Source of the DNA: Catajapyx aquilonaris
Lineage: Eukaryota
Assembly: GCA_000934665.2 (NCBI GenBank)
Contig: KZ538027.1
Coordinates: 1 to 64,000 of the forward strand
Direction: 5' to 3'
Length of the DNA: 64,000 nt
Position numbers and translations under genes: made by a program. Of the stretch, positions 1 to 64,000 are shown one piece after another (the first letter of the stretch is position 1; the number at the start of each line of letters is the position of its first letter). The notes under the pieces are model-generated. The model saw nothing but the letters and a program-made list of their open reading frames with translations. It ran no database searches and was not told the origin of the DNA.

Positions 1-412
1 TTTCCTTGAAATGGCGATATTTTGTACTGCTGTCCTTTTACAACTTCCCTGGGTTAATTACACCATTGTAAAATTCAATCGTTATAAGTAAAAGACGTAA
101 TAAATTGGTATGTATCACACAATGCTGTACGAGTTCTGCTCATTACAAACCGACATGTATAGTGACGCCCATCGCCACAATAGGATGAGCACTACATGTC
201 GGATTTGCATAATTATCTGATCCCACACTGGTCAGACCCACCTTCCTGGTCATTGTAGGAGAATAATGGCTCAAATATAACCAACCCTGCTTAATTGGGA
301 AGTACATGAGCACAGCTGAGTATGAGCACAGTGCCCATTATTCGCCTTACAAACACTGCGGTATTGATGGTGTCTCTTTTTCTTGTATTGGAAACACCGC
401 AGTGGTTAAGGT
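1..412 (-). mobile_element. DNA-transposon relic, internally deleted inverted copy of the element at 8424-9668
   Basis: About 130-412 is the reverse complement of about 8424-8700 (shared blocks include gatttgcataattatctgatcccacactggtcagaccca and ctcaaatataaccaaccctgcttaattggga). 1-110 loosely resembles the reverse complement of about 9260-9370. Confidence 0.65.
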
Positions 413-1136
413 AAATTTTAACGTAAACTTAAATGTCATTAAGAGGTAGGTCTACTTAACTGCTGGTCATTCTTTTGTAAGATGTTATTTTCACAATTTT
501 TTCGCATTCCTCCCTGACCTTACCTCATGAAATATTAGTGGCTGAAAAAATCCCTGTCATTTCTTTGGCGGGGACAATATCACACGCCAAGTTTTATAAC
601 AATCCAAAAAAAAATGAGGATGGACATTTGACTTTTATTTGAATGAAATCGCTGCGCACGAATGTCAACTCAATTTACATCACACTGACCTCTCTGTACA
701 CGCATAACCAATCCAGAAAATGACAGTAATTTGCTTTTGACCTATTATTTTTCTCTGTCCACAACAGATATATGTCCACAACGCGACGTCAAAGGTTGAA
801 TGTTATAAAACTCATTTGTCTACATCCCAAAACTAATGTATTCTTATAGGACACATGCAGTACACATCATTATGGAGGAATAGCAACGGATTTTTTTTTT
901 TTTTACCAGTTTTGTTCACTACACTTGTATAAGCCGCCATCGAGATAGAGATCAAGCAACATTTTATTAAGCAATACAAAGTAAACTTATTTGCATATGA
1001 CGTGGTCACGATTCGCTACCAACATCCTGGCCACTATTATTTGAACCACCTTTTTTCCACGCAGAAAACCGGAATTGTTAAATAGCACCCAAGTACATTT
1101 CCACTGACTTAGTACTTTGGAAAGTGCACAGACAGC

Positions 1137-1941
1137 ATGGTGGGAAAAGTACTATTTCTCGCGCCGATTTACCTCGCGTTTTTCCTCACTTTCCCAAAGG
1201 TACGACACTTATTATTGTGAGGCTACAAAATATGCCTATACATAATATACTTGTTTCATGCCTTTCAATCAGGATGTCAAGTCTGGTGGCGAATGTGAGT
1301 TTGAGTCTCCGGAGCTGCTGCAATTTGTAGGACACGTGAAGGAATGTTTGGATGAATACCCTAAAAATTTACTGGTAATAAGTACATGTCAAAAAAGGTT
1401 GTTAAGAATATTTACAGTACGGTCTGTGTACCCTTCCAGTGCTGGCTGCAATGCTTCATGCAGAAGATAGAAGTGGTAAGATTACGTGGCTGGTTAGTGT
1501 CATTGCGGCAAATACTAACAATGTCATTTTCACAGGTGAGCAAGTCAGGTGTGGTAGACTTGGGCAAGATGGATGAACTGCTGGCTGCTATGCCGGATGG
1601 AAACCTGAAATCCGTTTTAACTACAGCGAAAGGAAAGTGCCTCGTAGGAAGTAAGTTATAAGCATTGTGTCCTGGCAGAATACTGTACAAAATAATCATC
1701 TAAATGTGAATATTTTCAATGTCAACAGTTGAGAAATTTGACGTCACACTTGACAAATGCGCAGGATTCAGAACGGTTGGAATTTGCATGACTGTATTGC
1801 TGCAAAAGGTACGCTGTTATATATAAAATTGGGTGAAATTATGCAACTACGATAATTGCCTGCATTTTTTCCCCCAATCAGGAGTGCTCCAATTTCGTCA
1901 CTTTCGTGAAGGAATATGCGGCACAAGTGAAATCTGCTTGA
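1137..1941 (+). CDS. OBP-like secreted 8-Cys protein, copy A1 (151 aa, intact)
   Basis: Exons 1137-1199, 1273-1374, 1440-1475, 1536-1650, 1729-1808, 1882-1941, all GT-AG with an open frame. Signal peptide MVGKVLFLAPIYLAFFLTFPK, then DVKSGGECEFESPELLQFVGHVKECLDEYPKNLLCWLQCFMQKIEV...KCLVGIEKFDVTLDKCAGFRTVGICMTVLLQKECSNF. Spacing C-X16-C-X9-C-X3-C-X41-C-X13-C-X8-C-X8-C includes the OBP core C-X3-C...C-X8-C. Confidence 0.8.
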
Positions 1942-2781
1942 GCCTTTTGAGCATAGGACACGCACAGCATGCTGCACCTGTGAAACCCACATTGCAATCA
2001 CATCGTAATAAATAATCAGGACCGCGATTCTTATCATTTTGGTAACTATTATTTTATAGTACATAAATCCCTGCATCAAATCCTCCCAGCCAGATTCTGA
2101 AGCTAGGGGGAACGAGCACATAAAAAAAAGGCGCCACGACACACATACCAAACAATTGCAAACTCAGTACACATTTTTATTTTGTGTTACAAATCAAAAC
2201 ACTAGAATTATAGGCTTATAGACGTCCACTTTGGTTTCAGCTGCTGCTTCATTCCACCTCAGTTTCTGCTTGGTTTATTAACCTCTTGTACCCAACTTAT
2301 TACATTTGTGGCTGCACTTGTGGCTACACATGGATGTCCGACTTGCAAAAGGTTTGGTTTTTGAGAAAATAAATCCGAAACGTAAACTCCATCTGGCCCA
2401 CTACCAACCGTGCTGTCTCCTCCTCCGCTCATGTCTCCTGCAAATCTTGCAAGCTACTACATTTTACGGACAATTCCATGTTCAAACCCACAGTTAACCA
2501 GAAAATATTAAGAAGCAATAAGAATGCAAATCAAATTCCCAAAACAATGTACTGTACATACTGTACTATGGCAAAGGTAGACACTCGACGAGCAATATTT
2601 TCTCACACTAAATGATTGATTGTTCTTCTGTGTTCCTTTCCTGGACTTCTGTTCCCATGTTTCATGGTCGTGACTTTTGATCTTTTGAGTGGGTTACGAG
2701 TAATTTGTTGTTGTTCCACGCATACCCGGTATACAACTCTTGAATACCATACTAGTGCATAGCAACAATGTTCCAATATTG

Positions 2782-3997
2782 ATTAAGAGGTTAGGTCTAC
2801 TTAACTGCTGGTCATTCTTTTGTAAGATGTTCTTTTCGCATTTTTTGCACACCTCTTGACCTTACATCATTAAACATTAGTGGCTTGAAAAATCCCTGTC
2901 ATTTGGCAGGTAAAATATTACATGCCAAGTTTTATAACAATCCAAAAAAATAGAGGATGGACCTTTGATTTTTTTTTTTAAATATAATCGCCAAGCACGA
3001 ACGTCCACTCAACAATCATTACCACTGACCTCTCTGTACACGCATAACCAATCCAGAAAATGACAGTAATTTGCTTTTGCTCGCTCTTATTTTTCTCTGT
3101 CCAAAACAGCGAAATGAAGTTCACGCCAGGTCAAAGGTTACATGTTATAAACCTCATTTGTCTAACGTACATCCCAAAACTAATATATTCTTGCAGTACA
3201 CAACATTGCTGTGGAGCAATATCATCGGGATATTTTTTACAAGTTTTGTTCATTATAATTTATTATAAGCCGTCAATCGAGATTTATATTTATAGGACAC
3301 GTGAAGGAATGTCTGGATGAACATCCTACAAATTTAGTGGTAAGTATGCATGCCAAAAAAGGTTGTTAAGAAATTATTAAAGTACGGTTTGTATAACCTT
3401 CCAGTGCTGGCTGCAATACTTCATGGAGAAGATAGAAGTTGGTGCCTCATTGTTATTGCCGTAAAATACTAACAATGTCATTTAACAGGTGAGCAAGTCA
3501 GGTGAGGTAAATTTGGCCAAGATGGATGAACTGCTGGCTGGTATGCCCGATGGAAACCTGAAAAACGTTTTAACTACAGCTAAAGGGATCTACAGGTAAG
3601 ATAATAAGCAATGTGTCCGGGCAGAACACTGTACAAATCATCTAAATGTGAATATTTTCAATGTCAACATCCGAGAAATTTGACATCACACTTGACAAAT
3701 GCGCAGGATTCAGAAGTGCTGGAATTTTTATCATTGTATTGTTGCAAACGGTACGCTGTTACTTGNCCCCCCCCCCCCCCCCCAATCAGGAGTGCGCCAA
3801 TTTCATCACTTTCGTGAATGAATATGCGGCCCAGGTGAAATCCTCTTGAGCCTTTTGAGCATATAGGACATGGACACGTTGCTCCTGTGAAACGCACATG
3901 CAATCATATCGTCATAAATAATAATTAGCACGTCCATTCTTACCACTTTGGTAATTATTTTATAGTACATAAATCCATGCATCAAATCCTCCCAGCC
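2782..3997 (+). repeat. Direct segmental duplication of about 438-2090 (A1 locus) with an internal deletion
   Basis: Starts attaagag(g/gt)taggtctacttaactgctggtcattc and ends catcaaatcctcccagcca in both copies. About 945-1325 of the first copy is missing at about 3280-3292. Confidence 0.9.
3293..3849 (+). pseudogene. OBP-like pseudogene A2
   Basis: Paralog of A1 lacking the signal-peptide exon and half of exon 2. The exon-3 donor is altered, the exon-4 Cys is deleted (gctaaagggatctacag), the exon-5 acceptor is mutated (caacag to caacat) and an exon-5 Cys is changed to Phe. Confidence 0.8.
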
Positions 3998-4504
3998 ACT
4001 GATTGGAAATCAAAGCTTCATTGTTGTCAACATTGAAACCAGGAATTTTTCCAATCCATTAAAAATATTCTGACAATAGAGCAATCTGTGTTTCAACAAC
4101 AATAACAAGGCCCATTGCGTAACTGATATTTTTTAATATTTAAAAAATAACGAGGCTCTTAAAATACTGCATGCACCCTACATGTATACCGTACCCACGT
4201 ATGACGTAATAAAAATAATGTGAACCCATACAAAATCAGCATGATTCACTTTGGGGCGTGATCTACTTGACACCCGAGATGTTGTCATTGTAACATTACC
4301 AATTCTCCCTATACCAGTGTTCTATATGTAAATGATCAGCTAATACTGTGAAACATGTACTGCATGTAATAGACTTTTATAGTATTTAAAAAAAAATTGC
4401 TGTATAAAAATTCAATGATCCATTGATTGGGCTAAACAAAAATTCATCATTGCACAATATTCAGGTAATTATATCCACCGAAGTGATAGTATATTATTCA
4501 CTTC

Positions 4505-5720
4505 AGATCTAAAAAAAACATTGTCACCTGATAAGTTACAACAATAAGAGGCAGCAATTTCCATCACCTTCCGCCGACGTCATCAGTGACCTACAGCGCA
4601 TAAAATGTGACGTGACATAGAGCACTTCAAAGGACTCATTCAGTGTATTGCCAGGACAAGATTACATATGTTTTCCTATACTTGCTTGTCCTACGTGCAT
4701 GATCGTCCTTAGCGATATTGCCAGACCCCAGGTCTATGCAAATCTGGACATGCAATGCGATGTAATGATATATTGTGGTCCACTGGCACTATTCAGATCT
4801 CACGTGTAGTACCAGTCTGCAAATCGCAATGAGGAAGTGTTGGGTTACGTCTGTGGCGGTGCTCTCTGTCCTCCTCTTGGTCCACTATCCGCAGGTATTG
4901 TTGCCCACAACATATGAATTATCTGATATTTCACACTAAACTTGCAGAATTCTTCGGCTGAAGAAGAAGAATGCGACTTCCAAGCTTCAATCCTGATGGA
5001 ATACATGGGTCCAATCGCACACTGTATGCAGAAGCACCCTAAAAATTTAATCGTAAGTTCACTTTGCACAAACAAATTGCAGTCAAGTACAATGCAATTA
5101 TCATTTCCAGTGTGTGCTGCAGTGCTTCTCTGAGACCGTCGGAATTGTAAGACTTGTTGTCGTTAATAACCACATGCTAAATAATATACACATGCCCTAA
5201 TTTTTAACAGATGAAGACGGATGGGACACCGAACGTTGAGAAAATTAGAGAAGTCATGAACAAGTTTCCTGAAGGAAAGCTGAAGAAAACTATGGTCAAA
5301 GCTGGGCACGAGTGTTATCAGCATAGTAAATATTTTCTTTCGTATGACAAACTTTTTTTGAGTCTTCGACTTATTTTATAAATTATAATTAATTCAACAG
5401 CCATAATCACTGATGTTGAGTCGCCTACGTGCCAAGGTTACCTCAAATTAGCCATGTGCTTCGGTAACATCATCATGAAAGTAAGTAGAAATTTCTCATT
5501 AATATATTGTTCGGACTGCTAATTATTTTATCTTCATCAAAGGCATGCCCCAACTTTGGACCATTCATGAAAGACTTCCTGGAGCAGTGGAACAACGATC
5601 ATCGCGAATAATCTTCAACAATTAATTTCCTGCTGCTTCATGAAACTTACATGTAATTGAAAATAAAACTAAACTTGCAATGTGTTGAATGCTCTTTAAC
5701 ATTCCTATGTTATTTAGGCC
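4505..5720 (+). repeat. Direct duplication of about 9670-10910 (B-type gene with promoter)
   Basis: Near-identical upstream, exon, intron and 3' UTR sequence starting at agatctaaa...attgtcacctgata. Confidence 0.9.
4829..5611 (+). CDS. OBP-like secreted 8-Cys protein, copy B1 (156 aa, intact)
   Basis: Exons 4829-4894, 4948-5052, 5111-5146, 5211-5325, 5401-5480, 5543-5611. Signal MRKCWVTSVAVLSVLLLVHYPQNSSA. Same Cys spacing as A1; C-terminal ACPNF resembles the Cys-Pro of Plus-C OBPs. AATAAA at about 5662. Confidence 0.85.
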
Positions 5721-5769
5721 TTAAAGGTAATTGTTTCCTTCAGCGAAAATTGGGAAAAAATATTAACTA

Positions 5770-5944
5770 GGTGCCCTTCGCCAAATCATCAGTTATTTCC
5801 GTGCAATTTCTGTGTCAATTGAACCATTTTTGCGGTCATATACAGAGTGTATGTTTTCTGGAGAGGGGGGAGGGGGAGGAAGGGTCGCATATTTATGGAA
5901 ACACGTTTAGGGAGTCGCAGTTGGTAAAAGGTTGGAAACCACTG
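5770..5944 (-). mobile_element. hAT-like non-autonomous element end
   Basis: Reverse strand begins CAGTGGTTTCCAACCTTTT, a typical hAT/Charlie-like terminus. It is followed on + by ccctagga, resembling an 8-bp CTAG-centred target. The other end was not identified, so the left boundary is approximate. Confidence 0.5.
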
Positions 5945-6184
5945 CCCTAGGACCTCTGCCCCTATTAATAATTGTTTTTACGTTCATTGCATGTCCTGTT
6001 GTAGCGACCTCACTATGGCAACTTAGGGTCGCTTGACCTGTAAAATTTAATTCAGAGAGATGTCATACGACTGACTCACGAATTAAGAGAGAAAGAGGTG
6101 TGCTGGTGGTACTTTTTTTATTTAATTGAACTTCAAATCATGCAAGGGATGATGACATTATATCCAAGCCGGATGGCCGATACA

Positions 6185-6580
6185 TCATTTATCATTGCGC
6201 ATGTGCTGCAAGAAATCCTTGATGAATTGCGTAAAGTTTGGGCATTCCTGAAAGCCAACAAATTGCAATTAGTGGCATCACAGCAGATGTAAATTTTACA
6301 TGAAGTAGTTTCCTCACCCTGCGAATGGTGCGATGCAGGCACAATGCAAATCTGGTAAATCCTGCACAATCAGGCTTGGTGATATCAACCGACTCGTCTG
6401 AAAGATGGTAAAACTATGTGAGACAAAGTACACGAATATTATTATGGTCCTTAGGACTTACACTTATCGAGGCAATCCTTCTTTAATGCAACAACTGCAT
6501 TCTTCAAATTACTTGGAGGTATTAAATTAACCACCTCATCATACATTGCTTTGTTTATAATCCCCTTCTCATCTATCTGC

Positions 6581-6652
<72 letters not shown>

Positions 6653-7008
6653 TGGTTCATACAAATCCGATTTTCTCTGTGAAGCACTGCATCAAGCACT
6701 GAAAAGATAATTATGAAGGTTATTCATAGTTTTTCGTAGTTGTTACTTAGATTTTATTGAAGTAATTATTGAGTTATTACCAGCATGCGATCAGGATGCG
6801 CGTTGAAGCAGACTGCAAAAGGGGCAGTGAAATGTACCAACTCAGGAGAGTTGAATTCGCAGTCAGCCTTCGCTTTCTCACCATATATTTCCTGAGAAGA
6901 AAAGGAGTGCATAAACTGCACACAACATTATTCCTAATGTCTCACCTGCGTATTCTGCAGCAACAATACGACCAAGATCAGCTGGAGACAATTAATGTTG
7001 CCCGTCAT
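6185..7008 (-). CDS. OBP-like secreted 8-Cys protein, copy C1 (155 aa, intact)
   Basis: Minus-strand exons 7008-6946, 6891-6781, 6698-6663, 6576-6462, 6397-6318, 6247-6185. Signal MTGNINCLQLILVVLLLQNTQEIYG. Motifs CEFNSPEL, CLMQCFTEKIG, DCLDK, PDCAGFTRFALC, ECPNF. Confidence 0.85.
6581..6650. repeat. (TAA)n microsatellite, about 23 units, in intron 3 of C1
   Basis: Directly visible. Confidence 0.98.
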
Positions 7009-7427
7009 TATATTGACTGCTCTGGGGGCACTATAAAGTCGAAAGCCACAACTTCTCTTTTTATGATAATTTTTTCTCTTATCCCTACATCCCTTTGACG
7101 AAATTCGTGCATCACAAAAATTGCGAAAAGGAAGTCACCTCAACAATGACCAAGGGATATGCAAATGAATTATTGCGAAAACCACGAGATGTCCTGGAGA
7201 TATGCAAATTTACCAATTATTTACATGATTGTGCAAGTGTTGGGTCAAAGACTGCGGAATATTTTGCGATTCTGGTGACATTGAAAATAATTCAGGTGGC
7301 ATTTATTCTATCAGTGTCTTAGTAAATAACATGAGAATGTTAAAGAGTATTCAATATATTGCAGGTTTTAATAAATTTTCAATTACGTGTAAGTTACATG
7401 AAGCAGCAGGAAATTAATTGTAGAAGA

Positions 7428-7643
7428 TTATTCGCAATGATCGTTGTTCCACGGCACCAGGAAGTCTTTCATGAATGATGCAAAGTTGGGGCATCCCTTT
7501 GATGAAGATAAAAAATAATTAGCAGTCAGAACAATATATTAATCAGCAATTACTACTTACTTTCATGATGATGTTACCGAAGCACATGGCTAATTTGATG
7601 TAACCTTGGCATGTAGGCGACTCAACATCAGTTGTGATTATTG
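7428..7643 (-). pseudogene. Truncated OBP-like copy B3 (exons 5-6 only)
   Basis: Minus strand encodes TDVESPTCQGYIKLAMCFGNIIMK and GCPNFASFMKDFLVPWNNDHCE*. Homology to B2 stops at about 7643, where unrelated sequence leading into a LINE fragment begins. Confidence 0.85.
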
Positions 7644-7949
7644 GCTCCGAAGCGAGCTCGGTAACGGGCAATGGGGTATAAAATTTATAAAATCAAGCTG
7701 CACTTACATTTGAAGGAAATAAGGTATCTAGGATAAGCAGATGCAATGTTATTAAAAATTACTTTGAAATATTTGGAATATCAACAGCTAGTTTCTGATA
7801 AATTGGTAGAAGAGAACTAGACAGTTATGTCCTTAGAGGAGGCTTGGTATTGTTTCAAGTCCTCCTTAGTGAGTAGTGGTGTTGATTTTTGTGGTATGGC
7901 TAAGGTGGGTTGTAAGAAGGGGGATCGTTGGTAGAACAAGGAGATGGCT

Positions 7950-8295
7950 GAATATTCAGAGTGGGTTATTTATGTCGGGTAAGAGTTGTGTAGATCAGAT
8001 ATTCTGTATGAGATTCGTGATAGAGAAGTATTTAGCTGTAAACAATAAGGTTTATGTTGCTTTTGTAGACTTACAGAAAGCACATATATGGCGGCACAGT
8101 GAGTAGGGATGGTTTGTGGGAGGTTCTGAGTCTGGAGTGAAGGGCCACCTGCTGGAGGCTGTAAAGTCATTGTATGAAGAGAGTAGAGCTTGTGTTAGAA
8201 CTAGTGGGGGTTTCTCTGACTGGTTTAACATTAGTGTTGGGGTTAAGCAGGGTTGTGTCACGTCTCCCTGGTTATTTAACTTGTACTTAGATCTA
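7950..8295 (+). mobile_element. Degenerate non-LTR retrotransposon reverse-transcriptase fragment (RTE-like)
   Basis: Peptides QSG.FMSGKSCVDQIFCMRFVIEKY...YVAFVDLQKA and GVKGHLLEAVKSLYEESRACVR...SDWFNISVGVKQGCVTSPWLFNLYLD are non-LTR RT motifs. The frame is broken by a stop codon. Confidence 0.85.
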
Positions 8296-8423
8296 GTCCA
8301 TGATGTTGCCAGCTTTACGGCCGTACGAGAATTTCTCAGCTGAGAAAAGGGTGGTGAAACGCACGGGACCTTGAGTATCCTAATGTCACTGTCACCCCAC
8401 TGTCACTGTCGTCACTATAAGTA

Positions 8424-9668
8424 TACCTTAACCACTGCGGCGTTGTCAGCAAAAAAAGAGAGACACCATCAATGCCAGTGTCTGCATTGACGGATAATGC
8501 GCACTGTGCTCATACTCAGCTGTGCTTATATCCTTCCCAATTAAGCAGGGTTGGTTATATTTGAGCCATTTCCCACAATGACCAGGAAGATGGGTCTGAC
8601 CAGTGTGGGATCAGATAATTATGCAAATCCAACATGTAGTGCTCATCCTATTGTGACGATGGGCGACACTATACATGTCAGTTTGTAACGAGCAGAACTC
8701 GTGTGTGTAGCGGTGTGTCATATTCATAAAATTGGGTGGAAATGTTGGCCTATCTTATTAAGTAGCATCCAAGCTTTCCATGCACTTTCCCATCGAGAAA
8801 CAAGTCCAGAAAGGGAATGGATATTCACGGCGACTGAATGGGCATGGGAAAGGATCATGTGACGGGGTCGGAGGACTAATGAAGCACCACACGACACTAC
8901 ACAATCTGACCCATGTTGCAGTAGATATCCCATCCATTCTGCAGAAGATTAAGTCAGGGTATTAAGTGCTTCTCTAGAAAACCTGCACATCATACTTGCA
9001 ACCCAAGATCGTGTGGAAAAGCGTGTGGCAAAAGGGATTCAAAGTTGCCATCATTGGTTCGTGGACAATGGATATACAATAATGACACGTATATGTCTCC
9101 TAACAAGAGGTCCAAGTAAGTGCAACTTAAATACTGTCAAGTAACTTCTTCAATACTACAATAAAATTCACAACAAAAGTTAGACTATATCAGTTCACGC
9201 ATATTAATATGCGAACAACTGTAACCAAGTCTATGATGTAGCATATGGAATGTTGCAACTGAAAAAAATATACATAAATTTCACAATGGTTACAGTTCAT
9301 TATGACTTTAGAACTGCAAGGATGTTGAAAGACACTAAATGAAAGCAAAAAATATCACTTTTCATAAATTTGAATCTCATTTATCAAGAATCAGGTTTTG
9401 ATATTATTTGATCACAGAACCAGTCTTTCCTTTATGAAATATATAAAAAAATATTGCATATTAAAAATAGTGTTTTCAAGATATTAATTTTTGAAATGTG
9501 CATATCTGAAACAAAAATCCCCACTCTGAAATAAATTAGTATCTCACTGAATACAAATATATATCATAATAGAACTCATGCTACTTCGTTATCCAAAAAA
9601 TAACGATTAAATATTTAAAATGGCTTCTTACAGAAAATATACCGGTATTCTGAAACGGAACCACCCTC
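8424..9668 (+). mobile_element. Degenerate DNA transposon, tentatively Sola2-like
   Basis: The peptide GHGKGSCDGVGGLMK (about 8840-8885) resembles a transposase HGK..CDG.GG motif that I associate with Sola2 from memory. The region ends ...ccaccctc exactly where homology to the B1 promoter resumes. A second copy lies at the window start. Confidence 0.5.
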
Positions 9669-10008
9669 TAGATCTAAATAAAATTGTCACCTGATACAAC
9701 AATAAGAGACAGCAATTTCTATCACCAGCCTCCGACGCGACGTCATCAGTGACCTACAGTGCATAAAATGTGCCGTGACAGCACAGCACTTCAAAGGACT
9801 CATTCAGAGTATTGCCAGGACAAGATTACATACCGGTATGTTTTCCTATCATTTGCATACTTGCTAGTCCCACGTGCATGATCGTCCTTAGCGATTTCTA
9901 GACACCAGGTCTATGCAAATCTGGACATGCAATGCGGTGTAATAATTATATATTCTGGTCCGCTGGCACTATTCAGATCTCAAATGTAGTACCAGTCTGC
10001 AAATCGCA

Positions 10009-10797
10009 ATGAGCAAGTGTTGGGTTACGTATGTGGCGCTGCTGTCGGTCCTCCTCTTGGTCCACTCTCAGGAGGTCTTGCTGTCCACAACATATGAATT
10101 ATCGGATTTTTCATACTAATCTTGCAGAATTCTTCGGCTGAAGAGGAAGAATGCAACTTCCAAGCTTCAGCCCTGATGGAATACATGGGTCCAATCGCAC
10201 ACTGTATGCAGAAGCACCCTAAAAATTTATTCGTAAGTTCACTTTGCACAAACAAATTGCAGTCAAGTAGTCTACAATGCACTTATCTTTTCCAGTGTAT
10301 GCTGCAGTGCTTCTCTGAGACCATCGGAATTGTAAGACATGTTGTCGTTAATAACCACATGCAAAATAATATACACATGCTCTTATTTTTAACAGATGCA
10401 GGCAGATGGGACACCTAATGTTGAGAAAATTAGAGAAGTCATGAACAAGTTTCCTGAAGGAGAGATGAAGAAAACTATGGTCAAAGCTGGGAATGAGTGT
10501 TATGAGCATAGTAAATATTTTTTTTTCGTATGGCAAACTTTTTTTGAGTCTTCGACTGAATTTATAAATTATAATTAATTCAACAGCCATAATCACTGAT
10601 GTTGAGTCGCCTACATGCCAAGGTTACGTCAAAGTAGCTATGTGCTTTGGTAACATTATCCTGACAGTAAGTAGTAATTGCTGATTAATATATTGTTCGG
10701 ACTGCTAATTATTTTATCTTCATCAAAGGCATGCCCCAACTTTGGACCATTCATGAAAGACTTCCTGGAGCAGTGGAACAACGATCATCGCGAATAA
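10009..10797 (+). CDS. OBP-like secreted 8-Cys protein, copy B2 (156 aa, intact)
   Basis: Exons 10009-10074, 10128-10232, 10296-10331, 10396-10510, 10587-10666, 10729-10797. Close paralog of B1 with an identical last exon. The intron-1 donor (gtcttg) is weak. Confidence 0.85.
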
Positions 10798-11227
10798 TCT
10801 TCAACAATTAATTTCCTCCTGCTTCATGTAACTTACACGCAATTGAAAATAAAAATATATCTGCAATTTATTGAATGCTCTTTAACATTCTCATGTTATT
10901 TACTAAGACCTTGACAGAATAAATGCAACGTGAATCATTTTCAATGTCACCAGAATCACAAAAGATTCCGCAGTCTTTGACCCAACACGTGCACAATCAT
11001 GTAAATAATAATTATTGGCCTGGTAAATTTGCATATCTCCAGGACATCTCGTGGTTTTCACAACAATTCATTTGCATATCCCTTGGTCATTGTTGAGGTG
11101 ACTTCCTTTTCGCAATTTTTGTGATGCACGAGTTTCGTCAAAGGGATGTAGGGATAAGAGAAAAAATTATCATAAAAAGAGAAGTTGTGGCGTTCGACTT
11201 TTTAGTGTCCCCAGAGCAGTCAATATA

Positions 11228-11570
11228 ATGATGGGCAACAATTGTCTCCAGCTGCTCTTGGTCGTATTGTTGCTGCAGAATCCGCAGGTGAGATATTAGG
11301 AATAATGTTGCGTGCAGTTTATGCACTCTTTTTCTTCTCAGGAAATATACGGTCAGGATGAGAAGATCTGCGAATTCGGCTCTCCTGAATTGATACATTT
11401 CTCTGCCCCTGTTGCATTCTGCTTCAACGAGCATCCTATAAACTTGCTGGTAATAACTCAATAGTTAGCCTACTTCAATCAACTCTAAGTAACAACTATG
11501 AATAACCTTCGTATCTTTTCAGTGCTGGCTGCGTTGCTTCACGGAGAAAATCGGAATAGTATATGAACCA

Positions 11571-11650
<80 letters not shown>

Positions 11651-12061
11651 TTCTTCTTCTTCTTATGCAGATAGATGAGAAGGGGACTGTGCACAAAGAC
11701 AAGGCGGATGATCTGATTAGTCAAGTACCTGCAGGTCATTTGCAGAATGCATTGGTTGCATTGAAGAAGGAGTGTCTCGATGAGCGTAAGTCCTGAGTAC
11801 CATACAGTATATTAGTGTACGTTGCTTGTCTCACACAGTTTTACCATCTTTCAGATGAGTCGATTGATGTATCCAAGCCTGATTGTTCAGGATTGACAAA
11901 ATTAGCATTGTGCATGAATCGCACCATGCGCACGGTGAGGAAACTACTTCATGTAATATTTTCATAAGCAGTTATGCCACTAATTACAATTTGCTTACTT
12001 TCAGGAATGTGCAAATTTTATTACATACATCAAGGATTTCATGGAGCACATGCGAAGCTAA
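11228..12061 (+). CDS. OBP-like secreted 8-Cys protein, copy C2 (151 aa, intact)
   Basis: Exons 11228-11287, 11342-11449, 11523-11558, 11671-11785, 11855-11934, 12005-12061. Sequence MMGNNCLQLLLVVLLLQNPQEIYG-QDEKICEFGSPEL...CWLRCFTEKIGIIDEKG...ECLDEHESIDVSKPDCSGLTKLALCMNRTMRTECANF. Confidence 0.85.
11572..11663. repeat. (ATT)n about 26 units plus short (TTC)n microsatellite in intron 3 of C2
   Basis: Directly visible; paralogous to 6581-6650. Confidence 0.98.
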
Positions 12062-12470
12062 ATGAAGTATCGCCCATCAGGCTTGGATATAATGTCATCA
12101 TCCCTGGCATGGCTTGAATAAGTTGAATTAAATAAAAAAAAGTACCACCAGCACACCTCTTTCTCTCTAAATTCGTGAGACAGTCGTATGACATCTCTCT
12201 CAATTGATTTTACAGGTCAAGTGACTCTAAGTTTCCATAGTGAGGTCGCTACAACAGGACATGCAATGAAAGTAATAACAATTAATTGGGGCAGAACACC
12301 TAGGGACAATACGTCTTGCCGATTGAGACATATTTGGAGTGACAGTAATCAATGTTGACAAAATTTCATATGTCGAAACTCCAAAGAGTAGGCCAATTAC
12401 ATCATTAAGACATGACCTTCATGATATAGAAGCCAATTTGATGCCTAATCCACATTAGACCATCAGCATC

Positions 12471-13565
12471 ATGTACACCTCCTGCCTTGTCATTTTTCTT
12501 GTAGGTAAGTACAGTACATATTCAGGAGAGTAAGCACCTGACGAAATACATATCACATCGGACATACTGCAGTACAACTATACAAGTGACTTGACAACAA
12601 CAACAACAACATCACGACATTTCCATATGAGGGGTAGTCAGCGATGAAGGGAGACGCAAGCCAACCCAACATATGAACTAATAAAACTCATGAGAATAAA
12701 CCTAAAAACAACCTGTCCCACCCCCTACCCCTGCCCACCCCAGACAAATTGAAGATATTGGTAAATGTTTAACTTTCCAGTAATTCCTGGTCATCCGAGT
12801 GTTCAAAGCGAATCCATCGTCCCAACACAAGAGAATCCATGCATTTGCAGCTTAGATGGCTGGCAGAGGCAGCTGGCCAAAGAGCTCTTGGACAAGGACC
12901 TCTCCCGCTTGTCTCCAGAGCAGAGAACAAAAGCCCAGCTCAAACTGGGTCAAAATGGAGTCATACTGGTTCCAGGTCACATTCCAGATGTTAGAGCATC
13001 CACACACTTTCCTGGTCTCATGCTGGGTGAGGCAGGACATCCTTTGTCCTGTATGTGCCAAGCTGGTAAGCAAATGGTAATTTCATAGAAAAATAAATGC
13101 ACACGACTTTATCAGACAGATTTCCTTATTTATGGTCAAGGTTCACGTGTGATCTATGAAGTGATAGTGACGGGTGCCAAGTGGCACAAGTCCCTTCAGG
13201 ATCCCGAATCATTACTCTTTGAGCAGCTGTCCATGTATGTGAGCCACCACCTGGACACCATCTTCTCCTTGTCCCCTGCTCCTCAAACGCCCCTCCAGCC
13301 ATCCGCCTATGTCCGATCAATTGTTCTCAGCTACTCACGCTACCGGCAATCAGAAGTGTCAGCTACCATCGAGACACAGCTCAGCATTCGCATGCTCAAA
13401 GCAGGCGATAAAGTCAGGTCTGCCTTCGTCAAGTCCATCTTCAAGGGGATCGAGCTGGAACCGGAGCCCAAGAAGGACGATCAACCCCTGCCCTTTCTTC
13501 CTCTTACGCTGATCCTGGAGAAACCTTTCCGTGATATCACTGGCAGCTGCAATCGGTGCCATTGA
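12471..13565 (+). CDS. Secreted SEA-like domain protein, paralog 1 (247 aa as written; possibly frameshifted near the 3' end)
   Basis: Exons 12471-12504 (MYTSCLVIFLV), 12781-13065 and 13141-13565 joined by phase-1 introns. Segment KWHKSLQDPESLLFEQLSMYVSHHLDTIF resembles the first helix region of SEA domains. Strongly similar to the 14278 paralog. Confidence 0.7.
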
Positions 13566-14277
13566 GATCTGCATCAAAGCATCCAACGGCTAAGAACAAC
13601 TCTGCTACTACAACAGTACTCGGGAGGTCAATCGGACGTAAGGGCAAGACATTCAGAAGAAACTGCTGAAGCGATGCATGGTCATTGTCCCTCCACATGT
13701 GACATACCTTCTATTATTACCAGTATCACGCAACAATATTATTGTTGATGTCATTTCTACTACTACTACTGCTTCAATAAAAAGTTCAATTTCTGCAACA
13801 TGTAATGTAAACTCATTGCTTTTGCCATTCATGTCCAAGTCCAGCAGGACCTGTTTGACGTCATACACGACACCTTAGGAGTGACGTCTTAAGAAATCTA
13901 GGAGCAAATCTGCCATTGATTTACTCCAAGTCATGCAATGCTAAGGAGTTTCCATAGTGAGAATAACATAGGGGGTTGCTACAACAGGTGGCTGCCTTGG
14001 ACATGCAAAAAGAAAGGAAGGTAACGTAACGACGGAAAGGAAAATAAGTACACAAGAGGACCAGTTAAGGTGAATTATGACTTGACAGTTCTGATTAATG
14101 GGATGGGAGTATCCAGCACTGACGAAAGAACTTGTATCCAAAAAGTTGGCCATTTCTGTCACTTGTACATGGCCAACATGTGAGTATGCACATTTTGCAT
14201 TCAATGCACCTTCATAATACATTCTCAGGAGGAGCAAAATTTTCAGTGCCTACTATCCGACCACCAGTGCTTGCATC

Positions 14278-15577
14278 ATGTACACCTTCTGCCTCATCGT
14301 ATTTCTGATCATAGGTAAGTAATTACTGCAATCTTATGTAACTAGTAGTCATTTTCACGCTGGCTCCCCACAACCAGTAATACCTGGCCATCCGAGGGTA
14401 CAAGGCGAATCCATCCCGGCGCAAGAGAACCCATGCATGTGCACCTTAGATGGCCGACAGAGACAGCTTGCCCTCAAGCTTTTGGACAAAGAACTATTCC
14501 GCCTGACTCGCGAGCAGAGGACTAAGGCCAAGCTCAAACTGGGACAAAACGGAGCCATCCTGATTCCGGGTGACGTTCCGGCAGTTAAAGCAGCCACGTA
14601 CTTTCCTGGGCTCATGCACAGTGATGCCGGAAAACTGCTGCTGTGCACATGCCAAGCTGGTAAGCAACGTCAGGAAAAATTGTGGTACGGACTTATTTTT
14701 CTTTTTGTTAGGTTCCCGTGTGATCTACGAAGTAACAGTGACGGGTGCCAAGTGGCACGAGTCGCTCCTGGATCCCGAGTCATTATTCTTCGAGCAGCTG
14801 TCCACGTACGTGAGCCACCACCTGGACAGCATCTTCTCCCTGTCCCCTGCACCGCAAACACCGCTCCAGCCATCCGCCTATGTCCGATCCATCGTCCTCA
14901 GCTATTCACCCTACCCTCCGAAAGGAGTGTCGGCTACCATCGAGACACAGCTCAGCATTCACATGCCCGATGCAGTCCTCAAAGTCAGGTCGGCCTTCAT
15001 TAAGTCCATCTTCAAGGGGATCAACCTAAAACCAGCGACTAACAATGACAACATGAAGCATCGTAAACCCCTACGCTTTCTTCCGCTTATACTGGTCCTG
15101 GAGAAGCCTTTCCGCGATGTGTCTGAAAGAAGGGTAAAAAGGGCCGCCACGAAGAAGGACAACACCGAAGAGGTTCTGGAGCAGGTTGGAGGAGCATGGA
15201 GAGGTACGTAGCCAAACACGTCGTGAACCCAGTAAATAATTACACAATTTGAGGTTCCGCAACAGTGCCACATTTTTCTAACACAAATTTCTCCCCCATC
15301 TGGACCAATTCCAGACACATCTTACAAAGGTGTAAGGTTTGGAGAAACGCCAGACAATCTCTATTACGTTACCATACCCGCATTTGTAGGTAGGCACAAT
15401 CCTAGTCATGCACGTCCGCACCAACAGCACTACAATAACATGCCAGATACTAACCCGCTAAATTTTTCAGGGCTGATGATACTGACGTGCCTCATTTTCT
15501 TCATGACAAAAATCAGAAGCCGGTTTTGCAACTGTTGCGGGGGACAAAAAATCATTGAAGGGAAAGAACAGCTGTGA
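14278..15577 (+). CDS. Type-I membrane SEA-like domain protein, paralog 2, isoform a (330 aa)
   Basis: Exons 14278-14314, 14378-14659, 14712-15203, 15315-15389, 15471-15577, all phase 1. Signal peptide, CMC...CTC domain, SEA-like domain, RRVKR, TM LYYVTIPAFVGLMILTCLIFFM and tail TKIRSRFCNCCGGQKIIEGKEQL*. AATAAA at about 15718. Confidence 0.8.
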
Positions 15578-15795
15578 AAATTGTCATGGTGCACGATTTG
15601 TCAACTGTCTTTAAGTTGTAAAATGACCGTTAATTTTGTTACGGCAGCAGGAGATTGTCTGTGTATTTTTAATGTTCAGCACATAACGTTTCCTGTTTCA
15701 TGCACGCGTAACATTACGAATAAAGTTAGCCTTTCCCCCGACTCATGATGTTCCCGGAAATCAATCCCGCCTCTCTTGTTTCTGCTCCCAATAAG

Positions 15796-16326
15796 AGGAT
15801 CCCGAAGTGTCCCCCAACAAGAGGAGACGTCCATGGAAGAGGCCGTGGAAGAGGCCTGGGACGCAGCCTTGGCGACCTGAGGCGGACGAACCCTCGCCCA
15901 CACCCGGGCCCCAAGAAAACAAATATTACTTCTTAACCGTCACAATTCCAACGGCCCTAGGTAAAAGCGAGTCATCATTTTCAATTGGACAGATTAGCCA
16001 CTAATTATTACAGAAAAGCTCATTATGGTCGCAACACTTATTCCATTCTTATTACAAAAGCTGCTCACTAAATTTTGTGCAGTATTTGCCCCTCTTCTCA
16101 GCACCCCATATTTATCAACTATTTATAATTAGAATTAATACATTAAATATTTAAACATTAAAAAAAAAATGGAATAATAACTCCCCCAAGTCTGCTACTC
16201 CCAGGCCTTTGCGGGACGATCTGCCTCTGCATATGCGGCACCAGGGTCCACGGGTGCCTCTGCAACTGCTGCGGCGGAGGAGAGGTCGATCGTGATCAGG
16301 AAGATGAAGAGGACGATGTGACCTGA
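15796..16326 (+). CDS. Alternative terminal exon pair (isoform b, 365 aa) of paralog 2: second stalk, TM and Cys-rich tail
   Basis: Exons 15796-15960 and 16205-16326, both phase 1 and compatible with the donor at 15203/15204. Encodes ...ENKYYFLTVTIPTALG|LCGTICLCICGTRVHGCLCNCCGGGEVDRDQEDEEDDVT*, colinear with the isoform-a tail. Confidence 0.7.
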
Positions 16327-16412
16327 GAGGTCATTTTTCTTTAAAAAAAAGTGACCAGAACTTTTCAAGAAGAACAAGAAAACGTTCGATTCGAATCAGC
16401 GCCGGACTAGAT

Positions 16413-16424
16413 CAAAGATGGCGG
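16413..16424 (+). promoter_or_regulatory. YY1/Pho-type motif (AAGATGGCGG) in the likely CHMP2B promoter or 5' UTR
   Basis: Consensus AANATGGCG, typical just downstream of housekeeping transcription starts. The CHMP2B ATG exon has a splice acceptor at 16650, implying an upstream non-coding exon. Confidence 0.5.
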
Positions 16425-16652
16425 ACGGAAATGAACTTTGCTTTTTAAATGAATTTATTTTAATGGGTCGATTTTAACAGAAGTGTGTACATTTTTTTTA
16501 AATTGTTTTTATGAGCATTAAATGTGGGTTTTTTTTAAATGGAGAGTTTTTTTGGGGGATTGTGATGTAATTTTTTTGGTGATTCATTTTCAACGTGACT
16601 TTTTTTTCGAGGCGAAACGCGAAAGTTCGTTCGAATTTTTCTGTTTGCAGAG

Positions 16653-17561
16653 ATGAATTTCTTTGGGAGCAAACCGACTGCAAAAGGTGAATATATTTGG
16701 CGTAAAATCTCTCATAGAACGTGGTGGAATCAGACTGTCTAAATAATAAACCGCACTAGTGACTAGTGCACCGACAAGTATTACTGCACGGTTTAATTGT
16801 ATGTGAAATTGTGAATAATTGCAGAGCAAATGAGAGAGAACGACCGGATGCTGCGGAAGGCAGGACGGGACATTGAGAGGGATCGGAGGCAACTGGAGAT
16901 GGAGGAGAAGAAGCTGGTAAGCGCAATTGTCGGTAAAAAAAAGGGTACGTAACGATATGACAAGTTACATTTCATTGATAGGAATTGGAGATAAAGCAGA
17001 TGGCAAAAGCGGGGAACAAGGCTGCGTGCGGGGTACTTGCGAAACAGCTGGTGCAGCTTCGTAAGCAGAAGTCTCGCACGCATACGGCAACCGGTAAGGT
17101 TAAGTCGGTGGGTTTCCAGGCGAAGTCGATGCAGGCTAATGTGAAGTTGGCCGATGCTATGAAGACGACCTCAAAGACTATGGGAGATATGAACAAGATG
17201 ATGAAGCCGCAGGACATTGCGAATACCATGAAGGAGTTCCAGGCTGCTTCCGCTAAGATGGAAATGAGTGATGAGATGATGAACGATGCGCTGGAGGATA
17301 TACTGGACGAGTCGGGAGATGAGGAGGAGTCTGATTTCCTGGTGCAGAAGGTGCTGGATGAGATTGGCATCGAGATGTCCGGAAAGGTGATCTTAATCAC
17401 TGCGAAAATTTTGTTTGGACAGAAACTTAACAATGTACTGCTTACAGGTTCGTGGTGCTCCGATGGCTCAAGGAGAAATCGGCGAGTCGTCCGCATCCAA
17501 GCAAAGGACGGACGAGATCGAGGCACAGTTGGCCCGACTTCGCAATCTCGACGCACAATAA
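16653..17561 (+). CDS. CHMP2B: Charged multivesicular body protein 2B (ESCRT-III, Snf7 family), 214 aa
   Basis: Exons 16653-16686, 16825-16916, 16982-17386, 17448-17561. Sequence MNFFGSKPTAKEQMREND...LELEIKQMAKAGNKAACGVLAKQLVQLRKQKSR...DEEESDFLVQKVLDEIGIEMSGK, with a C-terminal MIM1-like DEIEAQLARLR. Confidence 0.95.
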
Positions 17562-17591
17562 TTCTGAAGCCATTTTGCTAAACTGGCCCCT

Positions 17592-17720
17592 GTTTACATG
17601 TGAGCGACTTGATCAGCTGTGTGCAGCCATGAAATCAATTGTTTGGGAGCGAAAACGCTATTGTTACATTCGCCCCAAATAATTGGGTTTCATTGCTGAG
17701 CAAATCGCTCACATGTAAAC
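17592..17720. repeat. Imperfect inverted repeat (MITE-like hairpin) in the CHMP2B 3' UTR
   Basis: Left arm gtttacatgtgagcga...atgaaatcaattgtttgggagcgaa pairs with ttcgccccaaataattgggtttcat...tcgctcacatgtaaac. The outer 16 bp are perfect. Confidence 0.85.
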
Positions 17721-20700
17721 GCGGAATTAAGGTATTCATGTAAATAATTGCAGCTGAGTCATCACATTGGTGACATTTTGCATTTGATTGTCACAGAATT
17801 TATTACATATATCCAGATTGTTTCATATGGTGTCATTAAATGATTAAATGCACAATTATTTTGCAGTTGTTTGTACCAAAACCTAATTTCTTCCATCACA
17901 CACTGTTTTGATTTAATTGTAATCATGCGGTGAAAATGATTTCAAATAATTTATTCCATAATCACATGAAAATTGGATTTAGCCACTTTATTTTACTGTT
18001 TTAAAAAGTTGTGCACATTTACGAGTACACTTGTCTTACAAGACTTGACATAAAGTCGATTTAGAAATTTTAATGATTAATAACTGATATTTTTTGCACC
18101 TATTTCAATTATTTATGCCAATGAATCGCCTTTCGATGCGTCACCTGAAATTCACAATTTGCGACCACTCGCCACACCTGTAAACCGTAATAATTAAATC
18201 TCACTTACCCATCTGTACATGATTCTGCAATCGAACACCACAACTAAATAAAAATACGCCAGGCAATTATCCCACAGACTTAAGGTAACACTTAATTAAT
18301 TTTGCACTCTAGGACAGCAGCCAATTACAATAATTTAACAACAAAGAGGACTTTTTCTTTATTATTCCATCCACTCTATAGTGCTCACTACATATTCATC
18401 ACGTGTACTTGTACGTATAGAATCGTAACAAGATTATAATATCAAATATTTTGACTGTTGCACGAAACATACTCTCCCCAATCACTAACATCATACCAAT
18501 AGCAAAATTCCATTTGTGGGTCATTCAAGATCATATAAAGTCAATGGAGCGTCTCCCTTGTACGTACTTCAATGAAAATCCTAGTAACTTTGAACGTCCG
18601 AGGAGCTCTCAGCATTTTTAAAAACGGTAAATTCAGGAACAATTCACTTGCGATGATACCAAGTTGTTATTAGCTCTTCCTCCCACCAAATTTATCCAGC
18701 TGTTTATTTTCTAAAGAAATTATTTGGTTGCGTCAATTACAATTGGAGCGAAAAATGTCGTAAGGTTAATAATTCGACTGGCAATTAAGCGTCAATTAGC
18801 GAAACCTGATAATTAGAAATGAACCAGCAACATTTTTATGCTACCCAGCAATTATTAACTCAACGTTTAATTTTTTTTAAACAATCATGCAATTAAAAAC
18901 AAAAATCTCGCACAACTTCTGCAAAATTGAAAAAAAAAACATTGCAAACAAGGTAGAAAAATTGAGCAGTATGGAAAAAAAATTTATGCATACTTTCCAC
19001 TTTTATTTAATTAGTACAATATTTATTATTTAATATTTTTTTGCATTTTTAATCCCCTATTGGTGTTCAAGGGGGGGTCAAAATATAACAGGAGCAAAGT
19101 TTGTGTCAACTCCCTGAGGTAGCCAGCACAAATAAATCAAAAAAAACACCGGGGAAATACAGTCAGGAAAAACAAAAAAAAATTATGTATTGACTATGAG
19201 TTGTTGGGAAGGTCGACTAAACATTGTTCGCAAAACAGGGTTACAATTTTTGTTTAAATATATATTTAAAAAAAAAAAGAAACAAAAAAAAATCAACCCT
19301 TTCCTAAAAACTCGAGTTATTTTCCTGGTAATATTTCCGCACCTTTCCCCGCATTTTTCTTCTTCAAAATATCAAGACAGTACGTGTGTGTATCCTTTTT
19401 GAGATCACATTTACTGGCTAACGTTCAGAAACGGGCAGAGCCGCCAAAAAACCTTTTTTTTTTTTTTTGGGATCACAAAAATTCTATCCAAAAAAAAAAA
19501 ATTTCCACATTTTCTAGACAAAAACACCCCCATTCGCATATGTCGGTGGGAGAGAGAGAAAAAAAAAATGCTGGCATTGTGCATTTAAAAATTAATCAGT
19601 CTATTCTGAATGTAAGGGGGGCGGGGAGAAGAAAAAAATCAAGTCGCCAGAATTTTTTTAGGAAGAAACTTTCCACCGAGCAACGAACAGCAATGAATTG
19701 ACTCGACTAATCGGACGCAAATTTATGCAAAAACCTTGCATAAATTTGCATCCAATTAATTAAGCCGATTTGTCGCAAACCAGTCACTCGGATTTCAACT
19801 GATATTTTTTTTAAAAAGCAAGAGTCAAAAAGGATGCAATGATATGGAAGATTCTCACTTAAACGCTACAAAATAAATCGGTCAATACTGATGCATATTT
19901 AGAATATATCTTTTTATATTGTAGAAAAAATTGATTAATATTATTTTTTTTTGTTTCCTCACTTTTGTTTCTGGAAGCAACAAAAAAAGGGCGGGGCAAT
20001 GAAGCGTCAGTACTAGATCTAAAATGAAACGCAACATGACTGAACACTTCCTTCCGAAAAAATTTTAAGGAAAAACAATTGCTTGCACACACACACAAAG
20101 CTTCACTGAAGCAAGAAAAATATCATTTTAAAATGACCTAATTTTTCAATATTGGATACAAATATCTGGTAATAAATAGGTCATGCAATGGACCTGCTAG
20201 ATTTTTTAAACTTTTTATCAATATATAATTTTATTCCATTTCAATAAGTAGAAGACTCAAAAAAATTTAAAAAAAAGATGTCGTCAATCGAAGGGAAAAA
20301 AAAACCCCCAAGCTTTGTGGCTTCAGTTTTTCCAGGCCATTCACCAAGTATATTCAACGTACGGAAAAGTCAGCCAAAGTGGCTCTGTGATTATTTTTTT
20401 TTTAACTGAATGATTAAGCAGCTATGAATTCAATTCGCAATATAATTACAACTTTTGATCAACAAACCGAAAGCTGCAGCAAAATATTCTGATGCAAATG
20501 GACAACGCTTAAAAAAATTAACCGCAAGCCTGGAGCAGAGAGGAAATAGTTTTAAAACGTTCAAAGTAGACGTACTTTGTGAATGATCCCCTTTCATCCA
20601 AGTTTTAACATTATCTTAAAAAAATTGCTTATGACTACCAAAAAAAAAAATGTAGGTAAACTGGCGGTAAACAGAGGGAGAACATACGTTTAAAAAAAAA

Positions 20701-21190
20701 AAAATCGACAATAAACCAGAAAACTTGGGTAAACATTCTCAAGTCTTATTTACTAACACATCACAGTCAATAATAGCATATGCCATACAAAAAATACCCC
20801 CCCTTGCCCTAAACATTATTATTTTTTTTCTTCGCTTTGTTTTCTTTACGAAACTGTACATCCTACAAGGGAAAGATCACAGACATATAGGCATCACACA
20901 GTCGAAGCCAGCAAGTAAATTTCCCCCAATATTATAACCTGGGTTTCATCACCGTTTTTCCAAATTTCCGAACACAAGGTCTCTTCTACGCAAACCGCAA
21001 CTCCATGCAATATTCTCCGTCGTTTTTTCCATCGCTCTCGACTCCGACAAACTTATTTAAAAAAAAAGAAGTGATACCTGAGTACGGATTTTGGATTGAT
21101 TTGTAGGAGGGTAGGGACAACAAATATGGGTCGCTTTTTTAGGGGGGTTGGAAGGGGGTAGTAGGATGGTTGGCACTTATTTCACTGTCC

Positions 21191-24100
21191 TTAGGTCATG
21201 TATCGCATTATGGCACGTAATGCGTACAAAAGTTCGGCTTGCATCCGAGCTTCAAGCACCATTAGGTTGACGTGAACCTGGAAATAAGATATCAGAATTA
21301 TTTGCCTGTCTCAAAACGGTGAGTGGAGTAACGGTCGATAGGCCATACCTTTTCCGAGTGTCGGAACTCCCTCATAACACAATCGTAATCAGCCTTTCCA
21401 AGCCTCTCTGGGAAGCAGCAAACAGTCTTGATAAACGCCTTCAGAGACCTCTCCAACAGTTGATTCACCTCCCCGTAATCGTAGTCGTCATGCCTGCAAC
21501 ATACGAACGGCGGTAATTTGCTTGCCTATCAACAGCCACCAAATGAACCGTACCTGATTCCATACATGCACTGGATGTAATTCCAGATGGCCCTCCTGAA
21601 TCTAGAGGTGTCGACATCTTTCCAGGTGCCCATGGTATAGTATGTAAGATTATAGGCCACCTTGAACTTCTCATCAAGGAGGTTCCCCACATCGTTGTAC
21701 AGCCGGTTGACCAGAGAGTATCCGTGGTCGTCCCAGCTGTAGTCTTGCACCCTGAAGGTGGGGATCTCCGACACCTCGCCGCGCTTGGCAAAGTCCTGGT
21801 AGGAGAAGGACGGATCTTCAATGAACTGGCTGATGTCCGCGCTCAGTCCCAGGAGGACACGCTGGTTGCTCAGGAGCTCCATGCTTTGGCTTTCGACATG
21901 CTGGAACCTAGACAAAGAGGGGAATACATGGCGTGATTAGCTAGGGCAAACCATTAAACTAGCTGCTGAATGGGAACAGTGACTCATTGCTTTTGTTATT
22001 TTAGCTTGTTTGATAACATTGATTTGAATGTACAATGTGCTGAAACTGTTTAGCACACAATATGAATGTGTAAATGGGCTCTGACTCATGCTCGTAACAG
22101 TTGCATGCGGACAGATTCACTGCCAACGATGCATCGCTGTATTACAATGTCCAAGCGCGGTATAAACTTGTTCACGCAAACAGCCACGGTTTATCTCACT
22201 TGAGTGCTGCAATCCAGAAATATAGCATTTTTTTTTCTCTCAGATCTAATGGTTATACGCAAGGGGCAAAGGTTACAAACCACATGTGGCAGACCCCCCC
22301 CTGCTTGACCTATATGCTGTTCCTTTGTAAACTCCAATTTTGGTCAACAACACTGTCGGAGAATTTCAATGTTAAACAAAGCAAAAAATAATAATCTAAC
22401 CTCTTGTTCCTCTCTTCCATGGTGAACTCCTCTTGCTTCTCCGAGAGAGTCTTCATCCGCTTCATCAGTGTGTCTACTCCGACCTCCTGATCCCGCACAG
22501 GTTGTCCGTCCAGGCGAGCTGGAGAGAGGTTCCTGGAGTCTGAAAAACACACAAGTCGCACTTAAAGCAAATCCGCATAATTGCAACAATTCTGCGACAA
22601 CTGTGCTCTAGCCATTGTTGTGCTAACTATGATACATCATGAGAAATATGCCTTTCGATGCATACCTCACAATTCAAGTACGAAGAAAACATGTGGTTAT
22701 GCCCTATGCGGATATGGCATGCCAGACACAAATGATGAAAAACAGCCAACGACTTGCAGCCTTAGCACCATAAATCCGCATAATTTTAAACTGGCATGTT
22801 GTAACCCCTATGCTTGAATTATCTAACTCTACTTGAACCTTGGGTCAAATGGCTATTGCATAAGCGACGGACATAACAAGTAATCAAATGAGACTCGGGC
22901 AACAATGTTCCATTTAAAGCCAACTCACTCGGGTCCGGTTGTTGCTGCGGTGGAGATCCGTTGGTCCCCTCTTTGGCATTATTGTCGTAGGTGTGGTTGC
23001 TCTCCTGGTCCAGCTCGTCATTGATGCCACAGCCAAACACAAAGCTAGACAAAGCGTGGAACTGGGTCATGATCACAATTGCCTGCACCAACTCCCCAAG
23101 CGTCCAGCTGTCTTTACTCTTTGTCAGTTTCTGGAAGGGAAAAGAAAAATGTCACATTACACGTTAAGGACAACACTAGGCAAGCCCCGGTTATTTTGTA
23201 ACAAAAGCAAACTTACTGCATTTACATGAAAAAAGGCAGCATACAAGGAAAAATCTCAAGCATTTTCAACACATTTTATGCCGGCACGATCGTAATAAAA
23301 CTTGCTGGCCTAGGTTGAACGAGACCCACCTCTATGTGCGCCTTGGTGAGTAGCCATGGCCTGTGACACAGGATCTTGTTGATTTCGTAGAGGTCCCTCA
23401 GCTTCTTCGGGATCTGCGGAAGCCCACTTTCCAACCACCGCTTGTCGCCTCCTTGACTCTCGAACTCCTGGCCATGCAAGTTGATGAGGTAGCTGCACTG
23501 ATGCCTTCCAGCAGCCTGATAGGTAATCAGAAAGGAAAATTAAGTCCCCCATTACAATCAACTAATGGCACAATGTGGGCAGTGCAACTACCCTTTGTTC
23601 ATGCAACCATTAGCCACCGTGACTCACACATGTTTGCAACACATTTTATATGGACGAATAGCAATAAATTTATTGGTCGGCATAATACGTGACAGACTCT
23701 CCCATTTCCTGAAACAAGGGGGCATCCGTAATGACCATCTTTGTTCATTTGCGACCCTTTACCTGGAGAGAGAAAGGAGCTCCCTAGGGAAAAAATTGAG
23801 GCCTTGGTGCAACTTGATGCAAGGTAGGTGTGGTGTTAAAAGACCACTTTGAAAGAAGAAAAAAAAAAACAGGGTGGCCACAAAAACCACCAAGATTTTA
23901 ATCATGTGAGGAGTATATCAGCTTTCTCAATGGCGAGATGTCACATGCTCAATGCAAGGTGAGCAGGTTATTGTACCGAGTAGTTTATAAGCTGGCCTGT
24001 CACGCTCCATGGCTTTTTTTGGTGGCCGATTGTTCGGGAAGCAGTGGACAGTGGCAGTCGTAAAAATTGAGTTGAAAGAGTGTCAACAGGACGTCGGCCA

Positions 24101-26426
24101 ATTTCTAATGCGGTTCTCGTGTGGGGGTCAGATCGGCAAACAGATCAAGACGCTCCAATTGACTTTCACTTTGGGGATTTAGCACCTGAACCTCTCCGCA
24201 CATCTTGACAAACGCTCCTTGTTTGAACGTGCACGGCACTAATCCTTAGTTCACGGTAAGATGTAACGGATTACGTTATAAGCAAGTTGCTGGGCTATAC
24301 ACAACTGAACTTTTTCAGACAATGCACTAACCTGCGACATAACCAGGGAGCATATACTACATACATGTAGTATACATGCTCCCTGACATAACACTGAAAG
24401 TAACAAGAGTAAATATTAACCTTTACAAATATGGCACTGAGAAAAATGCATAATTCATGTGATTGTTCTTGCAACAAGCAGTGCTCTTCAATGATTATAA
24501 TATTCAGTAACTAGAGCCCCGGAAAGTCAATTAGCATGAACCCAAGGCTGTACAGTACCGAGCACACATTGCAGGTGCAAAAAAAAAGGGTTTCCCTCAT
24601 AAATTTCTATGCGAACCTGACAAGCATGATTACATGCAGCAATTTGGAGCACCTAAATCAATTTGGCCGATGCCCAACAGGTTATATCCAATAAGTTATT
24701 TTGACTCTAATGCACTTGTAAATCTGGCCGCTCCCCCCCCCCCAAAAAAAACTTGTGCAGTTAAAAAATCCATGTCACGTGCCATTAGCAGGTCACAATC
24801 CTGAAAACTTCCAACATAAAGCCAGAGGGGTGAAAGGTGGTGAAAAGACAAAATAAAACAACCTGGCCATGCGAGAAAGTGAACGTATGAGCCGGGACAT
24901 CCTCATGGTTGAGCTTTGTCCTCTTTCAATGATATGCGCTCCACAGCCCGGTGTTTTGCCCCCATCCAAAACAGGATTTTGAGAGAGAAAAAAAAATTAT
25001 ATATGGCAGGAGCAAGGAGGGGGAAACATATGAGGTGCCACTTATGACCACAATTTTCATGTGTTTATGTGGTATTTCATGTTGTGACCTTTTTTCCAGG
25101 AAATTATGACCATCTGATTCATGTCTAGGTCAATTCTAGAAATTAATTTATTGGGACATGTTGCAACGCAAGAACGCCAAGTTGGTCATAAGTTACGCAC
25201 CGGTCCTGTTGTGTATGAAAGCAAACTGAAAGTTACCGCATTTGCACTCAAGTAAATTTTAAATGAGCACAAGACTGTAAATATGAGGATGTGACACACT
25301 CTCCAGGTAAAGTTACTGTTGAATACATAAACATTAGAAAATTGCAGGACTGCATTTAAAATGTAGGACGTCAAGCGGAGCAAATATTGCACACACATTC
25401 ATATAGAATTGCAGCTTGTCAGCGTTACTTTCTGAAACATTGCATGTCATTCGGTAACTTTAAAAACCAGTAATTTTCCACAAGTTTCCATCCGAATCGT
25501 ATATGACAGAAAGACACGCCCACACATTAAAGGACATATTTTTTTTGTCAACAATTTTTGACATCATTAATATGAATGGGCTTTGTTTCTCGATGCAGCT
25601 GAGTTATTACAGTGTTTTTCTCTTACCAGGAAAAGCAGCTGAGAATATTAAATTGGCTTCCATGCAGCCAACTTGCATTGCAAGTTGCAACTGTGAGTAC
25701 ACGATTGCATAAAGGGCTGTGTATTTACAGATGCAAGAGGACTGCGAATTAATCAGTACAGCAAGTAAGAAGACGTAAGAGATAGCATTGCAGTATTCAT
25801 TATTATTCTTTAATCATCTGTTTTTATTCCAACTCTTTGGACTGACATACTCTGTGTAACAAGTAAACAAAAAAATTATTACCAATTAAATTACAACTGC
25901 CTTCCAATGCTATAGTAACACACCTCACACAGTACTCAGCCACAATTTATGTCAACTCTGCCCAGGAAATGCATAATTGAATGTGTGCAGCGCAAACGTA
26001 ACTTTTGAATGACTCTTTAACCGAGCTGTAAATAGTTGAAATTGCTCTGTTAATACCGCTTGCAGTGATAATGCAGGTCATTTGCTAACCTAGCTTCAGC
26101 ACAAAAAAATTGCGGAAACAATAGTTGCTCCGTTGACATATTTGCATTGTAGTCAATGCTAAGCAATTTGCATTGGAGCCCCACTGGCCTGCACTGGAAT
26201 TCTACCGGGGCAACCTGAAAAAAAAAAAAAGAGGAGACATGTGAATGCGACTGACCATGATGGCGATGTAGTGCCTGTAGTGGAAAGGCAATGGGCCGTC
26301 ACCCCGTAGGAGGAACTGCTGGGTCCGCATGAAACACTCCAAGTACTGCGGGTGAAAGCCCATCACCTGGGTCAGGTGATCCAAGCGATTGTTCTGTAGA
26401 AATGCGTCGATGAACAGGACGTGAGT
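21191..26426 (-). CDS. SESN: Sestrin common core (7 exons)
   Basis: PA26/sestrin domain exons as listed in the long isoform. Confidence 0.97.
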
Positions 26427-29400
26427 CTGCGAAAGAGAAGAAGAAGAAACTGTCAGTGTTACGTACAATGCAAAATATCTGGTTGCAACGTTCAGTACAT
26501 TCATAACAATTTTAATTTTCCAGTTCATGACCCTGGCTTTGGCAACTTGAAAGCCATTCACTGCAACAATAGTTGTCAACATATGATCAGTATCGAAACC
26601 AGGACCAGTCCAAACGATCCAGCTGTGGAAGTGTCCCCCCTTCCAACCATAAGCAGCTGATACTTTTTAATTCAGGACCACCTTTTGGCTCTCCCAGCTG
26701 ACCTTCCCTCTTTGTCCCAATTTACTAAGACCCCCCCCCCCCCTCACAGGGAAGGGTTTGCTTCTTTTTTTTTATTTGCGCTTCCGGATGTACCTTCAAG
26801 GTCTTATTCAAATTTTTATTATCGCTACTGCACCCAACCCCTCCTGGCAAAACCATTCCTTTATGGTAGAGTGAATATCTTTGTTGACTCTCAACCAAAC
26901 CGTGGATTACCAGATTTACCTTCTGTTTTTCAACGAGCAAAACATCTTACATAATGATTATGCAACGGTGAGAAGAAGAAGAGAGAGAAAAAAAGTTTCA
27001 AAAGCGGGAGCATAATTATCATGTCACCTTGACATTCCCATATGTGCAGCATGGCGATAAATTCGAGACACACCGGTATTTATTATTTTCCTCTCGCAAT
27101 ATCCCCCCTTTTAAAAATGTCCCAACCGAACTTGCATGCGTACGGATGCACCGACCAGAAATAGAAACTTCAAGGTAAGGCTGTGGGGCCGATGGTCTTT
27201 ATTCGCGAATATTCATTTTTTTCGCAACATCCCGTCGCGTATTCGTATATTATCTTCATACGCGCGTAACATCATTATCAATATCGCGTGATTCATTAGC
27301 GACGAAAAGTATTCTCGGAAAAGGATACAAGAACAATGCCTGTTTAATGCTGCAAATGCCTCTGAATCACATGCATACTTAATCTGCTAAGGAAAAAAAA
27401 AATCTGCGGTATTATCGGAATTGAATACAAAAAAAATATACCCGGTGGTTTACCCTGCTAATGAAACCGCAACGGAAAAATGTATGGCTGTGCACATTAC
27501 ACAGAAAATTAAACAGAATGTTTTCCAACCTTTATCATTTTTTACAAGCTCACTTTCAGTATGCCAATTTTCATCACAGTACCGTAGTCTATAAAAGCGG
27601 GTTAGGTAGCCTGCATATGTAGACATACTTTATGCTTCATTATGTAAGATACACCCTGGACCATACGGGCCACCGGACCAAAAATCATCAGGAGATGGCA
27701 GACTATGTCATAATACAATTTTTACATCATCGCTGGCCATCCCTTTGGCTGTGCAAGGACAAATGACTTCATCCTGAAGGACCCACAGGGAGAATCCATC
27801 CATCCAAATCCCTGCACTCAACCAAATCCAGTTACGAAACGACCCAACACATGCAGTCATGTACTATTTTTTTTACATTGGACTCTATAGCAACTTTAAA
27901 AAAAAAAATCGAGAGAGAGAGAGAGAGACCTTCTACCCTTCCGTCATGGGGTGGTATAGAGGCAGCCCCCTAATTGCCCTCCCCTTAACTCGTCCCGAAG
28001 ACTATAAATCTTGTCCCCCTCAACGTGACCATGGGTGCTGTCAGAGGGTGTGCCACTTCAAAAACCCTCCTCATCCCAAATGGCCCAGGGGCAGTCCAAC
28101 CATCAAGGAAGAAGGGGAGGGCCTCTTTTAATTACCACCCGGCACGTTCGCATTGCCTTTTAAAACCAATCCCCCTGCTGAGACTTGACTCAACTTGTCT
28201 TCTCTTTTCCCAAGAAAACAAAAAAAAACGCCGGACTCCAAAAGCTCTAATGTCACGCACAAAGTGTAACAAAAATTCTCACCAAATAATTCAGTGATCA
28301 ATTTGCGACAAATTAACCGGCTTTCAAGTGGGCAGTTCCCGGCAACAAAGAGGATTTAGCAATCTTCCGAAGAAGAGCGCAGGTGTACAGAAATAAGGGC
28401 AGAAAAATTCCAAAAATCTGAACAAGCTCGAACTTGACTTTGCCTCAAACTAAAAATGTTGGAAAAATTCCAGACAAAGGCATTCGTATGGGATTCTTTG
28501 ACAATTGAATTAAAAACGGAGAACCTTTTATTACAAAATTTGACGAATGAATAACCAGCGTGTGTTTAAGTTAAATAAGCACATTTTAGGCACCAACCGA
28601 ACAAACTTTGATCATATATGCCACAACAGCCAAAAATCCGGACAAAGGCATTGGATGGACTTCCTTTGACAATCGAATACATAAAAAAAATTGGCACAAC
28701 ATTTTGATTTCAACAATCCGATGAATGTTTCCATCCAGTGTGTATTTAAGCATATAAGCACACTAACTTTAAAATTTGATCCTATGCCAGACATCCCCCT
28801 CAGCCGTCTTTAAAAAAACTGGAGGCCACATCACAAAGGGAAAAAAACCTGCCGGAGTTCTTTGTCCGATACTTAGTCACCAAGTTAATTTCATATCACT
28901 TTACACCTCGATCTCACAAAAAATAAAACCCCGTGCTTTCCCTCGACTTATTAATTGGCCGGTTACAGGTCAATCAACCCCAGCAACAATGCAAAAACTT
29001 ACGTCGTGTCCGACCTGCCCCATGGTCTCAATGTCTTGGGCTGTGATGGCCTCACAGCCGTCTGCTTCTCTAGCGACAGGAATCTTGAACACACTCACAC
29101 CCAGCCTCCCCCACTTAACAACAATGCCCAACAATCACATGTACTGTGTGCCACACCACGAGCGAACCGACTCGTTGTACGTCCCGGCACCGACTGACAA
29201 AACGGATGGTGGTAAACCCGGTTGGGGTGGTGGGGGAACTAGGGGAGAGGGTAGGAGAAGAGTGCAGTCAGCTGTGCAGCCCCGATCTCTCATTGGATCC
29301 GTGAGCAACCATTGAGGAGGTTGCATCAGCCTGTTGCCCCTGAGGACTATAGCACGACACACGGCTTAGCAACCCCAAGACCATTGTTGCCACGCGAAAG

Positions 29401-32400
29401 CAACAATCCAAGTCACCTGAGGTGGTCACGTGGACACCACGTGCTCACGCCAGCAGCGTATGACTCTCTCTCTCTGTACGTTTATCAGTACCGTATACAA
29501 GCATAGGTCAGTTTTTGCAAGGCGCGGGGTGTTTCATCAGCAAGGACTGCGAATCGATAACATTTCGCAATAATATACCGCACGTAGCAGACGCGTTCGG
29601 AAAAGGGGGAAAAAAAGTGGAAAGAGTTACGAATAAATTACTGAAACATATGCAAAACAGTTGGTTGCTGGCGTAAACAACGGGCAATGTCTCAGACAAC
29701 AATGACATTCAACAATGAAACTGACAAAATAACATCATCATTGTCACATATTTCAATGAGTAGCGCATAACGTTAAAATAACGGCTATAATTTTTGTCCA
29801 TGACTGTACAGTGGGTGCCAAAAATTTGCATAAAGTGCCTAATCGAAGCGTTCGTGAAAAAAAAATTGGAAAGAGTTACGAATAATTACAGAGAGATGCA
29901 AAACAGTTTCTTTCCTTCGGTATAGCTGGAGTATACACAACGCTGAATTTCTCTGACAACAATGAAGCCATAACTAGTGCCAAAAATGTGCCAAAGTATT
30001 TTGCATCAAGTGCCTACCAACCAAAAAAAAAAAACATCGAGGAAGAGGAACTTACCATTGGTTGCAAGAGACACACAATAAAAGAAAGTGATATTTCGAT
30101 CTGATTTTCACGTGTGTTTAAACTTTTGTCTCACACTCCTGACTCATTGTTACCGTGGAGTTGATTAATGCATGACAAAATAACGCTTTAGAAGCTTCTC
30201 ACGATCAAGTGACATAACGCATTGAGAACGTTCAGAGTATTCTCTCACGTAATATTTACACCATGTCACACACACACACACACACACATACGGAAGCCGG
30301 CGGATGGAGTATACATATAAAAAAATATACTGCAGTACATAAAATCTGCAAAGTGGCGCAAGAGACAATTGCAAAATTTGGATGTGGTCCAGGTTTTGCA
30401 AAACATTTGGATGCAGCCCATTCGACCTTCCAATATGCAGAAAAAGAAGCCATGGAAGACGATCCCTCCCCTGCCAACAAGTACATGTCGCCTCACTTAC
30501 CAAAGCTCCAATAACACGAGATAAAGGATTTATCTGCATTCATGACCCCTTCCGACGGGTTAATAATCGCTTGGTCCGAACAGTACGTGGCATGACTCAC
30601 ATGTGAAGGTGCTCTCAGTGTACTCATTTTTGGCTGGGCCAGTCATACCGTGTACAAATCATGACATAGTTGAAGGCTCTCTTATACTTGTTGGCATCAC
30701 TGCTTTTCCAGATAATACATTTCAACTATTCTTCTTATATTGTACTTGCAAAAAAAATTGCACTAGTTTTTAGCATACTGTATTAATGCAATCCCAGATG
30801 TTGAAAGCTACTGTTTCCCGCAGGTAGCACATAACAAAAATATCATAAATCGATATTTCGTAACCTTTCATATCTACATATCAGTACTTTTTTTTTTTAA
30901 TGTTGCAAACATAATTCCCCGTCCCATGGTGCAATCGGATGATCAATCGGCAAACAACTGAGAAGAGGCTACACAAAAATGATTGTTGGCCATGTGACCG
31001 GTGCACAGGTACCCAAAGTCATCTGGTGCATCGGTTCAACGACCCTTTGATAATATTCCAACTGCAGTGCTGAATATAGCCCCATTGATTCTGATTTACA
31101 CCGGAAGCATGTGAAGATCCAGGCCTTTCGCACCCCCAAGTTATGCGCACACAAAATTCTTCGCAATCCAACCAGTCCTTCACATGATGGCGAGAGAATG
31201 TTGAGCCAACTTATGAAACACGCACAAATTAAGGTATCTATGCAGATTATGACGAAAACACACAGATTTTCACAGATGGAGCCGGCTCATTTGGACAGAC
31301 CCGATGCTTGCAATCATTACAACGTTATACAAAGTAGTCCCGTGTCAGTCACTACACTCACCAATTGATACACACCGGTCCAGTCCTGCCTGATCATCTG
31401 GGCGTCCAGCACGTCCATCGACGTGCATGCACCTCACTGTCCAACAACCGAGTAAACAAAAGGGACTAATCTGGCCTGCCACCGACTCCTTTCCTGTGTC
31501 ATGTGTGAGTGTGCGAAGAGGTGGGGGAGGGAATATGTGAAGTCTATCAGGTCTCCCCCACCAGCACCAACCACCACCTCTATTCTCATCTCCTGTTGCC
31601 CCTAAGGCTGACCTCAATATCCCTTCTTTTGTGGTTTGATGGTGTTAAGGTCCATCCAAAGCCATCAAGATCATACACCTTCATCATCATAATATAAACA
31701 CTACACGTCAGCCACTATCCTAATCGTTAATTGCCTTTTTTTAAAAAAAAAGGCCCCTGCGATTTTCAATGTCAAGAGGTACGCGGTTAGTCTATATGTG
31801 GGATACATAATAAACAACGTTGCTCAAGAGTTTGGTGAATTAGACAGATCCAATGTCAGGCAATGTCAGCGATAACAGGGCACCGGCATTTATGCACATC
31901 TATATATTCACGGCAAAAAAAAATAGTCTATAGCCTGTAAATACTACAAGCAAATATGATTACATAAAAATAACTGGTAGATTTATGTCGCTGACATAGC
32001 AAAAATTAATATCCGATTATTCGCACGACAGTTTTTAAAACTATTCTTCTTCTTCTATTATTACACGTCATACTAATCTTAAAATATGTAATTTTCACAT
32101 ATTTAATTCCAGTAAAGGAAACCCCGCTTTAGGGCTCATTCCCACCGCAGGACCCGGAAACCTGTTATTCCGATTCCTGTCCATTCGTTCCCATGCTTCA
32201 AGGTGAACCAGAATAATCAAATCAAGGTATCAATAAATTCAATCCAACCGGAAGCATCCCCAGGGTAGTACAGTATAAATAATTCCCCCCCCCCCCTTCC
32301 TCCCCGACCCACAGGGTCAGCATCCGGTAACGGTCATCTTGCCCAAGGACCATCGACAGGTCAATGATGACAGCTGGCCATAAATGAAGAAGAAAAAAAC

Positions 32401-35400
32401 TAATTATGGAACCCTGGAAGGCTCAAGAAGCCAAATATCTCCAGCTCTTCCTAGTGACGTCACTGTCGCCATGACACGAAAAACCGGCGTGGGGAGTGTT
32501 TGTTGTCGTCAGGCGGAATATTTATTCATCAAAAACCTAACCATTGGGTTGGGTCACATTTCGCCAAGGTCACTATACCACAAACGTTTTCCGCACGCAA
32601 AAAAAAAGAGAGGTGTGATGTCACAGTTTCGTAACATCATTTTTTTTTCCATTCCCCTCTATACCTGCACGTAATTACATAGGGACGTATGTCAAATCCG
32701 AATAATTGGGACTCAAGGTCGCCGGCTACCGGTCGCGACCTTTGCAAAAAAAGGCGGTTGCCATGCGGAAATGGAGTGCATGCAAAAGTTTTGGGAGGGG
32801 GAAATAAGTGCGAATCTAATATCCGTATCGAGTGATTATAGTAATCCCCCGGACGTCAGCCGCATCAAAATTGCATCATTTCGATGCAAAAACTGACGTC
32901 ACAAGAATGCCAAACGGCTGTGGGAGGGGGGGGGGGGGAAGGTCGATAATCGCGAATTCAGAAAATGAACAATCTGTCCAACATCACAACAGAAAATGCA
33001 AGTGTGCAAAAAAATTTCCTCCCCTGCAGGTGTTATGAAGCGTCTCGCACACACAAAAAAAGAGATAGCAATCCGCGAAATTGCATGCGAATGCGTCAGT
33101 TCCGCCAAAAACCGGCAAGGGTTGGAATTATCCGAACTTTTAAAAATAGCTGGTGCAGTAGACACTAACTAGCCGTAACAAACCTGAATCAAAACTAACT
33201 GTATGTAATAAATTTCCCAGCCTTAAATGTACTCCACTTTTTTATTTTATTAAGCGATAAAACTATCATCAACTACGGTACTTTTCCTTTTTCTCAAAAA
33301 CCCAACTAGTTTTCAGGAAATCTGTGTTGCACTATTTGGCAACCAGGCTTTCCGACGTTTTACGGCCCCACATCTGAGGCTAAAGTTTGGTTGCCTCGTA
33401 AAACTGGGAAGTGCTACAAGGACGAACGCTAGGACACACGGCAACAATAAAAAAAAGTGCGAACACTCGCAGCATTCTGAACCCTCATCATTGTCGTATG
33501 CAAATGAGGCGCTCCAGGGGACGTACCGAGTAAGGTGAAGGACATTGTGACTCATCAGGTGGCAAAACTGGACGATCACTATTATTTAAAAGGCCTGTTC
33601 AAACATGCACAATGACCTCGAGGTGTGGTTTCAGGTGACTCACAGGGCCAGATCTTCAGAGGTCGAGGTCATCCTGGGATAGTAACAAGACCGGTCTGCT
33701 GGCCGACGAAGTTAATTAAATCGGACAATGGAGGGCTCTTATAGAAGCTTCTGGGTTTTTTTCCAGGCCGTGACCTCGAATGACCCCGCTGCCGAAAAAT
33801 CTGGATGGGATGAATCACAGGTCACTGATTAGAATATTGGGAGGACCAGACGTCCTTTATCGTCCGCGTCATTTGGACGACAACTTTTTGTGACGCTGCT
33901 GTTGTGACTAAAATAATAATCTCTGGCCTGAGATGATTCACTTGATTAAACGGGGCTCGTGTAATCCGCAGAGTAAATCCTATATTATGTCAATGATACG
34001 GCTGCCTTCGCAATCCGGAGAGCTTCGTAATTGCTCTATCTAAACGCTTATTACAGGACGACAACAGGAGGTTGTATCAACTGATGACAAAATCACTGAT
34101 TATCTTCTATAGCTATATACTACCATTCGTATGTCGAGTAAAATTAGGGATTTCATATTCGAATTTTGACAATATGTCATTACTTATGCCGCGTATTCAT
34201 TACGTACCGAGTTACAGCGAAAATGTTACTTATCCATCACAACTGTCGAGGTTTGACAGGATAATCGTCTTGTTATCCCACGCTCTATACCTAATTTGCT
34301 AAAATTGCATGTGATACTATAATGCAACATAGAGCAAGTGCGTTATGCAATGGCCTTGATTACTAGAACGCTTTACATGTACGTAGATCCATCATTAAAA
34401 ATCCCTTCTATACAATCATTACGGTACAGTAAGAATATTTTTCGCAAATGCACATAAGACCGTACAAGATTTTTTAAAACGGTAAATTGGTTGAGAAAAT
34501 TATCTGGAAGAGTACTAATTAATTTCCCTGAAAAGTTTCGATATGAATTGACGTCACTCGACGTGACATTTTAAGCGTGATTTTGTCACTTCATCAGCAC
34601 TCTGATGCCTGTGCTTCATTTCATTTAATCTGTATCCGATATCGAAGCTGCTGCTGTGGTGACATCAAGTATCGCACACCGGACTCTCTAATTGTCGGCG
34701 GTATAATCAAGACTTGAAGGGCTCGTGCCAGAATTGCTGCTTACAGCAAGAATTAACCAACAGTGAGTTACGGTTTCACCTAAGAGGAGGTTATCTCAGA
34801 AAATCCGCCAGCTCAAGCACAAGGATCCAGTTTCGACCCTTTACTTTTTTTTGTCTGGTTTGGTATTTTTTTTGTTTTTTAACGACCGACACGTGCATTA
34901 CACGTAAACGGACACCTCGATTCGTGACACAAATAAGGCAAACCAAAGTGACCTCTGAAGGTCTCTCTGGCTGTGGACAAATAAGTGTTCCATGCTCGTG
35001 CCGGCCACAATCGAATTAGGTGCATCGAATTTATCTCGACCAGCAGAGCAGTATATCTCAAGACAAAAGTGAAAAACATAATCGTTATCGTCCGGCGTGC
35101 AAAACAACTCCGCAACGAATAACAATTGACGAAAGAAAAAAAATCTGAGGGCGTTGTGCAATTATGTACACTGATTTCACACTAGCAGACAGACGGCCAT
35201 GAGAATATGACACATGAGCGATTTTTCTAGACTTTGTCCTAATACCGAGTCTGGGTTGGCTGATAAATGAAACGAAAAAAACAAAAAACAAGTGTGACTA
35301 AAGAGGCCTCAATAATTCGAGCCTACGATAATGAGGATTCGATGAGTAATTCTGAGATAATCGTGGCAGCTGGCAAGGTCATAAATTTGCATTTAATAAT

Positions 35401-38400
35401 TTTTTCATGCGCATCATATAAAAGAAAACCTTAATATCAAGCCAGAACGCCTCGCCGTCAACAACTACGATGGAGCAACCAGGCAAGTTCAATGCAACCC
35501 GCAATTAAACCCTGACGAAACATTGAAGGGCAAGTTGCACATTCTTGGTAATATTGTCAAGTTCTGAGTATATACCCCGACGGTTATAATTTCCTCCGAG
35601 CACACTAGTAATTTTAAATAATTATAACCATAACTTGCTGCAATGAACGCAAATTAAGACAAAACCGGCTATAATTATGCTCACATATTCACAATTGAAT
35701 TGATGCAACGGGAGCTTAATTTGTTAAGCCTGCTTCAAAACTACCGAGTGCAACATTTTTGCGTTAAACTATCAGCTTTTTCCACACTGCACAAAAATAA
35801 GGAAGCACCGAGCGTGCACCATGCATTTAGCATAGTGATTAAACACGCTAATCAACCTTTCTCCAAGCCACTCTTACGTGACTGAAAACAGCATCATTCG
35901 CGGCCAATTTAGGACCTCCATGCAAATTGTCTCGACCTCTTTTTGTTTTCCACGCGAACATTCTGCACATGACAAACTTGTACACAAAACTGGTAGTTTT
36001 TTCAACAGTGTTCGGCGCACTACTGTACTGTTTCGAGTTCCGGTTGTAAAATATTTTATTGCCTCCCCGTTCAGAAGAGATCCAAGGCTGAGTTGGCTCG
36101 ATCCTGCTAACAAAGCAACAACTGATTTTATCTGCTCCGAAAACTGAGTGTGCGCGTAGGCGTAAAAAATCAGCCTATTTATCACATCCACGTTCTTTTT
36201 TTTTCATTACGCCTTTTTTCCCCCCCCCTCAGCTGACCGCACTGTCACTATCAGTGTTGTGGATACGCGGACGGTATCTCTTCCTAGGAAGTGCAAACCA
36301 TGACCTTCACAATCTCTGGCAGCGTGTCCCTTAGAATACCAACAAGGCTACACATAAGGGGGGGCAGAAGCAAGAGGAAAAACAAATAAATTAGTCACCT
36401 TCACCCACCCACCCACCCAAAAGTCGGTATCTGGAAGACATTACTGGTCCAGACTCGGAAGCTGCGAGAGGGTCAGCTGACATGTGTTTACTCGGCACCC
36501 TGACCTTTGACCCAAACAGGACCATATACGCTCGTGATGTAACGTTCGAGGACTATCCGATTCCAAGGGATATGCATTGAACTTCATGCAAGCCGAATAA
36601 GCGATCTAAAAAAACGATTGCGATCACATCTGTTACATAACTTGTTGTCGTTTATCTGTATGATCTTACATGGCACGTTATTTGTCTCTCGGCAAGGTAC
36701 TGCATCCTATCAGAAAAAATTATCCTGGACAAGCGATTGGTGACCATCAGCCAACTAGCGCGCTTAGTCAAAAATAGAGCAGCCTATATATTATTTCCAC
36801 TCGCATGATGCCAACATCTGGATGCCCTGTTGTATAATGCAAACTGAGCAGTAAAAATAAACATGCATTACGATAAAAATGGGATTTTATGCTTTTAGCG
36901 CTCGACAACAATCGTCGAGATTGTTTTATTTAAACCGACTGAGTGCTGGAGAAAATAATCTATAGATACCAGTTTGTCGTAATTCCAAGCCCATATACAG
37001 AGGGATTACCTCTCTTTCGGAAGAAGTCAACATAAAAACAAGGTCAATCCGCACATTATGTAATCCTGCAGATAATATATGCACATAATCAAAAATCAGG
37101 TGGCCCTGCGTTGTCCTTCCATTTCAGATTACACCCAGTCCCAATGGGCCAACTCAGGTCAAGAGGTTGTCGCGAGAGGTCAATCCAGTGAACATCTTCG
37201 CCAAGAAATAATCTACAAATCCTTAAAATGAATCGTCTGAAATATCAGGTGACCTCGTACGACACTATTGAAACTTTGTCGGACGACAATTTTTCCTTCC
37301 TGATGGAGAATGTGGAACGCCAGGGCATCTCTCTCCAGCACACCATGTATTTTTTTCTCTCTTTATCGGTAGAGTTGGCAAACATGACCTCTAAGTTCCC
37401 ATTACAGATCGGATAGCGTATCCTGTACAAACCAGCTGAGACCTGTAACTTGTTGTATCGGAAACCATAACACACATGTCAGTGATATAACACTAATCGG
37501 TCGGTGGAAACAATACACCCCGCGGAGCCAAACACACGTGTACAGTGCTTATTCCCTTCAACGTGAAGCCCTGTGATTTCTCCAACCTGTCCATTAAACT
37601 TAATAAAAAAATGACGCTTGACATGGCCTAAAAAAGCGACTTATGTGGGTTATCGCTAAACTCACTTGACAGACCAGAAAATTAAAATAAAGATGACTCG
37701 ATCTTTCGACCTCCCTGCTCTTATTCTAGAACATGACACCAGTGAAAATGCAAGCTGACATTGCACTTTTTTTTCTTCTTTTCTTTCTTTCTTCGGTCCC
37801 ATTAACTTGGCCTTAATTATTTTTCCAAGCACAAATTCAGCATTTCCATACACATTCGGCCGACTTTTTCTCTCTCTTCCAATTTCATTCTCCGAATTGA
37901 GAGGAAAAGGAAGAGAGAGAGAAAAAAAGTTCGTAAACTTTCAATGGCTTCTATACGACAACTAGGAGGGCAATAGTCGTTCAATTACTTCCTCTTTCCA
38001 TGAAATATTGAACAAAAAAAAAAGGCCGTTCGCAGTTTAGAAACGGAAAACTCAAGAGTGCACGTGCCCTACATATTAAAACTTGCTATTTCGTTCATAT
38101 CTGAATGTGTTTTCCTGGCAGTGGATATACATCGCTCAAAATTCCTGGTAACGATCAGCATATCGCAGCTATAATTGAACACCTTCCCTATATAAATCAC
38201 AAAAATTCGTAAAACATGGCCTGCTGTCCCTTGCTGAAGCAACATGTCAAACGTTCGGCATGAATTTTTATTATTATTTACGTGTGGTTCAATATTCCAC
38301 TACTGTGTATAACTACAGCTCCAAGCAACCAGTTTCAAGTGAATAAATCTGTCACATCAGGCTACTGGTTGCTGGAGTGAACAATCGTCATCCTGCAGCT

Positions 38401-41400
38401 TCCGTAAGCTGTCATTCTTAACATAAACTTGAAAGTCACTCAAACTGGAATAAATGCGAGGTAATTATACAATATTCAAGCATCCATCACATCCCCGTTC
38501 CGAGAAGTTACCAAGGTCTTGGGAAGCTGTGTACAACATTCTGTCTGCACCGAAGTGTGGAAATATTCCCAGTTAAAAAAAAAAAATGAATTTAAAAAAT
38601 CTGTGGTGTTGTAACTCTGAAAAAGTCTCTTCGCGTGGCAATAAATCCTGTTGATAAATAAAGGCGCCACCTGACGTTACTTGAAGGTGACCGAACCTGC
38701 GGTTTATTCCGTAACATTTCTTTTTTATTTCTTCGCGGTACTGAAAGTCACGTGTTGTCTCATCTCCACCTGACGTCATTCAGGAATATCCAAGTCTTTT
38801 ACGCGGGTTTTTTTTTTCTTTCTTTCCCTTTTGCAAAAACCTGCCAACCTTCCAAGGCTGATGCCAAATACGAGTTCATGACATGGGAGCAAACGCGCCA
38901 ATGAGGTAATTACCGTGCTTGAATCTCCAGCACGTTTTTTTTTTTTTTTTTGTTGCCAAGTGTTCGTAACCGGTGCACATATGACAACTGTACAATTTGC
39001 AAAGCACGTTCTCGACTGATTCATTCCCGCGTCTGGGACAAAGGCTCTGTTTGTCAAATTTTACGAGAGGAAAACTGTCGTAAATCAATGAATTGTCCTT
39101 TTGAGGGCGTTTTAATAAGTTGGAATTGCCGTCGAGTTGGAGCCATTTCTTTATATCTTATTGCCATTGGCGACGTGATCTAGGCGCGCCCAGGTTGCTG
39201 TTACGTGGATATCTGCGTACAACACCGCAACAATATTAATATCATTGTTCCGACTACAACGTGCCATTTTCTAATACTGTACAACGAGCAATTTTGGCAT
39301 GGTCAGCTGGTAATGGATCCGTCACAAAAACAGGTGTCTGTCAATCATGTGGGATTAGTCCCTCAGCATTTTGTTCCACCCTGCTGCAGTCCTCGGGTGG
39401 TCCTAGGTGTCAAGATGAGAGATTGAGCGACCAGAGGCGTCCACCAACTTGGAATAAACAACCTTTGCAAGGATGGTGGGCAGTCAGGGAGGATTAAATG
39501 TCCAGCGCGTGTGCCTGTTTGCACCTCGAAAAACAAACCAGAGAAGGGGGCCAACATCATCAATACTCTTTCAGTCATCATTGGTCAGATGCTGGGCCAT
39601 CTGGTCCGGACGAAAACACTCGTCACCTTGCTGATCGACACGTTGTGTGTCCTCGTTTCATTACGCAATGCGTTACACAGCTCATGACAGTCAATGAACC
39701 AAAAATGGCTTAACATTTGATGTTACATAAACAGCCACAATAAACCAACACATGTAGAGTACAAAATAGTGTCGAATTACCCCGCTAGAATTATCGTACA
39801 TTGGTCTGAAAGTATAGGGGGAAAAATGGATGCTGATAAAGTTTCGCAGGTCAACAAGTTTCCAGCCTTTTCCAGCCGGATGAGTGAATCAAGTTTCTAT
39901 ATCAAATTTCGTGTTCCGCCAACTTCCTAGATAAGTTGTCGACACCAACTGCCACAGTTTACCAGATAACACGACTGCTCGGTTGCCAATAATTGACAAT
40001 TTTCTTCTACCTCGGGATGCTCCACCAATTTCCCTCTAGGCAGGTAAGTCAGAAAGTGTCAAACAACGGGGGTCAAGAGTTCAGGGTCAGTCTGGATGGC
40101 AGTGAAAAGGTCGTCTGAGGGTCTGGTTTATTTTAGGAGACAATCCCCTAGAAGGAGCCATGTATTTGGACAAGGTGCTTTAAAGTGGTCAGACTGCCCC
40201 TGACCTACGACCCCAGCCGACCGGTCCCCACAGATTGGAAAAAGAGGACCCCTTTATCAGCCAGGAAAAGATATTTCTCAAAAACATGGTACGCAACCCG
40301 TTCCTTCACGATATGGCCTGGTGCGTTCAACCCTTTTAAAAACCACATGACGACACCAGCAGTTAATGGCTGTTGTCTCTTGTCGCCAACTAGGTGCAGA
40401 AATATCCTGGAAATATGATAACTAGGTGTGACCTTTCAGGACGGGCACAGGATCAACCCCGCTGTGTCAAATTACTGTCCTCGGTCTTCCGCAGCATACA
40501 TCACGCCCTATGACAGGTCATCATGTTTCTCTCGTGGTTTGCTTCCAAGTTTACAGGAAAACAGTTCAAAAAATCATTAGACTGTTTGTCAGTATGATGT
40601 TGGCACCAAAAAAGTGACAAACCAAATTTTTGGGTTGTCACTTAGAGTTCCAGATGAATCATTGCCAGCCAACACTTCTGAGACATTTTACAACCCATCA
40701 ATTGGTCGTCAATAGGGCGTATCCCAGAATCCGTATTGTCAATGGCTCAGGGTCTAATTCACAATCGCTGCCTACAATGGCAATTCCTCTTCCGTGACGT
40801 CACAAGTGAGCAACATCCACACAGATCAACGACCCGCGACTTTTCCTTCATTCTTCATTCACAATGGTTAATTGTCCGTGAGGAGTTTATATATACGGCA
40901 CATGTTGTCTGTTATCACCGTGCATTGCTGCAGGTCTGGGATTGGTCTGCAAAAATATCTCCAAGAATAGAACTCAATTCTATTTCGTTAACTATGCGTA
41001 GCACCAGACCATTTCGCACTTGTCTCACCTCATAACCGAGTAAAAAGCCCAGCACCCCCGAGATCAATAGACGAGCCGGCACGTTTCACTCCTAAACCTA
41101 CTCTCCTTGTTTCCATAAACGACCAAAGATTAGGTGCGGAAAAAAAACCCCTTTCACCAAAGTGCCCAATTCATATTCATTCGAGCGGAACACAGGGTGT
41201 CAAAAAATATGCGCTCAGAAAAATTAATGCAGATTGCCCCAGCTGTCCCCCTCCGAGTCTTTAAAAAAAAACACACAATAATTTGTACACTGTAGCATAT
41301 GTCTCACGGGGATCAATTACCTCGAAACATCTGGGCGCAAAGAAAGAAATTGCCCTCTTGACTTCTTTTTCCAAGCCCCATGAGTCACTCCGGACGACGA

Positions 41401-44400
41401 CCTCTTATAAATGCACCCAACCTGGATTTTAAAAAAATCCGGAGCAATTGCAGGTAAACACGACTGCACATGCAACAATGACCACATTTTTTTTTCTCCA
41501 GATGTCAACGACCCTTCCTTATCTGTCGGCGACACTCTAATTTAGGACAGGAGATAAGACCAGCAGGATTAGTGAATGGTGCATCAGCATCACCGTTTAT
41601 TTCCCCTCCCCAGCAACATTTTTCTTTCACATCCGCAACAATATTTGGGCATTAGCACCAGAAATCGGCCGTGATGTCTCCAGGCTTTTGCCCATTGGTT
41701 CCTTCCTACCCCAATCGCCGTTCCGCCTGTTTCCATGCACACACAATCAATGTCAAAGGCCATTCAAGAGTATATAGGGGGGGTTTGATAGGGGGGTGGA
41801 ATCACCGAAGCAATGTAGTGTCACTGATTGACCCTGGCTTGTCTCTCTCTTTTTTTTAAATGGGTATAGCTACCCCCTTTGTTCCAGAATGGATTCAGAA
41901 ATGCAGAACAAGGACTTGTTCCCCCCCTCCTATTCTAAAACAACCATTGTTTCACACGCCATATATTTTTTTTCAAACGCCTAACTCCCCTCATGCCATG
42001 ACACTAATTCCTCTTATCTGGCGCAACAATGCAATTAGCAGATCATGGAGTTCATTCAACCGTTGCGCGCAAATTTGATTCAAACTATATATATACGAGT
42101 CGGCGGGTGCTGGGACACAAATTTTGGACCCAAAAATTTCATCATGAAATGGCTGTAAAATTCAAAAAGCCCTTGACTTGGAAGATCAGCAGAGAAAAGA
42201 TAGTGAATGTGGTGTGAGATAATAAAAAAAACATCGGGCGAGAAAATAGAGTTTTATACACTGAGTGAAAGGCAACGCTGATGGAATTATTTCTGGGGCT
42301 CTTTTTTTCGCCTGCCACCACCCACTCCACGGGGGCTCCACCATTTTTATTTCTCAACAGCGTTGCACTGATTGTGAATTATGAGAGAAAGTGAGGACCG
42401 TGGAGGAGAGAGAGGTTTTCATTAATCGCAACCGATTTCACGCCAGAGCTGACGGATAAAATGTGACGCTGTCACCAAGTCCATGCGACAATTTTGTGGT
42501 TTTCTATAACATGGCCGGCTCTGTCAAGACGCGCTCCCAAGACTAAATGACATTGTTGTAATTGATAAGCAATGGTACATGCAGCGAGAACACAATAATT
42601 TAATACTTCGCACGCGTGCTGCACGTATATCTTTGCCGTTGCGATAAAAACATATACAGTCACACGTCCAAGCGAGTCGGTGCAAGTTTTGATGAATGCT
42701 AATCTGAAGGAGACTTTGATTATGCACGGGCTCAAAATGTATAGAGCTGTTTACGATTGTCGTCCGCTCAAGGGCACTATGAAGCAAAACCCCTCAACAA
42801 TAAAACCGCTCCGTACCGGCTATGTCACGGAAATATCACTTTTGCCAACATACAAAAAAAATGCGGTGTAAAATCTACACTTCCTAGCTTTTTTTTTTTT
42901 TACATCCACAATGAAGTACAATGTTTGAGAGAAAAGTACGTGTGTGTAGTTATGAAACTTGGATCGTGCACATTCACATTTCATTCTTGAACGTGTGATT
43001 CCACATGGCGAGTGACGTCGCATTTTAAAGAGGTATTGTTGGGTCAAGGCGATACCTCTCTCGGGTCAGGTTAGTTCAAACCAGAAATCCCTTAGTCGAC
43101 GCCCTCCATTTTTATGAGACGCCCCCCTTTTTTGTTGACATTTCCCACCGGTTTTCGCACAATATCTTTTGCCTCACCCTATTTTGCATTGCCCTTACGT
43201 CACACACGCTTCATGCGGAATCGCTCTACGGGTCACCTTGTTGCAATTGAATTGTTTGGCAAATATGTTAATGAGCACTTAAAACCTCTCATACACTCCC
43301 CCCAGAAAAAGCATCCAACAATTCGAAGCATCCGGTTCATTTGGCCGGACCTAATAGTCCTTGGGCCTCTATTTTTATACCCGGTTATATCTATAATCCG
43401 ATTTGCAAAAAAATCTTTCCCCGGCCGTAACATTACATAAAGGGATGCGTCAATGAGGCTCATAAATATTGCACCAAACTTCACAGAATGCTGGGATTGG
43501 GAGGCCTTCACGCCCCATAGTTGACCTCCTCCTAAGAATTCGCATTCCGCATTTGCATGCCCCCCCTCCCTATACCCTACCCTTCCTAACACTGTTCTTC
43601 CGACACCCGCGAATTATCTTCTCCGGTGTGCCAAGTGTTCCAAGCGCCCATAATTAGAGAGCCCAGTCCTCCCACTCCCAGAGAAAATAAAAAGAAAGAA
43701 AAGAAAGAGAGCCCAGGTAAACAGGCACTGCATGTGTTGACACGCATTCAATTACAAAGCTTCGCAATCTGGTGTGGTTGCTGGAGGGTGCAAAATACAC
43801 CCCCCTCTTAGAGAGTACCTAAGGGCAGGGTCATTTGGTATGCACGTGCATTTGCATAAGTCCCCCGGTCTCTCTCTCTCTCCTTTTAAGCGGTGTTTGT
43901 CAGGTAAACCGGTGACGAACTTCACGAAGGCCGGGGAGAATGATGGCGACGACAAGCATTTTATGTTGACTCAAAAGATCGAGACAAAGAGGTGGTTGTT
44001 TCCCAGCAGCCCAAAATGCGTGGACACGGAATGCAGTGGTCCGAAATAACCGGCAGGCATCTCCCAGGACAATTTGGCAGGACCTCAAGTGCGTCAAGAC
44101 GACCGAAATGACAACGAATTGTCGCCCATCCCTATTGGTCACCCACGTGGGACTGGACAACAGAAAAAACAATAGATTCGATTAATCGCATCGTGATATT
44201 TGCGCTTAATGCTGCCTTATTCCCTTTATGTGTGTAATTGAACGGAGTATATCTTAATTGACTCGGTAAATATTGTCGTAAAGGGCGATAATTCAAACCG
44301 TAATGTGCGGGGACTTGCCTGTCATTCGCCTGATCGTATTATGACTGCCACGACAGCTGCACATTAGTCACATTTCTATGTGACAGTGACAGATAAGCAT

Positions 44401-47400
44401 GCTTCGCAGTGCATCTTTTTTTATTTTTAAAGGGCACTAAAAATAAGGCATAGAATGTGCAGCACTTGGAAGATGCAATGACACTTGGCTCCTAAGAAAC
44501 ATGCCGCTATTCTTCGCACTACCTGTTTGAGATTAGCATGAAAATGGCAAACTTCAATCGTATAACACACTCCAATAATTTCGCACAACCCGGCAAATCC
44601 GACCCATCCCCAAAATCTTGCGGAAATCGGTCACAACATGTTTTTGCAGTCTCCCCATCCAGCAGCTCATCCGCTTGAACTCCTCGCAGCAACATCCCGC
44701 GAAAACAATCGTGTGTTCCAAAAGCGTCTTCCGTCCCCTGGCTCTTGTCATTCGCGTCAGACCCGCGGTAAACAACTATATAGTGTAGACACAAATCACG
44801 TGCAAATACAACCCGGATGTGTCGTTCGAGGTATATGATGACGTTACCTGGACAGGACAGAACAGCAGCATTGTAGGAGCCTCTGTCTGATCGTCACCGG
44901 CACAATCCTCCCACGTGGTGGTGTGAAACCCCGGAAGATGATGCATCATGTATGCACCTTGTGTCATACCGAGCCTTATTTATATAGGGAGAGGAACCAT
45001 ACGACAACGCCCGGTTTGCAAATCCGAAAAACGACTAGTGAGGAAGGATGCTGCTCGACCGCACTTTATGTTTACAGCATCTGCCAAGTGGGACGTAAAT
45101 GCGTGAAAAAATGCGGCTTGCGCATGGTAGAGGGTTCACTGTCTAAGGTCATGAGTGCACATGAACTTAAGATAGGTGTTCCACTTCAACAAGAGGAAAC
45201 GGACAGCTATAATTGCAGAGTGCCATGCCAATAAGTTGCGAAACTGTACGGTATCTGGAGGCTGAAATTAAATGGTTATCGCCTATGCATATTATAAAAA
45301 TTTTCGATGTTACGTAAGCATGACGCGGGTTATGAACTATAATTAATTTGTCCAAAGTCTTCCCCAATAGTTGAAAATGTGATGTGTAAACACCATTTCA
45401 TAAGCAGCCATAAAAATTATTTATTCCTAAAGCTCTTTATAGAATTGGACCTATTGCAATTTTTTTGTACGTGCCATTTTTAGTGTATTTCATGATGAAC
45501 CTATAAGGAAGACTTTCTTACTTGAGAGATAATAATGGCTCTTTAGAAACTTCTGCTGTTGTCTGATTAGTGTCATGTGACCAACAAAAAGTGCCAATGC
45601 TACTTCTCTAATAATAACGCCAGCAATGGATACTGTGATGTCTGCAGGATTATAATTTAATAGTCCGTTCCATTATTAACATCGCTGCAAATCACAGTAA
45701 CCATTGTGACGTCTGTACGTCCATTGAAAATTTATATTCGGGCTGGATTTGCCATTCTTATTAATTGTTTGGTCCATCAGTTTCTGACAATCTCACACCT
45801 GGAGGCTGCATCCGAATTTTACAGAATTCAAAATAAATTTCTAACCCCGTCAATATCGTCATTGCCGTCAGAAAGTCCCACCTTGCACATCCTTCCAACA
45901 CCCCGGAAATGCACACTCCTTTCCAGCGTGACGTAACGTGACGCTAACGAGTCCCCCCCGCCATTTCTAAATCTGTATGACGGCTGATTAAATAGGAAAT
46001 GAGCCAGAGGTCATCTTCACACTTCGGAGAAGACAGGCGACCTCGTTGTGTTGCCTATACAAGCAGTCGCTGCAGGAGAACTTCTTGCACCTCATTTACG
46101 CTGACACTCCTGATAGAAAGTGTCCCACTTCGCACGCATCAAAGTTACGTCACAGTATTTTATGCAAATAAGTCGGATCTATGGGGGGGGATGACCGTCG
46201 CTTGTTCAGGAACTAGGGAGAAAACTCGTTACGCTTTTATTTTCTTCTTTCTTCTCCCCCTCCCCCCACCGACGCGGAATTGAAACGTGTGACAAAGGAC
46301 AAGTGAATAGAAAATGTCACCTACCTGCTCGTCCAAACAGGCGAAGGACGGCAGCTGAAATGGAGCAAATATATATATTTAAAATAATGCAAATTATGTA
46401 TACGAATTCACATGCCACAACCTTGCTCTCTAAGTGTATACAGTATACAAAAGGAGGGAATTCAGCGTTATGGATTGCTTATCCCAAGCAACAATTCACC
46501 GATTGTTGCATGCCCTTGAAACACTGGTTGCTGGAGCAAACACTCAATATCTCCCGTTATTCTATGGACTTGGACATCAATACCTTCCTCCACATTTTCT
46601 CCAAGAGTAGACTATACACTTAGGGTCGGTTGCATGAATGCAAATAGAGGGGGGGAAACATTTTTTTTTTTTTTGTGAATAACTAAGTCGAGATATTAGT
46701 TTCATACAACCGGCCCTTTTCATGATGGGAAGCCCATTTTCTTGATAAGCCTAAATATTTAGTTTAAAGTGATGCATCACATCTTAAGGGTGCAGATATC
46801 AAAAATATGGCCCCCACACATTCAATAGATGGCAGCATTGGTGCTTCCATTTACTGAATGCTCACCAGACAGCCGGATAAAAGCTTCTTATTTATTTTCT
46901 CCTTGTTTTCAACACCCTTGTTTATTCGCGTCCAAAAAAGAAAAAAAAAAGGATGCCGTGATTGGCTCCTGTGTTCCAGACACAATAATTGGCAGACTGG
47001 CCCCAGTTTAGCCCCCCGTCCCGACTTCCTCTGCCAGGGTCAAAATTCGCCAAACATGACCTCCAATCGACGACCTGAAACCCAGACTGCAATGCCAACG
47101 TCCTTAGACTTTGTAAGACTTAATTGGATGGGATTGGTTTTTACTCTCGTCCTCTCCTCGTTCAAGAGAGAAGTCCCGTGATTATCCTTCACTGGAACCA
47201 TCCGGTTGAAAGCTCTGGGCCACCAGACGAGATAAAGACCAGGGATATATCACTTTTTATTATAATAAAAAAAAATACACTTCCGCACCTTTGTTCTGGA
47301 ATCACTGGGGACAAATTCCACCGATAACTTTACTCGTAAAAAAAAAAAAAAGGAGGTGCATCAGGCCACAGCTGCATTGTGTTGGAAATGTAATCGAACA

Positions 47401-50400
47401 AATAATATGAGTCACGTTTCTTTGTTGGAATAGAGTTACAACCGTTTTATGTTTTTTTATGAGCCGCATTATGTAAGGAGAAGATCCAGATTGTCGGTAT
47501 CAGACTTTGCGTAATAGCCGTAATTGATAATCCGCGGCATATAATGTTTGTTGACTCGGTTACATACTACATGGCTCATGTTTGCGGTAATGGAATTGAA
47601 ATGTTTCATCAGCAAGGACATTGGTGGCCATATGTATGTCTTAATCAGAAATGCGATCACGAGTCTGTCAAAATTCCGGCCTAGCAAAAAAAAATAAAAA
47701 ATGACGAGGTGTCAAAGTCAACCGTTTTGCATCGCTTTGATAAACTCCGCTGTGACCACATGTCCCCAAATAAACCTTTTTTTTTAAATCCTCTTTACCA
47801 AAATTCTGCCCACATTTCTGTCCTCAAAAACTCAGCGATATGAAGGAAAATTCCTGAACTATATAACTGGCGGGTTATTACATCCCTCGAGACAGACTAT
47901 AGAGTCTCGCAACTTCGTCTGTTGGCCGTCAAATTAAATGTCTAGCCGAGGGGGATCTTAATAAAATCTGCGGCGGCCATACCTTGCCACATAATCAATC
48001 CGGAGTCTATATCCTGACTATTACGGCAACCGGTACGCCTCTCCTGCTCGCAGCGTATGTCTAATTCACAGGATGAAATTACTGTCATCCGAGAGGAAAA
48101 CTTGAGGAATAAGTCGCGCCAAATGCAGAATTCTTTTAATAACATCCATTAAGCCATGGCGATAGAAAACATGATGAGCACACGAGGCTATACCAATATT
48201 TTTGTTTATATTTTTTAATTATTGACGCGCTTCGCAGCCACATTGACGCAACGCACTGTAAATAAACAGATGCAAAACGACACTCACGCATACTGCACAC
48301 GTCAGGGGCGTCACTTGAATGTGACAAACCTGCGAAACCGTCACTGCAGCAGAATGATCCCGATCCGCATTCCTCGGTAGGTTGCACTTGACTCTGCACG
48401 ACCATCATCATTCTGACCTTGGAAATCAATATGGAGCTAGGGAAAATCCTGGTCTTTCAGCTAAAATAGTCCCCCACCAGCATGCTTGTTGGCTGGCCAG
48501 GGGAATAACAATAATCGCAGTGATCTGCTATATATGACGTCTCTTGTCACTCGCCAAACTAAATGGCAGGTTTTTATTTTCCACGCTCAAAAGTCGCCCT
48601 TCGTTTTCCGCTACGTGGTATACACGAAAATCAAAGGAAACCGCACAACAATGAGTTTTCCAGCCGGGAGAAAATGTGCCCTCTCTTCAAGCCCCAAGGT
48701 TGCAAATCGTTAAATGAAGCAATAAAATAACCGCAAGGAAACTGAGGCTATATAGGATAAACAAAGCCATTAAAAGGGCATGAATAATGCGAGAGGGCAA
48801 TCACTCCGTGAATACGCCAAGGAGTTGACAAAGAATCAAGTTCATATCATAAAAGCCAACAATGATTTCAATGCTGTCAATTAAACTAGTATAATTACAG
48901 ATGAGTGACGTCAGCACCCTGTAAATCTGGTAATTTAACTTCGACCTCCATACACCTCAGCTTACATTACTGCATAATAATTCGACAAAGTCCAACACAT
49001 TTTCTTCCCGATCCGGAACACATTTGGGCATGGACCCCAAAAAATTTCACTCTCAAATATGAACTCGGGTTTTGCATAAAAGACGATATCATCAAACTCG
49101 TGTGGGAGGCAGATCTTCTGTCATGTCAAGCCCTTCCCAAGATGAAATAAAGGGCGTGTCGCTTGTCGTCACCGGTGACAGACGACCACGACATCCTTAT
49201 CCTGCCAGGAATATATACCTGGCCTTCCATATATCGAATTAAAAGGAGAGCCGCTTCGTCGCCTGCAGTAATTGTCCTTTTGTGTACAGTACATCACATT
49301 TCAAAAATGGCATCCCAAGGTCTGATCGATTCCAAAATCGTGAAATTCGCCTGGTGATTACATCTCCCGCTTCTATTTATTTTATTTTTTGGTTCAGTAT
49401 ATACCTGCAGCTCGAACTTGAATATGACCTTGACGTTGCAGGTACATTTCCCCCGCGGTATATATACGAGAAGTCATTGTTGTCTGCTGGGCTTAATCGC
49501 GCATAGCATGCAAACTCCAGCAAGCACGTAAACCCCGGTTTTGTCACAGTTGAGAAATTCCCCCTGGCACGATGTCCAAGTTGGTAACAAGGAATATTAA
49601 AAGCAATCAATTATGAGTAATGACTAAATCTTCATTGGGCAAAAGGGGTGGACCGATGGACAACAACAAAAAAAACGAGCCTCGTAACCTACATTTTACA
49701 GCACATGGGAATTCCTAAAACTCATTAGTGACGCATTTCCACCAAGAGAGCTGCACCAGAGGCCCACTAACCACTGATTACCTTATTCTGCCAAGTAAGC
49801 TTTTGCAGCCTCACGTCATGAAGTAGAAGAGATAGCTGCTAGCTGCCATGACTGTAATTTTAGACCAACCCTCACATTAAGATTGCCTTTTTTTATTTTT
49901 GCTCCCAGAGTCCTTTCATCTGTAGCAAACATGTTTAAGTAATGCGTGATATTTATACTGCCCCCCCCCCCTTTCCTTGATTGCAATGGCCATTATGGGG
50001 CGTGCAGCAGGTAATGCGATTTATGGGCGTTACGCAAGTTGTTTCCAAGGGCGGCCAGGACGCTTAGAAGTGGTTATGACGAGCCTGGGATTGCTTTTTA
50101 TACAGTGTTTTCAGGTGCAAACCATGTCCAGTTGATTCGAGTTTCCCCCGTCCTATCTGCACCAATATTTTGCCAAGAAGCCAGTGTGGTCTTGAACATA
50201 TTTGAATAAAGATAATGCCGGATATTGAATTAGTGAGTGCTGATACATAATATCTTGCATTCCACAGCACTCTACAACAAACACACAATTATTATCAATG
50301 GCGACATTTTAATCTCAAGCACAGCTGCACATGGTCACTCCAGTGTTCATTCCGCCTGAGATGACTTTTGAGCATTTGTTTACAATTACAGAGATGGCCC

Positions 50401-53400
50401 ATTCCAGTTTTGTTTGAAAGTAACAGGATCAGCTACTGATTGACTCATATCTATCCAAAAGAATTTAGCTATATAAGGCATCAGTGAAAATCAATATGAT
50501 CAACAAATTCTTAATGAGCTATAGATCTTGGTTTATTACAGGTTCTGACAGTGCGAGCCATTCCACGGAGCAATTGTCGGTTTAGCAGGCACTGAATGCC
50601 CAGCAGCTTGCCAAAAAAAACTTCTGTCGACATCCACAGAGTTTGCGGGCCTTGATTTGTTCCGTGACTTCACAGAGTTTGTCCCAATAGCCCCAAGCCC
50701 CAGAAGTCAGGCGAGGTACTACTACCCTCCCACTTTTTTTTCTCTCCACGAGACGTGCCCTCTTCTATCGCATATAAAATGGCCCATGCTGTACCGAGAC
50801 TTTAATGACAGTGGCTCCCGGGGTCGGGACTTAAACGAACGAAAAAGGAACCGCAAACTGGTCCGAATCACGAACACACAAGTAGCGTGACCAGAGTCGC
50901 TCACGTCTCCAACCGCAAAAAAGGGGTGTACCATCCAGTAGCAAAGAATGAAAAAAAAAAAAGGAGAACACACACACATGCTGGGCACAAGTCCCAAGAG
51001 GCCTATCAACCGGCAGTGTCATATAGCAACCGGTGCTGGGGCATTAGCATTTTGGTAGCCAGCCAACCGATGCCTTGCTACCCTGCAGCAGGTCATTTCA
51101 CTTGCATAGGTGCCTCATAAGACCGCAGTACCTAAATACAGCCACCATGCACTTTTGTTTTGGCATTGCGGACTGGTGACTCAGGACTCAGGCAGCTGCT
51201 TGGTCGATGTCTCCTTTGGCTCTTCCTGAAACATTTGCACAAACTCGCTGATCGTATATAACCCAGCAGCACGATATGTTTTTGGTCCGGATGTGACAAA
51301 ATATTCGAAATTAAATTCGTGCCTAATTTTTGCGACAGACTTTTGGCGCCTCTGTCAGTACATTTTATTGCAATCGGATGATTCGCATGTTACGTCACAA
51401 TTTCGCGAGTGATAGATTGGGACTTTTGTTGCTCCCTGTCGAGTGACCAACAGAGCATGTTTTCGCTGCGGTTCACTTGCAGGGACCTCAAAAATAGAAA
51501 TCGGGGATTAACGTCATCTAGTCCAGGGCAAAGATTACCCCTATCCTTACCAAGTGACCCGATAAGTCACGTGCTGTTTTTCCCTTCATTCAAACGATTC
51601 GAAAACGGGGTCCGCAAAAAAAAAGAAAAAAAGTGATCAGTTGTAAAGGTCTGCAAATAGTGCTGCTTGAGACTATATATAGATGTAACTGGCGCCGGCG
51701 TTATGCCCGTTGTGTTGGTACGACTGACCTTTTTGCAAAAGAAAAAGGTGATCGATTAAAAGGACTTTTGCGTCATTACGAAGCCCTGACCTTTTTTTTG
51801 TTTTTCATTGGTTTAGGATGAGGAGGAGGGGGGGATGCAGATTATGTTGTAAGACGCACCCCAGTTGCAAATATTTGGACGGAAGTGACAGGCACGCGAG
51901 GCCATTGGACACTTATAGACGACACAGGGTGGCATAAAAACACCTCAGCAAATTTTTAAACACTGTGTATGGCACTGCCCAAAGTACACAGTCCAGAAAT
52001 TAAAATAATTACAGCCATGCTTTGTACTGAGCAATATTCGCGAAATACCGTCTATAGTTGCCTACAACACTATACACACTGTCCTGGGCACGTACGAATT
52101 CCAATCAGAAGATAACATATTCACAGTCACATGAACAAGGTCATTGGCATATCGCGAATACTTTACCGAATTTTTTTTTGGCTGAAGGGACACTTGCGTA
52201 AACAGACATATTTCCTGCTATCTGCTCGATTTATATCCGACGAACGCACTATAATTGCAATTGATCCGTATAGTAATTATTGCGGAGTATATACACCCGG
52301 GTTGCTATCTTTGTATCCTGAAAGGGAGCCATGGTTCACCTTTCTGTACCCCACGAAGAGAGAAAAAAGCTGGCAAACATGCTAAGAGCACAGTGATCCC
52401 GAAGCAAAAACCGATTCACAAACTCAAGGTAAATAAATAAACGCCGTGCAATTCTTCGTGCTCGGGACTAAAGCATAAAAAGTGCAAAAAAAAAAATACC
52501 TCGCTAAAATCCATTAAAACCCGCGATGGTCTTTCATCCGACATGCAAATACTGTTAGCACACGGTATATAACCCGAAGTAATGCGATTTTGCACTGCTT
52601 ATTTTGTTTCGCGTCCATCCGGTACAACTGGGTTAACAGGCAATTAAAATTCTTTTTTGAAATGTACTGTGTGGTCCCGCCCCCCCGACACAAATAGATC
52701 GGCGAATTTGCACGTTTTTAGCACTTGGGTCTTGGCATTGACATTTCTTCAGTACGACCTCGGTGAAGTAAATGCACTCCCGTTTTGCATGTAAGCAACT
52801 TTTAGGAGTTTGGAACCTTAAGGCCGTTGGTTGTTTACGCCAATATCGCAAGAAAACAAACGAGGTGGCTGCCAAATATTTAAATCTAAAGTGTGGTTTA
52901 GGGGCGTCCCTCCTGGCACAGTAATCTTCTTAGGATCTCAGTGATGCTGCTGTTGATTGACAACCACCGTGCCAAATCCGGCTGCTCAAAATCTCTTTCC
53001 CATTGCATAATCGCCCCCCCCCCCCCCTTCATTTGCGTTGATACACTTAACCGGGTCTAAGCCGGCATCGTGCATGTGTAATTGATCATGTGTCCTTTTT
53101 TACGCCGATTTATCCGCGTACGGTTCAACGAACTATAGGAGAAAATTCTGGTGGCTTAAATGTCCCGCAAAGTGTGACACATTGGACCAAGCAGAAAGGG
53201 GTCGCAACTCGAGGACAAGATACACACACTGGAACGACGTGTCAGGTAATGAACAGATCGGGGTTCAGAAATAAAACTCTTGGAAGATTGAAGACACTCA
53301 CCTCTTCCACCGGGATGAATTCACTGGGACCGGCGTGAATGGACCGAGGTATTTTCACACTTCGGTCCTGGAACGAGAAAGAAAGAAAGAAAAAAAAAAC

Positions 53401-56400
53401 ATGGTATTTAGACAAGGTCGCAGCAAGTAGTACCAAGCAACAAGTGCCCCCCTCATAAATGATTAGGCATGCTCTCATGCTGAGGGGAAACTTAATTGCG
53501 GTTTCAGCGAAATCAACAACATATTTCGCCCTTAATGAGAATTCACACAGGAATCAACAGCCGTTGCTAATATTCAAGGAGAACTGGTCACACTTTCTGC
53601 TCAGCCTATTTTTACGGATTACGGGGCTAATAATTGTTGAGGCTGGTCATTGTCATGGAAGGCTTTACGAGGAATTTGTGCTAATATTCTAACATCATGC
53701 GTTGCCACAAAGCAAAAAGTGTTTGAATATTCCCTAGATGATCCTCATAAAACCTTTCTTCCCTCCATATAATGAAGTGGAAATAATCGATCACCCTCGC
53801 CCATCTCAAGTCATACACAATACATATTAGCTATTAAGTGTATGACCCCAAAAAATCACTCCCGATTAGGCGAGACAGCTGCTAAAAAAGGGATGTATCT
53901 TTCGACGACATCTGTTTACACACACACACACCGCCTTTTCCCCTCTATCATCAGACTCTCAGACATGAAAACAAACACGTGATAACTGATTATTCCTGAG
54001 TAAGGCCACCTGAAGCATTCTAGAGAGGCCACAGAAGAGTTCAAACTTTTTTTTTTCAAGCAGACCCATTCAACCCCCTTTGAGTATATAAACTCGGCCC
54101 TCATTTCAATTCGCATTATGCTCTTCATTGAATGAGAGTCACCACGCAAGGGCATCTGGTGACCTTAATCTCCTTTGGCATGCAGTTTTGACATTTCGCT
54201 GCATCCAGACAAATTTTTTTCTCTCTCTCTTTCCAACCGGCTATTCTTAGCACACAAACGAGCCCTTTGTTGCCCCGTGACAAATGTCGACAGTGTGTGT
54301 ATATAGAGAAGCCATTTTTTGCTGGTATCGTGACTGCACTGCTGTGCGTGGACCTTCCCATCCAGGCTAAATGTTAACGAACCTTTTAGTAAGTCAAGGT
54401 AATTCTAGGTCGCTGATTACCACCAAGCTAAGAAACGCTATTTGAGTCTCGGGCCCAGGTTCAACCCATCAGTTATTTTGGATCAGGTCCAGGTGGAAGG
54501 ATGCAAGTTCACGCAGGGAAAAACTGACAAAAAAAAAAGCATTTTATCTAAATGTTTATCGTGATTGGCCAGAATGTACTCAACGCGCCGGAATAGATTC
54601 AATGCCACCATGTATTTATGCCACACGTCTTCCATGGTCACAATCGCCGAAAAGGTGCATATCGCGCCAATTCACCAATCAGCGATTGATGAGCTAAACC
54701 TATAGATGTCTTTAACTAATCAGCAGCTAGGAGAATGGTGATTGGTTAGCAAAATGTGCTCTTTAGCCAATCAGCGATCACATCATGTGATTGGTGGGAA
54801 AGCTGTCTTGAATCAATCAGCATTCACATATGTCTCCAGAAGCACGCTGATTGGTTGACAATGTTTTTACCGAGGTTTTTACCCTTTATCCTCGAAGGTA
54901 TGCATGACTGTATGTCACCATTTTTGCTCGAGCACACACTTGAAAAACAAATCACACCTGTCTCCTCCGATAACAATCATCATTGCTGCGGGAGGGTTGA
55001 ACAACATCCTCTGAAATATTGGCGCCAACTTTTCGATCAGCTGTGTTGACATGCCACGTGCTTCTCTGTTTGTTGCAATGGTTCACATATATAAACCCAA
55101 ACGTACCTGGGTGGCAATGTCTCCGATCTTGTCATCGTGCATTTTGAGTGACGCACTGTGTTCCGGGTACCGAGTGATGGCAGCGTACCATGGAGGCTGC
55201 ACCCTCGCCGTCGGCCGAATAAACCCGACCCCAAAAATCACCCCGGCAAACCCTCAACTTCTGGCAGGAGGCCATCTTTGCGCGCCAACCAACCTCAAGA
55301 GCACACCGGGGGCAAGAAGAGCTACATGTGGCAAAAAGGATCAGAAGGGGGGTGCGGGGATAGAGCTAGCTAACAATAAGCAGTGCCAACGCGGGTCCAA
55401 AACACTGGAGACTGCCAAACTTCCAGGGTTAATTTTACCAACCCGCTCAAACCGCGCAGAAGAAGATGGGTCCATCTCGCATCAAACCTTCGCACCTCCA
55501 AGGACAACTTCCTCAGCAGTAATGTTGGTGAGAGAGAGAGAGAGCTCGTTCAATTTCAAATTGTAATGAGGGATTTACATTCTAGCTCCAATTAATTAAT
55601 CAGAATGATTAGGGCAGCCCACATATAGCTCGGTTGGTTACATCAGTCCTAGGTCGTTCCGTAATTGAACGAGCTCGGGGCTAAGTACTGCTCATATTTA
55701 GAATTTCATACATTGCGAGCATAATCTGCGCATGGTGGCAGTGATTCTGGGATCTGAACGGAATGAGGCGCAGGTAATTAATAACGTTGTAACTGCCACT
55801 GAATATTTTACGTATATATCTGAAGCTAATTAGCATTTCGTGACAATCATGAATAGATAATTATTATAAAGTTGGTGTAACATGTACACATAAGTCCATT
55901 GTAATTTTCACGCGAAAGTCCAGCATTATGACACACACGTAAATGTGCTGTACAGTACATCAGCAAATAGTTCGTCTCCATGTGAAACCAAGCAAACAAA
56001 CAATAAATCCTGTCAGTTTAAATCTTTTTTTTCCCATGCATTACAGTATGCGTGATTGAAGACTCACCTTTTTTTTTATGAGAAACTGTTACGATAATTT
56101 ATTCTCTTGGAGGGGAAAACCTGCTATATACTGTAACATGCAGCTTCTCAGTTCCTTTTGTTGGAGGAAATTAAAGTGGCACAAAGCAAATATTGTTTGT
56201 CTTGGATACGAGCACAGCCAGGCCCATTATCAGACCAATATATCATTTCATCATTTGTTGCCCAGGCACAAAACAGCTACCATTTCTAAAGCAACCTTGC
56301 AATTTCAATATTTACTCTCATTAATCGTAAGCCCATGTAATTAGAATCCTGCCGTTTCTAATGTCGCATTTAAATTCAAACCGGAATTAAATTATACGCA

Positions 56401-59400
56401 TCTTTGTCACCACACTTGTCCCATCATTAATTCTGTCTCTACCAACTTATTCCTATAGCACTGTGCTGTTATTTCGGTCCAGCAGCCTTCGAGCCATTAA
56501 ATCCCGAATCGAATCAATTATTACAATGTCTGTCCCCTCTTGGGTGTTACACTGCACCGCAGCACTGCACGTTGTGGTCTGGCTCTGTGTGCAAGCAATA
56601 CCATACGTATGCGGTGGAGAGTCAACAATGTTGTTTTATCCTGATCGTTCAGAGCTACACCCAAGCCTCCCATGCTCCCAGGAGGAGCCTATCCTACAGG
56701 ATGAAAAAAAAAAAAAGGCTGGACGTGATTGGAATCGTGACAAACACTGTACTTTGTGATTCAATGTGTATATATAGTAGGTCCTCTCCTGAGGATTTTG
56801 AAAACGTTTTGTGGTCTGTTCCGGGGCATTTCCCAGATGTGAATATACCTCACGGAAAACACGGCATTTTGGAAGCGTCAACCTGGATTTTCCGTGTCGT
56901 ACATGTTCCATGAAGTTGAGTAATTTCCCCCTGCCCCTTTGTCTAGTTTTCCCAGCGCAAGAACAACTGTAAAGGCAACAATGTATACTATCCAGAAACG
57001 ACCCGGACATCTATGAACGTCACTTTAACTATTATGACCTTCAGAGAAATTAAGCCTTATTCGACACAAATGACGTCTGGGCCATGTGTGTGCGGGACAT
57101 ACCAGATATGTCCAGCTTTTGCTTGGACCCTCACCCTTTCCAGATGAACCAAAATGACGAAAAGGGCAGCCAATCAATACCATTTTTTAATATTGATCTT
57201 AATTAACTTTTTTTTCTTCCTCTTGATTAGACACTCCCACGTGACTTGTTTTTCCAAGCCGTCAACAACAAGCATCATATACGTAAGGACTGGTGGGCGC
57301 GACTACTTTAAGCAAATATGACTCGTCTTGTTCTTAAGCAAGATTGATTTATATACGTGCCTTGTATATATGCATACACATATACTGGTGGGGTGTGTGT
57401 GTATAAATAGCACAGCTCTTGACTACATAACTGATAGCAGATCTGAAGGATGGAGAAGCTAGAAGCATGTGGTTTATAGTCCTATCACCTTAGTAGCAAG
57501 AGAGGCCTATTTACGATTTGTCACAAGGACGACTTGTTTGCTGTTGTTTACCGGTGTATTTAGTCCCTCTGAGAGACAACAAAGTGATTATCTCAGGATT
57601 CGACGTTTGACTGATAAGCGCATCTAAATAAATAAAAATATGTAGTCGCAATACTACCTTCACAAATCTATACAGGGTGTCACACCACCGAATATTGTGG
57701 AGATAACTTCTGGAGTGGTGACTGATATCAGTTTGATGAGTAGTGGCAGGTGACATCCCAACAGGCCCCTCTCTCTCACTTTGCTGGGGGTCACACACAA
57801 GTGCACTATTGTTGCAGCGTTAATCAGAACATGCGCTTGTCATCTTTTTTTATCATCAGGTCACACATATGGGCGGGTTTATTTTTAGATCTCATGGTTG
57901 AGAGATACAGTGTTATAATCAAATCAAGTCCTTCAAAAGTGGAGCAGCATAAAATCGATGCACAATTTCGCCTCGAGGATGGTATGCAGACTAACACATA
58001 ATATTGCTATTGATTTGCTCTCCATCCCTCTGCCGGATGGGAAAGAGATGGGCAGAGGAATATTTCATTGTTGGGGCCGCATCCATCCGTCACGGGCCAG
58101 GAAAAGTCCTCTGCAGTAATTAGATGCAAACGTGAATAAATGTTTGATAACTAGACAAACGGAAGATATCGTACTGCAAAAAAAAAGAGCAACTTTTTGC
58201 TGTTTGCTCCAACAAGGCCACAAAGCCCATGAGATTGCGGGTCACATAAGATGGCCTTCCACTAATCAGCGCTACATTTCCTGTTTTCTGCATCCGTAGC
58301 TAGCGCCCAGGTCAAAGACCCCCAGGGATTCTATAAAAACCTAGAGCATGCTTATTTATTCAGCAATGTGCATACCCACCACAGTGCGACCAGAAAATGT
58401 GACAACTCTTTTTCTGGGTAACTAACAAGCTAACAAAAGGGATCAGAAATAACATGCCAATAACAGGCTAAATCAATGCGATGTTTTTTTAATGCTCTAT
58501 TGAACTCTCCAACCCCATGTATTTACTCGGTTTATTCTTAGCCTGCAGATGCTATTGGACTCTGGATAATGATAACAGATGCATTCTGGCTTCAGAAACT
58601 TGCTGTAACACCCATCTGAGGCAGCACCAGCTTACACTACTTCTTTTTAAAGGTGTCCTCTCCAAATGTACAGCGTGACAGTAGACAAGCAATATATTCA
58701 TTCACTGTAACAGTATTTAATTACTGTATACATGTCACCATTTCCATGGTCATACTCTACTTCAAGTAATCTACCAATTCATTATCTCACTAATGACAGG
58801 TCCAGCACCTGAATGCAAGTACTTCAATTACACATACGAGCAAAAAAATTACATCAAACAGGAATGTGAAGTTGATAACAATATTTCCCATGAGAAGTCA
58901 TAGGGTACCTCCTTTTAAATACTTGACTTTTGTAATGGAGTTACGATGTGTTCTGAGAGTAAATAAATTCCTGTCAATTCTGTCGCCTACCTGAGCTATG
59001 AAAAACGGCCACAAGATACAACGCAGCATGCCAGACGTGTCTCCAACACACCCCGACTTTCCAGTGTTTACGCTGTGTATGTACTGTCATCAATAGCGAA
59101 AGGAAGCGAGTGACAACAGATTTACATGTGCTCCTACTTATCTCCTAAAGCAGGTCAGAGGAACCTATATGCTATAATGACCAGTTCTCCATGACGAATA
59201 TAACTATTACTACCGCACATTAATTACCACTAATGCCATCAGCATTTTTAGAAATTGCTAATCTGTGCAAAATAATAAGTCCATCCAAGTTGCATGAATT
59301 GATATTCGGAAGAATTTGTTCAGTTATTTAATCACAACAATTACTCAATGATCCTTACCTTGACCAGCTTGAGTATGTGTGTGCACCTCTCCCTGACATC

Positions 59401-59688
59401 TGGAAAGGGGCAGTCGACGGAGAGCCTGAGCAGGGTCGGTAGGTACACCTTGACCTGTGCTCCATTGTCACATGGGGGCACCCCACTGCCCCCGTCGCTA
59501 ATGAACAGTCCACCATGGTTCCTTCTCGGGCTACCGTAACCATTGAGCCAGCCAAGCACGCTCTTCTCCATGGCTTGCAGGGCTTGATTTCTTTCCTGCG
59601 GGCTTCGGGAGCACACAGGGAGGGAGAAGCGCCACACCTGCTCCCAGTGGCTGATCTCCTGCTCTTCTTCCAGGCCGCTGTGGATCAT
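21191..59688 (-). CDS. SESN: Sestrin, long isoform (569 aa from ATG 59688)
   Basis: Minus-strand exons 59688-59359, 53367-53302, 46354-46325, 26426-26256, 23515-23330, 23130-22929, 22539-22401, 21907-21554, 21493-21349, 21277-21191, with consistent phases. Motifs [64 protein letters not shown] and [32 protein letters not shown]. Confidence 0.95.
28450..28770. repeat. Degenerate tandem duplication (about 170-bp unit, 2 copies), intronic
   Basis: cc(a/g)gacaaaggcatt...ctttgacaat(t/c)gaat...ccag(c/t)gtgt...ataagcac occurs twice. Confidence 0.75.
29593..30016. repeat. Degenerate tandem duplication (2 copies), intronic
   Basis: gcgttcg...tggaaagagttacgaataa...atgcaaaacagtt...gacaacaatga...gtgccaaaaat...agtgccta occurs at about 29593-29841 and 29848-30016. 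Confidence 0.75.
46325..46354 (-). CDS. SESN: Sestrin 30-nt microexon [10 protein letters not shown]
   Basis: ccatttcag|...|gtaggt, phase 0/0. It fills the roughly 10-aa gap expected between FIPVEE and THVLF. Confidence 0.8.
53302..53367 (-). CDS. SESN: Sestrin exon [22 protein letters not shown]
   Basis: Strong polypyrimidine acceptor and gtgagt donor; conserved IPR...GPS.FIP motif. Confidence 0.92.
59359..59688 (-). CDS. SESN: Sestrin N-terminal exon (SESN1-long/PA26-T1 type)
   Basis: Motifs W....CSR...R..AL and [25 protein letters not shown] resemble the human SESN1 long N-terminus. Acceptor at 59738/59737; donor gtaagg. Confidence 0.88.
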
Positions 59689-60980
59689 TTTTGATGACTG
59701 TAGACAATCACGATGTTTGGAAGAACAGAGGGTGGTGCTGGAAAAAAAGAGGAGAATCTAATATGATCAACAGTATTCCGATCAGAGGAAAAACAGATAG
59801 ATAGCAATCAAAATTCTGCAGCATATCAACACACTGATGATGGCACCAACCAGGATTCTGATTAATGATCCGTCTCCTATGAATATCCCATTGTTTCGAT
59901 CAATCACGATTTTTCTGAATCATAGGAATATTTAGCGTATTACGATTACCAGAAGTATTATCTGCTAATATTCTTCCAACCAGAATCATCTATCCCAGCA
60001 CTCAAGTGCAATGAATTTCCAATTGGACCTGTTGGAACTATTGGCATAAAATGTCAATAGTTCAACCCATTTTTTTTTTTGCAGGCCAGATCCTTTTGCA
60101 GGGATTTAAATGAATGGGTCAATGGCTAATTCCAACAGACAATACTTTTGAAAACCAGAGTAACTATTACAAATTAACTGCTTCAGAATCTCTCTAGCGA
60201 TACTGGCCAGCTATCAAAAAAAGGTATTTAAATAATTAAATGCTCACTGAACTGTCATCAATGCCAGTTAGCACATTTAGTGCCCCGTAAACACAACTAA
60301 AACAGCCACAAACCTCAATCGCTCACTGCAAACTCCCAGCACAAATCGGTGCCCGTCCCTTACCTGCCTCACATATAAAATCACATTATGAAAAAGGAAA
60401 AAAACATTGATAGTAACTGGCAAATCGCCCTAATCAGATATCTTATCCCAGCTTATTGACCTGCTTGTGTAATTAAAAAGCACAACTCGTCAACACCTAG
60501 AATGATCTGTACATACACTTTTTGATTCGGGAACAACAGTCCTGGTGGCTGTACAGAGTTGACCTTACCTGTAATTACTTTTAAGAACAAAAATATTTTG
60601 TTCGAATCTTGTTAATAATTAATCCCCCCCACCTTTTTCAGTGTTTAATTGTGCAGCCAGCCAGCCAGCCCCGTCGTCTCCCTGCCTGCTTGCTGCTGGT
60701 GCTGCCAAACGATTATCCAAGGTTGCAGCACACAGGGGGACAAAAAAAAGGAACAAGAGAGAAGAGTGTTGCACATACACACACACTCTCGGTACACACA
60801 CATACACACATAGAGAGAGGTGGGGTCCGCTTAGCAACAGCTGGGAAAGAGTTGGGCCATATCGACACCAGTAGAGCGCCACGTACCTGATACGGGGCGT
60901 GTAAATGCGCTCATGTCGGCACGACGCTGAACTAACTTGCACCATTAGAAAGCAGAATTAGAATTACTCTACGATCCTCT

Positions 60981-61017
60981 CGGAAGTGACGTACACCCGG
61001 ACTCCAATTTGACGTCA
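60981..61017. promoter_or_regulatory. Probable distal sestrin / bidirectional promoter: ETS-CRE composite (CGGAAGTGACGT) plus palindromic CRE (TGACGTCA)
   Basis: The motifs lie between a minus-strand donor (60886, gtacgt) and a plus-strand donor (61372, gtaagt). Confidence 0.55.
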
Positions 61018-64000
61018 CATTATAGCAATTTTACTCATTCTTAATTAACGTCTAAAATCGGTTCCCTAATTACCCACCCACAATTTGACCCACTTTTGTC
61101 CAATATCCGGTTGTCAAATCTGCAACTTGACTCTGGCAGAATCGCAACTATTTCCGGTTTGCAACTTTTTTTTTCTTTCTTTTTTTCTTTTTCATTTGCA
61201 AATATTTTCTCTGCCAAACAAGACACTCGGGAAAGGTTTTGTCTCTTCAAAGTGTCTCTCTCTCTGGAGTGCTGCGACTAGTTCAGGTTCTTTTTTGGAA
61301 TAAAAAGAAATGGGGTTGTCGGAAAGGAGCTGGTGATGACGAGGAGGCCTCGACCAACTGAGGCCGAGGAAGTAAGTTTTTGACCTTCTAAAATGTTCTA
61401 TTCCATTTTTTTATATATAGGAAATGTCTGACAACTAAAGTACTATTTGGTACTCAGCCTCCCATTTGAAAAAGTACGTACACTGACATGTACGCTGCGT
61501 TTACTTGGCATTGCGCTTACTTTTACAGGGAATGTACAGGGTGTTTCACAAGTCCCTGCAAAGAGTTACCCTTTCTACCCAGAAACATTACGTTTGGCTT
61601 GCACTTTAACCGTCAATTATTGTTTCATATTGTACATTTTAAAGCGGGAGTTTGCCAAATAAGAACGTAGGCCGTACATTATGTGCGAACTGCAGGTAAA
61701 GAGAGGAACTTGTTGAATTTCATTGTCATATAATTCAGACTTATTAACATTAAAATTTGGTTTGCAGGTGAATTTGGAATGCTTTTGTTATGATTTTACG
61801 TGTAATCTATTATTATTATTATTATTGTAGAGCAGCGAAATAGGAGGGAATTGATACTCACTGATTATTTTTCAGCTTTGAAAGTGCGAATTACACAGAC
61901 ATAATTGCAGTCTGCTGTATCTTCTCATTGATTTGGCACTGCGCTTACTTTGTGGAATTGACCAAATACTAAAGGTCCAAGTACGTTGCAACATTTTGGG
62001 AGAAATTGGGCCATACATTTTTTTTAAAACATGTTTGTTTATTCTGATAACTGCTGTTCGGACTGAATTTCATGACATTTGGTTTGCAATGGTGTAAAGT
62101 CCATGTCGGTTTGCTGAGAGTGGATTTGTGTGCTAAGTAGTGAGTCAGGCAAATTGGATGTGCTTCTAATTTATGAAGCGGTAGCGCTTGTTATCACGTT
62201 TAGCCCATTTCAAGAAGCATTTTTGTAGGTACCTTGCCTTTAATTAAGCAGAAACTTTATTTGTTTCATGGTTGAGAACTTTGCCTGCATTTTTGGTATG
62301 TAACGAATATCTGTTAAGTACGGAAAGAACTGACAAACGTAATGAGCACTACATACTGCATTTAACTGTATTTTGAATTGTGTGGATGCAATGTATCGTA
62401 TTAATATCATTTAAATTACGCTAGCTCTATGCTGCATTGTTAGTGTTGCCACCTGCTAGACTGTCACTTGAAACGGAGCCTCGTAATCACGTTCACCTAT
62501 GTGGGAAGTGATTATCTTGTCCAACCATATTGCACAAGCAGATAATCCGAGTGCCACATGCTTCATTAGAGCCTTGAGAGTCTTTGAGTAATTAATTGGG
62601 TTCCCAGTTGCTGTGTTCACGAGAATTCACCTGTTGTGAGGGAGACAATGGAGAGGAAAGGGACCCACTATTTTTGTTAAAATTATGAGTTCTTGGCCAT
62701 GGTTTGCTTAACATTCTTGAGCTGGTGAGATGTGGTTTCAAAGCAGAAAACCCTTTCAGGTCAGTCGGAAGGTTATTTTAGCGCTCAATATTATTTGCAG
62801 TTGCTGGAAGGTCTGCGATTGGCAGACAAAATAGATCCTAGTGTTGATGGGTCATCAATTCCAAGGTTATCACCTGACTTGCGCCAGTTGTGCACATTAT
62901 GTTTCCACATTGTGAACACCTTTGTTGTGCAAGTTCCAGGTAGTGCACGTGAGATGCATCTATAATATTGCAAAAGTCTGTTGTGCCGCTTGTTGTAGCA
63001 CAAATTCATTATTTAGACTGTAACTTTGCTATTTTTAAGGAAGTTATTTAGCCAATTGACTTTTACAACTATGAGTAATATTATTTACTAGCGGAGTGCT
63101 CACATTATTATTATTGCTGGACAGATGGAGCTCTGCCTATCTTTTTACAACCGTTGTGTCACCCTGAAGGCATTTAGTACACTAGGTTTGTCATGTTTAT
63201 ATCATAATTTAAGTATGATGACATATTTAACACTGGCCATTAATTTTTTTAGAAGCGGCAGAGTAATAAAATATATCACATCGTAATAATTATGTGGTGG
63301 TGACATAATTGTTTTGTGTCCCTGCAACGGACGTGATTTCTGCAGATGACCTTACCGACTGTGCCCCTGAACGCCTGAAAATAAAAGCAGTGCTGTAACA
63401 ATGGTGGTTGAGTCTTAAAAAAGCACTGTTGTGTACACACACTCGAGATCAATGAGTAATGAATGACAGGGTGGTAAAAAAGGAGAAGGTATTCTTAGCT
63501 TCCCTTTGTTGAACGTGTGTCCAACAGTGAGTGGTACTTGCTACGCAAATACATTTCACTTACCTGGGTTCCAGTTGATGCAAAATGTTGTGGGGAGGAG
63601 GGTTGGGTGGGTGGGGGATGAATGACAGATTGAAAAGTTGTTATGAAGTTTCAAGATTGGCCTATTGCCTATTTGGACACACACCAATAACTCCCACAAG
63701 AAAAGCCAATTTCGTCAGTTTTGTTTCCTCCTCCTCCTTTTACGTAAAAATGATGGAATGCCGTGTAGATAAAGGGCCTCTGGCAGGATTTGTTGCGTCG
63801 TTGAGAAATTTTTGGGTGACGACAATGTTGGGATAGCATCACCAGTGTGGTCTCCGCATTCCCCGCACACACCCATACAGTGCGGTGCAAAATGCTTTCG
63901 GGGCATAGCTGAAAATTGACTCGACACTTTTAGCAGGCCCGAAGCTTTTAATGAGGCAGAAAATGTGGGTCACATGGCATAAGTACAGTTGACAGTTGTC

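Follow-up and report, generated by a model that had tools for sequence, protein, structure and literature searches.

Classic insect OBPs have a six-helix fold in which the disulfides C1-C3, C2-C5 and C4-C6 are formed. Their cysteine motifs, which were used here for classification, are given in PMC5958050 and PMC7414794 (for these and the other papers cited by identifier, our statements follow excerpts of the source). Plus-C OBPs are characterized by the motif C4-X23-25-C4a-X9-C5-X8-C6-P-X9-C6a, and chemosensory proteins (CSP) by four cysteines in the arrangement C1-X6-C2-X18-C3-X2-C4 (PMC7414794), whereas the locust plus-C type-B OBPs are described as carrying two additional cysteines, one preceding C1 and the other following C6 (PMC6062766). 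In the excerpts of PMC5850775 and PMC4145409, OBPs are regarded as a hexapod innovation. Only distant OBP-like proteins are known from chelicerates and myriapods; those of chelicerates have six cysteines at non-insect positions, paired C1-C6, C2-C3 and C4-C5 (PMC8269058).

In the window, i.e. the whole stretch of 64,000 nucleotides that was analyzed, a cluster of ~12 kb consists of five intact genes for predicted small secreted proteins and two decayed copies. Judging from the sequence, the cluster is most likely a strongly diverged lineage within the arthropod OBP family, with one extra disulfide. We consider it probable that the products of the five genes are small, secreted, all-helical carriers of the PBP_GOBP superfamily with that extra disulfide, in a cluster shaped by birth and death.

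Gene structure and cysteine scaffold

Gene models rebuilt from the window show five intact six-exon genes, A1, B1, C1, B2 and C2, in the locus 1137-12061. Gene A1 (1137-1941, plus strand; exons 1137-1199, 1273-1374, 1440-1475, 1536-1650, 1729-1808 and 1882-1941; all splice sites GT-AG) encodes 151 aa, of which exon 1 contributes a hydrophobic leader and the mature part comprises 130 aa with eight cysteines; a poly(A) signal is located at 2007. Gene B1 (4829-5611, plus strand; exons 4829-4894, 4948-5052, 5111-5146, 5211-5325, 5401-5480 and 5543-5611) encodes 156 aa, with a poly(A) signal at 5662. Arranged tail to tail with B1 is gene C1 (6185-7008, minus strand; exons 7008-6946, 6891-6781, 6698-6663, 6576-6462, 6397-6318 and, including the stop codon, 6247-6185), which encodes 155 aa and carries an (ATA)n array in intron 3 at 6581-6651. 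Gene B2 (10009-10797, plus strand; exons 10009-10074, 10128-10232, 10296-10331, 10396-10510, 10587-10666 and 10729-10797) encodes 156 aa, and its intron 2 is in frame and stop-free. Gene C2 (11228-12061, plus strand; exons 11228-11287, 11342-11449, 11523-11558, 11671-11785, 11855-11934 and 12005-12061) encodes 151 aa and has an (ATT)n array in intron 3 at 11572-11649.

All 25 introns are of the GT...AG type, with lengths of 53-112 nt; the intron phases 0,0,0,1,0 are common to the five genes, exons 3, 4 and 5 are 36, 115 and 80 nt long in each of them, and the products are 151-156 aa long. None of the five genes takes the form of a single ORF. These results reproduce what the preliminary description had claimed, namely, five intact genes with shared intron phases and internal exon sizes, none present as a full ORF. 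When the remainder of the window was scanned with the family HMM, no further members were detected beyond 12058, and an exon-3-like pattern at 30727-30762, considered as an extra member, was dropped because it found no HMM support.

After the exon-1 peptide, each of the five proteins contains exactly eight cysteines with the spacing 16/9/3/41/13/8/8, so the eight-cysteine spacing claimed earlier is indeed exact; four of the five products have one additional cysteine within the hydrophobic leader. Types A, B and C are only 26-36% identical to one another (within types, 87% for B1 vs. B2 and 62% for C1 vs. C2) yet have the same exon sizes, phases and cysteine spacing, which indicates that this conservation is not due to chance. 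The leader encoded by exon 1 consists of 20-22 hydrophobic aa (Kyte-Doolittle maxima of 2.4-3.3), and the mature chain of 130-134 aa has a mass of 14.3-15.4 kDa and an acidic pI of 5.0-6.5; the size, the pI, the leader and the poly(A) signals are consistent with a secreted protein.

The products resemble classic insect OBPs (PF01395; pentatomid OBP17, mosquito OBP1 3K1E, 2ERB) as acidic chains of 14-15 kDa with predicted secretion, encoded by clustered, duplicated genes, in their profile similarity over exons 3-5, and in the hallmark C2-X3-C3 and C5-X8-C6, the spacings 3 and 8 being present in all five proteins. They differ from classic OBPs in having eight rather than six cysteines, a C1-C2 linker of 9 residues or else an extra cysteine within that linker, an extended tail past C6 in which the eighth cysteine lies, and a best identity of about 28%. 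The C3-C4 spacing of 41 is inside the ranges printed in the excerpts, whereas the C4-C5 spacing of 13 is above both (X7-12 and X8-10). Two assignments of the classic C1, both already offered in the preliminary description, suggest themselves from the sequence: the second cysteine, located at mature position 25-28, is favored by the profile alignment and by its position in the mature chain, and the first is favored by the X26 spacing to C2. With the second cysteine as C1, the C1-C2 segment spans just 9 residues, below the classic ranges of X15-39 (PMC5958050) and X22-32 (PMC7414794).

If the second cysteine is C1, the layout is like that of the locust plus-C type-B proteins LmigOBP6 and SgreOBP9, as compared by their excerpted description only, whereas with the first as C1 (X26 to C2) the layouts disagree; furthermore, the locust genes are described as spanning 10-80 kb, compared to 0.8 kb for the cluster genes. 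The Plus-C OBPs of Diptera and Hemiptera likewise have more than six cysteines, and a proline directly follows the last cysteine in three of the five cluster proteins (A1 has serine there and C2 alanine), but the cluster spacings are 13, 8 and 8, and no cysteine lies past the proline. Full Plus-C membership was accordingly rejected, given spacings of 13 and 8 vs. X23-25 and X9 and the lack of C6a; moreover, when the cysteines are aligned to C2-C6, the residue after C6 is not proline, the proline after the last cysteine belonging to the alternative reading. Chemosensory proteins were ruled out because the cluster spacing contains no CSP pattern. The chelicerate and myriapod OBP-like proteins (Varroa, Tetranychus, ticks, Dysdera, Strigamia) are, in the excerpts, likewise small, secreted, helical and distantly similar to insect OBPs, occur outside winged insects, and have a C1-C6 disulfide that links both ends; by the printed description, the chelicerate proteins are set apart by their cysteine positions and pairing, whereas the cluster keeps the insect-type spacing.

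For the cluster products, we propose a scheme in which fold, disulfide pairing, secretion, ligand carriage and tissue are all predicted features. Each product would comprise a leader peptide and a mature acidic chain of 14-15 kDa, in which the core six classic cysteines would form the disulfides C1-C3, C2-C5 and C4-C6 around a hydrophobic ligand pocket. The extra cysteine near the N-terminus and the one 8 residues past C6 would most likely form a fourth disulfide, linking the tail at the C-terminus with the N-terminal part. With such a scaffold, nature would provide an experiment on how the predicted shape of the binding pocket responds to an additional disulfide and to a C1-C2 segment of reduced length.

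Coding divergence of the duplicate pairs

Exons 2-6 of C1 and C2 are 78.8% identical (312/396), compared to 90.6% (232/256) for introns 1, 2, 4 and 5 (Fisher p = 5.8e-5), whereas exon 1 (57 of 60 positions identical) and the 5' flank (96.2%) are conserved. The pN of this pair is 0.19, vs. 0.094 for introns (p = 9e-4), and dN/dS is 0.94. The greater divergence of the exons encoding the mature protein compared to the introns points to accelerated coding evolution in these exons. With exons diverging at twice the intron rate, C1 and C2 would make a compact case in which to study adaptive divergence after duplication, and fast divergence of mature-protein exons, at least in the C pair, is part of the scheme outlined above.

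A conserved leader combined with a fast-changing mature part is a pattern known from venom and reproductive proteins. Because the C pair resembles this pattern, the products could have an OBP fold but a non-olfactory role, as glandular, seminal, salivary or venom-type secreted proteins with a binding surface under diversifying selection. We regard this as a possibility of limited weight. The B1/B2 pair has no exon excess (93.8% identity in exons vs. 93.6% in introns; dN/dS 0.47), the pS of the C pair is as high as its pN, so that mutational or gene-conversion effects may contribute, and chemosensory OBPs are, according to the excerpt of PMC5850775, likewise subject to birth and death.

Profile similarity to PF01395 proteins

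A profile built from exons 2-4 (A5; 106 positions) retrieved four matches below E = 1e-3 from a library of 1,835,955,588 proteins, with borderline values of 6.7e-4 to 9.7e-4. Three of the four carry PF01395, at 46.6-127.8 bits (one pentatomid OBP17 and two firefly tandem-OBP predictions), and the fourth is an unrelated repeat protein. The OBP17 group in turn matches the solved mosquito OBP1 structures (3K1E, E = 1.5e-5). An HMM built from the mature parts of the five spliced products gave 34.9-36.9 bits on the four OBP17-group proteins, compared to 10.9 bits for the best of 3000 shuffled decoys, and in this alignment cysteines 3-7 of the family fall on the classic C2-C6. Comparison of the family with the OBP17 group by hhalign yielded a probability of 96.2% over 90 columns (P = 2.3e-9; the OBPs in the hhalign and HMM comparisons had been selected with the family's own profile, and the P-values of these comparisons are therefore not independent), whereas the controls reached 0.1% (CHMP2B), 1.2% (reversed OBP) and at most 6.1% (30 column-shuffled alignments). 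A second hhalign run, of A5 against the alignment A6, gave 91.7% and was likewise counted for PF01395 homology. Conversely, when an HMM built on eight insect OBP domains was used, the five cluster proteins ranked at the top, with 19.7-28.0 bits; 3628 ORFs from the window scored below them, as did 3000 shuffles (maximum 11.5). The family thus shows profile-level homology to proven PF01395 proteins, as picked by its own profile, and has the six cysteines with C2-X3-C3 and C5-X8-C6, aligned to C2-C6 of OBP17. The OBP likeness proposed in the preliminary description therefore holds at the profile level, in the library matches, the hhalign results and the hallmark spacing.

It appears quite unlikely that the cluster instead represents an unrelated family of cysteine-rich helical secreted proteins converging on an OBP-like spacing, as do the spider candidate carrier proteins. 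In line with convergence, the library E-values are about 1e-3, and the PF01395 model (cut-off 22 bits) matched none of the 15 unspliced pieces, of which 13 came from exons and two were in-frame read-throughs with lengths of 68 and 70 aa; the C-terminal third also gives no sequence signal of its own, since with an HMM of exons 5-6 alone no OBP scored above decoys, so that the match at C5/C6 rests on cysteine spacing. In one gene tree, moreover, the host branches outside the sampled winged insects. Against convergence, three of the four best matches in the library of 1.84 billion proteins come from a single small family, the hhalign probability is far above that of any control, the likeness extends over non-cysteine residues of exons 3-4, and five cysteines are in register with C2-C6. 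The sole Pfam match among the fragments, Pox_T4_C (E = 0.078), was attributed to chance. Searches of the PDB with the B2 read-through and an exon-4 profile found no OBP, and ribosomal eL38 (E = 0.023), from the PDB fragment searches, was dismissed as noise.

The A5 search of the 1.84-billion-protein library detected no closer relative than these OBPs. A homologue search with the B2 read-through yielded three candidates, none of which scored; 183 patterns matched in a metagenome scan with a single-protein query, no relative among them; and a protein-atlas search with the A1 read-through gave no usable match. In the protein atlas, a sestrin exon matched only bacterial clusters, at 0.91. The absence of a closer relative fits the lineage-specific family that had been proposed earlier, but the suggested novelty does not extend to the eight-cysteine scaffold, which is not new in itself, eight-cysteine types such as those of locusts being already in print.

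With the insect cysteine hallmarks kept in a genome without a close annotated relative, the favored OBP assignment would make the cluster a useful data point on the timing and mode of OBP origin. A more far-reaching reading, to which we give a low probability, is that this is an insect-type OBP family in an arthropod lineage outside winged insects, possibly outside Hexapoda, with a C1-C2 segment so drastically reduced that helix 2 would be absent, and a disulfide stapling the chain end to end. If the host is indeed not a hexapod, true OBPs would have originated earlier than the 'hexapods only' view holds, and the family would form a bridge between insect OBPs and the chelicerate OBP-like proteins, in which C1-C6 also joins the ends; if the host is an ordinary insect, the family would be one more divergent OBP subfamily.

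Decayed copies and duplication anatomy

A2 (about 3286-3863, plus strand) is a decayed copy of A1 that covers the 3' part of exon 2 through exon 6 and is 82-92% identical to A1. The alignment shows that exon 1 and the 5' half of exon 2 are missing, a cysteine of the CxxxC motif is replaced by tyrosine, the exon-3 donor is deleted, a 7-nt deletion takes out the exon-4 cysteine, the exon-5 cysteine is replaced by phenylalanine, and the exon-5 acceptor CAG is changed to CAT; an N together with a poly-C run is found at 3766. Three of the seven spanned cysteine positions, one donor and one acceptor are thus lost at about 10-18% DNA divergence, which gives a picture of neutral decay at the cluster locus. 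The second decayed copy, a B-type fragment with exons 5 and 6 only (7440-7644, minus strand), was detected in a six-frame HMM scan and covers family model positions 86-132. Neither A2 nor the B fragment was on the earlier gene list. Although these two adjoining copies are clearly decayed, it is very improbable that the five genes themselves are unexpressed silent relics or annotation mirages, because, with an amino-acid divergence of 13-74%, they still keep open frames, 25 of 25 canonical splice sites, eight of eight cysteines and poly(A) signals.

The region 7323-7632 matches 5409-5716 and 10595-10715 as inverted repeats with 90-95% identity, and the segment spanning the B2 tail and C2 duplicates, in inverted orientation, the one spanning the B fragment and C1 (repeat pairs I1-I4, I7 and I10). 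The cluster has probably expanded through both tandem and inverted duplications, and the two decayed copies reflect birth-and-death turnover. The two halves of the cluster are separated by a reverse-transcriptase-like remnant (7873-8402, plus strand), seen as ORFs whose match to RVT_1 is weak (E = 9.8e-4) and falls short of the Pfam cut-off; it is not a family member. Rfam and tRNA scans of the window returned nothing. The CHMP2B neighboring the cluster is at most 66% identical to any protein among the matches listed.

Gene structure and history of the cluster

We reconstructed five intact genes from the window sequence between positions 1137 and 12061, in eukaryotic DNA with a G+C content of approximately 40%: A1 (1137-1941, + strand), B1 (4829-5611, +), C1 (6185-7008, −), B2 (10009-10797, +) and C2 (11228-12061, +). 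All five genes have six exons, intron phases 0,0,0,1,0 and exons 3, 4 and 5 of invariant size (36, 115 and 80 nt, respectively); all 25 introns are GT...AG and span 53-112 nt, and a poly(A) signal lies within about 70 nt 3' of each stop codon. The products are 151-156 amino acids long, with a hydrophobic leader of 20-22 amino acids as the sole content of exon 1, followed by a chain of 130-134 amino acids (14.3-15.4 kDa, pI 5.0-6.5) that contains exactly eight cysteines with spacing 16, 9, 3, 41, 13, 8 and 8. The preliminary description had reported five such genes, and its gene models, cysteine spacing, phases and exon sizes were borne out in every detail. Types A, B and C share 26-36% pairwise identity, compared to 87% for B1/B2 and 62% for C1/C2. 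The cluster is real, intact and recently duplicating.

A family HMM run over all 3,628 open frames of the window confined the family exons to 1279-12058 and identified two remnants besides the five genes. A2, a decayed copy of A1 (about 3286-3863) in which exon 1 and the 5' half of exon 2 are missing, has lost three cysteines, one splice donor and one splice acceptor; it contains a single N at 3766 followed by a poly-C run, probably an assembly join. The second remnant (7440-7644, −) consists of B-type exons 5-6 only. In the repeat analysis, the segment that runs from the tail of B2 as far as C2 (10595-12284) proved to be an inverted copy of that from the B-type fragment to C1 (7632-5969). The two inverted halves of the cluster are separated by a reverse-transcriptase-like remnant (7873-8402), which adjoins an inverted pair of repeat copies that are 94-95% alike (129-344 and 8491-8702); the remnant and the repeats together probably represent transposon debris lying between the halves. 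C1 and C2 share a trinucleotide microsatellite (ATT/ATA, 24-26 copies) in intron 3, at 6581-6651 and 11572-11649, respectively; it is therefore older than the C1/C2 duplication. Because A1 lies only 1.1 kb from the window edge, the cluster may extend further left.

Similarity to odorant-binding proteins and the cysteine pattern

Single unspliced family exons had no match in Pfam, and two fragment queries against PDB returned noise only. Two introns are stop-free and in frame (B2 intron 2 and A1 intron 3), and these read-throughs served as scaffolds for a MAFFT alignment of exons 2-4 (A5), in which all three exons were placed correctly. When the A5 profile was compared to 1.84 billion representative proteins, four matches were obtained, none better than the borderline E-values of 6.7 × 10−4 to 9.7 × 10−4. 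Three of the four contain PF01395, namely, OBP17 of a pentatomid bug and two firefly gene models that fuse tandem odorant-binding proteins (OBPs); the remaining match, a repeat protein, is unrelated. On the four proteins of the OBP17 group, scores of 34.9-36.9 bits were obtained with an HMM built from the spliced mature proteins of all five genes, compared to 10.9 for the best of 3,000 shuffled decoys. In hhalign, the family aligned with this group over 90 columns with a probability of 96.2% (P = 2.3 × 10−9), against 0.1% for CHMP2B, 1.2% for the reversed alignment and at most 6.1% for 30 column-shuffled alignments; a separate comparison of A5 with A6 gave 91.7%. Conversely, with an HMM of eight insect OBP domains, the family proteins took the five top ranks (19.7-28.0 bits), above all window ORFs and 3,000 shuffles (maximum 11.5). 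The OBPs in these comparisons had been chosen with the profile of the family itself. Exons 5-6 alone gave no sequence signal with the HMM. The OBP17 group connects onward to solved mosquito OBP1 structures.

Family cysteines 3-7 align to C2, C3, C4, C5 and C6 of the classic six-cysteine insect OBPs, and the eighth lies 8 residues past C6, inside a tail of 25-30 residues. For C1, the sequence would allow two readings. The profile alignment pairs it with the second cysteine, residue 25-28 of the mature chain, a position similar to that of C1 in OBP17; this reading requires a 17-residue deletion before C2 and leaves a C1-C2 linker of 9 residues. If so, the first and eighth cysteines, one ahead of C1 and the other behind C6, would match the layout by which locust plus-C type-B OBPs are described (PMC6062766). 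Alternatively, the first cysteine, exactly 26 residues before C2, would be C1 with classic spacing, and the C1-C2 segment would then contain an extra cysteine. Judged by the motif as given in PMC7414794, the family does not have the full Plus-C pattern.

OBPs are described as confined to hexapods (PMC5850775, PMC4145409); distant OBP-like proteins are reported from chelicerates and myriapods (PMC5381604), with other cysteine positions and different pairing (PMC8269058). OBP classes with more than six cysteines are well known (PMC12495806, PMC5913285, PMC5623057). The cluster is best read as a very divergent eight-cysteine branch of the OBP superfamily, which makes it a variant of something known and no new kind of protein. 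How much the finding matters depends mainly on host identity, the fold and the disulfide map.

Divergence of C1 and C2

Exons 2-6 of C1 and C2 are 78.8% identical (312/396), whereas introns 1, 2, 4 and 5 are 90.6% identical (232/256; Fisher p = 5.8 × 10−5); intron 3 was excluded because it is mostly microsatellite. The leader exon matches at 57 of 60 positions, and identity in the 5' flank is 96.2%. At non-synonymous sites, divergence (0.19) is double the intron value (p = 9 × 10−4), with dN/dS of 0.94; both genes retain all eight cysteines and an intact reading frame, with no splice site lost. For B1/B2, there is no exon excess (exons 93.8%, introns 93.6%, dN/dS 0.47). These observations suggest accelerated, and probably adaptive, change in the mature C proteins after a recent inverted duplication. 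Mutational or gene-conversion effects may also underlie the exon divergence, given that synonymous sites are elevated equally.

Neighbouring genes and host placement

The cluster neighbours sestrin (PA26) exons (21532-26666, −) and, at 16982-17578 (+), a CHMP2B (Snf7) exon that is at least 133 codons long. Among the 120 matches listed for the CHMP2B exon, identity does not exceed 66%, and ticks, flies, beetles, cockroaches, Priapulus and amphioxus come top with similar identity; thus, the host is without a close annotated relative. In a tree of the window sequence and 26 named rows of the 120 (the other 94 were unnamed or redundant), the window falls outside a clade of 15 winged-insect rows (96/96) and outside three malacostracans, on a long branch (0.54); with a tree of one short gene, a fast-evolving insect would also be compatible with this placement.

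Adjoining the cluster, the long open frames at 13089-13565 and 14564-15211 (both +) have an extended similar stretch in common. None of three frames searched (12765-13085, 13089-13562 and 14564-15208) had a Pfam match. The frames directly upstream of the two long ones are also alike, and the region 12765-15211 (+) has the appearance of an unknown gene duplicated in tandem.

Follow-up and report, generated by a model that had tools for sequence, protein, structure and literature searches.

Introduction

Accelerated evolution of mature-peptide exons has long been described for venom and for further secreted multigene families, with crotaline PLA2 isozymes, serine proteases and three-finger toxins as venom-gland examples. 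In venom PLA2 genes the signal peptide, the UTRs and the introns are conserved, KA is about equal to KS and the cysteines are kept, as described in the accessible part of PMC7285919. The same part of this source describes segment switching for toxin exons, which was proposed for three-finger toxins. A second system, concerted evolution with a selected 'peak of divergence' (Teshima and Innan model), is formed by the neighbouring primate L/M opsin genes, where exons differ more than introns, intron divergence is lower than both synonymous and replacement divergence, dN is smaller than dS, and the introns extend over kilobases and contain tracts found by GENECONV (accessible parts of PMC3213168 and PMC3924837). 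In the gibbon opsin study, an intron divergence below that of both synonymous and replacement sites led to the conclusion of conversion combined with purifying selection (same parts of PMC3213168; PMC3924837). Published conversion tracts average a few hundred bp, and the rate of conversion falls with the divergence of the copies, as far as described in the accessible part of 10.1101/135152. Whether exons of secreted families exceed introns in divergence because of selection or because the introns were homogenised is an old dispute, on which the locus presented here bears.

Insect odorant-binding proteins (OBPs; PBP/GOBP family) are secreted proteins with an N-terminal signal peptide, a mature size of about 110-150 aa and a compact all-alpha fold, in which three interlocked disulfides surround a ligand pocket. 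OBP duplicates often evolve fast at the protein level. The classic OBP signature is C1-X25-30-C2-X3-C3-X36-42-C4-X8-14-C5-X8-C6 (accessible part of PMC5623005). Here, a cluster of genes is analyzed in a window of 64,000 nt of contig KZ538027.1, which is the whole stretch of DNA studied, and all coordinates are window positions.

Results

C1 and C2 are intact and transcribed genes in inverted arms

The paralogs C1 and C2 are located in inverted arms of 1.7 kb. Arm 1 (5945..7633, reverse strand), as obtained by repeat search and global arm alignment, contains psiB, a 3' fragment of a B-type gene (about 7632-7400), intergenic DNA, C1 and its 3' flank. Arm 2 (10594..12305, forward strand) contains the two final exons of B2, followed by intergenic DNA, C2 and its 3' flank. 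C2 (11228..12061, forward strand) consists of six exons (11228-11287, 11342-11449, 11523-11558, 11671-11785, 11855-11934 and 12005-12061) encoding 151 aa, with GT..AG introns and an intact frame. When the C2 exons were mapped onto the opposite arm, C1 (6185..7008, reverse strand) was obtained with six exons (7008-6946, 6891-6781, 6698-6663, 6576-6462, 6397-6318 and 6247-6185) encoding 155 aa, in which all introns are GT..AG and the frame is open. Exon 1 of C1 encodes a hydrophobic signal-like leader and exons 2-6 encode a 134-aa part with eight cysteines, the spacing of which is the same in C2. The C introns measure 54-112 nt and the exons between them 36-115 nt. Intron 3 of C2 contains an (ATT)n microsatellite (11562..11662, forward strand; C1 partner 6581-6661), which was excluded from the divergence counts.

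The window further contains the control paralogs B1 (4829..5611, forward strand) and B2 (10009..10797, forward strand), each with six exons and 156 aa, and the outgroup paralog A1 (1137..1941, forward strand; six exons, 151 aa), which has the cysteine spacing of the C genes. A2 is a true pseudogene, and the cluster consists of recent duplicates and this pseudogene.

Both C1 and C2 are transcribed, with splicing that agrees with the models, and are regarded as functional copies. Spliced X5 contigs, from one run, confirmed the C1 model at four of five introns, intron 3 with the microsatellite being passed over, and joined the C2 exons likewise at four of five introns. An X5 contig extended to 12150, which gives C2 a 3' UTR of at least 89 nt, and for B1 spliced transcripts were found at 5/5 introns. 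Contigs of three DNA runs from one sample, which may be the sample that underlies the assembly, showed no differences from either copy over 6090-6571, 6661-7074, 11162-11562 and 11676-12164. At 95% likeness, none of the alternative letters listed for these three runs fell in the exons of C1 or C2.

The encoded proteins have an OBP-like cysteine pattern

Cysteine spacings are 16, 9, 3, 41, 13, 8 and 8 in A1, B1, B2, C1 and C2. Cysteines 1/3/4/5/6/7 are separated by X26, X3, X41, X13 and X8 in all five intact genes, in agreement with the classic OBP signature. By inspection, exon 1 of all five genes codes for 20-22 residues that include a hydrophobic core, and the remainder comprises 130-134 aa. 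The proteins resemble insect OBPs from tandem clusters in that they are small, putatively secreted and share the classic cysteine spacing, and in that their genes are clustered recent duplicates accompanied by a pseudogene; they differ by two extra cysteines, the positions of which do not follow the Plus-C formula in the accessible part of PMC5623005. Judged by cysteine spacing, C1 and C2 are putative small secreted 8-cysteine proteins of an OBP-like type.

Searches of Pfam with unspliced pieces of 26-106 aa gave no family for 10 of 11 pieces and one match, to Pox_T4_C, that was below the cut-off (E = 0.078). Exons 2, 4 and 5, compared singly with PDB profiles, gave chance-level matches only, of which the best was a ribosomal protein (E = 0.023). 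No matches were obtained with exon-sized pieces by phmmer against 1.84 billion representatives or by word-index searches, and Atlas gave no usable match.

Divergence of C1 and C2 steps at the borders of the mature coding sequence

Divergence was counted on a MAFFT alignment of the inverted arms. A preliminary description of this DNA had noted C exons far more diverged than their non-coding surroundings, and this could be confirmed. In the mature-peptide exons 2-6, 82 of 395 sites differ (20.8%), compared with 25/276 (9.1%) in the introns without the intron-3 microsatellite (25/343 with it) and 61/863 (7.1%) in the flanks (Fisher, exons 2-6 versus introns p = 4e-5, versus all non-coding DNA p = 9e-12). 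Over all C exons 85/455 sites differ (18.7%), of which only three are among the 60 of exon 1, the signal peptide. The detailed counts given earlier were also reproduced: in exon 4 (6576-6462 versus 11671-11785) 28 of 115 nt and 19 of 38 residues differ, with two purely synonymous codon differences (alignment codons 101 and 105), the 125 nt 5' of the ATG differ at four sites, and the similar 3' flank differs at 20/240. The cysteines are untouched, as had been stated, with 8/8 kept in the mature part at identical spacing.

The change in divergence was sharp. In the outermost 20 nt at the edges of exons 2-6, 43/199 sites differ, and in the 20 nt just beyond these edges 14/182 (p = 1.5e-4). A second step was observed within exon 6 at the stop codon, where 13/57 coding sites differ versus 7/85 in the 3' UTR (p = 0.025). 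These steps at the intron borders and the stop codon indicate that the border of divergence tracks the coding sequence and not the transcript. A transcript-wide mutation bias was rejected on this low 3' UTR count within the same exon and on the few differences in exon 1.

Non-coding divergence of the arms is 8.9% (76/852) and homogeneous (chi-square p = 0.54) outside a promoter-proximal block of low divergence. This block (10984..11341, forward strand; C1 partner about 7250-6892) covers C2 promoter-proximal DNA, exon 1 and intron 1, differs at 13/347 sites (3.7%) and carries identical runs of 67, 59 and 59 nt, which are the longest three. Promoter-proximal DNA differs at 7/233 sites and distal DNA at 34/390 (p = 0.004). 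The block is either a constrained promoter and leader or a single conversion tract of ordinary length. Introns 4-5 differ at 17/134 sites and introns 1-3 at 8/142 (p = 0.058).

Control paralogs diverge evenly

No exon excess was found in the B1/B2 and A1/A2 pairs. B1 and B2 differ at 33/471 coding (7.0%), 20/312 intron (6.4%) and 28/355 flank sites (7.9%), with a dN of 0.061 and a dS of 0.130. They had been described as a nearly identical internal control; the near-identity does not hold, as 21/156 residues differ, but their role as control does, as the coding sequence diverges by about 7%, like their own introns and flanks. Between A1 and the pseudogene A2, exons, introns and flank all diverge by an equal 18%. 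The 3' ends of the three B copies (B1, psiB and B2) differ by 7.3-10.0%, and the non-coding divergence of the C genes equals that of B1/B2 and of these three 3' ends.

Small patches of shared states were observed among the 3' ends of B1, psiB and B2. These patchy shared states make it probable that the cluster has undergone some conversion.

Synonymous and replacement sites are both raised

In the mature part dN was 0.244 (0.186-0.315) and dS 0.276, resulting in a dN/dS of 0.89 (bootstrap 95% 0.53-1.54). dN/dS is not above 1, and positive selection is not proven in the classical way. By exon, the mature part gave values of 1.43, 0.49, 1.03, 1.20 and 0.22. For the whole CDS, dN/dS was 0.94-1.00 by NG86 and 1.11 by ML. 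The preliminary description had stated that a whole-CDS ratio well below 1 with introns as diverged as exons would speak against it; instead, the ratio is about 1 and the introns are less diverged.

Non-coding K was 0.080 (0.064-0.097) and K(intron) 0.097. The ratio dN/K was 3.1 (2.2-4.3), with dN <= K in 0/5000 bootstraps, and dS/K for non-coding DNA was 3.5 (1.9-5.9; NG86), with dS <= K in 0.0002 and dS <= K(intron) in 0.0008 of them. The rise at synonymous sites is about as large as that at replacement sites, which would not be expected from amino-acid selection alone. Four-fold sites, the cleanest synonymous measure, showed no rise (3/25 differ in C, 5/50 in B); codons for the same amino acid differ at 9/76 in C and 7/119 in B, which has the direction of the dS rise and is not significant alone. 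By codon position, 37, 20 and 27 differences were counted over 131 mature codons.

C1 and C2 are separated by 58 replacements, of which 32 score > 0 in BLOSUM62, and the net charges of the two proteins are -0.9 and -6.7. With paralogs about 30% identical, by which direction and timing are only roughly polarised, 23 replacements were assigned to C1 and 16 to C2, and 19 were unpolarised.

Changes at all three codon positions and a dN/dS of about 1 alone resemble neutral drift, and could be produced by coding-targeted mutation, relaxed constraint or chance, without selection for difference. This explanation is very improbable. Relative to the non-coding rate, dN is raised 2.2-4.3 times, and because drift without constraint is capped at the neutral rate (a ratio of 1 at most), relaxed constraint alone is insufficient. 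Moreover, the real pseudogene of the cluster diverges evenly from A1, adjacent double changes show no excess (19 observed versus 16.3 expected, P = 0.25) and the ts:tv ratio is similar in exons and non-coding DNA. Several trivial causes are excluded: CpG decay, with CpG transitions at 8/82 exon and 8/86 non-coding differences, and relaxed constraint, as frames, splice sites and all cysteines are kept, both genes are transcribed and dN lies above the non-coding rate.

Synonymous and replacement differences would be carried in together if stretches of exons 2-6 in one or both copies had been overwritten from distant C-like paralogs at other loci of the genome that are homologous in exons only, by micro-conversion or 'segment switching'. 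Such an import would account for a dN about equal to dS with both raised in coding sequence only, and for the very dense central patch of exon 4, where 21 differences fall within 60 nt (11686-11745). However, the differences are spread across all five exons and both lineages, and none of the alternative letters listed for the three DNA runs lay in the C1/C2 exons. An import of this kind is regarded as improbable. The A and B paralogs were rejected as donors, with about 46-53% nt identity to C1/C2 and a longest run of matching states at the C1/C2 differences of 6.

Possible conversion between the arms

The raised dS, and a K(intron) below both dS and dN, are predicted by an alternative history of the L/M opsin type, in which the true age of the duplication (dS about 0.28) would be about three times that indicated by the non-coding DNA. 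Conversion between the inverted arms would have kept introns, flanks and leader alike until about 8% ago, and conversions of exons 2-6 would have been purged by selection, as the roles of the genes had already split. The arms are inverted and lie about 3 kb apart, an arrangement that favours intrachromosomal exchange. The block 10984-11341 (about 360 bp) resembles a tract of ordinary length ending at exon 2, the B 3' ends share states patchily, and introns 4-5 are intermediate in divergence, as this history would predict for introns enclosed by exons under strong selection.

On the other side, a model with protected exons and mean tracts of 50-300 bp predicts a divergence of 0.16-0.22 for introns 2-5, where 22/222 was observed. 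For non-coding sites, a uniform age gave a LogL of -317.1, compared with -321.2, -332.4 and -338.5 for mean tracts of 10, 100 and 300 bp, with introns 2-5 predicted at about 0.20-0.22 in this comparison; mean tracts no longer than about 20 bp would be required for such short introns, and the fit was still worse than that of uniform age at every length tried. The exon edges have no shoulder of low divergence (43/199 within 20 nt versus 82/395 overall), the longest identical run of 67 nt is not exceptional by permutation (P = 0.08 for all sites, 0.40 for non-coding sites only), and no increase in non-coding divergence is seen towards the arm ends. In the C non-coding DNA no conversion tract of plausible length was found, the block 10984-11341 being the sole candidate. 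Even under this history the protein divergence would be unusually fast, as the dN/dS of about 0.9 is double the value for B1/B2 (0.40-0.47), a contrast based on few synonymous changes (18 and 9). An older duplication with homogenised non-coding DNA is considered less likely than not, yet a serious alternative. In the preliminary description, conversion of the flanks only had been proposed to remove the need for selection. Its prediction of the dS rise stands, but conservation of the introns equals that of the flanks, so that homogenisation would have had to act separately on six or more non-coding segments, and the model fits worse.

Discussion

Tentatively, and with slightly less than even confidence, the divergence of C1 and C2 is attributed to selection-driven acceleration after one young duplication. 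C1/C2 and B1/B2 would originate from a single recent segmental duplication, now inverted, and if the non-coding DNA records its true age, this would be given by the non-coding divergence of about 7-9%. The coding part of the mature protein would then have changed about 2.5-3 times faster than its non-coding surroundings, in C1 as well as in C2 and to a somewhat greater extent in C1, with signal peptide, promoter-proximal DNA, introns, 3' UTR and disulfide scaffold exempt from this acceleration. The likeliest driver would be positive (diversifying) selection on two carrier proteins for different ligands. Diversifying selection had been suggested before; the need for selection on difference is upheld by a dN of 2.2-4.3 times the non-coding rate, but the dN/dS of 0.89 and the raised dS count against the suggestion. 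Selection for difference between the mature proteins is required alike by diversifying selection and by conversion that spares the exons.

Neither amino-acid selection nor conversion tracts of ordinary length would explain a dS rise that steps down at every intron border and at the stop codon, with introns of about 60 nt remaining at background. A real rise at both synonymous and replacement sites, confined exactly to the mature CDS, was considered as well, although this is thought improbable. The duplication might have captured two ancient balanced allelic classes of one C gene, in which the exons would be old and the introns homogenised by allelic recombination, amounting to fixed heterozygote advantage; alternatively, a still-unknown process might diversify coding sequence specifically.

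The locus resembles the venom PLA2 genes, as described in the accessible part of PMC7285919, in its fast mature-peptide exons, conserved introns, UTR and exon 1, changes at all three codon positions, KA near or above KS, kept cysteines and young duplicates in tandem or inverted arrangement. It differs from the venom families in its OBP-like cysteine pattern without PLA2 features and in being one pair, not a series of isoforms, and nothing points to a venom or toxin function. With the L/M opsins it shares exons that differ more than introns between neighbouring paralogs and an intron divergence below that of synonymous and replacement sites (dS 0.276 versus K(intron) 0.097, the 4-fold count of 3/25 being weaker), as far as described in the accessible parts of PMC3213168 and PMC3924837. 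Unlike the opsins, C1 and C2 have a dN/dS of about 0.9, introns of 54-112 nt and no significant identity run.

The pattern itself is well known from venom and sensory gene families, and C1 and C2 extend rather than change it. The locus constitutes a small, clean natural experiment, with four genes that would stem from one event, in which B1/B2 diverge at a uniform background rate and the neighbouring C1/C2 three times faster, only in the coding part of the mature protein. Because the introns are so short, the predictions of selection and of homogenised introns would be clearly separable with one sister species. Should the acceleration prove adaptive, C1 and C2 would be candidate carriers that recently acquired different ligands, and the 58 replacements together with the charge shift of about 6 units may mark the sites of their specificity.

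Divergence of the C1 and C2 exons

The paralogs C1 (7008-6185, minus strand) and C2 (11228-12061) are located in inverted arms (7633..5945 versus 10594..12305), and the sites differing between them were counted in a global alignment of these arms. The exons encoding the mature part, exons 2 to 6, differed at 21/108, 6/35, 28/115, 14/80 and 13/57 sites (coding part for exon 6), respectively, and exon 1, which encodes a signal-peptide-like leader, at 3/60. Introns 1 to 5 differed at 3/54, 4/68, 1/87 (1/20 without its microsatellite), 7/64 and 10/70 sites, the 5' side of the arm at 41/623 and the 3' flank at 20/240. Exons 2-6 together (82/395) were more diverged than the introns without microsatellite (25/276, p = 4e-5) and than all non-coding DNA (p = 9e-12). 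A step could be observed at the exon edges, where 43/199 sites differed up to 20 nt inside and 14/182 up to 20 nt outside, and also at the stop codon within exon 6, with 13/57 coding sites differing compared with 7/85 in the 3' UTR. The figures that the preliminary description had given for exon 4 and for the 125 nt upstream were all reproduced, and the cysteines, which it had called untouched, are retained in both C genes (8/8). The excess of differences in the exons is real, strong and specific.

At the protein level, 93/151 aligned residues of C1 and C2 are identical. dN/dS was determined by NG86, LWL85 and ML; codeml and GENECONV were replaced by our own NG86 with bootstrap, by a permutation of run lengths and by a simple model of conversion. 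For the whole CDS, NG86 resulted in a dN of 0.22 and a dS of 0.22-0.23, and the ML ratio was 1.11. The mature part had a dN of 0.244 (0.186-0.315), a dS of 0.276 (0.16-0.446) and a ratio of 0.89 (0.53-1.54). With a non-coding divergence K of 0.080 (0.064-0.097), dN/K was 3.1 (2.2-4.3) and dS/K was 3.5 (1.9-5.9). Thus, dN/dS is not above 1, yet replacement changes far exceed the non-coding rate. NG86 counted 18.2 synonymous changes, about half of them in the 17 codons of the mature part that differ at two or three positions. Two cleaner measures gave lower values: four-fold sites differed at 3/25 in the C pair and 5/50 in the neighboring B pair, and codons for the same amino acid at 9/76 and 7/119, respectively. 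A rise in synonymous divergence of about two-fold is probable for C, but not a secure estimate. When the amino-acid changes were polarized, 23 were derived in C1, 16 in C2 and 19 remained unpolarized, and at the nucleotide level A1, another gene of the cluster, agreed with C2 at 38 sites and with C1 at 20. Judging from these states, both C lineages have changed, C1 more so.

Neighboring paralogs as controls

B1 (4829-5611) and B2 (10009-10797) were duplicated together with the C-bearing block, the B1 copy (about 4540-5716) having the same orientation as that of B2 (about 9700-10902). They differed at 33/471 exon, 20/312 intron and 28/355 flank sites, with a dN of 0.061, a dS of 0.130 and a ratio of 0.47. 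A1 (1137-1941) and the pseudogene A2 (about 3288-3851) differed by 18.2% in exons, 18.8% in introns and 18.3% in the flank. Since divergence is uniform in both the A and the B pair, the exon excess is specific to C1/C2. A2 is without exon 1 and the first half of exon 2, has lost three of the cysteines, carries Tyr at Cys4, Phe at Cys7 and a stop at the Cys5 position, and misses at least one acceptor; an N with a poly-C run at 3766, in its last intron, marks an assembly gap. Among the B1/B2 exons, the signal-peptide exon (10009-10074 versus 4829-4894) was the most diverged (8/66) and exon 6 was identical (0/69), the reverse of the pattern in the C pair.

The C1 arm has at its inner end an orphan B fragment, psiB (7400-7632, minus strand), made up of the two final B exons with their intron. 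Pairwise divergence among B1, psiB and B2 is roughly equal (7.3-10.0%). Where two of the three share a state that differs from the third, such sites are grouped over short distances, suggestive of conversion in small patches among these genes.

Several trivial causes of the exon excess were ruled out. CpG transitions made up 8/82 exon and 8/86 non-coding differences, adjacent double changes were close to expectation (19 observed versus 16.3 expected), and the transition/transversion balance was similar in exon and non-coding classes, which excludes CpG decay, multinucleotide changes and a distinct substitution spectrum. The step at the UTR, together with exon 1, rules out transcript-wide mutation. 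Mutational or neutral accounts receive the small remaining share of the probability. Donation from A1, B1 or B2 was also rejected, as they are only about 50% identical, with a longest matching run of 6; import from unseen paralogs, limited to the exons, is improbable.

Organization of the cluster

The six-exon genes, which encode small proteins with a hydrophobic leader, form a cluster at the start of the window (12.3 kb) and were modeled from the sequence and from exon mapping between copies. In the five full genes A1, B1, B2, C1 and C2, all introns have GT..AG ends and the frames are open. Besides the C gene, each inverted arm holds the final two exons of a B gene, the DNA between B and C, and some 245 nt of 3'-flanking sequence. 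A long (ATT)n microsatellite occupies equivalent positions in intron 3 of C1 and C2 (6581-6661 and 11562-11662); in C2 it terminates in (CTT)n.

Repeat and reverse-transcriptase remnants occupy about 7650-9700, including a weak RVT_1 match at 8107-8340 (E = 1e-3, below the family cut-off). Contig depth in three DNA runs reached hundreds to thousands at 5556-6083, 7668-8459 and 9252-9779, which border the duplicated arms; these segments are therefore dispersed repeats and may have mediated rearrangement. Two inverted copies of a sequence of about 210 nt, 94-95% identical, lie upstream of A1 (129-344) and in the spacer that separates the C arms (8491-8702); they probably represent one mobile element. 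Downstream of C2, a direct repeat (12820-13438 versus 14414-15009, 77-86% identity) was observed, the ORFs of which had no Pfam match. The cluster adjoins ordinary conserved animal genes, represented by ORFs with a Snf7 domain (16982-17578, plus strand, E = 5e-32) and with a sestrin/PA26 match (26205-26666, minus strand, E = 8e-24), which place the window in an animal genome.

Expression and integrity of the C genes

Spliced contigs were found in X5, a sequencing run of unrecorded kind that another study had produced from this organism. Predicted introns were skipped exactly, with GT..AG ends, in 5/5 cases for B1, and exactly in 4/5 cases each for C1 and C2; intron 3 of the C genes was absent from the joints because its (ATT)n repeat made the tool skip it. 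None of the splice joints occurred in the three DNA runs. Therefore, both C1 and C2 are transcribed and spliced as modeled. Death of one C copy was rejected, both being intact and spliced with all eight cysteines. Next to no X5 contigs covered B2 (9780-10571), unlike B1, C1 and C2, which could be an expression difference between the B copies or a mere contig gap.

Both C copies were covered by DNA contigs at similar depth and with 0 differences. An assembly artefact was thus rejected, although the DNA runs represent one sample that may be the assembly's own source and are not independent support.

Selection and gene conversion

Tentatively, we favor acceleration after a single young duplication, in which selection would have driven the divergence of the mature-peptide exons while introns, UTRs and signal peptide were conserved. 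It is rather unlikely, but worth weighing, that the exons are old and the non-coding DNA was homogenized by interlocus conversion. For opsins, PMC3213168 and PMC3924837 argue that an intron divergence below that of synonymous as well as replacement sites, with dN not above dS, points to intron conversion together with purifying selection against exon conversion, and this logic favors conversion for C1/C2 as well.

Conversion was modeled with geometric tracts, rejecting any tract that touched exons 2-6, with time taken from dS and the rate fitted to all non-coding sites. The C introns are short (54-112 nt), and with mean tracts of 50-300 bp the model predicted a divergence of 0.16-0.22 for introns 2-5, compared with 22/222 observed. 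Its LogL was -326.6 to -338.5 versus -317.1 for one uniform age, and even tracts of 10 bp fitted less well than the uniform age (-321.2); mean tracts are quoted in 10.1101/135152 as 'a few hundred base pairs', and as 250 bp (63-1000) in humans. Exon edges were also no less diverged than exon centers, no identical run exceeded expectation in the permutation, and the non-coding divergence of the C arms matched that of B1/B2 with no rise towards the arm ends. It was homogeneous (76/852, chi-square p = 0.54) outside one block, 10984-11341 (13/347), which extends from promoter-proximal DNA through exon 1 to intron 1; a single conversion tract of ordinary kind, or constraint on promoter and leader, may account for it. 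The model is crude, with exons fully protected and conversion independent of identity, and its misfit is an argument, not proof. Under either model, selection has held the mature proteins apart or pushed them apart, since divergence by drift alone is limited to the neutral rate. The earlier interpretation is supported in part, with both selection and conversion retained.

Protein family and known parallels

The five intact genes have an identical cysteine spacing (16, 9, 3, 41, 13, 8, 8). Cys 1, 3, 4, 5, 6 and 7 match the classic insect OBP signature as quoted in PMC5623005, and two cysteines are present beyond these six, so that OBP membership is a lead suggested by one defining feature. Blank or chance-level results were obtained with Pfam (single-exon translations and two stop-free stretches reading through in-frame introns), PDB profiles (exon 2, 4 and 5 alignments) and the protein atlas; word-index searches gave 0 hits, as did phmmer when a B2 stretch of 68 aa was compared with 1.84 billion representatives. 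These blanks say little on novelty, because the queries were fragments in which intron-coded residues diluted the signal. The net charges of C1 and C2 are about 6 units apart.

Venom PLA2 and other secreted families, as described in PMC7285919, have conserved UTRs, introns and signal peptides, change at all codon positions and a KA about equal to KS, and C1/C2 show the same. This kind of pattern is already known; what is new is the C1/C2 pair, whose introns are short enough for selection and conversion to be told apart when the genome of a relative becomes available.

Follow-up and report, generated by a model that had tools for sequence, protein, structure and literature searches.

Alternative terminal exons are common, and in genes such as calcitonin/CGRP, immunoglobulin mu and tropomyosin (exon 9) the choice between alternative 3'-terminal exons is made by competition between splicing and polyadenylation. 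In such genes, the terminal exon that comes first carries a poly(A) signal, and the exons behind it are reached only by splicing past that signal, which swaps the C-terminal end of the protein. In immunoglobulin mu, the swap is between a secreted and a membrane form. Two arthropod genes have duplicated membrane anchors: in Dscam1, the anchor is encoded by the tandem-duplicated alternative exons 17.1 and 17.2 (PMC3364881), and arthropod N-cadherin has tandem-duplicated alternative anchor exons 18a and 18b (PMC2655722). The anchor variants of Dscam go to different compartments of the neuron (PMC2655722). Anchor swapping by old tandem exon duplicates is already established in arthropods. For the ectodomain, the relevant comparison is MUC1, which has a SEA-type domain beside a single membrane helix, followed by a short Cys motif, and occurs in secreted and tethered variants (PMC2688377).

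We analysed a stretch of 64,000 nucleotides (the window), which is intron-bearing animal DNA, and in it a gene that we call gene B. Behind the third exon of gene B lie two exon pairs, 4a+5a and 4b+5b, each encoding a stalk, a membrane anchor and a tail (Table 1). The sequence read supports all exon borders and phases. All introns of gene B are GT-AG, and since every exon boundary is phase 1, exon 3 joins either 4a or 4b in frame. An earlier sequence-only reading had given the borders, the phase-1 donors, the position of the AATAAA and the endings of both tails, and all of these are present; it had also reported no signal-peptide exon for pair b, and there is none between 15577 and 15796. When spliced, the a form (3-4a-5a) reads 330 amino acids and the b form (3-4b-5b) reads 365, each with an N-terminal hydrophobic leader and a single C-terminal hydrophobic peak. 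Leader and anchors were called by 19-residue Kyte-Doolittle windows, with the peak values listed in Table 1. Tail a has a C-terminal KEQL. In pair b, basic residues come after the anchor, eight Cys are found in the anchor and the juxtamembrane part, and the tail has an acidic end. A motif scan places the furin-like R-V-K-R at residues 247–250 of gene B, after the SEA-like domain.

Table 1. Positions of copy A, gene B and neighbouring signals, numbered from the first letter of the window.
Feature	Position	Strand	Description
Copy A	12471-13565	+	partial paralogue of gene B
Copy A exon 1'	12471-12504	+	start codon, signal-peptide-like stretch, phase-1 donor TAG/GTAAGT; 7/11 residues (64%) identical to exon 1 of gene B, tblastn E 0.003
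Copy A exon 2'	12781-13065	+	N-terminal Cys-bearing domain without Pfam family; matches exon 2 with 69% identity across 94 aa (E 2.4e-40)
Copy A exon 3'	13141-13565	+	SEA-like; 75% identity to exon 3 over 137 aa, E 1.1e-60
AATAAA behind copy A stop	13776-13781	+	motif scan
Gene B	14278-16326	+	
Gene B exon 1	14278-14314	+	ATG, signal-peptide-like hydrophobic leader, phase-1 donor; Kyte-Doolittle peak (19 residues) 1.74 at residue 2
Gene B exon 2	14378-14659	+	N-terminal domain without known family
Gene B exon 3	14712-15203	+	SEA-like domain, linker with furin-like R-V-K-R, phase-1 donor GAG/GTACGT
Exon 4a	15315-15389	+	stalk, then anchor a begins; both ends phase 1
Exon 5a, coding part	15471-15577	+	anchor a, Cys cluster, short tail, stop; Kyte-Doolittle peak 2.44 over anchor
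AATAAA	15719-15724	+	motif scan; probably the poly(A) signal for form a; 4b acceptor 72 nt further downstream
Exon 4b	15796-15960	+	stalk (basic, Pro-rich), then anchor b begins; both ends phase 1; GC 0.588
Exon 5b, coding part	16205-16326	+	Cys-rich anchor b with Cys cluster behind it, then acidic tail and stop; Kyte-Doolittle peak 1.95; GC 0.607
ATTAAA	16517-16522	+	motif scan; possible poly(A) signal for form b
CHMP2B start codon	16654		neighbouring gene

The two pairs share a core of 32 residues that aligns without gaps across the splice junction, as had been proposed, with 15 of 32 residues identical, and in both pairs the intron falls within the equivalent Gly codon, with identical phase. 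Searching the whole window with exon 5a by tblastn returned 5b at an E-value of 7.4e-5, and the reverse search gave 9.6e-5. At the DNA level, an 18-nt stretch with 16 matches spans the Cys motif common to both pairs. The Smith-Waterman score of the two spliced tails is 92, against a mean of 22.6 (sd 3.9, maximum 46) in 5000 composition-preserving shuffles, none of which reached 92 (0/5000). Both tails are short and Cys-rich, and elsewhere in the window chance alone produces gapless matches with up to 9/32 identities, which is what an explanation by chance or by the composition of Cys-rich hydrophobic peptides would build on. The tblastn hits, the core alignment and the shuffle test refute such an origin, the common intron position and phase and the matching stretch over the Cys motif also speak against it, and we give it next to no weight. 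On these comparisons, pairs a and b are true, old, diverged duplicates. The alternatives are homologous, adjacent, of the same phase and flanked by intact splice sites, as tandem-duplicated alternative exons are. No further copies of the cassette or of the ectodomain were found in the window by tblastn or blastn, including between and behind the pairs. We also saw no conserved intron pairing of the docking/selector type around the cassettes, where only short inverted pairs of 10–22 nt occur, which are unconvincing.

Whether pair b has been maintained can be judged from the way in which the two cores have diverged. Nine of the 15 identical residues use different codons, and the differences at codon positions 1, 2 and 3 number 14, 10 and 22. 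The proportion of synonymous differences, pS, is 0.763, about random, vs. a pN of 0.389 (Fisher p 0.004, in a pairwise comparison of 32 codons with ~23 synonymous sites). Because the synonymous sites are saturated and yet the replacement sites are not randomised, pair b seems to have stayed under constraint as coding sequence over most of its lifetime. The composition of the exons points in the same direction. GC content is 0.588 in 4b and 0.607 in 5b vs. 0.32 in the intron between them and 0.33 in the DNA behind, and the GC3 values of 0.63 (4b) and 0.72 (5b) resemble those of exon 3 (0.67) and CHMP2B (0.69). The donor of the b intron (TAG/GTAAAA) and both b acceptors are intact, and pyrimidine tracts precede both acceptors. 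Codon-usage likelihood per frame, with a small training set, did not separate the frames. Both pairs thus appear to be kept by selection, with pair b as a maintained coding cassette, for which a pairwise test over 32 codons is moderate evidence.

These data have to be weighed against the view of pair b as a relic: a duplicate formerly in use that died recently, or was never usefully expressed, so that the gene makes the a form only. A pairwise pN below pS is compatible with a recent death of pair b, as such a comparison would not reveal a constraint that lapsed only recently. Little weight attaches to the open frame of 4b alone, because 15730–15960 is open in five of the six frames, and the first ~40 residues of 4b are basic, Pro-rich, of low complexity and without a counterpart in 4a. 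A canonical AATAAA precedes the weaker acceptor of 4b (an AAG behind the pyrimidine tract), and the pair is crowded against the start of CHMP2B. However, a relic would have to have kept 15 of 32 core residues despite synonymous saturation and both splice sites of its intron at the homologous position, and long neutral drift should have erased the sharp step in GC from the b exons to the AT-rich DNA around them. We therefore consider a relic unlikely, if still a serious contender.

How pair b could be read is constrained by its frame. Exons 4b and 5b contain no Met codon (ATG) in the homologous frame, and an in-frame TAA stands directly upstream of 4b, so this frame becomes accessible only if a phase-1 donor further upstream is spliced to it. 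The donors of exon 3 and of exon 4a both fit the frame of 4b. Exon 5a can only be terminal, since it closes with a stop and no plausible donor lies inside it. The 4b acceptor follows the AATAAA of the a form by only 72 nt, so splicing would have to beat cleavage for pair b to be used. Our best reading, to which we assign a probability of about 50%, is alternative terminal-exon choice in which cassette b is joined to exon 3. The points raised for a relic count against it as well: the AATAAA so close to an AAG acceptor may pre-empt splicing, the core test covers only 32 codons and is compatible with a recent death of b, and the open frame of 4b, with its low-complexity beginning that lacks a 4a counterpart, says little. 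In addition, 5b leaves little space for a 3' UTR, with 327 nt up to the CHMP2B start codon, and a motif scan of the interval from the 5b stop to this codon finds the ATTAAA at 16517 as the sole AATAAA or ATTAAA. The neighbouring CHMP2B itself has its best matches among tick and insect proteins, at 62–66% identity, with 607 of 615 candidates at E ≤ 0.001 and no near-identical protein on record.

Cassette b might instead be joined behind 4a (15389^15796), in which case 5a by itself would be the alternative terminal exon, and both stalks would be present in the b form. The 4a donor is phase 1, the reading 4a+4b+5b is open over 390 amino acids and ends in a stop, and 5a, lacking a usable internal donor, would serve as a terminal exon in this arrangement too. 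Duplicated exon pairs are normally used singly, as is established for mutually exclusive exons (e.g., PMC3364881 and PMC2655722). Moreover, the 4a donor (TAG/GTAGGC) matches the donor consensus at 6/9 positions vs. 7/9 for exon 3, and the hydrophobic start of anchor a would fall in the ectodomain. A join behind 4a is accordingly quite improbable in our estimate. The sequence-only reading had claimed that the anchor is swapped by alternative last exons or poly(A) sites. The duplicate pairs, the maintained cassette b and the AATAAA that separates the pairs support this claim in part, with the qualification that a join from 4a to 4b is equally in frame.

In our best reading, gene B encodes a small type I surface protein. 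It begins with a signal peptide, an N-terminal domain without known family and a weakly SEA-like domain; a linker with a furin-like site leads to the stalk and the single membrane helix, and a cluster of juxtamembrane Cys precedes the short tail. In one route, exons 3, 4a and 5a would be spliced and cleavage would be governed by the AATAAA at 15719–15724, yielding the form of 330 residues, whose anchor is strongly hydrophobic and whose tail is short and neutral. In the other, the donor of exon 3 (or that of 4a) would be joined to 4b before cleavage occurs, and 3-4b-5b would give the form of 365 residues, in which the stalk is longer, basic and Pro-rich, the anchor rich in Cys and the tail acidic. 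The gene can thus probably make two differently anchored proteins. This scheme supposes that pair b is transcribed and joined, with a choice of donor, that the Cys clusters are palmitoylated, that furin sheds the ectodomain and that the two forms are sorted differently. Roles in palmitoylation and trafficking are suggested only by the Cys clusters and the acidic tail. Palmitoylation has reportedly been linked to the recycling of MUC1, in work that PMC2688377 cites ('Recycling of MUC1 is dependent on its palmitoylation').

Upstream of gene B, on the same strand, lies a partial paralogue, copy A, that was absent from the sequence-only reading. In a DNA alignment, homology between the two starts ~70 nt before the ATG and stops at about codon 137 of exon 3; exon 3' then continues for seven unrelated codons before a stop. 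The spliced frame of copy A is intact over 247 amino acids. The two corresponding introns differ in length, with 276 nt in copy A vs. 63 nt in gene B for the first and 75 vs. 52 nt for the second. No tail or anchor exons of copy A were found in 13566–14277 by tblastn or blastn. Between copy A and gene B, dS is 0.54 and dN 0.145, with an omega of 0.27 over 226 codons. Because this indicates purifying selection, copy A is probably a functional gene that encodes a secreted protein. It ends almost where gene B has its R-V-K-R, and for this reason it would resemble the ectodomain of gene B after shedding by furin. The saturation of synonymous sites in the tails suggests that the tail duplication is older than the ectodomain duplication. 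With copy A, a second ectodomain unit stands upstream of what had been described as one ectodomain with two tails, and the layout is ectodomain-ectodomain-tail-tail.

Such a layout, with the exons of both copies all in phase 1 and with copy A under purifying selection (the omega of 0.27 over 226 codons), raises the prospect of a combinatorial locus, in which transcripts from the copy A promoter read through to pair a or b or to exons of gene B. However, exon 3' runs into its own stop at 13563–13565, and near its end there is no phase-1 GT that scores at least 6/9, the sole such GT lying at 13147, at the start of the exon. Copy A also has its own AATAAA at 13776, and the homology between the copies ends inside exon 3. 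We regard read-through of this kind as highly improbable. A more elaborate scheme would keep the two genes separate and view them as a lineage-restricted signalling or decoy module that arose from two separate partial duplications. In it, a SEA-like receptor would have two interchangeable anchors, one hydrophobic with a neutral tail and the other Cys-rich and multiply acylated with an acidic sorting tail, that direct it to different membrane domains, and secreted copy A would constitutively mimic the shed ectodomain. We offer this module as a speculation that is rather unlikely to hold in full.

The SEA fold is an alpha/beta sandwich with the order beta-alpha-beta-beta-alpha-beta, and self-cleaving SEA domains have an autoproteolysis motif of the G/SVVV type between strands 2 and 3. 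The Pfam SEA profile (PF01390) matches gene B with 14.9 bits (E 0.03) and copy A with 14.7 bits (E 0.034), below its cut-off of 26.4, and the match covers only positions 7–60 of the 106 in the profile. A phmmer search with exon 3 against 1.84 billion representatives gave an E-value of 1.8e-5 to one protein (P0002) over five stretches, the best of which comprises query residues 7–44; this protein itself scores 413.9 bits for SEA over seven stretches. The other of the two phmmer hits (P0001) matches the linker 34 times and was discarded as a repeat artefact. In the Atlas feature search with exon 3, 16 of 30 matches are SEA clusters, with a top score of 0.93 and a recognition value of 2027, which is below the 2300 mark. 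The element order in an AlphaFold2 model of exon 3 is compatible with SEA, in a model that is very poor (mean pLDDT 37.8, pTM 0.25). In the loop between the predicted strands (exon 3 residues 65–72), there is no self-cleavage motif of the G-S-V-V-V type. Taken together, the exon 3 ectodomain is weakly SEA-like.

Exon 2 has no Pfam match and no named Atlas cluster, and a search for its homologues scored none of 96 candidates. For exon 3, a search for homologous proteins scored none of 659 candidates. Metagenome scans with the single protein and with the A/B alignment gave 111 and 213 pattern matches, respectively, none of which was confirmed, and a search of PDB sequences with the A/B profile returned no match at E-values up to 10. 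As far as these searches reach, gene B appears lineage-restricted, with no orthologue found in the collections searched. Since the gene has no detectable relatives, its biological weight is modest until expression is shown. For annotation, the locus is a difficult one: standard gene callers will stop at the first stop and miss pair b, and they will probably label copy A a pseudogene, where the omega of 0.27 argues for a functional gene.

How does gene B compare with the known systems? With MUC1 (PMC2688377), it has in common a SEA-type domain, a membrane helix and a Cys motif, and copy A would be the equivalent of the secreted form. Unlike MUC1, gene B has a SEA match below the cut-off, no Ser/Thr-rich repeats, no sequons and no self-cleavage motif, and a furin-like site after the domain takes the place of the latter. 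Neither isoform contains a Ser/Thr/Pro-rich glycosylated repeat region, only exon 4b being Pro-rich and basic, and there are no N-x-S/T sequons in either. No mucin orthology of gene B was detectable by phmmer with exon 3 or in the homologue search with exon 2.

Immunoglobulin mu alternates between a secreted and an anchored end, whereas in gene B both ends are anchors and are related by duplication. A literature search on tandem-duplicated alternative last exons that encode transmembrane segments found no related paper. Dscam1 and N-cadherin have single, internal, mutually exclusive exons, followed by common downstream exons and one 3' end. In gene B, by contrast, each alternative is an exon pair that includes a stop, and because a poly(A) signal sits between the pairs, the choice would be one of cleavage vs. 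splicing. In Dscam1 and N-cadherin, each mRNA carries one copy (PMC3364881, PMC2655722); in gene B, the use of pair b is putative. If pair b is used, one orphan surface protein would have two anchors, two patterns of Cys, and hence of possible acylation, and two tails. What gene B appears to share with Dscam1 and N-cadherin is that one arthropod surface protein has alternative transmembrane segments derived from old tandem duplicates. If our reading is true, it would amount to a compartment switch of the Dscam1 type, reached via terminal-exon choice and not via mutually exclusive internal exons.

Copy A, the upstream paralogue of gene B (the gene for a SEA-like surface protein with two duplicated stalk-anchor-tail exon pairs), consists of a signal peptide, an N-domain and a SEA-like domain, and the anchor is absent. 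Its reading frame is intact over 247 aa, and comparison with gene B gives an omega of 0.27. The terminus of copy A coincides with the position of the furin-like site in gene B. Copy A is probably a secreted protein, not a pseudogene. Immediately upstream lies a 1.3-kb inverted repeat with arms that share 84.6% identity across 1311 nt; each arm is probably a copy of the same mobile element. An (ATT)n-type microsatellite (~11560–11650) falls within the arm nearer to copy A.

Features of the region
Feature	Positions	Strand	Remarks
Inverted repeat	5945–7215 and 11021–12305		1.3 kb
Copy A	12471–13565	+	truncated tandem paralogue of gene B
Intron 4a	15390–15470	+	81 nt, divisible by three
CHMP2B gene	16654–17400	+	ESCRT-III, Snf7 family
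Sestrin exons	21529–26666	-	Pfam PA26

Within gene B itself, intron 4a, between the two exons of the first pair, contains no in-frame stops (the stop-to-stop frame spans 15236–15577), and its retention would insert 27 extra residues between stalk and anchor with the frame kept. Exon 4b, the first exon of the second pair, carries a 12-nt direct repeat (15836–15857, + strand) encoding a short basic Pro-Trp-Lys-Arg-Pro unit that is present twice; five of the six frames are open across this stretch.

Downstream, 327 nt separate the exon 5b stop from the CHMP2B start. A AAGATGGCGG-like motif at ~16417–16427, within the would-be 3′ UTR of the b form (the proposed product ending in exons 4b and 5b), may mark a CHMP2B promoter or 5′ non-coding exon. 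Farther along, two exon-sized frames match the Sestrin family PA26, with E-values of 2.9e-51 and 8.1e-24.
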